A stretch of 64,000 nt of DNA from Chiloscyllium plagiosum (Eukaryota). Numbering within the stretch: the first letter of the stretch is position 1; each line of letters opens with the position of its first letter. A model generated the notes under the pieces. That model was not told the DNA's origin and did no database searches. It worked only from the letters and a program-made list of their open reading frames with translations. This document shows, one piece after another, positions 1-64,000 of the stretch. The stretch lies in assembly GCF_004010195.1 (NCBI RefSeq), contig NC_057719.1, positions 1,107,945 through 1,171,944 on the forward strand. The letters run 5' to 3'. The position numbers were made by a program, and so were the translations under genes.

Positions 1-1569
1 CACCTTCATCTACTACTGCCTTCCCAGCTACCTGCCCCACCAGCCCCACCTCCAATCTCCCATTTATCACTCAACCCCCTTCTCCGCCCCAACATTCCTG
101 ATGAAGAACTTATGCCTGAAATGTCAACTCTCCTGCTCGTCGGATGCTGCCTGACCTGCTGTGCTTTTCCAGCAACACACATTTCAACACAGTTCACTAC
201 AGAGTGACCTTGTTTTATTAGAAACTTGTGCATCAAACTATTACCTTACAAGCCTGTAGTCACTAAACTAGAGAAATGCTCCTGTGTACTGAGTGAACCA
301 GTAGCTGGGTGACAAGCTAGAGTCGGAAGCAGTGTGTCAGATGTATACGAGGGCACCAGCATCTGTGAACTACAGTGCGGGGGTTGGGCAGATTGCCATG
401 AGAAATTGGTTATTCAATTCAACTTCTGTTAAAAATCATTCTTACAGATATACACATGACACCAGGTTTCACTGCTCATTCCTTGGTTTTATCAGACTGA
501 GCAGCTTGCTCAGTCAGGTCAGTGGGCAGTTACTAGTCAGCCGCATTGCACAGGAGTCACATGTAGGTCAGACCAGTTCAGGGCTGCAGATTCCCTTCCT
601 AAAGAATATCAGTGAATCAGGTGGGTTTTTAATAACAATTCAACAGTTTTCATAGAATCCCTACAGCAAGGAAAGAGACCATTTGGCCCATCAAGTCTGC
701 ACCATCTCTCTGAAGAGCATTCCATCCAGACTCAGCCCCCCCCCCCCCCCCAAGCATCCCTGTAACCTCACATTTAGAGCTAAAGAGGCTTACAGCATGG
801 AAACAGGCCCTTCAGCCCAACTTGCCCATGCTGCCCAGTTTTCACAATTAAACTAGTCCCATTGTCTAAAACAATCAGAGGTAAAACAAGCAAAGGGTTG
901 CAATCCTGCAAATAAAAGCAACTGCACCCACGCCCCCAGCAACTCACGCATCAATTTCTATCAGTTGCTGCTGTGGTTACCTCTGGCTGTGTGGTGAGAT
1001 TCAATAAGCCCCATTTCGAAGGGGCTGAGAAACCACATTTTGAGTGCTTGCAGCTAGTACATATTGGTTCAGGGAGCTGTGCATGTAATTATACCACACA
1101 ATGTTAAACTCAACCCAGAATCTCTTCCTCCCCCCCCCAATGATGGCCAGACTAAAACCCACCTAAAACTTGACTGCTGTAAAGTTTGCTCTAGTTAAGG
1201 GAGGGGGTGGCAGCTTACTGGGGTCAGCCAGAATGCAGGTTTGAGATTACAATCATACTGAATCACAGGGCAACTAGAGCTGCTGAATGCCTGTGCTCCT
1301 CGGTAAGGCCACAACAATTGTTAAGTCTTTACCCTTCATCGCCTCAGGGCTCTCTGAACTCCAAGTTGACTTCCGACCCCATACACTGTTCTCCATTGCA
1401 GACACAAGCAGTTTTCACTTCTGCGACATGGTAGGACTCAGCTCCTGTCTCAGCTCAGCTGTTGCTGAAACCCTCATTCCTGTCTCCTTTAGCTCCATAT
1501 TACTCCAGCACTTCCCCAGCTGCTCTCCAATGCCCAACTCCAAACTCTCATCAAACATACCGCAGCAAT

Positions 1570-2293
1570 CCTTGCATGGGGTGAAGCTAATAAATTTGTG
1601 GATGTGGTGCCAGTCAAGTGGTCTGCTTTGTCCTGAATGCTGTTCAGCTTCTTGAGTGTTGTTGGAGCTGCACCCATCCAGGGAAGTGGGAAATATATTT
1701 CATCCCACTCCTGGCTTGTGCCTTGTAGATGCTGGACAGGTTTTGGGGAGTCAGAATGTAAGTTACTCATTGCAGTATTTCTAGCTTCTGACCTGCTCCT
1801 GTGGCCACAGTATTTGTACGACGAGTTCAGCGCAGGTTCAGGTCCACGGTAACTCCCTGTCGAGATGCTTGAAATCATCCAGGACAAAGCAGCCACTTGA
1901 TTAGCACCACATCGACAAGCATCCACTCCCTCTATCACCGACACAGTGTGTACCATCTGCAAGATGCACTGCAGAAACTCACTGATGATCCTCAAACAGC
2001 GCCTTCTAAACCCACAACCGCTTCCATCTAGAAGGACAATAGCAGCAGATACATGGGAACACCACCCCCTGCAAGTTCCCCTCCGAGCCCCTCACCATCC
2101 TGACTTGGAAATGTATCGCCGTTCCTTCACAGTCGCTGGGTCAGAATCCTGGAATCCCCTCCCTAAGGGCATTGTGGGTCAACCCACAGCACGTGGACTC
2201 CAGCGGTTCAAGAAGGCAGCTCACCCCCACCTTCTCAAGGGGCAACTAGGAACTGAAAAACTCAATGACACCCACATCCCCTGAATGAATAAA
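1570..2293. mobile_element. CR1/L2-group LINE 3' fragments in opposite orientation (minus 1570-1850, plus 1851-2293)
   Basis: AAPTTLKKLNSIQDKA on minus; VCTICKMHCRNS...WEHHPLQVP and the tail on plus. Related pieces at 14340-14575, 41010-41130 and 62480-62880. Confidence 0.6.
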
Positions 2294-2629
2294 ACACCAC
2301 TGAAGGCACGAGTTGGAAAAGCACGGCAGGTCAGGCAGCATTTGAGGAGAAGGAGAATCGATGTTTCGGGCATAAGCCCTCATCAGGAATGAGCCTCATC
2401 TGCAATCATCACTTTCTCCTAGAAGGCAGGGGTTGCCCAATGAATCTGTTCCCTCATCCTAAATGATCATGGCTGATCCTCTATCTCAGCAACACACTAC
2501 TGTTCTCTCTCTCTTGATATTCCTCAACCCCTTTAGCCTCATAACCACTAATAACTAAGTGCCCTGGTGCTCCCTGATCAATACTGGGCTCCTAATTAAA
2601 TTTTTAAACTGTTATCCATTTTCATCAAG

Positions 2630-3730
2630 TCATAGAGATATACAGCACAGAAACAGACCCTTCGGTCAAACTCATCCATGCCAACCAGATAGCCTAAACT
2701 AATCTAGCTCCCATTTGCCAGCACTTTGCCCATATCCCTCTAAACTCTTCCTATTATATACCTAACCAGATGCCTTTCAAATGCTGTCATTGTACCACCT
2801 TCCACCACTTCCTCTGGCAGCTCATTCCATATTTGCACCATCCTCTGGGTGAATAAATTGGCCCTTAGGTGCATTTTAAATTTTTCCCCTCTCACCCTAA
2901 ATCTTTGCCCTCTAGTTCTGGACTCCCCCAACCCAGGGAAAAGACTTTGTTTATTTACCCTAAACATGCCCCTCAGGATTTTATAAACCTCTATAAGGTC
3001 ACCCCTCAGCCTCTGACGCTCCAGGGAAAACAGCCCCAGCCTGTTCAGCCTCTCCCTGTAGCTCAAATCCTCCAACCCTGGCAACATCCTTGTAAATCTT
3101 TTCTGAACCCTTTCAAGTTTCACAACATCCTTCCGATAGAATTGCACACAATATTCCAAAAGTGGCCTAACCAGTGTCCTGTACAGCTGCAACATGACCT
3201 CCAAATTCCTACAAAGGAAAGCATACTAAATGCCTTCTTCACTATCCTATCTACCTGCGACTCCACTTTCAAGGACCTATGAACCTGTACTCCAAGGTCT
3301 CTCTGTTCAGCAACACTTCCCATTAAGTGTATAAGTCCTGCTCAGATTTGATTTTCCAAAATGCAGCACCTCACATTTATCTGAATTAAATTCCCTCTGC
3401 CACTCCTCAGCCCATTGGACCATCTGATGAAGATCCCATTGTACTCTGTGGTAACCTTCTTCACTGGAGAAAGTGAGGTCTGCAGATGCTGGAGATCAGA
3501 GCTGGAAATGTGTTGCTGGAAAAGCGCAGCAGGTCAGGCAGCATCCAGGGAACAGGAGAATCGACGTTTCGGGCATAAGCCCTTCTTCAGGGCTTATGCC
3601 CGAAACGTCAATTCTCCTGTTCCCTGGATGCTGCCTGACCTGCTGCGCTTAACCTTCTTCACTATCCACCACACCTCCAATTTTGGTGTCATCTTCAAAC
3701 CTATTAAATATACTTCCTATATTCACATCA
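2630..3730 (-). mobile_element. CR1 LINE 3' end (interrupted by a Penelope-terminal insertion)
   Basis: QLYRTLVRPLLEYCVQF...LERVQKRFTRMLPGL...FTQRMVQIWNELP and the CR1 3' tail. Confidence 0.9.
3466..3649. mobile_element. Penelope-like terminal-repeat insertion (inverted pair) with minimal hammerhead
   Basis: Inverted arms; minus-strand core CTGAAGA-A-GGGC-TTAT-GCCC-GAAACGTC; 14-bp TSD TAACCTTCTTCACT at 3452 and 3650. Confidence 0.85.
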
Positions 3731-3734
3731 AAGA

Positions 3735-6700
3735 AAGAAACAAAGAAAGGTTTACAGCCCAGGAACAGGCCCTTTGGCTCTCCAAGCCTGAGCTGATCTA
3801 AATCCACTTGCTAAACCTGTCGCCCAATTCCTAAGCATCTGTATCCCTCTGCTCCCCACCTACTCACGTATCTGTCCAGATGCACTTTAAATGAATCTAC
3901 TGTGCCTTCCTGTACCACCTCTGCTGGCAACGCGTCCCAGGCACCTACCACCCTCTGTGTGAAGTACTTTCCACATGTATCCCCCTTAAACTTTCCATCT
4001 CTCATCTTGAATGCGTGACCTCTCGTTATTGAATCCCTCACCCTCCTAGGAAAAAGCTTATCTCTATCTACCCTGAGTACACCATTCATTATTTTGTAAA
4101 TCTCAATCAGATCCCCCCTCAATTTTCTTTTGTCTAATGAAAACAATCCTAACCTACTCAACCCCTCTTCATAGCTAGCACCTTCCATACCAGGCAATAT
4201 CCTCGTAAACCTTCTCTGCACCCTCTCCGAAGCGTCCACATCCTTTTGGTAATGTGGTGACCAGTATTCTAAATGCGGCCGAACCAATGTCTTGTACAAT
4301 TTTAACAAGACCTGCCAGCTCTTATACTCAATATCCCGTCCGATGGAGGCAAGCATACTATATGCTTTCTTGACCACTCTATCCACCTGTGCAGCAGCCT
4401 TCAGGATACAATGGACCTGAACTCCCAGATCTCTCTGCTCATCAACTTTTCCCAAGGCTCTTCCATTTACAGTATAGTTTGCTCTAGAATTAGACTTCCC
4501 AAAATACATCATCTCACATTTGCCTGGATTGAACTCCTTCTGCCAATTCTCCGGCCAACTCTCCAGTCTATCTATAATTTTCCTGTATTCTTTGACAGAC
4601 CCCTATGCTTTCTGCTACTCCACTAATCTTCGTGTCATCTGCAAACTTGCTGATCAGACTAACAATGCCCTCTTCCAGATCATTTATGTATATCAAAAAC
4701 AACAGTGGCCCCCAGCGCTTATCCCTGTGGAACACCACTGGTCACTTTTCTCCATTTCGAGAAACTCCCTTCAACTACTACTCTCTGTCTCCTGTTGCTT
4801 GGTATATGTGACAATAAATTCAATACAATTCAAATTCAATTCAATTCAATTCTCAACCAGTTCTTTATCCACCTAGCTATAACATCCTGCACACCATGTG
4901 ACTTCACTTTCTCCATTAGTTAACATGGGGAACCTTATCAAATGCCTTACTAAAGTCCATGTACAGAGGAACCGCGATTATCCGAATATTGGATTATCCG
5001 AAGGAGATCTTGAGCTCCCGATGGAAATGTTACATCTCAACATATTTCAACCCTGATCATGTCTTTTGTTGACAGGTACAATGATTAAAAACAAACTCGG
5101 CCTTATTGAAACGCTGCCGAGAACAGTCCTGAACAGTCCAGTCACTCTCTCCAAATGAATGGCGTCACGCCCTCGAGGTCATCCCCCCCACCAACTTTCC
5201 CTGGAGTTCTACACAGACGTGTACCCTAAACCCCCCCTCTTCCCCAGATACCGTACAGGGCAAAGGTGGAACATGTCAAAAAGTTACAGTAAAAAGTTTG
5301 TGTGCGCGCACTATTTGGAGACTCTCAGCCCCAAAAGCCACCAGCGTCAGCAGTCTTGTTGTTGATGTCAAGTCTGGCTGCCCTGGAGAGGAGGTGGGGG
5401 GGCCAGGGGAGGTGTTGGACGGGGTTGGGGGCGCGGGGGTGGTGTTGGATGGAGCTTGAGTGTTGGACGGAGGAGGCACTTTTGGATNNNNNNNNNNNNN
5501 NNNNNNNNNNNNNNNNNNNNNNNNNNNNNNNNNNNNNNNNNNNNNNNNNNNNNNNNNNNNNNNNNNNNNNNNNNNNNNNNNNNNNNNNNNNNNNNNNNNN
5601 NNNNNNNNNNNNNNNNNNNNNNNNNNNNNNNNNNNNNNNNNNNNNNNNNNNNNNNNNNNNNNNNNNNNNNNNNNNNNNNNNNNNNNNNNNNNGGGCAGTG
5701 TTCGACAGATTTGGGGGGCACTGTTGGAAGGGATTGGGGGAGGGCTGGGGGTGGTGTTGGATCGGTTTGGGGGATGGACGGAGGTGGGGGCTCACATGTA
5801 GTGTGCTGCTGCTGTCTCATCTCCTGAACAGGGAGCAGACGTAACAGAAAACTCCGAGCCCTAGAGAGGACATTGAATTAATTAACCAAATAATCAATTA
5901 TCCGAATGAACTAGTGCCCGCCCATCTTGTTCAGATAATCGAGGTTCCTCTGTATAGATATCTACTGCCCTTCCTTCATCTATCGACTTGGTTACTTCCT
6001 CAAAGAACTCTTTTACATTGGTATGGCACGATCTACCCCACACAAAACCATTTTGCCGCTCACTGATAAGTCCATTCTTTTCCAAATATAAATAGATTTC
6101 ATCCCTTGGCACCTTCTCCAGCAACTTTCCCACCACTGAAGTCAGGCTCACTGGTCTGTAGTTATCTGGAATATCCCTACTACCCTTCTCATACAGGGGG
6201 ACAACATTAGCAACTCTCCAGTCCTCCGTTACCTCACATGTGTTTAAAGATGCTACAAAGATTTTTGTCAGGGCGCCAGCTATTTTGTCTCTCACTTCCC
6301 TCAGCAACCTGGGATAGATCCCATCTGGTCCTGGGGATATGTCCACCTTAATATCCTTTAGCCCAAAACATCTCCCCTCCTTATGTCAACATGACCCAGA
6401 GTAAACAAACCTCATCACGTCCATCTCTCAGTGAGCACTGATGCAAAGTAATCATTGAGAATCTCACCCATTTTCGCAGGTTCGGCACACAAAGTTCCTT
6501 CCTTAACCTTTAGTGGTTCAATCCTTTCTCTAGTTACCCTCTTGCATCTTAGACAAGAATAAAAGGCCTTGGGACTTTGCTTAATTCTGCTCGCTAAAGT
6601 TATTTCATTACCGCTTTTAGCCCACTTGATTCCTTGTTTAAGATTGGTCCTACTCTCCTGATATTCCTCCAAGGCCCATTCAGTTCGTAGCTGCCTGGAC

Positions 6701-6800
6701 CTTATGTACGCTTCCCTTTTCCCCTTGGCTAGTTGCACAAGCTGTCATTCATGGTTCACAAATCTTGCCTTTCCTATCCCTTGTTTTCAAAGGGACATGC
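3735..6800 (-). mobile_element. CR1 LINE ORF2 fragment (RT to 3' tail), decayed, with nested MITE and gaps
   Basis: SPGPDGIYPRLL, NYRPVSLTSVVGKLLE, KLYKTLVRPHLEY, FTQRVVGAWDALP. Confidence 0.9.
4964..5952. mobile_element. Tigger/pogo (Tc1/mariner superfamily)-like non-autonomous DNA transposon inserted in a CR1
   Basis: Terminal inverted repeats CAGAGGAACCGCGATTATCCGAA and TTCAGATAATCGAGGTTCCTCTG (2 mismatches), TA duplication at 4962-63 and 5953-54. It splits the CR1 AVDI-YMDF motif and contains a gap. Confidence 0.85.
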
Positions 6801-7300
6801 NNNNNNNNNNNNNNNNNNNNNNNNNNNNNNNNNNNNNNNNNNNNNNNNNNNNNNNNNNNNNNNNNNNNNNNNNNNNNNNNNNNNNNNNNNNNNNNNNNNN
6901 NNNNNNNNNNNNNNNNNNNNNNNNNNNNNNNNNNNNNNNNNNNNNNNNNNNNNNNNNNNNNNNNNNNNNNNNNNNNNNNNNNNNNNNNNNNNNNNNNNNN
7001 NNNNNNNNNNNNNNNNNNNNNNNNNNNNNNNNNNNNNNNNNNNNNNNNNNNNNNNNNNNNNNNNNNNNNNNNNNNNNNNNNNNNNNNNNNNNNNNNNNNN
7101 NNNNNNNNNNNNNNNNNNNNNNNNNNNNNNNNNNNNNNNNNNNNNNNNNNNNNNNNNNNNNNNNNNNNNNNNNNNNNNNNNNNNNNNNNNNNNNNNNNNN
7201 NNNNNNNNNNNNNNNNNNNNNNNNNNNNNNNNNNNNNNNNNNNNNNNNNNNNNNNNNNNNNNNNNNNNNNNNNNNNNNNNNNNNNNNNNNNNNNNNNNNN
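6801..7300. other. Assembly gap (others at 5488-5692, 26562-26568, 49259-49485)
   Basis: Runs of N. Confidence 1.
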
Positions 7301-7524
7301 TCCCAGTGAGGCGGTCTCCCTGTGTGGCCGTCTCCCAGTGTGATGGTCTCCCAGTGTGGCGGTCTCCCAGTGTGATGGTCTCTCAGTGTGGTGGTCTCCC
7401 AATGTGATGGTCTCCCAGTGTAATGGTCTCCCAGTGTGATGGTCTCTCAGTGTGATGTTCTCCCAGTGTGATGGTCTCCCAGTGTGATGGTCTACCAGTG
7501 TGGGGGTCTCCCATTGTGGTGGTC
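7301..7524. repeat. 16-bp satellite array running into an assembly gap
   Basis: Same unit, adjoining the 500-N gap. Confidence 0.95.
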
Positions 7525-8675
7525 TATATCTCTCCAGACTCTTCCTATTCATATGCCCACCCAGATGCCTTTTATATCTTGCATCTGTACCAGCCTCCAC
7601 CACTTCCTCTGGCAGTCCATTCCACACACGCACCACCCTCTGTGTGAAAACGTTGCCCCTAAGGTCTCTTCTATATCTTTCCCCTCTCACCCGAAACCTC
7701 CAACACTCCAGGGAAAACAGCACCAGTCTGTTCAGCCACTCCCTATAGCTCAAATCCTCCAATCCTGGCAATATCCTTGTAAATCTTTTCTGAACCCTTT
7801 CAACTTTCACAACATCCTTCCAATAGGGAGAAGACCAGAGTTGCAGGTAATATTCCAAAAGTGGCCTAACCAATGTCCTGTACAGCTGCAACATGACCTC
7901 CTAACCCCTGTACTCAATACTCTGAACAATAAAGGAAAGCATACCAAACACCTTCTTCACTATCCTATCTACCTGCGACTCAACGTTAAAGGAGCTATGA
8001 ACCTTCACTCCAAGGTCTCTTTGTTCAGCAACACTCCCACGACCTTACCATTAAGTGTATAAGTCCTGCTAAGACTTGCAAGCCCAAAATGCAGCACCTC
8101 ACATTTATCTAAATTAAACTCCATCCGCCACTTCTCAGCCCATTGGCCCATCTGATCAAGATCCTGTTGTAATCTGAGATAACCTTCTTTGCTGTCATCT
8201 GCAAACTTACTAACTGTATCTATTATGCTCACATCCAAATCATTTATATAAATGATGAAAAGTAGTGGACCCAGCACCGATCCTTGTGGCACTCCACTGG
8301 TCACAGGCCCCCAATCTGAAAAGCAACCTCCACCACCACCCTCTGTCTTCTACCTTTGAGCCAGTTCTATATCCAAATGGCTAGTTCTCCCTGTATTCTG
8401 TGAGATCTAACATTGCTAACCAGTTCCCCATGGGGAAGCTTGCCAAATGCCTTACTGAAGTCCATATATATCACGTCCACCATTCTGCCCTCATCAATTC
8501 TCTTTGTTACTCCATTAAAAAAACTCAATTGAGTTTGTGAGACATGATTTCCCACGCACAAAGCCATGTTGACTATCCCTAATCAACCTTGCCTTTCCAA
8601 ATACATGTACATCCTGTCCCCCAGGATTCCCTCCAACAAGTCACCCACCACCGAAGTCAGCCTCATTGGTCTATA
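7525..8675 (-). mobile_element. CR1 LINE ORF2 fragment
   Basis: YMDFSKAF, TSGVPQGSVLGPLLFIIYINDLD, SKFADD, LVRPLLEY. Confidence 0.9.
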
Positions 8676-8721
8676 AATAGATCGAGCGATTCCTTAGAAG
8701 AGTATAAAGGCAGTAGGAGTA

Positions 8722-9031
8722 TATGGTCTCCTAGTGAGGCGGCCTCCCAGTGAGGCGGTCTCCCAGTGAGGCGGTCTCCCAGTGTGATGGTCTCCCAGTG
8801 TGATGGTCTCCCAGTGGGATGGTCTCCCAGTGGGATGGTCTCCCAGTGTGATGGTCTCCCAGTGTGATGGTTCCCAGTGGGATGGTCTCCCCGTGGGATG
8901 GTCTCCCAGTGTGATGGTCTCCCAGTGTGATGGTCTCCCAGTGTGGCGGTCTCCCAGTGTGATGGTCTCTCAGTGTGGTGGTCTCCCAGTGTGATGGTCT
9001 CCCAGTGTGGGGGTCTCCCATTGTGGTGGTC
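8722..9031. repeat. 16-bp satellite array
   Basis: Same unit, including GTGGGATG variants. Confidence 0.95.
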
Positions 9032-9308
9032 TATATCTCTCCAGACTCTTCCTATTCATATACCCACCCAGATGCCTTTTAAATCTTGCAACTGTACCAG
9101 CCTCCACCACTTCTTCTGGCAGTCCATTCCACACTCATAAAGGCAGTAGGAGAAATCAGGAGGGCTGAAAGAGGACATGAGATAGCTTTGGCAAATAGAG
9201 TTAAGGAAAATCCAAAGGGTTTTTACAAATACATTAAGTATAAAAGAGTAACTAGGAAGAGAATAGGGCCCCTCAAAGATCCGCAGGGCGGCCTTTGTGT
9301 GGAGCCGC

Positions 9309-9528
9309 GATTAGAGTGGTGCTGGAAAAGCACAGCAGATCAGGCTGCATCGGAGGAGCAGGAAAATCGACGTTTCGGGCAAAAGCCTTTCAGGCCTTCA
9401 TTCCTGATGAAGGGCTTTTGCCCGAAACGTCGATTTTCTTGCTCCTTGGATGCTGCCTGACCTGCTGTGTTTTTCCAACACCACTCTAATCTAAACTCTG
9501 ATCTCCAGCATCTGCAGGATGCACTTCT
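9309..9528. mobile_element. Penelope-like terminal-repeat insertion (inverted pair) with minimal hammerhead
   Basis: Plus-strand core at 9404-9431; 18-bp TSD GCCTTTGTGTGGAGCCGC at 9291 and 9529. Confidence 0.88.
9404..9431 (+). ncRNA. Minimal type-I hammerhead ribozyme core (representative copy)
   Basis: CUGAUGA, stem II GGGC/GCCC, GAAA, palindromic ACGU in place of stem III, GUC cleavage triplet. Other intact cores on minus at ~2358-2388, ~3561-3591, ~26508-26537, ~26849-26877 and ~46355-46384. Confidence 0.7.
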
Positions 9529-9549
9529 GCCTTTGTGTGGAGCCGCACC

Positions 9550-10392
9550 TGACATCTGCTTCCTTCTTTTTCTTAACCAAAACCTCGATTTCTTTAGTCA
9601 TCCGGCATTCCCTATACCTTCCTTTCACCCTAACAGAAATATACTGGTCTGGACTCTCATTATCTCATTTCTGAAGGCTTGCCATTTTCTAGTTGTCCCT
9701 TTACCTGTGAACATCTGCCCCCAATCAGCGTTTGAAAGTTTTTGCCTAATATCGTCAAAATTGGCCTTTCTCCAAATTTTAACTTCAACTTTTAGATCTG
9801 GTCTATCCTTTTCCATCACTATTTTAAAACTAATAGAATTATGGTCACTAGCCCCAAAGTGCTCTCCCACTGACACCTCAGTCACCTGCCCTGCCTTATT
9901 TCGCAAGAGTAGGTCAAGTTTTGCACCTTCTCTAATAGGTACATCCACATACTGAATCTGAAAATGTTCTTCTACATGCTTAACAAATTCCTCTCCATCT
10001 AAACCTGTAACACTATGGCAGTCTCAGTCTATGTTTGGAAAGTTAAAAGCCCCTACCATAACCACCCTATTATTCTTACAGCTAACTGAAATCTCCTTAC
10101 AAATTTGTTTCTCAGTTTCCCTCTGACTATTAGGGGGTCTATAACACAATCCCAATAAGGTGATCATCCCTTTCTTATTTCTTAGTTCCACCCAAATAAC
10201 TTCCCTGGATGTATTTCCTGGAATATCCTCCCTCTGTACAGCTGTAATGCTGTCCCTTACCAAAAACACCACTCCCCCTACTTCTTGCCTCCTTTTTGGT
10301 CCTCCCTGTAGCATTTGTATCCTGGAACATTAAGCTGCCTGTCCTGTCCATCCCTGAGCCATGTTTCTGTAATATCTATGATATCCCAGTCT
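9550..10392 (-). mobile_element. CR1 LINE AP-endonuclease region
   Basis: IWVELRNKKG...YRPPNS...VGAFNFPNID; REGAKLDLLL...EHFGASDHNSISF. Confidence 0.88.
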
Positions 10393-10397
10393 TGTCA

Positions 10398-12612
10398 ATG
10401 TGGCAGTCTCCCAGTGTGATGGTCTCCCAGTGTGATGGTCTCCCAATGTGATTGTCTCCCAGTGAGGCGGTCTCCCAGTGAGGCGGTCTCCCAGTGTGGC
10501 GGTCTCCCAGTGTGGCGGTCTCCCAGTGTGGCGGACTCCCAGTGAGGCGGTCTCCCAGTGACGCGGTCTCCCAGTGTGGCGGACTCCCAGTGTGGTCGGT
10601 CTCCCAGTGTGGCGGTCTCCCAGCTTGGCGGTCTCCCAGTGAGGCGGTCTCCCAGTGAGGCGGTCTCCCAGTGAGGCGGTCTCCCAGTGTGGCGGACTCC
10701 CAGTGTGGCGGACTCCCATTGTGGCGGACTCCCAGTGTGATGGTCTCCCAGTGTGATGGTCTCCCAGTGCGGCGGTCTCCCAGTGAGGCGGTCTCCCAGT
10801 GTGATGGTCTCCCAGTGTAGCGGTCTCCCAGTGAGGCGGTCTCCCAGTGTGGCGGACTCCCAGTCAGGCGGTCTCCCAGTGTGATGGTCTCCCAGTGTAG
10901 GGGTCTCCCAGTGTGATGGTTTCCCAGTGTGGTGGTCTCCCAGTGTGGCGGTCTCCCAGTGTGATGGTCTCCCAGTGAGGCGGTCTCCCAGTGTGATGGT
11001 CTCCCAGTGTGATGGTCTCCCAGTGTGGCGGTCTCCCAGTGTGAAGGTCTCCCAGTGAGGCGGTCTCTCAGTGTGGTGGTCTCCCAGTGTGATGATCTCC
11101 CAGTGAGGCGGTCTCCCAGTGAGGCGGTCTCCCAGTGTGGCGGACTCCCAGTCAGGCGGTCTCCCAGTGTAGGGGTCTCCCAGTGTGATGGACTCCCAGT
11201 GTGGCGGTCTCCCAGTGTGATGGTCTCCCAGTGAGGCGGTCTCCCAGTGTGATGGTCTCCCAGTGTAGCGGTCTCCCAGTGAGGCGGTCTCCCAGTGTGG
11301 CGGACTCCCAGTCAGGCGGTCTCCCAGTGTAGGGGTCTCCCAGTGTGATGGACTCCCAGTGTGGCGGTCTCCCAGTGTGATGGTCTCCCAGTGAGGCGGT
11401 CTCCCAGTGTGATGGTCTCCCAGTGCGGCGGTCTCCCAGTGAGGCGGTCTCCCAGTGTGATGGTCTCCCAGTGTAGCGGTCTCCCAGTGAGGCGGTCTCC
11501 CAGTGTGGCGGACTCCCAGTCAGGCGGTCACCCAGTGTGATGGTCTCCCAGTGTAGGGGTCTCCCAGTGTGATGGTTTCCCAGTGTGGTGGTCTCCCAGT
11601 GTGATGGTCTCCCAGTGAGGTGGACTCCCAGTGTGGCGGTCTCCCAGTGTGGCGGTCTCCCAGTGTGGCGGACTCCCAGTGTGGCGGTCTTCCAGTGTGG
11701 CGGTCTCCTAGTGAGGCGGTCTCCCAGTGTGGTGGACTCCCAGTGTGGCGGGCTCCCAGTGTGATGGTCTCCCAGTGTGATGGTCTCCCAGTGCGGCGGT
11801 CTCCCAGTGAGGCGGTCTCCCAGTGTGATGGTCTCCCAGTGTAGCGGTCTCCCAGTGAGGCGGTCTCCCAGTATGGCGGACTCCCAGTCAGGCCGTCTCC
11901 CAGTGTGATGGTCTCCCAGTGTGGGGGTCTCCCAGTGTGATGGTTTCCCAGTGTGATGGTCTCCCAGTGTGGCGGGCTCCCAGTGTGATGGTCTCCCAGT
12001 GAGGCGGTCTCCCAGTGTGATGGTCTCCCAGTGTGGCGTTCTCCCAGTGTGGCGGTCTCCCAGTGTGATGGTCTCCCAGTGAGGCGGTCTCCCAGTGTGA
12101 TGGTCTCCCAGTGTGGCGTTCTCCCAGTGTGGCGGTCTCCCAGTGTGATGGTCTCCCAGTGAGGCGGTCTCCCAGTGTGATGGTCTCCCAGTGTGATGGT
12201 CTCCCAGTGTGATGGTCTCCCAGTGTGATGGTCTCCCAGTGTGATGGTCTCCCAGTGTGATGGTCTCCCAGTGTGATGGTCTCCCAGTGTGATGGTCTCC
12301 CAGTGTGATGGTCTCCCAGTGTGATGGTCTCCCAGTGTGATGGTCTCCCAGTGTGATGGTCTCCCAGTGTGATGGTCTCCCAGTGTGATGGTCTCCCAGT
12401 GTGATGGTCTCCCAGTGTGGCGGTCTCCCAGTGTGATGGACTCCCAGTGTGGCGGTCTCCCAGTGTGATGGTCTCCCAGTGTGATGGTGTCCCAGTGTGG
12501 CGGCCTCCCAGTGTGATGGACTCCCAGTGTGGCGGTCTCCCAGTGTGATGGACACCCAGTGTGGTGGTCTCCCAGTGTGGCGGTCTCCCAGTGTGGCGGC
12601 CTCCAAGTGTGG
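10398..12612. repeat. 16-bp tandem satellite, consensus TCCCAGTGTGATGGTC (main array, ~138 units)
   Basis: Visible 16-bp periodicity with variants GTGTGGCG, GTGAGGCG, GTGTAGCG and GTCAGGCG. It produces the spurious 16-aa repeat ORFs (WETITLGDHHTGRPSH). Confidence 0.97.
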
Positions 12613-13059
12613 TTGTCTCCTGGTGTGGTGGTCTTGTCCAGGAGGGGTGGTCTCAGCCTGGAGTGACAGTCATGCCCAGCATGGAGGTCTTATTTGGCAG
12701 CTTCTGGGTATTCCAGCAGCTTGATGTGAAGGTGTATTACTAGCGTGATGGTCTCATTCTTGCTTTGCAGGTAATTTCTGGGTTTTCCAATGGCTCACTG
12801 TGGAGGTCTCATCTCAGCATGGTGGGACAGTCCCAACCCAGTGTGGACGTCTTGACCTGGCTCTGCATGGCAGTTTCAGCCTGGTTTTCCAGTGTACCCT
12901 GAACCTAGAACTGTTACTTGAGCTGTGATGAATTTTTACTTATGAATGATTTCTGTGATTAATTTAGGTGCTGTGGTATGGTGAATTATAAAACTTTTTG
13001 TTATCTTTTGTGAAAATACATGTAACAACAAATTATTATTCTGTTTCCTAAATGCCCTC

Positions 13060-13605
13060 TCACAGAGACCTCAATCACTTGATCAGGCTCTTTCACCAAT
13101 ACAAGGTCTAGAGTAGCCCCTTCCCTAGTTGGTCTATTGACACTTTTGCACCAACAAACTCTGCCCCAAATAAGCCCCTAACACAAATAGAGTCCCAGTC
13201 AACATTTGGAAGTTAAAATCACCCATTACAACAACACTATTGTTTTCACATCTTTCTATTATCCGCCTAGATATCTGTTATTATATGTCGTTGGCTGTTT
13301 GAAGGTTTTTAATGTAAACCCCATCATCGTGATTGCACCTTTTTTATTTCCAAAGTTCCATCCATGTGGTCTCGCTGGATGAGCTTTCCAAGCTGTCCTC
13401 TAACAGTACAGCTGTGACATTCTTCTTAATAAGTAATGCAACTCCTCCAACCGTTTTACATCCCTCTCTATCACTCCTGAAACATCTAAACCCTGGAACA
13501 TTGAGCTGCTGGTCCTGCCCTTCTCTCTACTAAGTTTCTGTAATGGCGACCACATCGTAGCCTCATGTACTAATCCAGACCCTAAGCTCATCTGCCTTAC
13601 CTGTT
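13060..13605 (-). mobile_element. CR1 LINE endonuclease fragment
   Basis: Homologous to 10024-10390 (CCTGGAACATT(G/A)AGCTGC and ACAGCTGT segments). Confidence 0.7.
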
Positions 13606-13619
13606 ATACTCCTTGTATT

Positions 13620-14022
13620 TTTTTTTGGGTATTTTTTTCTTTTTTTTTAAAACCCCCACACTACCACCTAAGTGCGGTAGTGCTTATTTTTTTCCCCAGC
13701 ACCTATGGTGTGTGTGTGCAGGTGTGAGACACAGTGAAAGACACAAAGTGCACGAATCTTTATTCAATTTCCACCACCAGGAAGATAGGAAAACACCCGG
13801 GTGGCCAGTGACAAACACTGCCCTTCACATCAAAGGGCAGTGCTGTGTGATCAAAACAGTGAAGGGGAGGGTAGGGACTAAATCAAAATAGAGTTGGAGG
13901 GAGAAATGATGCACTCCACTCCCTGCGGCGCCCACCTCTCCCTGAACAACTCCAGGGTGTTGGTCGACACCGCGTGCTCCTTCTCCAAGGACACCCGGGC
14001 TCTAACGTAACCACGGAAGAGG
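13620..14022 (-). mobile_element. Tx1-clade L1 3' end, 5'-truncated, with 14-bp TSD
   Basis: LFRGYVRARVSLEKEHAVSTNTLELFRERWAPQGVECIISPSNSILI*, a 3' UTR like that of the 56-59 kb copies and an A-rich tail. TSD ATACTCCTTGTATT at 13606-13619 and 14023-14036. Confidence 0.88.
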
Positions 14023-14924
14023 ATACTCCTTGTATTGAAATAAATACACTGAAGACTATTGGTGCTGCCGTGTTCATTAACCTGTTCCTGGCTGTTCTTC
14101 CTATTGGGTAAAAACAATGAGGTAAAAACAATGACTGCAGATGCTGGAAACCAGATTCTGGAGTAGAGTGGTGCTGGAAAAGCACAGCAGTTCAGGCAGC
14201 ATCCGAGGAGCAGGAAAATCCGACGTTTTGGGCAAAAGCCCTTCATCCTATTGGCCTTGCATGACTTAATGACAATCTTCTCCTCAATTACTTCGCACAG
14301 AGTCATGGAGTCATACAGCACAGAAACAGACTTTATATGTTCCCCTCTGAGCTACTCACCATCCTGACTTGGAAATATATCACTGTTCCTTTAGTGTCAC
14401 TGGGTCAAAATCCTGGAACTCCCTCTCTCAGGGCATTGTGGGTCTACCCATAGCACATGGATTGCAGCAGTTCAAGAAGGCAGCTCACCACCACCTTCTC
14501 AAGGGGCAACTAGGGAGAGGCAATAAATGCTGGCCAAACCAGCAACTCCCAGTCACAGGAATGAATAAAAAAAGCAGCAAGTTTGCATAACTTTTATAAA
14601 AATATTAATGGAAAGAGAGAACAGGAGAAATCAGAGCTGGAATAGGCTATTCAGCCTTTCGAACCTGCTTTAACACTACATGAGATCGCCTCATGGCTGA
14701 TCTGATTTTGGCCTCAACTCTGCCTTCCTGCATGTTCCCGTAACCCTCAACTTCATAATCTCAGTCTTGAAGATATTCAATAACCTTGGCTTCAAATTCA
14801 CATCAGCTGCAGAGTACACCAGAATGTAAACACTGACTATTTGTGACATCATTGGGCTTCTGGGGAAGCCTGTAATCTGATCTCAAAGTGGTGTTTTCTC
14901 TATAGCAACAAGAAATGCTTTGCA

Positions 14925-15114
14925 GATGCCAGTGTTGGACTGGGGTGTACAAAGTTAAAAATCACACAACACCAGGTTATAGTCCAACAGGTTTAATTGG
15001 AAGCACACTAGCTTTCGGAGCGACGCTCCTTCATCAGGTGGTTGTGATGAAGGAGCGGCGTTCCAAAAGCCAGTGTGCTTCCAATTAAACCTGTTGGACT
15101 GTGTGATTTTTAAC
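14925..15114. mobile_element. Second Penelope terminal-repeat family (inverted pair) with minimal hammerhead
   Basis: Inverted arms GTTAAAAATCACAC...GTGTGATTTTTAAC; minus-strand core CAC-CTGATGA-A-GGAGC-GTC-GCTCC-GAAA-GCTA-GTG at 15006-15040. Confidence 0.8.
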
Positions 15115-15949
15115 AAGAAATGCACTAGCCTTACATGCAAGTAATAATGCTAATCAGCTATCTCTAATTATCACAGCCTTTAAACAAACTTCTGCCAACA
15201 ATTCCTAACTGGGCTATTGGAGATAGAAGTGTCTTGTCATTCTAAACTTAGAAACTCATTGTTTCTCACTGTTAACGTTTGATTTACCCTTTCAATAGAC
15301 CAATGTGACTCTCCTTTCAATCTAACTAAATTTTGAGTTTTTATTTTAATTTGATATGACTGTTCTTTGGAACCACAGAGTTCTCAAGAGGAACAATTTC
15401 AGACTTGAAGCAATAACTCTGTTTTTTCTCCTCACAGATACTGTTAGACCTGCTGAGCACCTTCTGTTTTTATTTCAGATTTTCCAGCATCTGCAATATT
15501 TTGCTTTTATTTTTGTAATGAATATTCATTGAGAAATGGGACAGAGAAGTCAAGCAAGAGAAGGCACCATTGGTTAGCACTGCTGCCTCATTGGGAACTA
15601 TCAGTTAGGTTAAGATTTAAACAGCAGAGATACGAGTAATATTTCACTGGCATCGACTTTCTATAACAGAAGTTGTTGGGTAACAGGTTAAAACTGTTTT
15701 TTTAAGTTTATGCTAGATAATTCTAACTGTTTTCTATAGATATATATGTTGCTTTGTTTGTTTATTTCTTCTTTTGTGTAATAAACATATGTTCTCTGTT
15801 AAAGAACATCTGCAGCCTTGTGAGAGTACATTTCAGTGACTAACCACATGATATTAAACAGCAAAAATTAAATATATTATCTATTAACTATTTTTCTCTC
15901 TTGAATCTCACCCTTTAAGTATCACCATCAAGAGGGAACATATAAAACT

Positions 15950-16352
15950 GGATTAAGGATTGTTCCAGCTACCCCACAAAATGACAGATACAACTACAGC
16001 CCATGTGGTTAGTCTTCCCACCCATTCCCTGATCCTTTTCCAGCCCCGCCCTTACCTTCCATTCCACCTACCAAACATTCCTTCCAGCTATCAACCGGAT
16101 TCATCATTCCCATAGGCCAACCAGATCATACCCACCACCGGTGTTCACCTATCACCACCTCAGCATTCTGTTACTCTCCCCAGCCCATCATTCCCTCCCC
16201 ACTTCTTTATCTGTGCCTCCCTCTACTCTCACATCCTGAAAAAGGGTTATGTGTAAAACGTTCACTTCTCCACCTTCTGACACTGCCTGGCTTGCTGTGT
16301 TCTTCCAACCTCGCGTTTGTCTACTTATGATTCCAGCATCTGCAGTTTTTTT
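15950..16352 (+). mobile_element. Penelope-like 3'/terminal-repeat fragment with decayed hammerhead
   Basis: CCTGAAAAAGGGTTATGTGTAAAACGTT...TTCCAGCATCTGCAG, related to the family at 1-190. Confidence 0.6.
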
Positions 16353-16539
16353 TTGTTTAGTCATGGCCACATCTTATATTTGGAGTGTTAATGGTGGAAC
16401 TAAAACAAATCAGAGAAAAAAATGTTCAAAGGGAGAATGAGCTTAGCGCTAGGCAAAGGAGAGGGCTAATGGATGAGACCTCTGTTAAGGAATAAGTGTA
16501 AAAAGATTATCTGCAGGGGGAGAGGGCAGTGATGCAGAG

Positions 16540-17690
16540 GAATTACAAAGTCCATGGTGAAGAGGATGTGAGTGAAGCAAGGAAACTGGAAATTGTTGAA
16601 CAGACGTAGACCATCAAAAGAATGTTAGTGGAAAGATAGCGAACCAGGAGAAAAAGACAGAATGAAAGGAAGCAAAACGTTTGATGGAGCAGGAACAGGT
16701 TAGATAGGCAATCCTGTTGGTGCATTTGGGAAGGAGGTAGAAGTGGGCTGTGCAGAGCCAAGGATATGACAAAGTGGGAAGCAGGGGAGGGGAGATTTCT
16801 AGAGAAGATTAAGTCAGTGACAGACTTAGAAACTATAGTTTGAGGTGAAGTCATGATCCATGGAGAGATGGGAAGAAGTGTCTGAGACTCAGCACTCAGC
16901 TTCTGCCAGGTAGAGGTCAGCACTCTCCTTGTTGGCAGGTTTGAGAACAAGGTCAGGGTTGGACCTGAGGGAATGGAGTGCAGCAAGTTTGGATGCAGCC
17001 AGGTTAGTGTGGACAAGGGGAGCAGAGAAATTAAGGCTGCCAACATCATGTTGGCAGTTCTTCATGAAGAGATCAAAGGCAGCTAAAAGGCCAGAGGGGA
17101 AGGGTCCAGGTCAGGGACTGTGGGGGAATTATGGGGTGAAAGGGTCCATGGAGTGGGGAGAAGATTCTTGTCCAAAGAAAATGGGCTTTGCGGTGAAGGT
17201 GACGAAAGGATGTGCCCGAAATTTATTGAGTATGTGGCATGAAGGCATAAAACTTTACTGAGCACAGATTATTTGGAGAACAAAATGTCAGAATAATTAT
17301 ACAACAAGGAATGGAAATAGATGAAGGGATGGAGTCAAAGCAAAGGAGTGGGGAAGAATAATTCAGAGGGGCTTGAGTACCCAGTGGTTTTAGAGTTTCT
17401 TAAAGGAAGAAAAAATTATTGGATGAGGGGAAGAATGAACTGGAACTGGGGACTGCAACAGCTTTGAGGCAGTGTGAGGTGGTACTGATGGACGGGGCGG
17501 TGGGCGGAGAGAGAGAGAGAGAGAGAAAGAGAGAGGTTGACAGCATGCATATGGCAGTGCGTGGCAGAGTGTAACAGATCTCAGAATGCAGCGAGAACAG
17601 CAGTCTAAGGAGCATTGAATTTCATGGAAATATCCACTGTGATTCTGGGGTAACTCAAAGCACAAAGGTTGGAACACCCAAATGGGGTAA
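16540..17690 (-). mobile_element. Decayed Penelope-like element ORF (N-terminus to RT)
   Basis: Minus-strand translation AALHSLRSNPDLVLKPANK...DLYLAEAE resembles the PLE IKPADKG motif; many stops and frameshifts. Confidence 0.7.
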
Positions 17691-18649
17691 ATCCAAGCAG
17701 GAGACAGTCAGTAAGGAAGAAAATGTGGCTGTGAAAGCTAAACAATAACCAGAAGGGAAACAGGAAACAATGAAAGTGAACATATCTGAGGTTCGCATTC
17801 CTGAAAGAGAAGCAGCAGTGAACTAGACAGTAAAGCAAAACACTGTGGATGCTGGGTGCAGTGGATTCCTGTACAATTGTAGTAAAACTTCACTACTCTT
17901 ATACTCCATCCACCTTGCATAAAACATTCCACTTTCCTCCCTAATCACTTGTTGTACCTGTGTACTAATTTCACATGATTCATATATCAGGCCACCTCTA
18001 TCCAAATGGGATAACCCAAGTTTTTGAGAGATTGACAAAGGAGAGTTGTTACAGGGCAGATGCAAACCATAACACATAGAATCAGAAGTAGGCACATTGG
18101 CCCATCAAGTCTGCTCCACCGCTCAGATCTAATAATCTGCAACGAATAGTAAGAAAATGGTAGATTTTGAAACAAATACTTTTACACACTGGATGAAGTG
18201 GACTTTAAGTAACAGCAGTTTTTAAAAGGGAAGCTGAATATTAACTAAGAGAATGGTTTAACTTGGTTGGTGTCTGTGACTTTAGGAGGCTGAGTGGGGA
18301 TTTATTTAAAATGACAATAGGATTTGATTTGGTAAACACAGAGAAACTATCTCCTCTGATGAAAACATTCAGAACAAGGGGCAGGAGTTGCAGCGAAATC
18401 AGGAAGTGCTATTTCATACACAGAATATTAAGTAAAGTCATGGTATATATCAGTTCCTATCTCAATGAATGACAAAATGATTTTAACAGGCTGAATGGTG
18501 TCCCGCATGGGAGGTTGGAACAGTCATCCCCTCTAGGCTGATACACTATTCAATAAGATCAGGGCCACTCTTGTTGCAGTCTCCACACTTTCCTCCCCAC
18601 CTCCACAACCCTCAACTACCTTGTTGATCAAGAATATATCAAACTCAAG

Positions 18650-19620
18650 GGAGTGTTTCAGGGGTCGGTGCTAGGCCCATTACTGTTTGTTATATTTATC
18701 AATGATTTGGATGAAAATGTACAAGGCATGATTAGTAAGTTTGTAAATGACCTGAAAATAGGTGGTATTGTGGGCAGTGAGGAAGGTTTTCAGAAATTGC
18801 AGCAGGACCTTGATCAGCTGGGAAAGCGGGCCAAGAAATGGCAAATAGCGTTTAATATAGATAGGTACAAGGTACTCTGGAAAGTCAAATCAAGGTAGGA
18901 GTTTCATGGTGAATGGTAGGGCCTCAAAAGGTGTAGTGGAACAGAGCGATTTTGGAGTTCGGGTTTACAATTCTCTGAAAGTGGGTAGACAGGGCAGTGA
19001 AGAAGGCTTTTGACATGCTGGCCTTCATCAGTCAGGGCATTGAGTGCAGAAGTTAGAAAGTTATGTTCCAGTTATACAGGACGTTGGTGAGGCCGCATAT
19101 GGAGTATTGTTTTCAGTTTTGCTCATCTTGTTAGAGGAAGAATGTTATTAAACTAGAAAGGGTGCAGAAGAAATTTACAAGGATGGTGCTGCACTCATTG
19201 GTCTAAGTTTTAAGCAGAGATTGGACAAGCTCGGACTTTTTTTCTTTCGAGCACAGGAAACTGAGGGGAGACCTTATAGAGGTGCAGAGGATCATGACAG
19301 GCATGGATAGGCTGAATGCACTCAGTGTTTTTCCCAGGGTTGGAGTTTAAGGTTAGAGGGGAAAGAATAAAAGGGAACCTGAGGGGCAACCTTTTTACAC
19401 AGAGGGTGGTACGCACATGGAACGAGCTGCCAGTGGAAGTGGTTGAGGCAGGTACATTAACAACATTTAAAAGGCATTTGGACAAATACATGGATAGGAA
19501 AGGATTAGAAGGATATGGGCCAAGTGCAGGGAAATGGGGTTAGTGTGGATGGTCATTTTGGTCGGCATGGACCAGTTTGGCCAAAGGGCCTGTCTCAGTG
19601 CTGCAGGACTCTATGACTCT
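18650..19620 (+). mobile_element. CR1 LINE RT and 3' end
   Basis: QGSVLGPLLFVIFINDLD...LQQDLDQL; FTQRVVRTWNELP; CTCTATGACTCT tail. Confidence 0.9.
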
Positions 19621-20175
19621 CAGCCTTGAATAAATTCAATGAGCCAGCTTCCCTCATCTTCTGAAGGAGAGAATTCCACACACAAATAACCCATTGAGAT
19701 AAGAGTGTTCTCCTCACCTCTGTCTTAACAGGCTGACCTCTCATTCTTAAACCATGTCCCTCCAACTAGGCTACCCAACAAGAAACAACCTCTTCTCAGT
19801 ATCCACTCTAACGGGTCCCCTTAGGGTCAGATATATTTCAGTAGAACACGGAAAAATACAGCACAGGAAAAATACAGCCCACCATGTCTATTCTAAAAGA
19901 ATTCCATCAGCTTGCACATGCTCCATATCCCCTATTCCCTGCCTGTTCATTTGTCTAAATACCTTGTAAACTTTGCTAACATATTTGCTTCCACCATCTC
20001 CCCTGGCCGTTTGTTCCAGGTACTTATTACTTAAAACAACTTGCCTCAGACTTCTTTAAATGTTCCTACTCTCACTTTAAACCTATGCCCCCTAATATTT
20101 GACATTTCCACTCTGGGATAAGATAACCTCACATTCTTCTAAACTTACCCAGTGTTTAATCCGGCAATTACAACC

Positions 20176-20890
20176 AATTCCCTGGCTGTTCTCTGTTTGG
20201 CTTGTCCTATAAAAGTAGTGTTGTCCCAGTCGAACTCATGTTGCTTGTCATCTGCGTGTGTGGCTACTAAGGATAGCTGGTCGTGTCGTTTCGTGGCTAG
20301 TTGGTGTTCATGAATGCGGATGGTTAGCTGTCTTCCTGTTTGTCCTATGTAGTGTTTTGTGCAGTCCTTGCATGGGATTTTGTACATTACATTGGTTTTG
20401 CTCATGCTGGGTATCGGGTCCTTCGTCCTGCTTTCGTAGTTTAGGACTTGGTCTGTGTGTGTGGCTTTCCTGTATACCTTTGTGGTGAATTCTCCGTTCG
20501 GTGTTCTCTGTACCATCACGTCTAGGAATGGGAGTTGGTTGTCCTTTTCTTCCTCTCTAGTGAATTGGATTCCTGTGAGTGTGGCGTTGATGATCCGGTG
20601 TGTGTTCTCTATTTCTGTGTTTCTAATGATGACAAAGATGTCATCCACATATCTGACCCAGAGTTTGGGTTGAATTTACGGTAAGACTGTTTGTTCTAAT
20701 CTTTGCATTACAGCTTCTGCTATGAGTCCAGAGATGGGTGAGCCCATGGGTGTGCCGTTGATTTGTTCATATATTTGGTTGTTGAATGTGAAGTGTGTTG
20801 TGAGGCACAGGTCCAGTATTTGAGTATGCCGTCTTTGTTGATAGGTTCAATGTCCTGTTGTCTGTTCTGTATGTCTAGCAGGTTGGATAC
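20176..20890 (-). mobile_element. Penelope-like element fragment, RT plus GIY-YIG endonuclease
   Basis: QINGTPMGSPIS, RYVDDIF, LPFLDV, VYRKATHTD joined by an internal deletion to VMYKIPCKDCTKHYIGQTGR...RIHEH. Confidence 0.92.
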
Positions 20891-21470
20891 AATGAATATA
20901 ATCCCAGTCTACTCAATCTCTCCTCATAAGCCAACCGTCTCAACTTTGGAATAAACCTAGTAAACCTCCTCTGCACCTTCTCCAGTGTCCACTACATCTT
21001 TTCTCAAGGAGACCAAAACTGTACACAGTACTCCACAAATGGCCTCACCAACACCCTGTACAGCTGCAGCATAACCTCCCTGTTTTTAAATGCCATCCCT
21101 CTAGCAATGAAGAACAATATTCCATTTGCCTCCTTAATTACCTGCTGCACCTGCAAACCAATGTTTTGTGATTCATGCGCAAGGACACCCAGGTCCCTCT
21201 ACACAGCAGCATGCTGCAATGTTCCACCATTTAGATAATAAATTATTTCCTACCAAAATGGATGACCTCTCATTTAGCAACATTGTAGTCCACATGCCAG
21301 ACCCTTGCCCACTCACTTAATTTGTTTATACCCCTCTGCAGATTTTCAGTGTCCTCTGTACACATTGCTCTGCTCTTCATTTTAGTGTCATCTGCGAACT
21401 TTGACGCACTACACTTGGTCCCCAGCTCTAAATCATCTGTGTAAATTGTAAACAATTGTTGTTCCAACAC
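20891..21470 (-). mobile_element. CR1 LINE RT fragment
   Basis: LFTIYTDDL...SKFADDTK...LSEWARVW. Confidence 0.8.
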
Positions 21471-21739
21471 TGTCCCTCAAGAAGGAACTGCGTCAATGTG
21501 TCAAGTGCAAAAGCAAAAGGAATAAAGACAGTTGGGAGCTGAAAATCAATTGACAATTGGGTGAATATTTGAAAAACGACAGGGGTCCGAAGTAGTAGCG
21601 ATCAGGGGTGTGTGTTTAATGGATTGCACCAATGAGGAGCTAGCACATAGGGCAATGGGCTGAATGGCTTTTTCATGTCCTGGATATCTCTGAGATTGGA
21701 GGGAGGTGGTAGCAGCACTGCAGGGTTGGGACAGGACAT

Positions 21740-21877
21740 TTCCATTTTGAGGAGGAGATTAAGCTGCTCATTTCCTGTGAATTTGATTGAGGCCCTGTCC
21801 CGAGCCAAAGCGGCATCGAGGCCGGCTTCCAGCAGCAGCAGCAGCAGCTAGGGCGTCCACAGCAGGACAGGGTAAGA
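21740..21877 (+). promoter_or_regulatory. Candidate non-coding first exon and promoter of ZBTB1
   Basis: Non-repeat, CpG-containing stretch with a (CAG)n run, ending in a strong donor CAGG|GTAAGA (GT at 21872). A CpG-rich minisatellite follows. No transcript evidence. Confidence 0.35.
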
Positions 21878-21879
21878 AA

Positions 21880-22432
21880 GGGACATTGCAAACCGGGGAG
21901 AGAGCTGTAACCGAGCCCGGGGTCTAGGGCATTGCAACCGGGGAGAGCGCTGTAACCGAGCCCGGGGCATTGCAAACCGGGGAGAGAGCTGTAACCGAGC
22001 CCGGGGCATTGCAAACCGGGGAGAGAGCTGGAACCGAGCCCGGGGTCTAGGGCATTGCAACCGGGGAGAGCGCTGTAACCGAGTCCGGGGTCTAGGGCAT
22101 TGCAAACCTGAGAGAGAGCTGTAACCGAGCCCGGGGCATTGCAAACCGAGGACAGAGCTGCAGCCGAGCCCGGGGCATTGCAAACCGAGGACAGAGCTGC
22201 AGCTAAGCCCAGGGTCTGGGGAATTGCAACCGAGCCCGGGGACTACAGCACTGCAACTGGGGAGAGAGCTTTAACCGAGCCCGTAGTAATACAACCGGAG
22301 GCAGAGCTGTAACCGAGCCCAGAGTCTATGGCATTGCAACCAGGAAGGGAGAGTTGTAACTGAGCCCGAGTCAAGGGAAATGAGAGCAGGAGAGAGTTGT
22401 ACGTTATAGCCCTGGGCAGGAGCATTGCAACT
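21880..22432. repeat. GC-rich minisatellite, ~39-45 bp unit (GGGCATTGCAAACCGGGGAGAGAGCTGTAACCGAGCCCG), degenerating rightwards
   Basis: About a dozen visible copies; short and long (+GGTCTAG) unit variants are interspersed. Confidence 0.93.
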
Positions 22433-22609
22433 GGGAGGGGTCCTAGTCCGGGAACATAATCTCAGCATGAAATATTTATGGTGCATGGTCACAAACACAA
22501 TTTATGACTTTATTGGCTGATAAAATAAGAATGTTGTTGTCAATGCATTTCATCTTGACTCCTCGGGACAATTTGCTAATACCAACTCCAATTCAAGGAA
22601 AACACCATT

Positions 22610-23945
22610 TATACAAAAACAGAAATTGTTGGCGAAACTCTGCAGATCTGGCAACATCTGTGGGAAGAGATAATGCCTCCAGTCCAGCGTACCTCATCAT
22701 GACTGTTAGCAACTAGGAAAAAGTGGCATTTATGCTGAAGACGAAGGCGGGGGGTATATGGAAGGGTTGTTAATCATGGAGATAATGGGTAGCGTTCCAG
22801 GAGAGAAGAAAATCTGAATAAAAGATAGGAGTTAAGAATAGGATAGAACAAGTGACTGGTTGCTTTTAGCACAACGTCATTACAGAACTGGGTGTGGGGA
22901 TGGATTTTTTTAAAAAATGGAACGCTGGATTCAGGTTCTAAAGTTAATGAACTTGATGCTGAGTCCTAAAGGCTGCAGGGTCCTCAAAGTGGATTCTCAA
23001 GATCTTCTTCAAGTTTGCGCTGAGGCTCCCTGAAACACTGCAGCAGACCCTCTGACAAATGCTGGCATGGGAACACGGTGGCGTGTTGAAGTGGCAGATA
23101 CCTGGACGCTCAGGGGCATTTTTAACAGACAGAACACAGGTGTTTTGCGAAGTGGTCCCCAAATCTGCATTTTCCAGAGCAGACCACATTGTGCGCAGTG
23201 ATACAACAGACTAGATTGAGTGACATGCAGGTGAATTTGTTCTTCGCCCGGAAGGTGTGTCTGGATAGGGAGGAGATAAATGGGTAGGTGTTACACTACC
23301 TATTACATGGGATGGTGCCATGGAGGTGTGGGGACAGTCTGGAAGTGAAGGAGTGGAGCAGGGTGTCCCAGAGGGAACAGTCCTCGCAGGATGCTGACAT
23401 GGTGGGGGCTGGGGGAATCTTTTTCTCTGACACTCCTGTTTTTTTAAATTTTTTAACCCCCCACACTACCGCCTAACTGCGGTAGTGCTTACTTTTCCCT
23501 AGCACCCGTGGTGTGTGTGTGCAGGTGTGAGACACAAGGTGTGTGAATCTTTATTCAATTCCCACCACCAGGAAGATAGGAAAACACCCAAGTGGCCAGT
23601 GACAAGCAGTGCCCTTCACAAAAGGGCAATGCTGTGTGATCAAACAGTGAAGGGGAGGGCAGGGATTAAACCAAAATAGAGTTGGAGGGGGAAATAATGC
23701 ACTCCACAGGGTGGGGGAAGTGTGTCTGGTGGTGGTATCCCATTGGAGGAAGTAGAAATGACAACTGATGATCCTCTGGATGGGAAGACTGGTGGGTAGT
23801 GAGTGAGGATCAGGGGGATCAATTCTGAAGAAGGGTCACTGGACCCAAAACGTTAACTCTGCTTTCTCTCCACAATGCTGCAAGACTTGAATTTCTCCAA
23901 CACTTTCTGTTTTTGTTGCTGATTTCTAGTATCTGCAACTTTTAT
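22610..23945 (-). mobile_element. Decayed Penelope-like 3' end (GIY-YIG and terminal repeats) with nested Tx1 tail
   Basis: HCAQCGLL...CHFNTPPCSHA...QPLGLSIKFINFRT* on minus; terminal-repeat pieces at 22615-22700 and 23822-23945 (CTGAAGAAGGGTCACTGGACCCAAAACGTT). Confidence 0.7.
23418..23708 (-). mobile_element. Tx1-clade L1 3' tail
   Basis: VECIISPSNSILV* and the family 3' UTR; on the element strand the poly(A) is followed by AAACAGGAGTGTCAGAG. Confidence 0.85.
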
Positions 23946-26449
23946 TTTAGTGTGGGACCCGATCGTTGTTGTGGGAGAGAAGGGGTGAGGGGAATCCACA
24001 GTGAAGAAAAAGGATGTGTTTTTCCACAAAACCCTTCACCTTCACAGAATCTGGCTGCTGAGAAGAGTGTGCTGATTCATTGATAGTGGGGTTACCATGG
24101 AGAATGTACCAATTAATTGATTGACAGCTAATAACCAAGCTGTCATCAATAATTGGAGCATTCTCTCTACCAATCAGAGTTCACTTATCAAGCATACCCC
24201 CCCCCCCCCATTATAAAAATAACTTTTCCCTTTTGAACTGGTATTCTTGGAAATAGTCCTGATGAATGGAAGCTGAAGGGCCTTGACAAAATGTCTCCTT
24301 TTCGGCAAGTTTGAATTTATGAAGCTGTTGATCGTTCTAAAGACCCAACTTGTTTCCTTCCCTAAAGGGCTGAAACTGCTGTCCTTAGCCAGAGCATGTC
24401 CCTGTCTAGTTGTAAGCACAAGTTGACACGTTAAAAGGTGTGCCTTTGTGACAAAAGTTGCATTACTATGGCATCATGGCATCTTTAACATAGTGAAACA
24501 TTCCCATGGCACATCACCAGAGCATGATCAGACAGAATTTAATATTGTACCACACAAGACACTTGGTCAAAGTAGGTTTTAAGGAGCTTTTTAAAGGTGG
24601 AGACAGACATGTAGATCAGGATTTTGAATTTGAGAATTCCAGACACAGGTAGCTGAAGGTGTTACCAGCTATGGTGGGTTGATTAAAATTGGGAGGCCAT
24701 TGAGGCTAGGAGGGAGTGCAGGGATCATGGAGAGTTGTGTGGCTGTGGAAGAGAGACAGGAAGGGTTGAGACCATGTCAAACTTTGCAAACAAAAATTTG
24801 AAGAAGACTCAACATCATCCTGCGATTACTCAAGGATCTCTCTCATCAAGGTCTCTCTTCCCTCCATTACAGGCATTTACCACGCGCTGCATCCGAAAGG
24901 CTAAGGGCATTGTGGAAGATCCCACACACCCCTCACTCAAACTCTTCTCCCTCCTGCCATCTGACAGAAGATACTGGAGCATTCAGTCTCTCACAGCCAG
25001 ACTGTGCAACAGCTTCTTCCCCCAAGCCATCAGGCTCCTTAACACAGTATGATCAGACTCTTTCCCATCTGAAATCTTTGCACGCCTTTGAATTGCTGCT
25101 CGAATAATGCCTATTATTTATCATTCTTCAATTACACTGTAACTTGAATGTTTTGCACTTCTTATGCACTTAATGCCGTGTACAAGTGTGTAGGTTGTGC
25201 TGTCCTCACTATCCATTGTAGGGCCTTAATGATCCGAGACGGTGCAATTCCCAAACCAAGCAGTGATGCAGAGCTCAGGGTACTCTCAATGAACCCTCTG
25301 TAGAATGTGGTGAGGATGGAGGGCTGGGAGTGGGCTTTCCTCAACCTGTGCAAAAAATAGAGATGCTGCTAGGCTTATTTGGCTATGGAGCTTGTGTTGT
25401 GTCCAGGTGAGATTCTCCGCCAGTTGTACGCCAAGAAATCTGGTGCTCTTCACGATCTCCACGGGGAACCATCTATATCCAGCAGAGTGTGGTCACTCCG
25501 TGCCATCCTGAAGTCAACAACCATCTCTTTTGTTTTGTCCACATTCAGAGACCGATCGTTGGCTCTGCACCAGTCTGTTAGCTGCTGCAGCTAATAGGAC
25601 CCCTCAAAAATCAAGGCAGCCTTTGTATGGAGCTCAGGTGATGGGGAAGAAATTAAACGAGTATTTTGCATCAGTGTTTACTGTGGAGAAGAACATGGAA
25701 GATACAGAATGTGAGAAATAGATGGTGACATCTTGAAAAATATTAGAGAGGAGGAAGCACTGGATGTCTTGAAATGCAGAAAGGTGGATAAATCCCCAGG
25801 ACCTGATCAGGTGTACCCTAGAAATTTGTGGGAAGCTAGAGAAGTGATTGCTGGGCCTCTTGCTGAGATATCTGCATCATCAGATGAGGTGCCAGAAGAC
25901 TGGAGGTTGGCTAACGTACCATTATTTAAGAAAGATGTTAAGGACAAGCCAGGGAACTGTAGACCGGTGAGCCTGATGTTGGTGGTGGGCAAGTTGTTGG
26001 AGGGAATCCTGAGGGACAAGATGTACACGTATTTAGAAAGGCAAGGACTGATTAAGGATAGTCAACATGGCTTTCTGCGTGGGAAATCATGTCTCTCAAA
26101 CTTGATTGAGTTTTTTGAAGAAGTAACAAAGAGGATTTATAAGGGCAGAGCGATGGACGTAATTTATATGAACTTCAGTAAGGGTTTCGACAAGGTTCCC
26201 AATGGGAAACTGATTAGCAAGGTTAGATCTCATGGAAGACAGGGAGACCTAGCTACTTAGATACAGAACTGGCTCGACGGTAGAAGACAGTGGTGGTGGA
26301 GGATTGTTTTTCAGACTAGAGGCCTGAGACCAGTGGTGTGCCACAAGGATCGGTGCTGGGTCCACTATTTTTTGTCATTTATTTAAAGTTATTAAGTTGG
26401 CAGATGATACCAAAATTGGAGGTGTAGTGGACACATTACAATGGAATCT

Positions 26450-26654
26450 GAAAATGTATTACTGGAAAAGCACAGCAGGTCAGGCAGCATCCAAGGAGCA
26501 GGAGAATCGACGTTTCGGGCATGAGCCCTTCTTCAGGAATGGAGAAGGGGTCCTGCCCGAANNNNNNNGATGCTGCCTGACCTGCTGAGCTTTTCCAGCA
26601 ACACATTTTCAGCTCTGATCTCCAGCATCTGCAGTCCTCACTTTCTCCTATAAG
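26450..26654. mobile_element. Penelope-terminal inverted pair with TSD
   Basis: TSD ATTACAATGG(A/G)ATCT at 26435 and 26655; intact minus-strand hammerhead core. Confidence 0.82.
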
Positions 26655-26784
26655 ATTACAATGGGATCTTGATCAAATGGGCCAATGGGCTGAGGAGTGG
26701 CAGATGGAATTTAATATAGATAAATGCGAGGTGCTGCATTTTGGGAAAGCAAATCTTAGTAGGACTTATACACTTAATGGGAAG

Positions 26785-27005
26785 GTTCTGGATTAGTGGT
26801 GCTGGAAGAGCACAGCAGTTCAGGCAGCATCCAAGGAGCTTCAAAATCGACGTTTCGGGCAAAAGCCCTTCATCAGGAATAGTGCCTGCCTCCGTATTTG
26901 CTTCCTCAGTGCCTGCCTCCGTAACCAACTCATCCCACACGGACTCCGGACCACCTTTAAACCAGCAGAGTTCGGACCCGAACAGGACAAACAAAAATTT
27001 GCTTT
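26785..27005. mobile_element. Penelope terminal repeat joined to an oppositely oriented fragment of a PLE ORF N-terminus
   Basis: TSD CACTTAATGGGAAG at 26771 and 27006; hammerhead on minus; 26896-27006 reads ICFLSACLRNQLIPHGLRTTFKPAEFGPEQDKQKFAF on plus. Confidence 0.8.
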
Positions 27006-28399
27006 CACTTAATGGGAAGTTCCTAGAGAGTATTGCTGAACAAAGAGACCTTGGAATGCAGGTTCATAGCTCTTTGAAAGTGGAGTGGCAGGTAGATAGG
27101 ATAGTGAAGAAGGCTTTTGCTATGCTTTCCTTTTATTTGGTCAGAGTATTGAATACAGGAATTGGGAGGTCATGTCGCAGCTGTACAAAACATTGGTTAG
27201 GCTACTTTTGGAATATTGCGTGCAATTCTGGTCTCCTTGCTATCGGAAAGATGTTGTGAAACTTGAAAGGGTTCAGAAAAGGGTGTTGCCAGGGTTGGAG
27301 GATCTGAGCTATAAGGACAGGCTGAATAGGCTGGGGCTGTTTTCTCTGGAGCATCAAAGGCTAAGGAGTTCCCTCTTAGAGGTTTAGAAAATCATGTAGG
27401 GCATATAGGGATAAATTGTGTTAAAATCTTTTCCCTGGGGTGGGAGAGTGCAGAACTAGAGGGCGTAGGTTTAGGCTGAGAGGGGAAAAATATAAAAATG
27501 ACCTAAGGGGCAACTTTTCATGTAAAGGGTGGTGCATATATGGAATGAGCTGAGGAAGTGGTGGAGGCTGGTACAACTGCATTATTTAAAAGGCATCTGG
27601 ATGGGTATATGAATAGGAAGGGCTTAGAGGGATGTGATCCAAGTGCCACCAAATGGGACTAGATTACATTGGATTATCTGGTTGGGATGGACGAGTTGGA
27701 CCGAAAGGTCTGTTTCCGTGCTATACATCTCTATGACACTAACTTGATGATGTGATTCAACCTGTGCATTGCTGCACAGTCATCTGCCATCAGGGTGAAC
27801 AGCAGTGGACTGAACACAGCCCTAAGGGGCCCATCTGTGCTCAGTATGATGGTGTTGGAGATGCTGTTCCCCATCCGGACTGACTGAGGGTCTCCCAGTC
27901 ACCAAGTCTAGGATCCAGTTACCAAGGGAGGTATTTAGGTCCAGCAGACTCTGCTTTCCAATCAGGTGCTGAGGAATGATTGTGTTAAATGCAAAACCGA
28001 GTCAATGAACAGTAATCTGATGTAGGTGTCCTACTTCTCCAGGTTGGTGAAGTTCAGATGGAGGGTGGTGGAAATGGCATCATCTGTTGAACTGTCTGGT
28101 CGATACACAAACTGCAGGGTGTCCATTTTGAGGGGGACAGCACGGTCTTAAAGTCTCTCCTGTCAAATGGAAAGATCTTTCCAACGTCCACTATGTCCAG
28201 GCTGTTCAGTATTCTGGAAGTTTCAATCAGATTCCCCCTCACCACCTATTTTGGTGTCATCGGCTTACTAACCATACCTCTTATGTTCACATCCAAATCA
28301 TTCATATAAAGCAGTGGATCCAGTACCAATACTTTTAGCACACCACTGGTCCAAAACGCAACTTTCTATCGCCACTTTTGGTTGTTAAAGGTATTACTA

Positions 28400-29700
28400 A
28401 CAAATTTGATAAAAGATATTCGATGGACGTAGTATACTTAGATTTTCAGAAGGCTTTTGATGACATCCTCTGTAGAGCCAAGTTAGAAAAATTAAAGCAT
28501 TGGGGGTAGGTATTGTATGTGCATGGATTAATGATTGGAATAACAGGAAAAAAGACAACAACAATAAATGGGTCATTCTCACAGAGGCTGACACAAGTGA
28601 TGTACCACAAGAATTAGTAAAATCCGAAAGAACTGCGGATGTTGTAAATCAGAAACAAACACTGAAATTGCTGGAAAAGCTCAGCAGGTCTGGCAATATT
28701 TGTGGAGAGAAATCAGAGTTCACATTTCAGGTCCAGTGACCTTTCCTCAGAACTGGACCGTAAGGATTAGTACCTGGGCCCCAGTTGTTCACAAGGATTT
28801 GAAGGTGGGGACCAAATGCATTACTTCCAAATTTGTGGATGATACCAAACTAAATGGGAATGTGACTTCAGGAGGATTCTGAGAGGCTTAGTGAGTGAGC
28901 AAGAACATAAGAGGTACAATATCACGTGGGCAAAAATGTATGGTTACCTACTTTGGTAGGAGATGATGTTCAGAGCATTTTCCTTTTAAAAGAAAGTATA
29001 GATGTTCAAAAAGACCTGGGTGATCTTGTCAATAAATCACTGAAGACCAACATGCAGGTTTAGCAAGCTATTCAGAAGGCTAATGGAATGTTAGCCTTTA
29101 TCGCAAGAGGATTTGAGTACAAGAGTAATGAAGTCTTGCTTCAATTGTATAGAAGCTTGATTAGACCACACTTGGAGCATTGTGTGCAGTTTTGATTTCC
29201 TTATCTTGGGAAAGATGTTATCACCACTGGGGGAGTGCAATACAGGTCACTGGACTTGCTCCGGGGATGACGGGACTTTCATCTGGAGAGAGATTGGACA
29301 AACTGGGCATTTTCTATAGAATGAAAAATGATTTTATTGAAACCTACAAAATACTGAAAGGGATAGACAGATTAGATGCAGGTACAGTGTTTCCCCGGGT
29401 TGGAGAGTCGAGAACCAGGGGCACAATTTAAAAATAAGGGGGAAGTGCTTTGGTCCGAGGTGAGAATTGCTTTTACTCAGAGGGTTATGAATCTTTGGAA
29501 TTCTGTTCTACAGAGGGCAGTGGAAGTTCAGTTTTGGAGTATATTTAAAGTAGGGTTTTGATTAATTTCTGATTACCAGTTATGTACTGGTAATATGGGG
29601 ATATGGAGTGTAAAAGGCATTGAAGTATTCAATCAATTATGATCATATTGGGGCAGGATTAATGGGCTGAATAGCTAACTCCTGCTCCTACGTTCCTATC
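28400..29700 (+). mobile_element. Old CR1 LINE RT and 3' end with nested Penelope terminus (28615-28755)
   Basis: YLDFQKAFD, SKFVDDTKL, FTQRVMNLWN. Confidence 0.8.
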
Positions 29701-30264
29701 CAATGGTCTAAGCTGCTTTTGTAGGTTCGTTGCTTCTTCCTGACCACTCTCAACTTAATTGAGTTTTATATGCTTAGCAAACTTTGAAAGAGTGCATTTG
29801 ATTTCCTCGTCCAAAATGTTGACATCTATTGTAAATGGCTGCAGTACCCTTCTGCTCTTAAAAAGATCATATATTCCTCCTATGTCCTGCCTGCTAACTA
29901 TTTCTCTGTCCACGACTGTATATTACCTCCAGTTCTTTTTGGTTTGATAATAACCTCTTGTTTATGATTTATCAAAAGTGCTATGTAAATCTAGAAAATG
30001 CTGGTGAAACTCAGCAGGTCTGTGGGAAGAAAGCAGTTAACATTTCAAATCCAGTGACTCTGCTTTCTTTCCACAGGTGCCGCCAGAACTACAGAGTTTA
30101 ATTATATTAAAATCCAGTTGTTCCTTATCTATTCAACTAATGTGTCCTCAAAGCTCCAGTAGGTTTACAAATATAATCTCCATTTTATAAAGCCCATGTT
30201 TACTTTGTACTCCATTGGTATTTCTTAAGTTTCTTGTTATCACATCCATTATAATAGAACCTAC

Positions 30265-30410
30265 TGTCGGTTAGCTCAGTTGGCTGGACGGCTGGTTTGT
30301 GATACAGAGTGATGGGATCTATTACATGAAGGACCCTCTTTGTCAACCTCTCCCCTCACCTAAGGCATGGTGATTCTCAAATTAAACCATCACAGTCATA
30401 TCTCTATCTG
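30265..30410 (+). mobile_element. tRNA-derived SINE fragment (second copy on minus at ~33335-33545)
   Basis: GGTTAGCTCAGTTGG A-box start; shared body AACCTCTCCCCTCACCTAAGGCATG. Confidence 0.55.
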
Positions 30411-31774
30411 TTTCCTCACTCTCTCGCACTCTCCTCACTCCTCTCTCACACTCTCGCTCTCTCTCCACTCTCCTCTCTCTCTCATGAGGTGACAGTGTCC
30501 AGGGATGTGCAGGCTAGGTGGATTAGCCATGGGAAATGCAGAGCTACATGGATAGGGTAGGAGTGTCTGGTCTAGATGGGATGTTCTTCGGAGGGTCAGT
30601 GCGGACGTAGTGGACCTATAGTGACTTTACCTTTACTTAACAGGAATTACTGTTAATTACAAATAAATAGATTCTAGCTTACAGGTGAATGACATTTAAA
30701 TTCAATGTATAACTATAAATTAAACTCTTAACCTCCTTCTGAAACTCACCTCCACACACAGACTGAGGATAAAACAAACGTTTGTGTTATGCGTGGAGGG
30801 AAGGACTGAGAAAGCAGTTCACTGGTCATTGTACACAGGGTTCATTTGAGATGATCCTTTTGGCTTGTCAGGACCTGCTGCTCCTTGATTTTCCTTCTCC
30901 ACGTATTTTCACTTGTGGGATGCAGAGAGAGACTGGTGCCCACTTACAAAGGCTTTGACTTATTGGTTAAAAGCCACAGCTTACAGCAACTGATAAAGGG
31001 AAATAAATAAGCTTTCTTCAGGCTTGAGGTTTTTTTTTGTTTTGACAGCAGAGAAGGGAGAGCACCTTCCTTTCTCTGCAGAGGTCCAATGCCTTCTGAC
31101 TGAACATTCACAGCCCCAAACTATTCAGCTACCTGGGAGCCAATCACGTAGTTGTTGATAGTCAGAAGGGCTTTGTAACTGACAAATGGATACCATTCCA
31201 CTTCAGTCAGTCAGCTACATGTTGCCAGCCAAACTCCACCCCCCCACCAACTCCAACCAGTCTGTAGTAATCTCCTCCACTTTTAGAAACTTTTTATAAC
31301 TTCTTTGGATCTAAGACTATCCCTACTTTCGTAATTAGTCGTTTCCTGTTATTTTTTTTTGCACCAGAATAGAGCATATAACTGTTGCAATGCATGCTTT
31401 CATTGTTTAAATATTAACTATTGCCTATCTATTGTTATGTTCTTTAATGGACTTACTCAATCCATCACAGCCAACTCATGCTTCATGCCTTCCTAATTTC
31501 CTTGGGCTAGATTTAGGACCGTAGCTTCAAATGGACCACTTAATTTTATACCCAGTGAAGAATTCCACCATGTTACAGTCACTCTTCCCTAAAGGGCCTT
31601 AGAAAAAGATGATTTATTAATCGCCCTCATTGAATAACACCGAATATAGGATAGCCTATTCACTAACCAGTGGTCTATAAAAATCACCTTGTGTACACTC
31701 CAGAAAGATATCTACTAATGTATATTATTGCTATTTTCTGATGCATCCTTTCAAGAATATATACAATTTTGGAA

Positions 31775-32125
31775 AACTGGTAATGCAGAGGCCTAGGCTA
31801 ATGCATGGTTGCAAATCCCACCATGGGAGTTGGTGCAATTTGAATTCGGGTATTAAAAAAAATCTAATTAAAAGCTGTTCTCAGTAACAATGACCATGAA
31901 ACCATCATGAATTGCCATTTAAAAGGACATCTGGTTCACTGATATCCTTTAGGGAAGGAAATCTGCTGTGCTTCCCTGCTCTTTCCTACATGTGACTCCA
32001 GACCCACAACAATGTGGCTGACTCCTGGCTGCCCCCTGAAATAGCCTAGAGAGCCATCAGTTCAAGGGTCAGTTAGGGATGGACAATAAATGCTGACCTA
32101 GCCAGTGATGCCCACATCCTGTGAA
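31775..32125 (+). mobile_element. SINE, possibly Deu-domain type (other copies at ~41140-41300 and ~51015-51330)
   Basis: Recurrent AGGGAAGGAAATCTGC...CATGTGACTCCAGACCCACA.CAATGTGG core; tail shared with the LINE at 1851-2293. Confidence 0.55.
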
Positions 32126-32565
32126 AGAGGATCTGAGATACAGGGAGAGGCTGAACAGGCTGGGGCTGTTTTCCCTGGGGCATCGGAGGCTGAGGGGTGA
32201 CCTTAGAGGTTTACAAAATTTATGAGGGGCATGGATAGGATAAATAAGCAAAGTCTTTTCCCTGGGGTCGGGGAACCCAGAACTAGAGGGCATAGGTTTA
32301 GGATGTGAGGGGAAAGATGTAAAAGAGACCTAAGGGGCAACTTTTTCTCACAGAGGGTGGTACGTGTATGGAATGAACTGCCAGAGGATGTGGTGGAGGC
32401 TGGTACAATTGCAACATTTAAGAGGCATTTGAATGGGTATATGAATAGGAAGGGTTTGGAGGGATATGGGCCGGGTGCTGGCAGGTGGGGCTAGATTGGG
32501 TTGGGATATCTGGTCGGCACGGACCAGAGGGTTTGTTTCCATGCTGTACATCTCTATGACTCTAT
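32126..32565 (+). mobile_element. CR1 LINE 3' end
   Basis: YRERLNRLGLFSL...QRVVRVWNELP; CTCTATGACTCTAT tail. Confidence 0.9.
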
Positions 32566-34040
32566 AAAAGTTGAGTGATCAAATGTGAATTACTACTTTG
32601 GAATCCTCGCTGGCTGTTTAGACTTTTTAGCTTTGGGATATTTTTCTGTTCTGTTCATGAAAGGATTCCATCATCTTTCCTATCCTGTATTAAGCTGACT
32701 GGTCTACGTATCCTAGACTTGGTCTTGTCCTGTATGAAGGCACCATTAACAGCTGTGGTTTGATGCTGGTATTGATTGAAATTGTTTACATTGGCACAAT
32801 ATCAGAATGTTTTGCACCCCATGTTGTCTTTTATGCTGGGTTTAACCAGATGTGCGAAAATGGAAACTTTGAAGGGTGTTTCCTGTCGTCCTGTGACTGT
32901 CACTTGTGTCGATTTAGTACGGGTGTTGTTGCTAGTTGGACTCTGATCTCAGCTGAGTCCCTCCCTTCAGTCTGGGACACAAGAGGTAGAGCTCAGAGGA
33001 CACTGAGTTAGAATACGTTCAGTTATAGGGGTGAAACTGGCTATTAAGAGTTCAGCTCACTTGCATTAGTCAGGGAAAATATCAGCCTGGATTCCTGCTC
33101 CCTACTTCGGTTTGTCTGGTGAAGACCATGTCACCAACAACTCTGAGACAGAGGTGACCCCAATCCAGCACGAACATCCCAAAGTGTCCTTCAATGGCAA
33201 AGGGCATATCAGAGGCTGAGAGTAAACACAAACTGAGCAAATCCAGCAACTCATCTAAAACTCTATCTCTGGTATCCTGTTTTGTTTGCATTAGCTCCTG
33301 TGGATGCAAATCAGCTTTAACAGATACTTGCATAAAGCCACCATAATCCCAGAGGACCGTTGTGCCCCTCTCTCTCGTTGGAGAGGGGTGACTGGTGACT
33401 GTTTAACCTGAGGGTCAGCATACCTAAGGCAAAGGGAGAGATTGAGAAGCAGAGTCCTTCATAATAACCTCAGCTAGTGTGGGAACTGAACCCATACAGT
33501 TGGCATCACTCTGCATTGCAAACCAGCTCTCCAACCAACAGAGCTTTTAGTCTACTACATACCCAAACAAACATCACAGATAATAAACCATAATCCATTT
33601 TCTTGAGGGAACATTGCACTGTCAGAAGCTAGTACGGAGGGGACACTGGAATTCTGGTGGTACTTTTAAGAAAGCTGTGGGGTTCTAAATGCAGATGGGT
33701 CAGGAGTAGGCCACTCGGCCCTCTTCTGTTATTCAGGAAGATCATGGCTGATCTGATCACCCCCATCCCTATAACCTTTTCTGGGAATAAATGGCCGAAT
33801 ACCTGCACTTTATTTGTTTAAATAATTAAGCAAATAGAAACTGCAAATGCTGTACATAAATCTGTTTGAGTAGTGGTTACATCACTATTATGGATATTGC
33901 CTTTGGCATATTCCTTTTTTTCAAACCATTCGGCCCTTGGAACCATTCAATATGATCATGGATGATCATCCAACTCAGTTGCTTGTTCTACTTTCACCAC
34001 ATATCCTTTGATCCCTCCGAACTATAACTAACTCCTTGAA

Positions 34041-34276
34041 TAAGTTCTGGGATCTACATAGCAAAGAACAGAGACCAACCTATCCCATTCTAAAAGATGA
34101 AAGATTTGATCTGAAATTATTTACTGTATCGCACCTCCATGACACTGGACTCCTTTGGCTATAAATTCTATGAGCACCATCTTATTCTCCACAACCACCT
34201 GAAGGACCAGCGCTCAGACAGCTAGTGCTTCCAAATAAACCTGTTGGACTATAACCTGGTGTTGAGATTTTTAACT
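34041..34276 (+). mobile_element. Penelope 3' terminus (second family) with TSD
   Basis: Ends AAACCTGTTGGACTATAACCTGGTGTTGAGATTTTTAACT, as at 14953-15000; flanked by direct repeats TAACTAACTCCTTGAA at 34025 and 34272. Confidence 0.75.
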
Positions 34277-34619
34277 AACTCCTTGAAAACATTCAATGTT
34301 TTAGCCTCAACCATTTTTTGTGACAGAATTCCACAGGCATTTTATAAATACAACCATATTTCTACAATACAGTTGTTGAGGTGATATATCATTCTCAGGA
34401 ATAATGAAAGTCCCTACAATTGCCTTAACTTCACACAACTCGACTTAGTGTTTACTTTCAACAAGCTTTTGCTGACAAAAGTTTCCTTAAAGTCTATTTA
34501 CTACAAGATGATTATAAGAACACAAGCATTTTTTTGCTTTTCATATGCAAAATGACATTACCTTTATCCCCACACCTCCGAATTAATATGAGTCACCAAT
34601 TTTTAGTTTTTATTTGAAA

Positions 34620-35950
34620 ATGAATGGGGACTGTCTTATGAACAAAGTTGAAACAGACTGGGACTCTACTCACTGGAATTTAGAAGAATGAGAGGCAATC
34701 TCATTGTAACACATAGGGTTCTTAAAGAGCTTGATGGAGTAAATGCTGAGAGGATGTTTGCCCAAGTGAGAGAGGAGGGCTTGGGGGTGTAGTGTCAGAA
34801 TAGAGATGCCAAATTAAGACATATGGAATTTCTTATTGGTGGGTTGAGAATCTTTGCAACTCCTTGCCACAAAGAGCTGGGGGGCAGCATACTTGCATAT
34901 AATTGAGGCTTGGATAGATTTTCTGATCACTGGGGAATCGAGGGTTACAGGGAAAGGGCAGGAAAGTGGACGTGAGGAATGTCGGATCCTATAGAATGGT
35001 GGAGCTGACCCGGGATGGGGGGGGTGCAAATGGCCTGTTCCTATTTCTGATGGTCTTGTCATCTGAAATAAAACTGTGTTGGAGAAACTCAGCAGGTCTG
35101 GCAGCAATCGTGGAGAGAGAAACTTAATATCTTGAGTCAAATATGACTTTTCTTTGGAACTGAAAAGCCATATTACATCAAAAATGAATTAAGTGGACAA
35201 AAAAAACTGGTGAATAGACTAACATCAGAAAATATTACAATTGTCCATTTTGGAAGAAAAATACAACCTAAGCATAAACAGTCATCTAAATGGTGAAAAA
35301 GTTCAGAATTCTGAGAGGCAGAAAGTAAAATGAATCATAATCAGTTAGTATGTACGTACAGCAGGTAATTAGGAAAGTGAATAACATGTTGTCATTTGAG
35401 GGGAATTAAATACAAAAAGAGAGGTTATGTTTTAGTTATACAGGGTACTGTTGAGACCATATCTGGAATATTGTGCAAAATACTGGTCACCTTGTTTAAA
35501 TAGTTTAAAAAGATTTAATATAATAACTGGAATGTCATTTGAGGAAAAATTGGAGAGGCTACGCTTGTATTTGCCACATTTTAAAAGAGCAAAAGGTAAC
35601 TTGATTGAAACGTCATAAAGATCTGGAGGGGACTTGACCAGGTGGATGTGGAGAGGAATCCTCTTGTAGCGGATTTGAGAATTAGGGGATCATTGTTTAC
35701 AAATCAGGGTTGCCCATTTAAAACACATTTGAGATTTTTTTTCCCACTAAGCGTCTTTGGAATTCTCCCTCTGAAAAGGTGGTGGATACAGTGTCTTTGA
35801 ATATTTTTAAGGCTGAGGTGGATAGATTGACAAGTAAGTTAATAGTTATTGCGAGGGTAGATGAGCATGTGGAGTTGGGGTTACATTCAGAAGTCATAAT
35901 CTTATAGAATGATAGAGAGCAATGGAGTGGAATAGCATGCTCTGAATTTG
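34620..35950 (+). mobile_element. Old CR1 3' fragments
   Basis: Decayed LGLYSLEFRRMRG and LYRVLLRPYLEYC motifs. Confidence 0.65.
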
Positions 35951-36300
35951 CATTTTCATAAACCTTAAGTTGTAAATAACGTGAAATCGGCAACTGATGA
36001 CTTTAATTTGAATGCACATTGACCTTTCTCATGTGAATGTTACCTAGTTTAGAAATGGTGGCCAAGGAGGGACAAGGGAGATCCTAAGTGGCAGGTTGCA
36101 GACTCTGGGGCTGGTGTCACAATGTTATAGTCTTTGTGAGGAAGTTATGAAAAAAATTGTCCTTTTCTTCAATTATTTGTCTTGTTCGTTGGAGGTTGGG
36201 TTTGGAATATGTGTATCTGCGTGGCTCTTTGAAAGGGCCAGTGTGGAATGGGTGGGCTGAAGGGCCAGTGTGGAATGGGTGGGCTGAATGGCAGTGATTC

Positions 36301-36345
36301 TCTAATTAATTTGCAGCACTAGTCCAACTTTCTGCTTCCTTGCAG
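36301..36345 (+). other. ZBTB1: 3' splice acceptor of the ZBTB1 coding exon (exon starts at 36346, 29 nt before the ATG)
   Basis: CTAAT branch-like motif at ~36302 and a polypyrimidine tract CTTTCTGCTTCCTTGCAG ending at 36345. Fits a non-coding first exon, as in mammalian ZBTB1. Confidence 0.75.
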
Positions 36346-36374
36346 GGACCGGGCTGACTGGCGGGTGGTCCAGG

Positions 36375-38414
36375 ATGCCAAGGCTGAGTCACAGTGAGTA
36401 CGTTCTCCAGCAGCTGAACAACCAGAGGGAGTGGGGATTCCTGTGTGACTGCTGCATCATCATTAATGACATCTACTTCCGAGCTCACCGCGCCGTGCTG
36501 ACCGCCTGCAGCTCCTACTTCCGAATGATGTTCATCAGCCAGCAGCTGACGGGGAACCTGAGCCTCAGCAACGTCAACATCAGCGCCGAGTGCTTCGACC
36601 TCATCCTGCAGATCATGTACCTGGGGAGGCTGGTCGGGGTCCCCTCGGACTTTGAGGAGCTGCGATCCGCCATGACCTTCCTGCAGCTCTACTACGTGCC
36701 CAAGAGTCTGGACGAACTGCAGCAGAGCGACGGCAAGGCCGCCCCGTCCCCCCCAGCGGCTGTGGCCCAGCCGAAAGGCGCCATGATGTTCGGGGTACGG
36801 ATGTACGAGGAGCGGCCGGGGGAGCTGGTCAAGAGGAGGCGGCGGGAACCGAGCCCCGAGGTTAACGGCCTCAGCGCTGCCCCCGCAGTTGCGCCACCGC
36901 CGCCTTCCCCCGCCGCCACCGCCACCGCCACCGCCGCCACCGCCGCCGCCACCACCACCATGGAGGCCCCGGCACGGAAGCAGGGTCGCCCGGGCCTAAA
37001 GGGCAGGCTTCACCCCCGCTTCGGCAAGTGCTACACGTGCGACTGCTGCGGCTTCGTCTTCAGCTGCGAGAAGCTGCTCAATGAGCATGCGCTGACCTGC
37101 AACAGCCGGCGCGCGCCTGCGCCCCCTGAGGGGCCGGAGCGCGAGGGCGAACCCGTTAAGGCGGGACCCAGCGGGCGGCCCGGCTCCGCGGAGCCGCCAT
37201 TGGCGCCGCCTGAGGAGAACGGCACGGGGGGCGGCCGCCCGGCGGTGAAGACGGAGCCCGACGACACGGCGGCCGTGGATCTGCACGACATCACCGTGGT
37301 GCAGGTGGCGGACGACGGCGAGCTCGCCTCGGACGACGACGTCGAGGAGAAGGCGCTGGCCTTCGAGGGGGCCGGCGGACTCCGCGGCGGCGGCGGGGGG
37401 CACCGGCCGTCGGAGGGTCACCCCAACTGGGCCGCGGAAGAGGACGAGGAGGAGGAGGACGATGATGAGGAGGAAGAGGAGGAGGAAGGGCGCACCTTGA
37501 AGCTGGAGCCGCAAGAGGGACGAGGCAGCCCGCTGGGGCCGGCCTGTGAGCTCTGCGGCGTGGCACTGCCGGAGAGTGAGCGCGCCGGCCATTATGTGGC
37601 CCACCACGTGGACAGCGTGTGCGCATGCGGCAAGTGTGGCCGCCTCCTGGTGAAGGGTGGCCGCTTGCAGGAGCACGCTGAGCGCTGCCTGGGCGGCCAC
37701 GACGCCCTGTACCCCTGGCAGGCCAGCAGCGGGCAGCCCGTACCCCCATCAACCCCGGCACCCCCGGGCGACTCGCCGCCAGGCCCTCAGCTGGCCAGGT
37801 TCACCTGCCAGGTGTGCGGGGGCAGCTTCAAACAGCGATACCAGCTACAGGAGCACATGTACCGGCACGTCGGCCGCCACTTCCAGTGCTCGCAGTGCGC
37901 CCGGGCCTTCGACCAGGAGAAGCTGTGGGTGGAGCACATTTCCCGCTGCATGTTTGGCCAGGCGCCCCGCGAAACCCCGTCCGAGAGGGTGGACCGGCGG
38001 AAGCACGTGTGTAACCTCTGCGGCAAGGCCTTTTACCAGCGGTGCCACCTGCGAGAGCACTTCACCACCCACACCAAGGAGAAGGAGTTTGCCTGCCAGA
38101 TCTGCGGCAAGGAGTTCCTGCGGGAACGCCTGCTCCGACTGCATTTGGACATGCACCGGGGAGATGCCCGTTATGTCTGCCCCAGGTGTGGCCAGGGCAG
38201 CTACCGCAAGCATGACCACCTGCGCCACATGGTGTCTCATCTGGTGGGCCGAGAGGTCATCTGTGAGGTCTGCTTCCAGGTGTTTGAGGATGGGGAGCTG
38301 CTGGAACGTCACACTGACGTCCACCTTCACACCTGCACCTTGTGTGGGGACAAGTTCAAACTGAAGAAGGAGCTCACTATGCACCATCTAACCAGCCACA
38401 CCAAGAAGCTGTGA
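36375..38414 (+). CDS. ZBTB1: Zinc finger and BTB domain-containing protein 1 (679 aa, single coding exon)
   Basis: Uninterrupted ORF. The N-terminal BTB domain (SHSEYVLQQLNNQREWGFLCDCCI...ISAECFDLILQIMYLG), the MFGVRMYE motif, CDCCGFVFSCEKLLNEH and the C-terminal C2H2 array (HVCNLCGKAFYQRCHLREH, CGKEFLRERLLRLH, RKHDHLRHM) all match vertebrate ZBTB1 as I recall it. GC/CpG-rich compared with the flanks. Confidence 0.95.
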   Translation: MPRLSHSEYVLQQLNNQREWGFLCDCCIIINDIYFRAHRAVLTACSSYFRMMFISQQLTGNLSLSNVNISAECFDLILQIMYLGRLVGVPSDFEELRSAMTFLQLYYVPKSLDELQQSDGKAAPSPPAAVAQPKGAMMFGVRMYEERPGELVKRRRREPSPEVNGLSAAPAVAPPPPSPAATATATAATAAATTTMEAPARKQGRPGLKGRLHPRFGKCYTCDCCGFVFSCEKLLNEHALTCNSRRAPAPPEGPEREGEPVKAGPSGRPGSAEPPLAPPEENGTGGGRPAVKTEPDDTAAVDLHDITVVQVADDGELASDDDVEEKALAFEGAGGLRGGGGGHRPSEGHPNWAAEEDEEEEDDDEEEEEEEGRTLKLEPQEGRGSPLGPACELCGVALPESERAGHYVAHHVDSVCACGKCGRLLVKGGRLQEHAERCLGGHDALYPWQASSGQPVPPSTPAPPGDSPPGPQLARFTCQVCGGSFKQRYQLQEHMYRHVGRHFQCSQCARAFDQEKLWVEHISRCMFGQAPRETPSERVDRRKHVCNLCGKAFYQRCHLREHFTTHTKEKEFACQICGKEFLRERLLRLHLDMHRGDARYVCPRCGQGSYRKHDHLRHMVSHLVGREVICEVCFQVFEDGELLERHTDVHLHTCTLCGDKFKLKKELTMHHLTSHTKKL

Positions 38415-39589
38415 GTGACTACCCCTACCCTCCTAAAGTATTCCACTGGACCTGCCGTAAACCTGCCTGGAGTTTGCTTTCAGTGGGATGATCCATCCCA
38501 CCTCCTCACCTTTTTGGCTTCTCTGGTGTTGTCCTCCCTGGCATTATTCACCAGAGAACTGATCCCAGCAAGGCCCAACGTTCATCGCACCCCTTGCCAG
38601 AATGTCACGACTGGTAATAGTAATCCCAAATCACGTCCCTACAAGAAACCATCACGCAGAGGATGTTGGAGAAACTCAGCAGGTCTGGCAGCAAAGAGAG
38701 AAACAAAGTTAATGTTTCAAAGTCTGGTATCATACTTCAGAAATGTCCTTTGCTCCGACTGTCAGCATTATGAACTCAAAATGAGATCATATGTCTCAGG
38801 ACTGGGATCCCGTGGGATGGTTGGACATAGTATCGCTGACACACAGAGGAGGAACTGACACTGTTGACTTTAATTCCATAATATAAAGCTCAGATTTATC
38901 AAGTATATCTCATTGATTATTATGTGATATTTGGGAACCAAGACCTGGATGGTGCTTTCTCCATTGTAATGGCAATTGACAATTTGCACATGGCTGTAGG
39001 AATGCAATGTATTTTTAAAATGTCCGCTTTTCCCATCTCAGAATGATGGTCTAATTTCATTACTCTGTTTAAGAACACTTGTTCACAATCAGGAATAGGT
39101 TTTTGTTGTGCAAAAGCACTGGGACTAACAACTGACCGAGGCACACCTTTACCTAATATTAAAATAGAATGCTGGAGGAATTCAGCAGGTCTGGCAGCAT
39201 CTGTGAAGAGAGAAACAGTAAACATTTTGAGTCAGGTATGACTCCTTTAAGGTCCTTTTAAGGAAAAATCATACTTGACTCAACATTAGCTCCACATTGT
39301 TCTCTCCGCAGATGCTGCTGATCTGCTGAGTTTCTCCAGCACTCCCTGTGGTTGTTTCAGATCTCTAGCATCCACAGCACTTTGCTTTTACATCTGGACC
39401 TGTATCTAAACATCAACTGGAGAAGGCAGAATTGTTCTCTTTTGAAGTAGAGATGGTTAAGGCAAGATTTGAATTCTGTGTTCCAAATTGCCCCTTACGT
39501 TTCTGACAGGTTAACTAAGAACTACTTCCAGAAGCATACACAGATTGACTGTAATTAAAGAAAAAAGCAGACAGGGAACTAGATCTCTA

Positions 39590-40280
39590 AAACATGGAAA
39601 ACAGTCCTTCGGCCCATTGAGTATGCTCATGTCAAAATGGTTAACTGTCTAATCCTGTTTTCCAGCACGTGGCCCATTGCGTTGTATACCTTGACATCAC
39701 GAGTGCACATTTAAATACTATGTCAAAGTTATGAGAGTTTTTCCATCTACCAGCCTTACTGGCAGTGAATTCCAGATTCCCATCACCCTCTGGGTGAAAA
39801 AGCATTGCCTCTCTTTCCCTCTAAATCTTCTATTCCTTACCTTAAATGTCTGTATCCACTTGTTAATCTTCCCATCAAAGGGAAACATCTCAACCATGTG
39901 CCCCTCAGTCTCCTCTGCTCCCAATCTGTCTTTCATAAGTGAAACTTTCCAGCCGAGGCAATATCCTGGTAAATATCCTCTGTCCCCTCTCCGGTGCTGA
40001 CGTATCCCTCCTTTAAGGTAGACTCCAGAACTGCACACAATACTCTAGCTGTGGCCTAACCAAAGTTTTATGCAGTTCCGGCGTAACTTTCCTGCTGTTC
40101 AACTCTATGCCTTGACTAAAAAAGGCAAAGAATCCCCATATGCCATCTTAACCACTTTATCGACCTGTCCTTCCACCATAAGGGGCAGGTGTTCATGTAA
40201 ACCAAGGTCCCTCTGATCCTCGGTGCTACACGGGGTTATACTTTTCATTATGTATTCTCTTGCCTTATTTATCCTGCAGG
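39590..40280 (-). mobile_element. CR1 3' fragment within the putative ZBTB1 3' UTR
   Basis: FFTQRVMGIWNSLP. Confidence 0.75.
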
Positions 40281-40731
40281 ATTGAGCAGTGGCTGGTGCT
40301 GAGGAGTAATCTGACTCTAATGTCTGCTGTCCTGGAGATTCTCGTCTGCAGAATCTCCCCTGCCCCTAATCCTCACAGTGGGTCAGACCTGTCCTTTGAT
40401 AATGAGAGGGGCCATGGGATCAAAGCACTCGATCCATGAGTACAGCAGCAGCTGCTTCCCAGGCAGTACTTTAACCAGTTCTCTGTGCCCCCCCTCCCTC
40501 TTCATAAGCCATCTCTGCCTCTCTCTTGATCTCTTGGATGCTGTGTGCTGCCCCCTTCATTGCTAATTTTGGACAATCAAACAGCAATATTGCTAATTTA
40601 AGGAGTCAGAATGTTTGCAGATTGTAACCAGCTGATTTCACTGGGTCTTGCCTTACAATAGTAGTACACAAAGTCACCTGTGAATTGATGTTCTGTTTAG
40701 AGACTGGTGGAGTTTTTTAAATTCCATTTTT

Positions 40732-40800
40732 AATAAAATGTTCAGTATGTATGCAGCAACACTAATTGGGAGTCCTGTTTTTATGTTGTTTGATTTTTGC
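40732..40800 (+). terminator. Candidate ZBTB1 polyadenylation signal
   Basis: AATAAA at 40732-40737 in non-repeat sequence, followed by a GT/T-rich element (TGTTTTTATGTTGTTTGATTTTTG). Implies a 3' UTR of about 2.3 kb. Confidence 0.4.
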
Positions 40801-41689
40801 AATTTGTTCTTCTTGCCCTCAGTACACTCCACCACTCCCTCATCCCAGAATGGTCACAGTTTCACCAGCAAGCTTCGATATGCCCATGCAGAGAAGTCAG
40901 CCTGAGCGTGGCTATGCACTGATCTTAGCTTCCATCCGATAATCATCTTTGTGACCCTGATTGACTTTCTGACCTTTCATCTCATCAAGATTACCAATTT
41001 TAAGGGTATAATGGAATACTTCCCACTTGCCTGGATGGGTGCAGCTCCGGGACAAAGCAGTCTAGTTCATTGGCACCAGATCCATAAATAACCAATACTC
41101 TGTGCAGCATCTATATGATGCAAACTCTCATATGATTCACCACGTTTACCAATGTCCTTTAGTGAAGGAAACTGCAATCCTTACCTGGTCTGGACTTCAT
41201 GTAACTCCTAGAGCCACAGCAATGTGGCTCACTTATAACTGCCTCTTTGGATGGATAGTAAATGCTGACCTAGCCAGCAATAGCCTCATTTTGTGAATGA
41301 TAAAAAGAATAATTTGCATGGCAATATTCATCACCCCACACCATCTCCCACCCTGAAAGTATTTGCAATGGATAATCCGGTGTGGAAAATAATGGGACTC
41401 TGTTCCTAGAGTCATTTTGGAATTGCTTACACCATGTGTAGACAGCATTGGTTCAAAAAATATTATTTAAACAAAAGCTGTAACACAAAAGGACTTTGGG
41501 GTTACTCACAAATGAAACAGAAAGTTAGCATAAGGTGCAGCAGGTAATCAGAAAAGTGAATGGAATGTTGGCCCTTCACGGGGGTTGGAGTATAAGAGTA
41601 GGGAAGTCTTAACTACAACTGCACAAGGTGTTGGTGAGACCACATTTGGAGTACATTGGGAAGAAAGAATTAATGTTTTGAGACTGGTC

Positions 41690-43025
41690 ATTCTTTTCAT
41701 TTGATTTATTCTAGCCACATGTTCCTAAGTACTGTGAAAAGTTTTGCAACTAGTACAGGCAAATCATAGCAAGCAAGGACATATAGATAATAGGATACGT
41801 AGAGTGTGGCATACACGTTACAACTGCACAAGAGGTCCGCAAAGCAAGATCAAAATTATTTGAAGTTATTCAGCGGTCTAATAATGGCAGGGAAGAAGCT
41901 GTTCTTTAACCTGGCCAAATGTGTGTTCAAGCTTCTGTATCTTCTGCCTGATGGAAAAGGTGGAAGAGAAGATTACTGGGGTGGGAAGGGTCTTTATGAC
42001 ATTGACAGCCTTTCTGCAGCAACGAGACATGTAAATGGATAGGAAATTGGCTTCTGTGATGGTCTGGGCTGTGCACACAACTTTCTGTAGTTTCTTACAG
42101 TCCTGGGCAGAGCAGTTGCTGCACCAGGCAGTTGTTGCAACTGGATAGTATGCTTCCTGTGGTGCACCTATAAAAGTTGGTTTGGATCCTTAAGGATATA
42201 CTGAATTTCCTAAGGCACCTGAGGAAGAAGAGGCATTGTTGTGCCTTGATCTTTGCATCTACATGTAAAGTCCGGAATAGATTGTTGGTTATCGTCACCC
42301 CTCGGTGATGCTATCGATCCTTCCACCCAACGTTGATGTAGAATGGGGTGAGTCCTCCTCTTCCTGAAGTCTATGATCAGTTTTTTTGTTTTACAGACAT
42401 TGAAAGAGGCAGTTTGTTAGACCACGACATCAAGCCCTCTATCCCCTTCCTGTATTCTCGCTGATCATTGTTTTGATACCCATCCTACCATGGTGGTGTC
42501 GTCAGCAAACTTGTGGATGGCATTCAATTGGAATTTGACTACATAGGCAAGGGTGCATGTGGGGCAAGTCGGGGCTGAGAACCCTTCCTTGGGAAGCGCC
42601 AGCGTTGAGGGATATCGTGGAGGAGGTACCGTTTATCTTCATTGATTGCAGTCTGTGGTTCAGGCATCTGAGGATCCAGCTGCAGAGTGCGGAACTGAGA
42701 CCTACCTATGTCTCGGAGTTTTGAGATTAGTCTGGAGGAGACTTAATGGTGTTGAAGGCAGAGCTGTAGTGGATGAGTGAGTATAGGTGTCCTTGTTGTC
42801 CAGATATTCCAGGAACGAGTGTAGAGCTAGGGAAATGACATCCACTGTGGACTTGTTTTCATCAGTTGGCAAATTACTGGGGATCGAGGCAGGCTGGGAG
42901 GTTAGAGTTGATGTGGACCATGACCAGCCCCTCGAAGCACTTCATGATTATAGACGTCAAAGCTATTGGGCGGTAGTCATTCGGGCATGTTACACGTGTT
43001 TCTTTGGTACTGCGATGATTCTCAT
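41690..43025 (-). mobile_element. Rex1/Babar-like RT fragment
   Basis: [21 protein letters not shown]...LDPQ; KAQQCLFFLRCLRKF...NFYRCTTGSILS. Confidence 0.82.
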
Positions 43026-43279
43026 TAGAGACAATAAAATTGCAGATGCTGGAATCCAAGCAGCAGGCTGGAAAAACACTGCAGGCCAGGTAGCAGCAAG
43101 AGGGGGAGAAGTCAACATTTCAGGTGTAATCCTCCTTCAGGACTTCAGTCTAACTGAGATGATCTTCGTCAGAACATTATCACCAGTTTCTGGACTTGAA
43201 ACATTAGCTCTGCTGTCTTCCTATAGATGAATAAATGGTTTTATTGTCATATGCATTTTACAGTAAAAATACAGAAATG

Positions 43280-44560
43280 TAGAAAATAGGTGCAGGAGTA
43301 GGTCATTCAGCCCTTCAAGCCTGCAGCACCATTCAACATGATCATGGCTAATCATGCAATCTCAGTATCCCATTCCCCGCTTACTCTCCATATCCCTTGA
43401 TCCCTTTAGCCGCAAGGGCAATGTCCAGCTCCCTCTTGGATATATCTGATAAAGTGGCCCCAACAGCTTCCTGTGGGAAAGGATTCCACATATTCACAAT
43501 TCTGACTGAAGAAATTCCTCCTCATCTCAGTCCTGAATGGCTTGTCCCTTATTTTTAGACTGTGACTCCTAGTTCTGGACTTCCCCAACATCAGGGAACA
43601 TTCTTCTTGCATCTAGCCTATCCAGTCCCATCAGGAATTTAGATTAGATTAGATTACCTACAGTGTAGAAACAGGCCCTTCGGCCCAACAAGTACACACC
43701 GATCCTCTTATGAGAAACCACCCTTCCTATATTTACTCCTGACTGGTCCACCTAACACTACGGGCAATTTAGCATAGCCAATTCACCTAACCTGCACATT
43801 TTAGGACTGTGGTGGGAAACCGGAAGAAACCCACGCAAGCATGGGGAGAATGTGCAAACTCTACAAAGACAGTTGCCCGAAGCAGGAATTGAACCTGGGT
43901 CCTTGGCGCTGTGAGGCAGCAGTGCTAACCACTGAGCCACCGTGCTTTAATTTACATATTTCTATGAGATTCCCCCTCATTCTTCTAAATTGCAGCATGT
44001 ACAAACCCATTTGATCCCGTATTTCCTCACATATCAGTCCTGCCATTCTGGGAATCAGTCTGGTGAACCTTTGCTGGACTTCCTCAGTGGAAGAATGTCC
44101 TTCCTCAGATTAGGAGACCAAAACTGCACACAATACTCATGATGTGGCCTCACCAAGGCCCTGCAACAAAACATCCTTACTCTGATACATGAATCCTCTC
44201 ACTATGAAGGCCAGCATGCCAATCGCTTTCCTCCCTGACTGCTATATCTGCACACCAACCTTCAAACGACCATTCCATCATGACACCCAGGTCTCATTAC
44301 ATCTCACCTTTTCCTAAACTGCCATCATTCAGATAATAATCTGCCGCCTTGTTTTTGCCACCAAAGTGGATAACTTCACATTTATTCACATTACATTGCA
44401 TTTGCTAAGCATTTGTCCACTCAGCCTATCTGTCCAAGTCACCTTGCAGCTTCTTAGCGTCCTCCTTACAGCACCCACTGACACCCAGCTGAGTGTCATC
44501 TGAAAACTTGGAGAAATGGCTTTCAATTCCTTCGTTCAAATTGTTGATGTATATTATGAA
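43280..44560 (-). mobile_element. CR1 LINE 3' half with nested HE1 SINE
   Basis: FRRMRGNLIE; SRTRSHSLKIRDKPFRTEMRRNFF. Confidence 0.82.
43641..43945 (-). mobile_element. HE1-type V-SINE (tRNA-derived)
   Basis: A box, B box GGTTCAATTCC, core GAGTTTGCACATTCTCCCC, CR1-like tail with (TCTAA)n. Confidence 0.85.
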
Positions 44561-45021
44561 CATAAAAATATAGTGAAATCTCTCATTTCTCTCCACAATT
44601 AGGTGCCATGTTCAATAATTTAAGAATAAAGAAAAGAAAGATCTATCTTAAAGAGAGTCCATCAGTATTCAATGATGCCTGTGCTGCCATCCCTACTCCA
44701 CCCCTTCTATGCCATCTACACCGAACTCAACCAGTACCGACGTCGCTGATCTTCAGGTGATATCTTTACTACTGGACTGATCCTCCCCCACCACTGCCTG
44801 TGCTGGATCAACTAACATCAGAGTCATGTCTCTTGCCACTGGACCACCTTATTGATGTCACTGTAATATTCTTCTGCCACTGCTTCACCACCGCCAAACC
44901 CAAACAACAACGAAGTCACCAATCCGAAGGCACCATCTTTAGCCGCTGGGCCTACCACCACCTTTGCCAAAGTAACAGCCGCCCATTCTGATGCTCACCA
45001 TGGAAAAGTAAGTAAGGGCTT

Positions 45022-45225
45022 GCTTGAGGTCTGTGCTAGGCCTGTGTGAGGTCAATGCACTGGGCCCTCTCAAGGTCTGCGCTGGGCCCACTCGAGGTCC
45101 ATGCTGTGCCAGATCAAGTCCACTACGGGCTCGCTTGAGGTCTGTGCACTGGGCCCAAGCTTTTGGTTTGCTTGAGGTCTGGGCTCATGCAAGATCCACG
45201 CTGGGGCCATTTGAGGTCTGTGAAG
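45022..45225. repeat. Degenerate ~22-24 bp tandem repeat (TTGAGGTCTGTGCT.GGCC)
   Basis: About 8 copies of GAGGTC-like units. Confidence 0.6.
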
Positions 45226-46289
45226 GGCTTTCGCTGTCACCAATGCCATCCAAGCTCAGGTCAAGAGGTGTTTAAAGGTACAGAGAGAGAAAAACATAAG
45301 TAGAGAGAGATAAAAGAAGAAACAAAAGAGCCCTATTCTGATGCAATCTAGCTCACAGTCTGAGCTACCAGACCTGCCGGGTTTTGCCAGCAATTTCTAT
45401 TCAGAACTGCAGCATCCACTTATTTAAGTAAAGATAGTATTTCATTGCAGGCAGTTTAGAGGGACTTCACTAAGATGATTCTCTATATGGAGGGATTGTC
45501 TTATGAGCAAAGGTTAAACAGGCTGGGACTCTACTCACTGGAGTTTAGAAGCATGAGAGATAATCTCATTGAAACTTATTGGATTCTTAACCGGCCTGAC
45601 AAGATAAATGCCAAGAGCATGTTTCCTCCCATGCGAGTGTAGTGGACCAAAGGGTGTAGAATAAAGGCGCACCAACTGAAGACTGACATGAGGAGGAATT
45701 TATTCTCATAGTTATACAGCGTAGAAACAGGTTTTTAGCCCACAATATCTTTGCAGACCAAGAAATACCAAATTAATCCCATTTACCTGCACATAGCCAA
45801 CTGTGCACTAACATTTTAAGTGCTCATCAAGATTTTTTAAAAATGTTACGAGAGTACATGCCTCCACCACCCTCTCAGGCACCCTGTGGATGAATTTTTT
45901 TCCTCAAATCTGCTCTAAACCACTTAGTCCTCATCTTAGACTTATGACCTCATTTTAGAGAGATCTAGAACATGGAAAGATTCTCATGATCTATCCTATC
46001 TATGCTTCTCATAATTTTGTAAAACACAATCAGATCCTCTTGCAGCCGTAGCTCCAAGGAAAAGTCTGTCCTCGTAACTGAGACTTTACATCCCAAGCAA
46101 CATCCTGGTGAATCTCCTCTGCACCCGTTCCAATGCAATCACATTCCCTCTGTTTTGGAGGCTTGACTGTCTTTGGAACTCCTTGCTACAAAGAACTATG
46201 GAGGTCGATTCCTTGTGTACATTTAAGGCTCTGCTAGAAAGATTCAGGGAATCATTGGGTAATGGGAAAAGGCTGGAAAGTGGATGTAA

Positions 46290-46620
46290 GGATTCTGGAT
46301 TAGTGGTGCTGGAAGAGCACAGCAGTTCAGGCAGCATCCAAGGAGCTTCGAAATCGACGTTTCGGGCAAAAGCCCTTCATCAGGAATAAAGCATTGTCAA
46401 TCAACCATGACCCTATTGAATGATGCTAGGAGAAAGTGAGGTGCTGGAGATCAGAGTTGAGAGTGTGCTGCTGGAAAAGCACAGCAGGAAAGGCAGCATC
46501 CGAGGAGCAGGAGAATTGACCTTTCAGGCAAGAGCCCTTTGTTAGGCATTCCAAAATGTCGATTCTCCTGTTCCTCGGATGCTGCTGGACCTGCTGGGCT
46601 TTTACAACAACACACTCTAG
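46290..46620. mobile_element. Two Penelope-terminal insertions just upstream of the HSP70 promoter
   Basis: 46293-46390 has an intact minus-strand hammerhead; 46428-46620 is an inverted pair. Confidence 0.8.
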
Positions 46621-46949
46621 AACGTATTGAACGATGCGGCAGGATCGTTTTATGGCGGACAAAGAAAGTACTTGTGACAGTGATTTTAATTTCATGTGAA
46701 TGAACATAAAATGGGATGACCCTATTTAGAATTTTCACAACTTTAAACATCTCCACTCCAAGGCACATAAATATGGGTTTGTTCAAACTTTCCCTTGTAA
46801 GTTAACCTTTGTGATCCAATTCTTCAGGACAGAAGACCTTCAATGTTTTCTTGATAAGTGAGTAAAGGACCTGAAAATAGTCAATAGTTGTAGGGCACTC
46901 TCAGGGTAAGTTGCAATGAACTGCATCATGTGTCCATTTCCCACCTCTA

Positions 46950-47420
46950 CTCCCACGTGGTGCCGTTGTATCCAGTGGCAAATGTAATCATTCAAACTGC
47001 CACCTTCCGCGCTGTCGGCCTCTTCGATTGGGCATCCGTTTGTCCAATCAGATCAGACCCCTTCGGTACTGCCGCACGTGGGCAGGCCCCGCCAAACCGT
47101 CAACTCTGTGCCCACGCCCCCTTCGCCAGCTCCAATAAAACGCGTCCTTTGTTTGGATTGGTCGTTGCCCCCCCACGTGCCGAAGAGCGGTGACGCCAGG
47201 GCTGGAAGATCATTCGTCGCCCATCGGTTGCATCATTGCCCCACGTGCGCGCCGCCGAAACGCGACGCCTGATTGGTTAATGTCCGCTTACGTTATCCCA
47301 CACGTGACAATCAGGAGAAGCGCGGCGTTCCTATTGGCCAGAGGGGTGCGAAGCGGGAAAGCAAAATGGCGGCCCGTTTGTATAAAAGGCTCGAGCAGGG
47401 CAAACGGACAGCTGCCTGTC
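46950..47420 (+). promoter_or_regulatory. HSP70 CpG-island promoter: TATA box, YY1-like site, six CCAAT boxes, five CACGTG E-boxes
   Basis: TATAAAA at 47381-47387; CAAAATGGCGGC at 47362-47373; CCAAT/ATTGG at 47027, 47044, 47132, 47157, 47272, 47333; CACGTG at 46954, 47075, 47174, 47242, 47301. Confidence 0.85.
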
Positions 47421-47454
47421 GCCCTCAGCTTGGTCGTGGCCGTTACCCGGCGTA

Positions 47455-47737
47455 ATGGCGGCCCATTCCCTGGCCGTCGGTATCGACTTGGGCACCACCT
47501 ACTCGTGCGTCGGCGTCTTTCAGCACGGCAAGGTGGAGATCATCGCCAACGACCAGGGGAACCGCACCACCCCTAGCTACGTGGCCTTCACCGACACGGA
47601 GCGGCTGATCGGCGACCCCGCCAAGAACCAGGTGGCCATGAACCCCACCAACACCGTCTTCGACGCCAAGAGGCTCATCGGCCGCAACTTCGACGACACG
47701 ACGGTACAGACCGACATCAAGCACTGGCCCTTTACCG
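47455..47737 (+). CDS. Cytosolic HSP70 (HSPA2/HSC70-like), first coding exon only; no further exon seen in the window
   Basis: [94 protein letters not shown] contains the HSP70 signature IDLGTTYS. Homology ends exactly at a G|GTGAGT donor (GT at 47738, phase 1). Its position after ZBTB1 suggests HSPA2 orthology. Confidence 0.92.
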
Positions 47738-48609
47738 GTGAGTCGGCAGCAGGTGACTGAAAAAGCGGCTTTAGCCAACAACAACCTGCTGCGTTTACAT
47801 CGCGCCTCGGCAAACAATTTTCACTTACACGTCGCTTTACCCTCTCTCCTGTATGGGCATAGTACCTTTTAAAGCCTTTACCAACACCTTGCATTCATAT
47901 AGTGCTTTAAAGGACTAACAACCACGCACATTGATATAGCGCCGAGACGCCCTTAGAACTGCCCGCACTGACCTCGCGCCCTGACCCCCCCCCCCCCAAA
48001 CGCATTGTTCAAACTTCTTGAAAACCTCTCCTCCCCCATTGACATAGCGCCTTTTAAATATTATCAGTCTACATTGATGTAGTACCTTTACATCATAGAA
48101 GTTCTACTTGACACCTAAGTCTGGAAGATATTCAGTTAAATAGCTAAAAGTTTGGTTTAAAGCAGGGCAGGAAGGAGGAATGTGAGGTGAGGACAGTGCA
48201 TGAAGGTTATACCAGAGCTTAGGACCCCAGGCAACTCGGGTCATAGACTCCATTGGACAGTGATGATAATTGGAAATACTCCAGATGGTAGAATTACTGG
48301 AGTGTGGAGATCTGAGGGTTTATTTGATAGAGAGATTAGGAGAGACAGAAGCAGTGGCTGGAAGTGAGAACACAGTTTTTAAAACTGAGAAAATTTGTTG
48401 TTGGACCAGGAGCCTGAATAGACTAGCAGACATAGGGACTGATAAGGTGAACAGGCAGTAGAGGTCTTTTTGAATTTCCACCCATGTCAGAATCCATTCG
48501 GGCTGAACATTAATTTAAAGTTAAAGTATGGCACGGACTTAAGGCTTGTCTGAGACTGCACCAGGAGTATTATGTATGTTTTAAATCTCCTTAACTATGG
48601 AAATATAGA

Positions 48610-49910
48610 CTTAGACAATGGGTGCAGGAGTTGGCCATTCTGCCCCTTGAGTCTGCACCACCATTCAATATGATCATGGCTGATCATCCTTAATCAGTAT
48701 CCTGTTCCTGCCTTATCTCCATAACCCTTGATTCCACTATCCTTGAGAGCTCTATCCAACTCTTTCTTAACTGAATCCAGAGACTGGGCCTCCACTGCCC
48801 TCCTGCGGCAGAGCATTCCACACAGCCACCACTCTCTGGGTGAAGAAGTTTCTCCTCCTCTGTCCTAAATGGTCTACCCCATATTTTTAAGCTGTGTCCT
48901 CTGGTTCGGCACTCACATGTTTCCAGAGTGTCCAATCCTTTAATAATCTTATGTCTCAATCAGATCCTCTCTGTCTTCTAAACTCAAGGGTATACAAGCC
49001 CAGCCGCTCCAGTCTTTCAGCGTAGGGTAGTCCTGCCATTTCACCCTGCCACCCAGCTTAGTATCATCAGCAAATTTGCTAATGTTATTACTAATACCAT
49101 CTTCTATATCATTAACATATATTGTAAAAAGCTGCGGTCCCAGCACTGATCCCTGCGGTACCCCACTGGTCACTGCCTGCCATTCCGAAATGGAGCCATT
49201 TATCATTACTCTTTGTTTCCTATCAGCCAACCAACATTCAATCCAAGTTAGTACTTTGNNNNNNNNNNNNNNNNNNNNNNNNNNNNNNNNNNNNNNNNNN
49301 NNNNNNNNNNNNNNNNNNNNNNNNNNNNNNNNNNNNNNNNNNNNNNNNNNNNNNNNNNNNNNNNNNNNNNNNNNNNNNNNNNNNNNNNNNNNNNNNNNNN
49401 NNNNNNNNNNNNNNNNNNNNNNNNNNNNNNNNNNNNNNNNNNNNNNNNNNNNNNNNNNNNNNNNNNNNNNNNNNNNNNNNNNNNNCACCAATTCCTGGCA
49501 AATATAAATTCCCTTCAGTTCAGGTCTTTCAGCCACTGTTACCTCTGGGAGATTGCTTGTGTCATCCCCAGTGAACACAGCTGAAGTATCAATTCAATTC
49601 TTCTGCCATTTCTTTGTTCCCTGTAATATATTCCCCTGTTTGTCTTCAAGGGCCCAATTTTAGTCTTAACCTTTTTTTTGCCTTTCACATGCCTTTTACT
49701 GTCCTCCTTTATATTATTGGCCTATTTACCTTCGAACCTCATCTTTTTTTTCTGCATATTTCCTTCTTAGTAATCCTCTGGTGTTCTTTAAAAGCTTCCC
49801 AGTCCTCTGTTTTCCCACTTATCTTTGCTGTGTTATACCTTTTTTCTCTTTTAACTTTGTTTCTTAACTTCCCTCGTCAGCCACGGCCACCCATGCCTCC
49901 TCCTAGGACT
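48610..49910 (-). mobile_element. CR1 LINE fragment in the putative HSP70 intron 1
   Basis: VTSGVPQGSVLGPQLFTIYVND...KFADDTKLGG. Confidence 0.88.
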
Positions 49911-50334
49911 TGATCTCATTTTACGTGTATTTTGTTACAAACTAGTAAAGTGTTGTATTCTGTCCAACTTTGGTGTCATCTTAAAACAAAAATAAACCAA
50001 AGCATGAAATATAAAGGCAGAAAAATAAGTTCAATTTTTCAGTCCTTCATGTCAAGTGCTTAGCCATGGGGCTGGAGCGTACAGCCATGGGTCCCCTCGC
50101 TGAATAGCTGGTACAAGACTTGCCACTCTTGGGTCCCATCTCGCATTCCCTGATGTTACCATAAGTCCTCACTGGACCTTGCCAATGCAGTTGCCATCAG
50201 TCCAACACTGCCCCAAACTAGAATCTGTCACCACTGCCAAGCATCTGTTCCAGGTCCACCTTGCTGGAGGTTTGACTGGGTTGAATGGCATATCCCTGTA
50301 ACAATGTACACCCTCTGACTTATTCAGTTAATGG

Positions 50335-50942
50335 TTGGGCAGGTGGACAGGGTAGTGAAAAAGGCATTTGGCATGTTTGCTGTTGTTGATCAGAACATTG
50401 AGTTTAGGAATTGGGAGTCATATTGCAGCTGTACATGACATTGAGGCCATACTTAGAATGCTGTGTACAATCCTGGTTGCCTTTCTACAGGAAGGATGTT
50501 GTTAAATTTGAAATGGTGCCGAAAAGAATTTTGCCAGGACTGGAGCATTTGAGTTATAAGGAATGGTTGAATAGGCTGGGGTACTTTCTGTGGTGCTTTG
50601 GAAGCTGAGGGATGACCTTATCGAGCTTTAAATCATGAGTGAATAGACAGTCTCTTTCCTAGTATGGGGGAGTCCAAAACTGGAGAATATGGGTTTAGGT
50701 CAGATGGGAAAGATATTAAAGGGACCTGAGGGACAACCTTTTTTATGTAGAAGGTGGTATGTAGGGAATGAACTACCAGAGGAATTCATGAAGGTAGGTA
50801 CAATTGTAATGTTTGAAAGGCATCCAGATGGGTACAGGAATAGAAAGGTTTAGAGGGATATGGGACTAGGTAAGATTGGGACGTCTGGTCAGCATAGATG
50901 AGTTGGACTGAAGGGTCTGTTTTGTGCTGACTCAATGACTCT
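50335..50942 (+). mobile_element. CR1 3' end
   Basis: QLYMTLRPYLECCVQSW...LNRLG; tail. Confidence 0.8.
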
Positions 50943-51554
50943 TTTTAAAATGCATGTCTCTTTGGTGGTATTATGAAAAATGTAGCTGACCACTTGCTGA
51001 GATACTTCAGGGAAAGGTGGTGGCTTGGTAATGTCCTAGGACTATAATCCAAAACTCCAGGTTAATTCTCAAGCATAAGGTGACATTTAAATTCAATTTT
51101 AAAAAGCTGGGAATAGAAAGCTAGCACTATGCTGACCATGTACCCATAGTGGGTTGTCATTAAAAAGTCATCTGCTTCACAAATGTCCTTTTTTTTTAGG
51201 GAAGGAAATCTCCCAATATTGCTTGGTCTGGTCAACATGTGACTCCAGAACCACAGCAATGCACTTGACTTGCAATTGCCCTCTGGCAATGAATACTGAC
51301 CTAGCCAGTGACACCATCGTTCTGAGAACGTATAATTTCTTAATTCCTGACACTAAACTGAGCTTCTGAAGCCTGATCAATGATTTTTCTTAGATGGCTA
51401 ACTTGGTGTCAAGCTTTTATGGAGGGGCAAGTAGCCATCTCTTCAAGGGCTGCCCTTTTTCCCTTGCAGTTGCTCCATGGAGTTTGAGGTGAATGAAGTG
51501 GTAAAGCACTCTGGACTGCCAGAGCGCATGTGTCGTGAAATCCAGTGATTCTGT

Positions 51555-53367
51555 AAAGAGAGTAGGGGCACACTTAAGAGAAATCAGAATGGCAAAAAGG
51601 TGATATGAGATGATCTTGGCAGATAAGGTTACGAATAATCCAAAAAGATTCTACAAGTACATTAAGGGCAACGAGAGAGAATGGGGCCCTTTTAAAGGTC
51701 AACAAAGCTGTCCTGTGTGGAACCACAGATGAGTGTGATACTAAACAAATATTTAGCCTCAGCTGTACTGTGGCAGAAGACACAGAAGTGAGTGCCAAGA
51801 AATAAATCTGATGAAAACCGTCCACATTATGGAAATGTTGGAGATTTTAAAAAGCAGAAGGGCCCTGTCAGATATTTGCATCACCCACAGACACGGGTGA
51901 GGTGCTAGAAGATTGGAAGGTGGTTAATGTTGTTTATTTAAGAAAAGTTGCAAGGAAAAGCCAGGGATCTATAGATTGGAGTCTGATATCAGTAGTGGGT
52001 AAGTTGTTGGAAAGGTTTGCATGGATTTGGAGAGGCAAAGACTGATTCGGGGCAGTCAGCATAGCTTTCTAAGTGGGGAATTGTGTCTCACTAACTTGAT
52101 TGCACTTTTGAGGATTCTCCTGATTCTCTGATAGAACATAAAACAGTGCGGCACAGTACAGGCCCTTCGACCTTCTGTTGTGCCGAAGATCAGACTAACT
52201 GACATTCCCTTCGTCTTACTATCATCCATAAGTCGCTTAAATATCTCTAATGTAGCTGACTCTACTACCATTGCTGGCAGTGCATTCCACACACCTCACT
52301 CACTATGTAAATAACCTATCTACCCCAGGTTGTCATTTATCTGAATGACTTTATAATAACTGGGAAGACCAAAAAAGACCTCTTCCATAAACATTCCTCC
52401 AATCACCTTAAAATGATGTCCCTTGTGTTAGACACTTCTGCCATGGGAAGTCTCTGGCTATCCACTCTCTAACTATGCCTCACTTCATCATAGAATCCCT
52501 ACAATGTGGAAACCGGCCACTAAGCCCAACAATTCCATACTGACTCTGAGTAACCCACCCAGACCCAATCCCCTCTTATTCTACACTTACCCCTAATGCA
52601 CCTAACTTACACAACCCTGAATACTATGGGCAATTTAGCGTGGCCAATTCACCTAACGTGCACATCTTTGGATTGTGGGAGTAGACCAGAGCAAACCCAT
52701 GCAGACATGTGGAGAATGTGCAAACTCCACACAGTCACCCGAGGCTGGAATCGAACCAGGGTCCCTGGTGCTGAGGCTGCATGGCTAATCACTGAGCCCC
52801 CATGCTGCCCTTGTATAGCTTGTACACCTTTATCAAGTCATATATCATCAGGATGCTGCCTAACCTGCTGTGCTTTTCCAGTGCCACACTTTCTTTTTGA
52901 CTTTTGAGGATGTGATCAAAATAGATGATGGCAGAGCATTAGGTGTTGTCTACGTGGACTTTAGCAAGACCTTTTGACAAGGTTCTGAGTGGTAGACTGG
53001 TTAATAAAATTAGATCACCTGGGATCTTGGGGGCCAGCCAATCAGCAAAAAATTACTTTGAAGGTAGGTGACAGGTGATGGAGAATTTTTATTTCAGACT
53101 GGAGGCCTGTGACCAGAAGTGTTCCACAGGAATCAGTGCTGGGTCTGCTTTTGCCAATTATATAAACTGTTTGGATGAGAATATAGGCAGCATAGTTTCT
53201 AAGTATGTGGAGGACACCAAAAATAGTACAGTGAAGAAGGTTATCTCCAGGTACAACAGGATTTTGATTAGCTGGGCTAATGGGCTGAGGAGTGCCAGAT
53301 GGAGTTCATTTCAGATAAATGCAAAGTGTTAGATTTTGGTAAGTAACGGTAGGACCCTGGGGAGTGT
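51555..53367 (+). mobile_element. CR1 ORF2 fragment (resumes at ~59975-60320 after the Gypsy element), with a nested minus CR1 tail and HE1 SINE (52488-52809)
   Basis: NPKRFYKYI, QHSFLSGELCLTNLI, YVDFSK. Confidence 0.75.
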
Positions 53368-53465
53368 TGTAGTTTTTGGCAGATTGCATTGACTGAGATC
53401 ATTGGCCCAGTTAACAAACCCAATCAATCAGGGAGCCCTGGGCAATTACATATAACCGGGATGTT

Positions 53466-53855
53466 AGCTGTCCTCAGCGCTGTCACCCCGGGCAGGTACC
53501 GGGGCGGGCTGCCCCAGAGGTGGTCGAAAGGTGCTGAGGGTGGTTAGTGAAGCCGGAAGGTGGGTAGGCTGTCCTGACTGCTGTCACCCTGGGCGGGTAC
53601 CGGGGCGGGCTGTCCTAGAGGTGGTCGAAAGGTGTGTCAGGGCAGACGAGCCAGAAGGCACGTAGGGGCGGGCTGAGATCCGGAAGGCTTGTGGGCTACC
53701 CTACACGCTGTCGTCCCAGGGATTCGACGTTTCGGGCGCATGCCCTTCTTCTTTGCTGCTCCTCTCCCTTGTAAAATTGCTGTCTCTTGTATGTAGCTAT
53801 AAATGTAACTGTTTGTTGTAAACTGTTTTTGTAATTTGTTTAATAAAATAAAAAA
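53466..53855 (+). mobile_element. Poly(A)-tailed, structured GC-rich retroposed insert in the 5' LTR
   Basis: 16-bp TSD ATATAACCGGGATGTT at 53450 and 53856; AATAAA plus A tail; internal 101-bp duplication. Confidence 0.85.
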
Positions 53856-53871
53856 ATATAACCGGGATGTT

Positions 53872-54095
53872 GGCACCGCAGGGAGTGGAGTGTCTTATTT
53901 CCCCTTCCAACTCTTTTTGATTTTAATCCCTGCCCTCCCCTCCCCTCCACTTTTTGATTACTCAGCATTGCCCTTTCTCAAAGGGGCACTGCTTGTCACT
54001 GGCTATTCATATGTTTCCATTCTTCCTGGTGGTGGAATATAAATATAGATTTAAACACTTGTTGTTTTCACTGTGGGGGGAACAAAAAGTAAATG
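53872..54095 (+). mobile_element. Tx1-clade L1 3' tail in the 5' LTR
   Basis: GCACCGCAGGGAGTGGAGTGTCTTATTTCCCCTTCCAACTC followed by the family 3' UTR. Confidence 0.8.
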
Positions 54096-56118
54096 GAACA
54101 TTCAGAATCTCCACTTGAAGGACTGACTCTGAGCTGGCTGGCCACACCTGGTGTACTGTGCACATGTAAATTAAGGGGACGACTTCAGTTCCAGCCTCCT
54201 ATGAGAAGCAGTTGGTACAGTTACCACAGATAGTAAAAGGCTTAGGCCCAAGCCTATTGGGGTAGAATTGGTTGAGAAAGATTCACCTAGATTAGCTCAA
54301 CACTGATTTGAAAATTGGCTGCCTCAGTGAAGTCCTCATGAAATACCCAGGGGTTTTCAGGAGGGGCTAGGAACTTTCAAAGGGGCCAAAGCCACTTGAC
54401 CTGTTAACCAAGAAGCAATTCAATTTTTTTGCAGGGCCCGCCATGTGCCATTTACCTTGCAAACAAAAGTAGAGGCAGAAATCAGGAGGCTGGAGAGCGG
54501 AAAAAAAATCATCAGTGCAATTTGCTAAATGGGCAGCACTGGTTGTACCAATTGTGAAGCCTGACAGCTCAGTTCACCTTTGAGGATTTTACAACCTTTG
54601 GCAACTGGATAAATGCAAAAGTGGTGGTGGGGGACTGCCCTTCACAAAGCTGGACATGAGACATGCCTACCTGCAATTATGAAATGTGGAGTTGCAGAAG
54701 TATGCCACAATTAATACCCACAACTGTTTGTATTAATATGAACCTGCCATTTTTGGGATATTATCAGCCTACATGCTTTTCCACAGAAATTTTGCAAGGG
54801 CTACCTCAGGTTGTCATTTATCTGAATGACTTGTTAATAACTGGGAAGACCAATAAAGAGAACTTGAAGAGTTTGGACATAATACTTAAATGTTTCACCA
54901 AGGCAGATGTATGTCTTAGAAGGGAAAAATGTGTTTCTGGTGCCCCAAGTAACCTGCTGGGTTACAGACTGGGTTAAGGGTGATCAAAGGTGCTTGGCTC
55001 CCACATCTGTACTGGAGCTTGGGGTTTTTTGGGTTAGTGAATTATTACAGGAAATTCATATGCAACCTGACTTCCATCTTGGCACCTTAACACCGGCTAT
55101 TGGAAAAAGTGTTAACTTTGGAAATGACTATGTTGCCAAGAAATAGCCTTTAGGAAAGTGTAAAAGCAACTATTGTCCTCTAAGGTGTTGGTCCACTATC
55201 CTCTGAAATGAGGCAGTGTTGACATGCAATGCTTTCCATACTGAATCTGGGTAGCATTGGCTCAGCTGTAGTCCAATGGAGAGGAATGCCCAATAGTGTA
55301 TGCTGCTTGGATTTTGGCTGGTGCTGAATGCACATACACCCAGATAGAGAAGGAAAGTTTCACTGTCAACTTTATGGAAGTTCACCCAATACATTATGGA
55401 TGTGAATTTGTCATAGTCACAGATCACAAACCCCTGCTAGGGCTACTTAAGGAAGACAAGGCAGTGCTGCCCATAGCTTCAAGTTGAAATCAGTGGTGCC
55501 TCTTATTTTCAGTGCGTGCAAGTAAGAACACTGTCTAGGAAGCCAAGTGGCTAATGCAGATGCCTTGAACTGCCTCTCTCTAGCAGATATTGCACCAACA
55601 GTGCCCCACCAGAAGAATCCATTCTGATTTAAACTTTATGGGCACCCTTCCTGTCGTCTCTAACAATATTCAACTGGCCGCAATGACATCCTGTCCTGGC
55701 AAAATTAAAACTGCTGGTGATAATGGGGAAGCAGAAGGGCCATCACAACCAGCAGTGAAACCTTTCTGGACCCAGTGAGACCAGATCACCATGAAGGATG
55801 GCATATTACTATGGGGAGCAAGTGTGATTGTCCTGAGCAAAGATCACTGCCAGATACTGACTGAACTCCATCATGGTCACCCAGAAGCTTCCAGAATGAA
55901 GATGTTGGGAAAACGTTGTCTGGTTGGATGCCAACATAGCTGCATTGGTGGGGCAGTGCCCAAAGACTGAAATTGACCCCACTGGCCTACATCCCCCAGA
56001 TTTGGTAGGGGAGGGATATAGTGATTGGAACCAGGTGGATTTCATTGACTGATCCTTGATTGGGGTTGCTCACCTGGGCCAATCAGGGAATCCTGGGCAA
56101 TGTGAATATTCTGTTTAT

Positions 56119-56389
56119 GTGGGTGGCACAGTGGTTAGCACTGCTGCCTCACAGCGCCAGAGACCCGGGTTCAATTCCAGCCTCGGGCGACTGACTGTGT
56201 GGAGTTTGCACATTCTCCCCGTGTCTGCATGGGCTTCCTCCCACAGTCTAAAGATATGCAGGTCAGGTGAATTGGCCATGCTAAATTGCCCGTAGTGTTA
56301 GGTTAGGGGTATAGGTGGGTTGCGCTTCGGCGGGTCGGTGTGGACTTGTTGGGCCGAAGGGCCTGTTTCCACACTGCTACGTAATCTAA
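56119..56389 (+). mobile_element. HE1-type V-SINE in the 3' LTR
   Basis: A box TGGCACAGTGG, B box GGGTTCAATTCC (56167-56178), V-SINE core, CR1-like tail. Confidence 0.88.
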
Positions 56390-56429
56390 AGTGAAGAGTT
56401 TGAGGTTTAAAAAAAAAAATTCTGTTTAT

Positions 56430-58140
56430 GGCCAACTGGCAGGAGCTGGAGGCCAAAGTCTCAGCTCGCCTAGGCCGCTGGACAGGACTGCTCCGAGTGC
56501 TATCTTACAGGAGGCGAGTGCTGGTCATAAACCAGCTGGTGGCCGCCATGCTGTGGTACCGGCTGGTCACTTTGGTCCCTCCTCCTGGCTTTGTCGCTGA
56601 CATCAAGAGAATGTTGGTCGATTTTCTTCTGGGACAAAAAGATGCACTGGGTCGCCGCGCAGGTTCTGAGTCTCCCTATTGAGGAGGGCGGTCAGTCGCT
56701 GGTATGCGTCCGCACCCAGGTCGTGACGTTCCGCCTTCAGACCTTACGGCGATACCTTTACGTCGAGCCTCCTCCTACGTGGTGCGCCCTGGCGACGTAT
56801 TTTTTCCGCCATGTGCGTAACCTCAACTACGACACGCAGCTCCTGTTCGTCGACCGTGACGGTTTGGAGGTCGCCTTCAAGACGCTGCCCGTCTTTTACC
56901 AGGACCTGATCACTGTCAGGAACATGGTCGAATCGCGTCGCGCCTACCCTCCGGCTGAAGTAGTGGCTGTCGTCAGGAAGCCGTTGCTCAGGAATCCGGA
57001 CCGCCCTACTCGCGGGTTCGAGTGGCTGTCGGAGGGGAGGGCCATGGCGGCGAGGGCGACCATGGTCGGGGATGTGCCGGGGGCCTGGGCTGGACGCTAC
57101 CGCAGGACATAGCGAGCAGGGCAGCGGTAGACATCCGGTACGTAGCCACCACCATCCGACGCCTTAAAACGGCGGTGCTTGGACCCGACGTAGTGCACCA
57201 GTTGGAGGACGCTCAGGTGTGCCAGTGGAGGGCTCTCTACGCGGGAGTCCTCCCCCTTTTCTCTTGGGGATCTGGGGTGGAGTGTGCTGCACACAGCAGT
57301 CCCCTGCAACCGCAGATTGCGGTGGTTCACGGACTCCCAGCCCAACTGCTTGTTCTGTGGAATCCATGGACCACATGTATATTGGGTGTGGGTGTTTGCA
57401 CTCCCTTTTTGATTTTCTGAAAAATCTCCTCCTCTGCTTTTGGTTGCACTTCTGTCGCATGCTCCTGATCTTTGGGCACCCGGTACGGAGGAAGGAGGGC
57501 AGGTCTGAAGACCTCCTCGTTGGTCTGCTTCTGGGCCTGGCCAAACTGGCCATTAACAGGTCCAGGCAATGGGCCGTGGAGGGGGTCGTTAGGGCCGACT
57601 GCCTGCCCCTCTTCCGCGGTTACGTTAGAGCCCGGGTGTCCTTGGAGACGGAGCACGCAGTGTCCACCAACACCCTGGAGTCGTTCAGGGACAGGTGGAC
57701 GCCGCAGCGAGTGGAGTGCATTATTTCCCCCTCCAACTCTATTTTGATTCAGTCCCTACCCTCCCCTTCACTGTTTTGATCACACAGCACTGCCCTTTGA
57801 TGTGAAGGACAGTGTTTGTCACTGGCCACCCGAGTGTTTTCCTATCTTCCTGGTGGTGGAAATTGAATAAAAAATTCGTGCACTTTGTGTCTTTCATTGT
57901 GTCTCACACTTGTGCACACACACACACCATGGGTGCTGGGGGAATAAATAAGCACTACTGCACTTAGGTGGTAGTGTGGGGGGAAAAAGAAAAAAAAAAC
58001 AGTAAATAGAGCACTACAGCAGTTAGGCGGTAGTGTGGGAAAAAGAATAAAGAGCACTGTAGTAAAAAAAAAGGAGTTAAAAAAAATAAATAAGCACATA
58101 GGGTTCTATTCACTCTGAGAGCTGGAGAAGAGAAAAAAAA
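56430..58140 (+). mobile_element. Tx1-clade L1, 5'-truncated copy 1
   Basis: ORF2 C-terminal half (NWQELEAKV...RVLVINQLVAAMLWYRL, C..C...H....C knuckle), frameshifted, with a ~250-bp internal deletion; 3' UTR with duplicated tail. Confidence 0.9.
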
Positions 58141-58149
58141 ATTCTGTTT

Positions 58150-59780
58150 ATGGCCAACTGGCAGGAGCTGGAGGCCAAAGACTCGGCTCACCTAGGCCAC
58201 TGGACAGGACTGCTCCGAGTGCTATCTTACAGGAGGCGAGTGCTGGTCATAAACCAGCTGGTGGCCGCCATGCTGTGGTACCGGCTGGTCACTTTGGTCC
58301 CTCCTCCTGGCTTTGTCGCTGACATCCAGAGAACGTTGGTCGATTTCTTCTGGGACAAAAAGATGCACTGGGTCGCCGCGCAGGTTCTGAGTCTCCCTAT
58401 TGAGGAGGGCGGTCAGTCGCTGGTGTGCGTCTGCACCCAGGTCGTGACGTACCGCCTTCAGACCTTGCAGCGATACCTTTATGTCGAGCCTCCTCCTACG
58501 TGGTGCGCCCTGGCGACGTATTTTTCCCGCCAGGTGCGTAATCTCAACTACGACACGCAGCTCCTGTTCGTCGACCGTGACGGTTTGGAGGTCTCCCTCA
58601 AGACGCTGCCTGTCTTTTACCAGGACCTGATCACTGTTTGGAACATGGTCAAATTGCGTCGCGCCTACCCTCCGGCTGGAGTAGCGGCTGTCGTCAGGGA
58701 GCAGTTGCTCAGGAATCCGCAACTCCATACTCGCGGGTTCAAGTGGCTGTCGGAGGGGAGGGCCGTGGCGGCGAGGGCGACCATGGTCGGGGATGTGCTG
58801 GGTGCCGGGGTCCTGGGCTGGACACTGCCGCAGGACAAAGCGAGCAGGGCTGCGGTAGACGTCCGGTACGTGGCCACCGCCATCCGACGCCTTAAAACGG
58901 TGGTGCTCGGACCCGACGTAGTACACCAGTTGGAGGACGCTCAGGTGTGCGGTGGGATCCCGTCCGCGCTCACCCCAGCCCGGACGGAATTTCACATTGG
59001 CCCCAAGGTCCCGTACTTCCCGCGGGAGCCTGTGCCCCACAACCTGAGCCGCCTCCGAAATTTTAACTTTGTTTCGTTTAGGGAGGTGAACAGGAGAGCC
59101 CTGTACAGACTGCTGCTGCACACCGTCCACCTCTTCTCCCTCACCCACCGTCCGGACACGCCTTGGCGTCCCCATTTGCCACCGGGCGGTGGGGATCCCC
59201 AGTGGAGGGCTCTCTACGCAGGAGACCTCCCCCTTTCTCTCGGGGATCTGGGGTGGAGGGTGCTGCACGCAGCAGCCCCCTGCAACCGCAGATTGCGGTG
59301 GTTCACGGACTCCCAGCCCAACTGCTGGTTCTGTGGCGCTGTGGAGTCCGTGGACCACGTGTATATTGGGTGTGGGCGTTTGCACTCCCTTTTTGATTTT
59401 CTGAAAAACCTTCTCCTCTGCTTTTGGCTGCACTTCAGTCCCACGCTCCTGATCTTTGGGCACCCGGTACGGAGGAAGGAGGGCAGGTCTGAAGACCTCC
59501 TCGTGGGCCTGCGCATTATTTCCCCCTCCAACTCTATTTTGATTTAGACCCTACCCTCCCCTTCACTGTTTTGATCACACAGCATTGCCTTTTGTGAAGG
59601 GCACTGCTTGTCACTGGCCACTCGGGTGTTTTCCTGTCTTCCTGGTGGTGGAAACTGAATAAAGATTTGTGCACCCTTGTGTCTACACCTACACACACAC
59701 ACACACCATGGGTGCTGGGGAAAAAATAAGCACTACCGCAGTTAGGCGGTAGTGTGGGGGCATTAAAAGAAAAAAAAATA
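58150..59780 (+). mobile_element. Tx1-clade L1, 5'-truncated copy 2 (465-aa open ORF2 C-terminal fragment)
   Basis: Same 5' truncation point as copy 1; CWFCGAVESVDHVYIGC zinc knuckle; in-frame ~190-bp deletion near the C-terminus; poly(A). Confidence 0.92.
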
Positions 59781-60649
59781 AACAGGAGATTTCCCCCTCC
59801 AACTCTTAAAAAAACAGGAGTGTCATTGCCCTTTGACTTAAAAAAAAATATTCTGTTTATACCTCAAACTCCTCACTTGAGGGACTGACTTCTACATGGC
59901 TGTGTACTTTGTGCATGTAAATAAAGGGTTACTTGGCAATTGGATACCAACATCATGCAGTTATATCTGTTTTTGAAACAAATTTCGGGTGCATGGCTCC
60001 TTCAAAGTGATAGGTAGACCAGCGTGGTGAAGGCATTTGTGTGTGTCTGGTTGCCTTGCTGTATGACAGCTATTAAATTGGAAAGTCTGCGAAAGTATGG
60101 CTCAGGCATTGAGGAGAGGCTGGATAGGCTGGAACTGTTTTCCCTGGAGCATAGGATGTTGAGGAGTCATCTTTTTGTAGAGGTTTATACATTTAATTAG
60201 GGGTGTAGGTAAGGTAAATAGCAAAGGTCTTTCCACTTAGGATAGTGGGGAATTCAAAACTGGAGGGCATAATTTTAAGTCAGAGAGGCAAATATTAAAA
60301 GGAATGTAAGGAAGTGTTTCAGTGTCTGAAGCTACTCCTGCTGAATATGATTCTCTACAACAAGAGCACAAAGTACATTACACCGTATTCAACTATTGAT
60401 TCTTGGTCCAACTTCCTACACAATTTTATCAGGCATCTTATGGCATGGTAACATTCCAATGATATTGCACCTTTTAACTGGTATTCTGAGCTTGAAAGTA
60501 CATGTCATAACATGATCATACTTTCTCTCTCTTCTCCCAACCCAATGCTTTCCTTGCTTCCAGAAACCGTTTATGCTAAGTTGAATACTTGATTAGCACT
60601 CAACCTCTTGGACAAAAGTTAAACCTTTTTAAATTTCCTTTCACAAAGA

Positions 60650-62190
60650 AACAGTACAGAAAAGACCCTTTGGCCAAAAGTCTGTATTGACAAAAACTTC
60701 TCTAAATCTACACTAATCCCACGTTCCAGTACTTGAATGTTTGTAGCATTTCAAGTTTTTAAAGTGAGGTTTCCTGCCTCAAGCACTCTTCCAGAAGTGC
60801 ATTCCAGATTCACACCACCCTTTTATTTAAAAAATCCTCAGAAACACTTGAAATCTCCTGTCTTTCACTTTAAAACTAGGCCTGTTTGTGATTTACTGTT
60901 CATCTAAGGGAGCAGCTGCTTTCTATCCACCCTACCAATGACCCTCATAACCTTTATATGCCTTAATCAGATAACCCCTCAACCTTCTCTACTGTAAACA
61001 AAACAACCTGAGTTCGTCCTCCTCTCTTCTATGTTCTTCATGGCTAAACTAAAGCAACCTGAGCAGCTTCTGCAATTCAATAACAAATTACAAGGTCTCC
61101 ATCATAATGAAACTGAATCTGAGTTGGTGCCCTACTTCCATACAATGACATTCAGCACCAAGGAGAGCTGAACCTATGTGGAACCAGAAATGTAAAATCC
61201 CTTCATTCCACACAACATCCTGGTAAATCTCCTCCACTCCCTCCAGTGCAATCATCCTGCTTATAGTGCAGAGTCCAGAATTGCACACAGTACTCCACCT
61301 ATGACCTAACCAAATTTTAGTACAGCTCCAACATGACCACCCTGCTGTTAATTTAGTCTGCACTAAAACTGATGAAAGCAAATGTCCGGTATGCCTTCTT
61401 AGCTACCCTATTAACCTGTCCTGCTACTTTCAGGGATCTCTGGATAAGCATCCCAAGATCCCTCTGTTCCTCAGAATTTCCTAGTGTGCTGCCATTCATT
61501 GAGTACACTCTTGTTGTTTTTTCCAAAAGTACTTCATTTCAATTTTATCACAGTAAAATTCCATCTGACCAATTCATTGCATCCTCCTGTAACCTAAGAC
61601 CTCTTTTCCTTGCTGTCAACTCCCAGCCAATCTTCGTGTCATCTGCAAACTTGCTTATCATTCCCCTGATCGCCAATTTTAAAAAATATATATCACAAAC
61701 GTAGAGGATGCAGCACTGATCCTTGTGATGCACCACGGGACAGCAGCCACCAGTCACAGTCTTCTTTCAACACCTTCCATCTCTTCCCACAAGGTCAATT
61801 TTGGATCCAGCCTGTCAAGTTATCCCAGATCCCATGTGCTTTTACCTTCTTTATCCATCTCCAAAGTGGAACATTTATCAAAAACTTGGATGAAATCCAG
61901 ATAAACTACATTAACTGCAGTACCCTCATCTAGACATCTGGTCACCTCAAATTTAAATCAAATTTGTTAGGCATGGCTTCCCTCTGACAAAGCCATACTG
62001 ATTATCCCTGCTGAAAGTGAAATTAAGATTCTCTCCTTCAGAATTTTCTCCAATAATTTCCCTACCACTGAGACTCATTTGTCTATGTTGGGTTATCTCT
62101 ATCTTGTTGTTTCACTTGTTAAAAACAAAAAAAAATCAGCTGTCCTCCAGTCCTCTGACACCTCTCCTGTGGCCAGAAATGAATTAAGAA
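60650..62190 (-). mobile_element. Old CR1 LINE fragment
   Basis: MISKFADDTKIG; LYKIWLGHRW; CR1 tail. Confidence 0.75.
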
Positions 62191-62932
62191 TTGGATCAGA
62201 GCCACTGTAATTTCCTTCCTCATCTCCCACAGCAGACTGGGATGCAACTGATCCAGACCTGGATCACAGCCAAGACCACAGTCAATCCTCCTCTTCCCTC
62301 CTTGTTTTTCTTCCGTTGTCCATCTGCTTCCACTGTCCTCTCCAATTCACTTGCTCAGTTTTTCTTTCCCTTCTCCCTCAGCAATTTTAGGTTGTCTGCT
62401 GAAGTTATGAACACACTGCGATCAAAGGATAGTGATCCTTGATGAATTGCTGTGGTGCATCTAATACACAGCTGCATGGAGTACGAATCAAGCTACTTTC
62501 TTTTGGATGGTATCAAGCTTCTTGAGTGTTGTTGGAGCTGCACTTATCCAGACAAGTGGGGAGTATTCCATTGCACTCTTGACTTGTGGTTGCAGATGGT
62601 GGACTGGAGTTGAGCGTGTTCCAAATCCACAAATCCTACCTCTAAAAGGACAAGGGCAGCAGATGCATTGGAACATCATCATCTGCAAGTTCTCTTCCAA
62701 GGCGCACACCATCCTGATTAGAAATATATTGGTATTTCTTCAGTGTTGCTGGAGCAAATTCCTGGACCTCCCTCCTTAAACACAGTGGCTGTATCTATAG
62801 TGGATCACTAAGGCATCTCACCATCATCTTCTCCAAGGCAATTGTGAATTGACAGTAAATGTTGGCCTAGCCTATGATGCTTAAGTGAACCATATAACGC
62901 AAAGCAGGGCAGATCATGTCTTACTAACTGGA

Positions 62933-63133
62933 TTTTTCAAGGAGGTGGTGAAGATGCTCGATGAGGGTAGAGCCGTGGATGTTACTTTGGTGAAAATTTT
63001 GAAATTGTGTATGTAAAGATATGGTTAAGTTTTTTCAAGGAGGTGGTGAAGATGCTCGATGAGGGTAGAGCCGTGGATGTTACTTTGGTGAAAATTTTGA
63101 AATTGTGTATGTAAAGATATGGTTAAGTTTTTT
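62933..63133. repeat. Perfect 98-bp tandem duplication
   Basis: TTTTTCAAGGAGGTGGTGAAGATG...GATATGGTTAAG occurs twice with period 98. Confidence 0.95.
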
Positions 63134-63689
63134 TTTCTTTGATCTTGGCCTCCACTCAGTATTTGGATATAGGAACTATAACATTAAAATTAATTTATGC
63201 AACACACAAGGATTTTGAGTCTATAAGGAATTTAGCTAGATGCAAACACTTTGGTCACATATACAGTTTTAATATGGAGCTATAAGGTGATGCACACTGG
63301 AGGGTCTTAAAACTGGAATGAAACTTTAGGCCAACAGCCAGATGCTAAAGGTTGTGTACAAATTGAAAGATCTGCGTACAAATAAATAATTCCCTAAAAG
63401 AGTAAATGCTGTTATAAAAGATCCGAAGAGATTTGTCAGATGTGGATTGAATGAGTAAAAGGACTCTTCTTCACTGGCTGTTTTAAAAAAAACACAAGGT
63501 AGACCAGCCACTGAGAAATGAAGAAAAAAGATGACTTTTCTTATGTACAGAGTTCTTAGATGGGATGCTTTGAGACAATCTATTTGGAATAGGCTGTTCT
63601 TTCAAGGAGAAAATGTTCTAGTATTTAAAACTGACAATGAAGTATATAGGATGGTGAGATTCATTTTGGATTGCAGAAAGAGCTTTAAC

Positions 63690-64000
63690 ACAATTGGCCA
63701 AATTTCATTAGGCATGAGTGGGGAGTGCTAACTGGACAGAGCTGTTAGCAGGTAACTCCACATTTGACATGGAATTGTTTAAAGGCGATCAGAATTCAGG
63801 ACCGGCATGCTCCAGTAAGGAGGAAGGACAAGGATGGGGGCTAAGGTAAGGGACCTTTGGACAACGAGGGAGACTGTGAACTTAGTCAAAAGGAAAAAAA
63901 GTACATGTAAGGTTTAGGAAGCTCAAATTGAACTGGGCCTGTGAGGAATATAAAGAAAGTGGAAAAAAAACTTGGGCAGAGAATTAGGAGAGCAAGAATG
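63690..64000 (+). mobile_element. CR1 ORF2 fragment running off the window end
   Basis: Reads NWTELLAG...WELFK...IQDRHAPVR..PW..RE..NLVKRKK, homologous to 6600-6800 on the opposite strand. Confidence 0.65.

Follow-up and report, generated by a model that had tools for sequence, protein, structure and literature searches.

The gene studied here, which is likely to be the HSPA2 orthologue of the shark Chiloscyllium plagiosum, has a coding region that is interrupted in the codon of Val95, and the intron measures 16 kb or more. The unusual aspect of this intron is its position, not its length. We consider it reasonably probable that the gene is an HSPA8-derived retrogene older than the split of sharks and bony fishes, and that the intron was gained in cartilaginous fishes. 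Gain is favoured over retention, the two origins between which the first-pass annotation had left the choice. Its proposal of a lineage-specific gain has to be widened, because a skate gene model implies the same junction. No earlier description of a coding intron in shark HSPA2 was found in the literature searched.

The window, i.e. the whole stretch of DNA analysed, comprises 64,000 nucleotides. The ATG of the HSPA2-type HSP70 is located at 47455 on the + strand, and 94 HSP70 codons precede the break. The first coding exon (47455–47737) consists of these codons plus the first base of the Val95 codon; its translation matches XP_072423942.1 at every position of residues 1-94 (100% identity). 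The exon ends with ACCG|GTGAGT at 47737, which corresponds to c.283 and phase 1, and the 5' splice donor GTGAGT occupies positions 47738–47743 of the same strand. Among the five GT dinucleotides in 47691–47800, the one in this donor is the only one that fits Thr94-Val95. The donor proposed from the end of HSP70 homology is real, and Val95 follows in the full-length protein. In alignments with HSPA2 or HSC70 the 94/95 junction is gap-free. The Asp70 codon, where the first coding intron of HSPA8 would fall (shark c.208), is unbroken, as had been noticed before. Human, mouse, rat and chicken HSPA2 have a single-exon coding region; the shark gene has a donor at c.283 and does not continue within the window.

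The putative promoter (46954–47387, + strand) contains five CACGTG boxes (at 46954, 47075, 47174, 47242 and 47301), six CCAAT boxes, and TATAAAA at 47381, which confirms a TATA box 74 bp 5' of the ATG. Shuffled sequences contained 0.2 CACGTG boxes on average, and five were reached in none of 1000 shuffles; for CCAAT the mean was 1.6, and the observed number was reached in two of 1000. No heat-shock element (three units, at most one mismatch) was found in 45401–47455, and neither ERSE nor ERSE-II, the ER-stress elements, occurs in the promoter. The CpG o/e ratio is 1.08 over 47001–48000. The arrangement resembles that of tetrapod HSPA2, which likewise has a TATA-proximal start close to the ATG (109 bp 5' in human; PMC4326386) and E-box/HRE-type sites, and lacks a heat-shock element. 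Judged by these motifs, CCAAT/E-box factors and not heat-shock factor are predicted to drive shark HSPA2. Typical HSPA2 is enriched in testis and does not respond to heat, and a pattern of this kind is predicted for the shark gene. Given such a promoter and an intron that exceeds 16 kb, the gene should not be mistaken for the inducible hsp70 in studies of stress in sharks.

Orthology was assessed by means of phylogenetic trees and synteny. In a tree of 43 rows, the cartilaginous-fish relatives and tetrapod HSPA2 (human 14q23.3, HSP70-2) are sister groups in a clade supported at 99/97. A second tree of 31 rows, with shark HSC71 and one half of an HSPA1-type protein from whale shark among them, recovered the same clade at 99/98 and placed the HSPA1-type protein outside of it. 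Both trees were calculated without HSPA2 from non-teleost ray-finned or lobe-finned fishes and without a full-length shark HSPA1-type protein. The shark protein is 83% identical to human HSPA2. AU tests rejected a grouping with HSPA8 (p 0.017) and with shark HSC71 (p 1e-5); a grouping with HSPA1-type genes was not rejected (p 0.135). The synteny anchor is a ZBTB1 coding exon at 36375–38414 (+ strand, ATG at 36375, stop at 38414), which encodes a BTB domain and C2H2 zinc fingers (Pfam BTB, zf-C2H2) and shares 40% identity with Orcinus ZBTB1 (E 2e-180). It lies 9 kb 5' of HSPA2 on the same strand. Mammalian ZBTB1 and HSPA2 also share one strand. Zbtb1 comes before Hspa2 in a mouse gene list (PMC4420501, Table 1), and in a zebra-shark gene model the N-terminus of ZBTB1 is fused to an HSPA2-type HSP70.

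It is very unlikely that the gene at the HSPA2 locus belongs to another lineage of cytosolic HSP70s, such as the HSPA1 type, with an intron history of its own. The AU result for HSPA1-type genes would allow it, as would the NCBI names of the relatives, which are merely 'HSPA2-like', 'HSC71-like' or 'HSP70-like', and the downstream neighbour PPP1R36, whose mammalian form found no match within the window (best E 0.07), where HSPA2 itself is still unfinished at 64000. These points are opposed by the clade obtained in both trees, by the ZBTB1 neighbour in two sharks, by the position of the whale shark protein, and by a promoter free of heat-shock elements, as expected for HSPA2. The identity proposed in the first-pass annotation held, and the sequence comparisons make the cartilaginous-fish gene a likely orthologue of HSPA2, which is probably older than the tetrapod origin given in PMC2266713 and PMC8646100. 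The view of a tetrapod-specific HSPA2 held in these two studies would need correcting, as the likely orthologue occurs in sharks, rays and a chimaera. HSPA2 has been reported missing from teleosts and gar; with tree and synteny placing it in cartilaginous fishes, the gene probably existed before the jawed vertebrates diverged and disappeared from the ray-finned fishes surveyed.

Relatives were found in 22 cartilaginous fishes, namely 12 sharks, 9 rays and the chimaera Callorhinchus. Full-length HSPA2-type proteins exist for two Chiloscyllium species in the models of three assemblies. The first 94 residues of the Chiloscyllium RefSeq protein of 640 aa are identical to exon 1, and Val95 comes next; the gene is accordingly whole in the annotated Chiloscyllium assemblies. 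The window itself encodes residues 1-94 only; in the full-length protein (P0016), PF00012 extends over residues 7-609 (E 2e-257) and the C-terminus reads GPTIEEVD. The splice junction between exon 1 and Val95 rests on database gene models. In a skate isoform (XP_078263101.1), nine unrelated residues from a different first exon are fused exactly at Val95; this single predicted isoform fixes the codon and leaves the phase undefined. Narcine X2 begins at Met123 and is compatible with a Val95 junction. Altogether, the junction signature was seen in one of 180 screened proteins, that from skate, plus one garbled model. The skate model implies that an intron in the Val95 codon is probably common to sharks and rays. 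Among the best 120 of 214 matches, no short C-terminal fragments of the HSPA2 subfamily that would mark exon ends were found. A deletion of residues 467-615 in Carcharodon X2 might have been taken as proof of two further introns, but it was discounted, since almost the same stretch is missing from the short isoform of human HSPA8 (about residues 464-617) and the model may be homology-driven.

Intron 1 (47738–64000, + strand) is open at the end of the window, and its 16,263 nt are a lower bound; acceptor and exon 2 lie beyond. A tblastn search with three full-length HSP70s matched exon 1 only (next best E 0.85) and gave no second exon in 47738–64000. Furthermore, 1,016 AG sites were scored as potential phase-1 acceptors leading into residues 95-106, and the best reached 15 of 61, in agreement with the earlier statement that the remaining 16 kb contain no second exon. 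The intron is full of decayed retroelements, and 40% of it are repeats present elsewhere in the window. An RT-RNaseH domain is found at 55272–55484 (E 1.6e-8) and zf-RVT at 58102–59544. For 27 of the 96 ORFs of at least 60 aa that overlap 47800–64000, Pfam yielded retroelement domains alone at E<0.003; three weaker matches (E 0.008-0.05) were put down to chance. The assembly gap of 227 N (49259–49485) lies within a LINE-like fragment, as translation of both flanks gives LINE-type reverse transcriptase. The very long intron had been regarded as unusual. This point was dropped, as a preprint describes repeat-driven intron elongation as general in sharks (bioRxiv 10.1101/2025.06.08.657570), by which standard the length is unremarkable.

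The missing exon 2 and the N gap 1.5 kb past the donor could also be taken to mean that the gene is a truncated fragment or an assembly misjoin with an incidental GT, the outcome that the first-pass annotation had named as fatal to its proposal. We regard this as extremely improbable. The point at which HSP70 homology ends coincides exactly with a consensus donor in the right phase for Val95, the DNA is gap-free from the promoter to 49258 with a CpG-rich stretch extending beyond the donor, full-length proteins exist, and the skate isoform breaks at the same codon.

The c.283 site was compared with those of other HSP70 genes. HSPA8/HSC70 is similar in being cytosolic, in its EEVD end, in possessing coding introns, and in sharing about 82% identity with shark HSPA2, and it is the presumed parent of HSPA2 (PMC2266713). 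Nevertheless, none of its seven intron sites (c.208, 414, 567, 1123, ~1326, 1525 and 1758 in shark numbering) equals c.283, its Asp69-codon intron (c.208) is missing from shark HSPA2, and sharks own a separate HSC71. In contrast, the Lys118|Val119 intron of HSPA5 aligns to Met93|Val94 of HSPA8, i.e. to shark c.282 (deduced from PMC2266713, Fig. S1). An equivalent phase-0 intron is common to human HSPA5 (BiP), HSPA13 (STCH) and HSPA14 (PMC2266713), which are distant ER or atypical subfamilies. The earlier concern that c.283 might be shared with a known subfamily is hence resolved for HSPA8; its neighbour at a distance of 1 nt in these three genes had been missed. The chance of such proximity to any of the 14 HSPA8 and HSPA5 sites is about 2%, calculated post hoc.

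This proximity raises the possibility of a relic: the ancestor of HSPA2 may have kept the ancient phase-0 intron at Phe-x|Val, which then slid by a single base. On this view, HSPA2 would go back to a cytosolic HSP70 with introns in a layout other than that of HSPA8, from before the jawed-vertebrate split, and would have become intronless later in bony vertebrates. Both the survival and this descent appear quite unlikely to us; if true, they would overturn the idea that HSPA2 arose in tetrapods as a retrocopy of HSPA8. The site is common to three deep subfamilies, and sliding by one base is the sole kind with statistical support, at <5% of introns (PMC3488318). On the other hand, HSPA8, the nearest intron-bearing paralogue, is devoid of the site, and no cytosolic HSP70 with an intron at c.282/c.283 was found in the literature searched. 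Exon 1 is HSPA2-like and not BiP-like, so that conversion from HSPA5 is unlikely, and convergent insertions at or near paralogue sites are documented in fish (PMC12357937). Finally, the more 5' HSPA8 intron at c.208 is absent, and a cDNA reaching so far 5' would also have erased any older intron at c.283.

The coding region of human HSPA2 is a single exon, and the gene is regarded as an HSPA8 retrocopy (PMC2266713, PMC4326386), and one exon is listed for chicken HSPA2 (PMC12872099). That the intronless state of mammals and birds is secondary seems improbable, though less so than the relic. Intron states are known for elasmobranchs (the window and the skate model) and amniotes alone, which leaves more than one branch for the gain, and a germ-line-expressed gene would be a plausible target for cDNA-mediated intron loss. 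This explanation, however, requires two events instead of one, and the junction signature occurs in none of the non-chondrichthyan proteins among the 180 screened, one garbled model aside, which is a weak test.

The favoured gain would have proceeded as follows. An HSPA8-type mRNA was presumably retroposed beside ZBTB1 ahead of the split of cartilaginous and bony vertebrates. The copy would have been kept in tetrapods as HSPA2 without coding introns, and is reportedly absent from teleosts and gar. In cartilaginous fishes, a spliceosomal intron was probably inserted in the Val95 codon ahead of the shark/ray split, with all coding residues kept; its position was determined here, and its shared origin is suggested by the skate model. 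Retroelement insertions, which are observed in intron 1, then enlarged it. The spliced mRNA would give an ordinary 640-aa chaperone with an EEVD end. The view of HSPA2 as a single-coding-exon retrocopy would need correcting, as the shark gene is spliced within the highly conserved ATPase domain. Among jawed vertebrates, intron changes are fewest in the chimaera lineage (PMC3964593), which gives intron gain a low prior and places the c.283 intron in a vertebrate group reported to alter its introns least. The locus offers a clean test case in which, for an old retrogene, intron gain can be set against loss or sliding.

Gains of related kinds are known. Teleost slc26a1/a2 acquired new vertebrate coding introns, some at or near paralogue sites (PMC12357937), albeit in ray-finned fishes with high intron turnover; in comparisons of this kind, cartilaginous fishes are the conservative group (PMC12357937, PMC3964593). 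RNF113B and DCAF12L2 are retrocopies that acquired an intron (PMC3002245), but both arose recently, in mammals, and their introns were formed from exon sequence. Intronisation of the RNF113B type was ruled out for shark HSPA2 by the gap-free alignment at 94/95: its junction shows no residue loss, lies in a highly conserved region, and stems from an old event. A further difference lies in the C-terminal tail, where the shark protein has a motif of the Cys-Pro-Cys type that was not observed in tetrapod HSPA2.

Residues 1–94 of the shark HSP70 are encoded by 47455–47736 (plus strand) and are identical to those of XP_072423942.1 from Chiloscyllium punctatum and of the C. plagiosum model; an older C. 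punctatum model differs from the window in one residue. The HSP70 homology ends at ACCG|GTGAGT directly after Thr94, where 47737 corresponds to c.283 of the shark coding sequence, in intron phase 1. In the database protein Thr94 is followed by Val95-Ile-Asn, the first base of Val being supplied by the last G of exon 1. Among the five GT dinucleotides in 47691–47800, only the donor at 47738 fits Thr94-Val95, in agreement with the canonical phase-1 donor proposed in the first-pass annotation. Its failure to find a second exon in the remaining 16 kb was likewise confirmed: three full-length HSP70s, run by tblastn on the window, matched exon 1 and, beyond it, nothing below E 0.85, and for the 1,016 readable AG sites in 47738–64000 the best phase-1 continuation into residues 95–106 reached 15/61. 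Intron 1 would thus measure at least 16,263 nt, unless a gap of 227 N (49259–49485) conceals exon 2. Both flanks of the gap translate to LINE-type reverse transcriptase, which we take to be of the CR1 family. Repeats also present elsewhere in the window make up 40% of the intron, and a Pfam scan (27/96 ORFs) detected RT-RNaseH and zf-RVT domains in intron ORFs. Because long introns packed with repeats are reported to be general in sharks (bioRxiv 10.1101/2025.06.08.657570), the length, initially regarded as unusual, is not surprising; what stands out is a coding intron in an HSPA2 orthologue.

Several elements lie within the intron. Two neighbouring CpG-rich, 5'-truncated non-LTR retrotransposon copies (56420–59740), with zf-RVT and a 481-aa open frame at 58102–59547, look like recent insertions. 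The decayed remnant of an LTR-retrotransposon pol region, with RT and RNase H, occupies 54200–56000. A direct duplication of ~100 bp close to the window end (62918–63130) could be either a local tandem repeat or an artefact of assembly.

The 640-aa Chiloscyllium protein contains a complete HSP70 domain and a C-terminal EEVD. Among the matches listed, which cover 15 of the main cluster's 17 members, relatives occur in at least 12 sharks, at least 9 rays and Callorhinchus milii. Given this full-length protein and its widespread relatives, the truncated pseudogene considered earlier is ruled out for the gene itself. A misassembly is hardly credible.

In a 43-protein tree (LG+C20+F+G4), 14 chondrichthyan proteins and 10 tetrapod HSPA2 were joined with supports of 99/97. 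The clade was recovered at 99/98 in a 31-protein tree (LG+G4), to which shark HSC71, tetrapod HSPA8 and the N-terminal half of a whale-shark HSPA1-type model had been added; shark HSC71 and the HSPA1-type half fell outside it. The rows were hand-picked from search matches, which held no HSPA2 from bichir, gar, coelacanth or lungfish. AU tests rejected a clade with HSPA8 at p 0.017 and one with shark HSC71 at p 1e-5. A clade with HSPA1-type genes was not rejected (p 0.135), which leaves some room for a mistaken orthology; given the trees and the position of ZBTB1, we regard this as very unlikely. The ZBTB1 ORF (36375–38414) lies on the same strand, 9 kb upstream of the shark HSP70. The mouse listing runs Zbtb25, Zbtb1, Hspa2, Plekhg3, with unnamed RIKEN loci in between (PMC4420501 Table 1). 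On the basis of trees and adjacency the shark gene is an HSPA2 orthologue, as first proposed.

A zebra-shark RefSeq model (Stegostoma, P0125, 1005 aa) joins ~370 N-terminal residues of ZBTB1 to this HSP70, so that the two genes are neighbours there, too. The fusion itself is probably an annotation or assembly artefact, yet it serves as evidence of synteny. The mammalian HSPA2 cluster also holds cetacean ZBTB1 proteins. Among hagfish proteins (P0186, P0240, P0261), a cytosolic HSP70 labelled HSPA2 at source fell outside jawed-vertebrate HSPA2 in both trees. In hagfish HSC70 (P0244), an insertion coincides with the c.1120 intron site of HSPA8.

The seven coding introns of human HSPA8 (PMC2266713 Figure S1) map to shark c.208, 414, 567, 1123, about 1326, 1525 and 1758. 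None coincides with c.283, and c.208 is uninterrupted in exon 1, so that the first coding intron of HSPA8 is read through here, as had been noted. An HSPA5 intron after Lys118, aligned with HSPA8 Met93 (PMC2266713 Figure S1) and common to STCH and HSPA14 (PMC2266713), corresponds to shark c.282. It is one base away from the shark intron but differs in phase. Of new introns placed at random, about 2% would come to lie no more than 1 nt from one of the 14 HSPA8 and HSPA5 sites (5% with HSPA9), a post hoc comparison. This proximity would suit an ancient intron that was retained and slid by one base; however, such sliding is real but rare (PMC3488318), convergent insertion close to paralogue sites is reported in fish (PMC12357937), and we consider retention distinctly unlikely.

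In rays, a skate isoform model (Rhinoraja longicauda, XP_078263101.1) begins with nine unrelated residues joined exactly at Val95, from where it equals the main isoform; this is what is expected where a predicted alternative first exon shares its acceptor with the usual one. The Narcine X2 model starts at Met123, the first Met past the junction, and is compatible with a junction at Val95. Of 180 proteins screened for a break there, two had one: the skate isoform and a garbled teleost model. The intron is likely common to sharks and rays, as judged indirectly from a prediction-pipeline model that gives the codon without the phase.

HSPA2 has one coding exon in human and rodents and is regarded as an HSPA8 retrocopy (PMC2266713, PMC4326386); in chicken it has one exon (PMC12872099, of which the exon count is used, the table lengths being mislabelled). 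Shark HSPA2 lacks the most 5' coding intron of HSPA8. If HSPA2 arose by retroposition, the cDNA that stripped this intron would also have spanned c.283, and the intron at c.283 is therefore most simply younger than that event. Since no residues are missing at junction 94/95, an insertion is indicated rather than intronisation of coding sequence, in contrast to RNF113B (PMC3002245). Of the two origins first offered, gain or retained ancestral structure, the former is favoured: a single gain on the cartilaginous-fish line would account for the data and is the probable, if far from certain, explanation. A scenario in which the intron arose in the jawed-vertebrate stem and was lost afterwards requires two events and is unlikely. 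The donor, the lack of exon 2 in the window, the full-length database protein, the trees, the adjacency to ZBTB1 and the comparison of intron sites are direct results; splicing itself, the sharing with rays, the retro-origin, the branch of the gain and the regulation are inferred from them.

Three carpet-shark models, from C. plagiosum (P0127), Hemiscyllium (P0133) and Stegostoma (isoform X2, P0128), lack the same 19 residues (570–589), the two sides meeting in a hybrid Lys. Alternative splice-site use at another phase-1 intron (at c.1708 or c.1765, neither of which HSPA8 uses) would account for this, as would a 57-nt exitron; the gene may thus contain more than one new intron. Carcharodon isoform X2 (P0123) lacks residues 467–615, nearly matching the human HSPA8 short-isoform deletion, which reflects either exon skipping between two further introns or a homology-driven model.

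A literature search covering few subscription journals found no paper on shark HSPA2 or its introns. The words intron, shark and HSPA2 are absent from PMC8423806 on HSP70 evolution; elephant-shark HSP70s have been counted, with orthologues and introns unnamed in the main text (bioRxiv 10.1101/2022.09.06.506793), and passages of PMC9221867 and PMC13083884 held nothing further. HSPA2 has been dated to early tetrapods (PMC2266713) and termed a gain of higher vertebrates, not being found in surveyed teleosts and gar (PMC8646100). As NCBI annotates the chondrichthyan genes as 'HSPA2-like', the structure is on database record, even if undiscussed. The HSPA2 orthologue with a coding intron is a real observation. 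A gain in cartilaginous fishes would be surprising, because elephant-shark introns are reported to have changed less than those of any bony vertebrate (PMC3964593).

The TATA box (47381) lies 74 bp from the ATG. The promoter (46900–47454) contains five CACGTG motifs (reached in 0/1000 shuffles) and six CCAAT boxes (2/1000) but no heat-shock element. The five CACGTG, 5/13 of those in the whole window, fall within 350 bp (46954–47306) with CCAAT boxes interleaved; no ER-stress element was found around them. HIF/USF/MYC plus NF-Y are candidate regulators on these motifs. Since CACGTG contains the RCGTG core, a mode of control common to shark and human HSPA2 appears plausible. The human gene is not heat-induced and is controlled by HIF-1 via a hypoxia response element (PMC6882751).

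Residues 610–616 of the 640-aa protein (P0016) hold a Cys-Pro-Cys tail motif shared by chondrichthyan relatives, the chimaera version being Cys-Gly-Cys and that of Heptranchias Cys-Ala-Cys. A Gly-rich linker takes this place in other cytosolic HSP70s. Elsewhere in the window, a long minisatellite (7300–7500, 8660–9050, 10330–12690), open on the minus strand as 'HHTGRPSHWETITLGD'-type repeats in several frames, is likely a non-coding satellite.

Follow-up and report, generated by a model that had tools for sequence, protein, structure and literature searches.

Both LTRs of a decayed retroelement in the window analysed here (the whole 64,000-nucleotide stretch of DNA) are interrupted by A-tailed inserts, which raises the question of whether a Tx1-like LINE selects one position in another transposon. 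The preliminary description had proposed that Tx1-type retroelements target one site in the LTR. A preference is supported, with three subfamilies found at one offset in two LTRs, while strict targeting is not, since 2/5 copies lie elsewhere. The explanation we favour, and hold to be probable, is that a Tx1-like LINE repeatedly inserted in one direction beside the TATA-like box of both LTRs, likely through an endonuclease that reads the site.

An LTR pair broken at one base

The host element is a Gypsy-type LTR retrotransposon, as seen from its related LTR pair, its polypurine tract and its RT - RNase H - integrase order, an order that is also found in BEL/Pao elements. The decayed pol (Table 1) gives a Pfam RT_RNaseH match (E 3e-9), its top PDB matches are to Ty3 RT/RH and are weak (E 0.001), and P0174, in which RNase H is followed by integrase domains, aligns with 55022-55913 (E 4e-30). 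The element sits inside a host LINE, whose match runs to 53369 and resumes at 59982 with collinear flanks. On the 5′ side the LTR end and gag are lost, and protease-like coding follows directly after the right part of the 5′ LTR. As to termini, the TG at 53368 overlaps the match of the surrounding LINE, the 3′ LTR begins with TA, and neither a clear CA end nor a short target duplication of the Gypsy-type element was found at the locus, where gag and the primer site are deleted.

The LTR pair is 73-78% identical, and its halves are homologous on either side of the inserts (left, 55/75 aligned columns; right, 51/65, gaps included), with 0/2000 shuffles reaching the score of either alignment. In both LTRs the break point lies 3 nt after CCTGGGCAAT (53437-46 and 56092-101), and with this common offset between homologous halves the original claim of interruption at the same CCAAT/TATA-region site stands. 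The first hits fell at equal offset in two separate LTRs that are 2.6 kb apart; two hits at homologous sites are expected by chance at roughly 2e-6 under a uniform model applied post hoc. The best-kept part of the pair is the CCAAT-proximal stretch (20/22, picked after the fact). Scans for the LTR word CAATCAGGGAGCCCTGG returned 86 stretches, one viral and 85 from metagenomes, and each of them is a chance match without similarity to the window.

Table 1. Features of the interrupted element and of the Tx1-like copies outside it (window positions)
Feature	Position	Strand	Details
5′ LTR, left part	53368..53449	+	homology to 56018-56104; CCAAT 53420; CCTGGGCAAT 53437-46; TG start uncertain by a few nt
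Target copy T1	53450..53465	+	TATAA at 53451; identical copy T2 at 53856-53871
391-nt A-tailed insert	53466..53855	+	AATAAA 53842; perfect 16-nt duplication; upstream of old Tx1 end
Old 5′-truncated Tx1-like 3′ end, third subfamily	53872..54089	+	74-79% identical to four younger ends
5′ LTR, right part, with diverged target copy T3 (54090-54102)	54090..54180	+	joined straight to protease-like coding 54166-54180
Decayed Gypsy-type pol: RT, RNase H, start of integrase	54181..56003	+	many stops and frameshifts
Polypurine tract	56004..56016	+	adjoins 3′ LTR start
3′ LTR, left part	56018..56104	+	CCAAT 56079; CCTGGGCAAT 56092-101
Target copy M1, TATA segment inverted	56105..56118	+	more copies ending 56429, 58151, 59860
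Abundant SINE	56119..56389	+	78-80% to copies at 43649-43941 and 52620-52801
Small event: 22-nt inverted copy of right flank (59856-77), then A run	56390..56419	+	copy at 56390-56411, 20/22
Tx1-like copy A, subfamily 1 3′ end	56430..58141	+	internal deletion ~250 nt
Composite tail, copy A	57983-58141	+	AAACAG 57997; short 3′-end copies 58008, 58051; AAGGAGT 58071
31-nt foreign piece in copy A tail	58100-58130	+	
Tx1-like copy B, subfamily 2 3′ end	58152..59846	+	deletion ~190 nt at 59512/13
Composite tail, copy B		+	AAACAGGAG 59780; AAACAGGAGTGTC 59812; two 11-18-nt element pieces (59789, 59825)
3′ LTR, right part	59861..59968	+	AATAAA 59920; end uncertain at base level
Tx1-like 3′ end, subfamily 1	13606..14036	-	within endonuclease-coding start of another LINE (Exo_endo_phos E 3e-5)
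Tx1-like 3′ end, subfamily 2	23407..23719	-	unrelated C-rich site; 11-nt duplication, 10/11 (23709-19, 23407-17)

The inserts and the Tx1-like LINE

The A-tailed inserts, of which there are at least four (members of three Tx1-like subfamilies and an RNA copy), share an offset and a direction, and each is bounded by copies of a 10-16-nt target word. The 5′ LTR holds the two A-tailed inserts first described there, with a 16-nt duplication ATATAACCGGGATGTT that is exact (53450-65, 53856-71). The 391-nt insert, the youngest-looking event in this LTR, occupies the upstream target copy, one that no A tail precedes; no Rfam family matched it, and no further copy lies within the 64-kb window. In the 3′ LTR, the SINE and the two Tx1 copies of the preliminary description are all present, but a third small event had been overlooked (Table 1). 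The repeated word of this stack, (A)TTCTGTTTAT, has all 4 of its window occurrences here; read as the reverse complement, it agrees with the site of the 5′ LTR at 12/17 (0.14% of random stretches). This inversion of the target is the single feature of the case that stands out as odd, and despite the inversion of the TATA segment the inserts retain the same offset and direction. The SINE, which we take to be of HE1 type, was rejected as a Tx1 partner (SINEU-like) because 56119-56389 lacks both an A tail and a duplication of its own and matches no Rfam snRNA, and its sister copies lie at unrelated sites; a complete copy terminates in AATCT repeats.

The LINE protein aligns with medaka P0173 (31% over 458 aa, E 2e-55), whose cluster is named 'transposon TX1 149 kDa protein' in NCBI's automatic annotation, while the closest named proteins are from whale shark and human L1 ORF2p in the PDB gave no match at E up to 1. 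By these comparisons the ORF2 protein is closer to Tx1-named proteins than to L1. A poly(A) end, 5′ truncation and a 10-16-nt target duplication, which are traits of the Tx1 clade, are present, and the C-terminal region matches zf-RVT (E 8e-5) at 23.7 bits, under the curated 27.5. The Tx1-like copies in the window are all 5′-truncated, and the endonuclease and RT core are absent from it; an N-terminal APE endonuclease and RT are both present in 5/7 relatives scanned.

Copies A and B are not fully independent, because both have the same 5′ end, beginning at the same base (56430, 58152). They are 5.7% apart (62/1097) and closer over the first 300 columns (9/300 against 53/797, p 0.02, a comparison made after the fact), and copy A has B's letter at 6/23 positions where B departs from most contigs. 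Copy A probably acquired its 5′ end from the neighbouring copy B, either while inserting or through an exchange at a later time. Microhomology behind the common end was rejected, being at most 1 nt, since three contigs that continue upstream start fitting at 58151-58153. Copy B leaves the C-terminal 454 aa of ORF2 open, and the foreign piece in the tail of copy A resembles the LTR right halves weakly, with 3.7% and 16% of random stretches scoring equally.

Three of the five Tx1 3′ ends in the 64 kb, a window chosen for the pattern, lie at the LTR site. The remaining 2/5 are in other repeats outside the LTRs, one of them at a wholly unlike site. The copy at 13.6k has an exact 14-nt duplication (13606-19 / 14023-36) that is motif-like, with no motif beyond it (see below), and the frame of its host LINE reads through this duplication, which identifies it as host coding sequence. 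The copy at 23.4k, in a host that is presumably Penelope-like and gave no Pfam match in 3/3 frames, carries AAACAGGAGTGTCAGAG and a second short A run within the insert, with the motif inside its own duplication.

Letters behind the A tails

AAACAGGAG does follow A tails at 59780, 59812 and 23441 (minus strand), as first noticed, and beyond these 3 it does not occur in the window. The companion claim, that the target duplications resemble this motif, holds as a likeness that is modest (7-9/13). The 13.6k duplication reaches 9/13 on its 5′ side (0.8% of random stretches) and 8/13 on its 3′ side (3.8%), that at 53450 reaches 8/13 (3.8%), and that at 54090 reaches 7/13 (15%). The 3′ LTR word (A)TTCTGTTTAT matches at 5/13 as written, which 71% of random stretches equal, and at 8/13 (3.8%) as its reverse complement. 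The motif may be LTR sequence, i.e. an uninterrupted LTR may have read TATAAACAGGAGTGTC at the site, to which the 5′ LTR copies bear a modest likeness (7-8/13).

AAACAGGAGTGTC was also considered as the element's own 3′ terminus. It follows the tail in 2/5 copies, with fragments in a third, but it stands after the A run and is missing from the 13.6k and 53.9k tails. In 4/4 comparisons (155-197 related-genome contigs each) the element ends as a plain A run at 59760, the loose ends at its last base being A runs, and contig ends past the tail also average to A runs (agreement 0.58-0.64). Because 2/5 tails lack any AAACAGGAGTGTC, and related-genome contigs have it between tandem copies, we regard the terminus as refuted and this reading as very improbable.

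That target-like letters are carried along after the tail is supported by the 23.4k copy and by motif spacers between tandem copies in two related organisms. Among 12 joint alignments listed of 800, selected and aligned at 80% likeness, 8 junctions start on the tail side and re-enter the element, and an AGGAG-type spacer is present in 5/8 of these (two related organisms), the motif in 3/5 being inferred from alignment reach. One of the five has a GGAGTGT-to-3′UTR junction identical to 59819-30. None of the contigs listed spans the stretch, and contig ends before 59593 are too mixed, giving a TATA-like average in one set (40 contigs), an A run in another and, less distinctly, an A/T-rich average in a third. 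Further scans gave 0 viral matches for AAACAGGAGTGTCAGAG, 0 metagenome matches for the 3′-end motif, 0/160 confirmed candidates in prokaryote genomes, and 3 weak Rfam matches, all far below family thresholds. An antisense frame of the 3′ end, examined as a way of reading flanks from spurious gene calls, yielded 0/4 candidates.

Proposed site reading, its alternatives and known systems

The endonuclease likely reads the sequence around this position with relaxed strictness. Its nick would fall 3 nt beyond CCTGGGCAAT, and the strand cut there would prime reverse transcription on the poly(A) tail. Since the target duplication re-creates the site, later inserts would stack, most likely at whichever target copy retains the upstream half of the LTR. 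Copies resident in the LTR would be read through at their weak end, so that AAACAGGAG(TGTC) and short neighbours travel along with new copies; the 23.4k copy and the tails of A and B would be such read-through products. Look-alike words elsewhere (13.6k) would also be cut, and some inserts would miss altogether (23.4k). If the TATA segment of the 3′ LTR was inverted before the inserts arrived, the upstream half-site and an A/T-rich nick would have sufficed there. A family dedicated to this LTR is likely.

The same pattern could arise at a generic hot spot, where an A/T-rich TATA region suits any L1-type nuclease and where, after a first hit, repeated use of A tails and unequal exchange enlarge the array. 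The single 5′ end of copies A and B at their 5.7% distance (62/1097), the 3′ LTR target that is unlike the motif in the insert direction, and the presence of an unrelated insert and a SINE at the same place with 2/5 copies elsewhere would all fit. We nevertheless consider it unlikely, given the equal offset of the first hits in separate LTRs, the 391-nt insert at a target copy without a preceding A tail, and a motif, G-rich and not only A/T, that recurs behind tails both within the window and in other organisms. The least probable account is a single insertion in a parent LTR that Gypsy replication duplicated into both LTRs. It would yield the same position in both, but subfamilies, 5′ ends and target words differ between the LTRs, so that the inserts do not descend from a single parent LTR: the 5′ LTR copy is 74-79% identical to A and B and has another 5′ end and target word, and A and B, at 91-95% identity to copies elsewhere, are far younger than the LTR pair (73-78%). 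Such copying is contradicted in the case of copies A and B and of the 391-nt insert.

Tethering, in which host proteins on the CCAAT/TATA promoter of the LTR bring the element and the motif merely lies there, is a doubtful alternative. It draws on the offset and direction held by the 3′ LTR inserts although the TATA segment is inverted, on the CCAAT-proximal stretch as the best-kept part of the pair (20/22, a post hoc choice), and on TRE5-A of Dictyostelium, a non-LTR element described as integrating at a set distance from a promoter complex through TFIIIC/TFIIIB (PMC3159450). TRE5-A, which serves as the model here, differs in its Pol III genes and protein tethering (PMC3159450). The 13.6k insertion, with its motif-like duplication, lies within LINE coding sequence that has no promoter of this kind, TBP binding should change with an inverted TATA, and the specificity of Tx1L is described as residing in the endonuclease (PMC1950540). 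We see only a slim chance that the LINE homes to the polymerase II promoter of another retroelement via CCAAT-side context or bound proteins and not the TATA-side word, keeping offset and direction despite the TATA inversion, living on promoter read-through transcripts and dragging other RNAs in.

Site reading by the endonuclease has precedents. Tx1 families that prefer LTR retrotransposons, Tx1-8_Crp along with Tx1-4_AMi, were already described in crocodilians (Kojima 2015, PMC4494074), where the main text names neither the LTR elements nor the position; the host here is instead shark-type. That paper counts a family as target-specific when >20% of its genomic flanks are one kind of sequence (PMC4494074). 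Tx1-Mar and SINEU-3 in Mariner-N4_AMi are like the present case in their fixed site and direction in another transposon, with a ~16-nt duplication, in tandem inserts flanking a duplication that were interpreted as sequential insertion, and in passengers mobilised in trans and one group with two unlike target sequences, but their target is a DNA transposon and not an LTR (PMC4494074). Unlike the SINE, the 391-nt insert may be a trans-mobilised partner of this kind. Tx1L of Xenopus laevis, of the same clade type, has a sequence-specific APE endonuclease and uses one site in another transposon, Tx1D (PMC1950540, PMC4494074). It is described as stringent, whereas here 2/5 copies lie away from the site and insertion also took place at an inverted target. 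Its endonuclease nicks less well with the upstream half replaced (PMC1950540), and R1Bm uses downstream target sequence on its RNA (PMC7265360). The 3′ LTR is a natural target mutant, with the downstream half inverted and offset and direction kept, and therefore a ready substrate for the half-site question.

Few LINEs are known to select other transposons as targets, and to these the locus contributes a shark-type case with a defined position, next to the TATA-like box of an LTR. A natural APE endonuclease whose preference differs from that of L1 is relevant to the evolution of targeting and to site-directed gene insertion, and inserts of this kind would be expected to disable LTR promoters.

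The Gypsy-type host element

The two LTRs that enclose the decayed Gypsy-type element are alike at 55 of 75 aligned columns in their left halves and at 51 of 65 in their right halves, scores that in both cases none of 2000 shuffles reached. Translation of the pol interior in each frame, stops being written as X, gives matches to RNase H (E 3e-9) and, weakly, to reverse transcriptase (RT); among solved structures the interior comes closest to Ty3 RT/RH (E 0.001), and 55022-55913 aligns with a protein having RNase H and then integrase domains. A purine tract adjoins the start of the 3′ LTR. Both flanks derive from one collinear copy of a LINE that is abundant and that we take to be CR1 (reference positions up to 160 and again from 179), and because of this collinearity the Gypsy-type element is a single old insertion. 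The 5′ LTR end and gag have been deleted, and neither clear-cut LTR ends nor a clear target duplication was found. Where the 5′ LTR now joins protease-like coding directly, it does so at a word near-identical to the AATAAA region of the 3′ LTR, which suggests a microhomology-guided loss.

Features of the host element, its inserts and other parts of the window
Feature	Position	Strand	Remarks
5′ LTR, inserts included	53368-54180	+	about 200 nt; pair encloses decayed pol
3′ LTR, inserts included	56018-59968	+	about 200 nt
5′ LTR/protease-like junction	54166-54180	+	
391-nt A-tailed insert	53466-53855	+	two GC-rich 67-nt repeats, 90% alike
53.9k, Tx1-like 3′ end	53872-54089	+	
SINE	56119-56389	+	complete; exactly between first target copy and event X
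Event X, small insert	56390-56419	+	
Copy A, long Tx1-like	56430-58141		
Tail of copy A	57983-58141	+	string of 11-37-nt element pieces, A runs, motif fragments
Copy B, long Tx1-like	58152-59846		
Tail of copy B	59761-59850	+	as tail of copy A
13.6k, Tx1-like 3′ end	13606-14036	−	
23.4k, Tx1-like 3′ end	23407-23719	−	
702-codon open frame	36306-38414	+	BTB and C2H2 zinc-finger domains; ordinary host ZBTB-type exon
Long arrays of 16-nt units	7233-7644; about 10277-12690		one breaks into a LINE copy
N runs	5488-5692; 6801-7300; 26562-26568; 49259-49485		all outside the LTR and Tx1-like loci

Insertions in the CCAAT/TATA region of both LTRs

As the preliminary description had proposed, both LTRs are interrupted in their CCAAT/TATA region, with the break in each lying 3 nt past CCTGGGCAAT, downstream of CCAAT, and with all A-tailed inserts in the LTR sense direction. 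Two hits at homologous LTR sites have a probability of about 2e-6 under a uniform model, a rough and post hoc figure. The 5′ LTR, whose target starts with TATAA, reads target, 391-nt A-tailed insert, identical 16-nt target, old Tx1-like 3′ end, diverged target and LTR, so the two poly(A) inserts described for it are present. The SINE and two Tx1 copies described for the 3′ LTR were likewise found; four copies of (A)TTCTGTTTAT, which are all of the window's occurrences, set apart the SINE with event X, copy A and copy B.

The smaller inserts are of several kinds. The SINE, presumably HE1, does not count towards targeting, since no A tail or duplication of its own was found and sister copies sit elsewhere in the window; its place at the junction may reflect chance or capture. 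Event X lies between target copies and consists of an inverted copy of the LTR right flank (56390-56411, 20/22) with an A run after it; the likeliest reading is that a new oligo-T strand was primed by fold-back, presumably during an aborted insertion. The 391-nt insert shares a 28-36-nt stretch with a repeat end of which the window has five occurrences outside the insert (3553, 9406, 26499, 26847 and 46354); candidates for its origin are the 3′ end of another LINE and an RNA carried in trans.

The 3′ LTR target as written matches the motif, a 13-letter AAACAGGAGTGTCAGAG-type word after the A tails of some Tx1-like copies, at 5/13. Compared with the 5′ LTR site it matches forward at 8/17, the level of 37% of random stretches, and as reverse complement at 12/17, which 0.14% of 39,304 random stretches equal. 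Judged from these matches, the TATA segment of the 3′ LTR is inverted, while the offset and direction of the inserts stay the same. Because all four 3′ LTR target copies hold the inverted word, the inversion probably predates the inserts there.

The inserting family and the source of the motif

Copy B retains 454 codons of the C-terminal part of ORF2. Its protein is 31% identical to a medaka protein (E 2e-55) from a cluster that NCBI names after Tx1, does not match human L1 ORF2p and has a zf-RVT match under the cut-off. Among named proteins, those nearest to the LINE protein are whale-shark gene models (60-68% identity), which marks the window as shark-like; full-length relatives carry APE and RT domains. 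Five Tx1-like 3′ ends lie within the window; by shared marks, their alignment (A1) groups 13.6k with A (95%) and 23.4k with B (93%), and 53.9k stands apart (74-79%). Three subfamilies, unlike in age, have thus inserted at one and the same point of the LTR, and this excludes the barely credible rival in which a single insert hitch-hiked from a parent LTR. Copies A and B share their starting base and are 5.7% apart over 1097 columns, and their 3′ ends belong to separate subfamilies with unlike tails; they are probably two insertions, one having acquired the 5′ part of the other by template switch or later exchange. Their tail pieces begin at start points of 5′-truncated tandem neighbours in contigs of related organisms.

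The motif is likely LTR sequence, although scans of viral, metagenome and prokaryote sequences brought up no LTR copy free of inserts. The likeness to it claimed for the duplication at 53450 holds modestly (8/13, the level of 3.8% of random stretches), as does that claimed for the 13.6k duplication (9/13 and 8/13; 0.8% and 3.8%). The other, diverged 5′ LTR target copy reaches 7/13 (15%), and a 31-nt piece at 58100 bears a weak resemblance to the right halves of the LTRs (3.7% and 16%). That the motif is the element's own 3′ terminus, an outcome the preliminary description had foreseen as fatal to its reading, is highly improbable and was rejected: at 13.6k nothing comes after the tail except the copy's own 14-nt duplication, and in four out of four runs, which cover three related organisms, the contigs (155-197 per run) end the element in a plain A run at 59760. 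This 14-nt duplication is host coding sequence, with the host frame continuing through it and with similarity to an endonuclease profile in the flank downstream (E 3e-5). At 23.4k, in a host repeat that we take to be Penelope-like, the site is C-rich and unlike the motif (4-5/13); the copy has AAACAGGAGTGTCAGAG and a second A run, both enclosed by its 11-nt duplication, a mark to be expected of 3′ carry-over. Contig joint rows with intervening letters (a selected 12 of 800, at a likeness setting of 80%, and giving no share of copies) comprise four A/B switches and eight that return to the element from its tail side. An AGGAG-type spacer is present in five of these eight (runs X15 and X6), the motif being inferred from alignment reach in three. 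One row reproduces the window junction of GGAGTGT with the 3′ UTR; the 11-18-nt scraps in the B tail therefore begin where tandem neighbours begin at other loci.

Mechanism and known relatives

The pattern is best explained, and probably correctly, by target-primed reverse transcription with an APE nuclease that reads the target sequence. New inserts would land at the target copy that retains the LTR's upstream half, and the perfect-duplication 391-nt insert in the 5′ LTR sits at such a copy. The Tx1L endonuclease is reported to nick its own target almost exclusively, with weaker nicking when the upstream half is replaced (PMC1950540); this dependence would fit both the landing of inserts beside the upstream half and the use of the inverted 3′ LTR site. 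R1Bm is reported to require downstream target sequence on its RNA (PMC7265360), and by analogy a carried motif could aid insertion. A generic hot spot, at which an array then grows, is an unlikely explanation, and tethering to promoter-bound proteins, as reported for TRE5-A (PMC3159450), is also unlikely.

Comparable behaviour is described in one study, where Tx1-8_Crp and Tx1-4_AMi each favour particular LTR retrotransposon groups, Tx1-Mar and SINEU occupy fixed sites and directions within a Mariner, and tandem inserts have a duplication sandwiched between them (PMC4494074). Our literature search, with subscription journals and Repbase outside its scope, turned up no publication describing a shark Tx1 that targets a Gypsy LTR. 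The repeated insertion in both LTRs is real, and the kind of system is already known; it is the target that is inverted yet still used that deserves follow-up.
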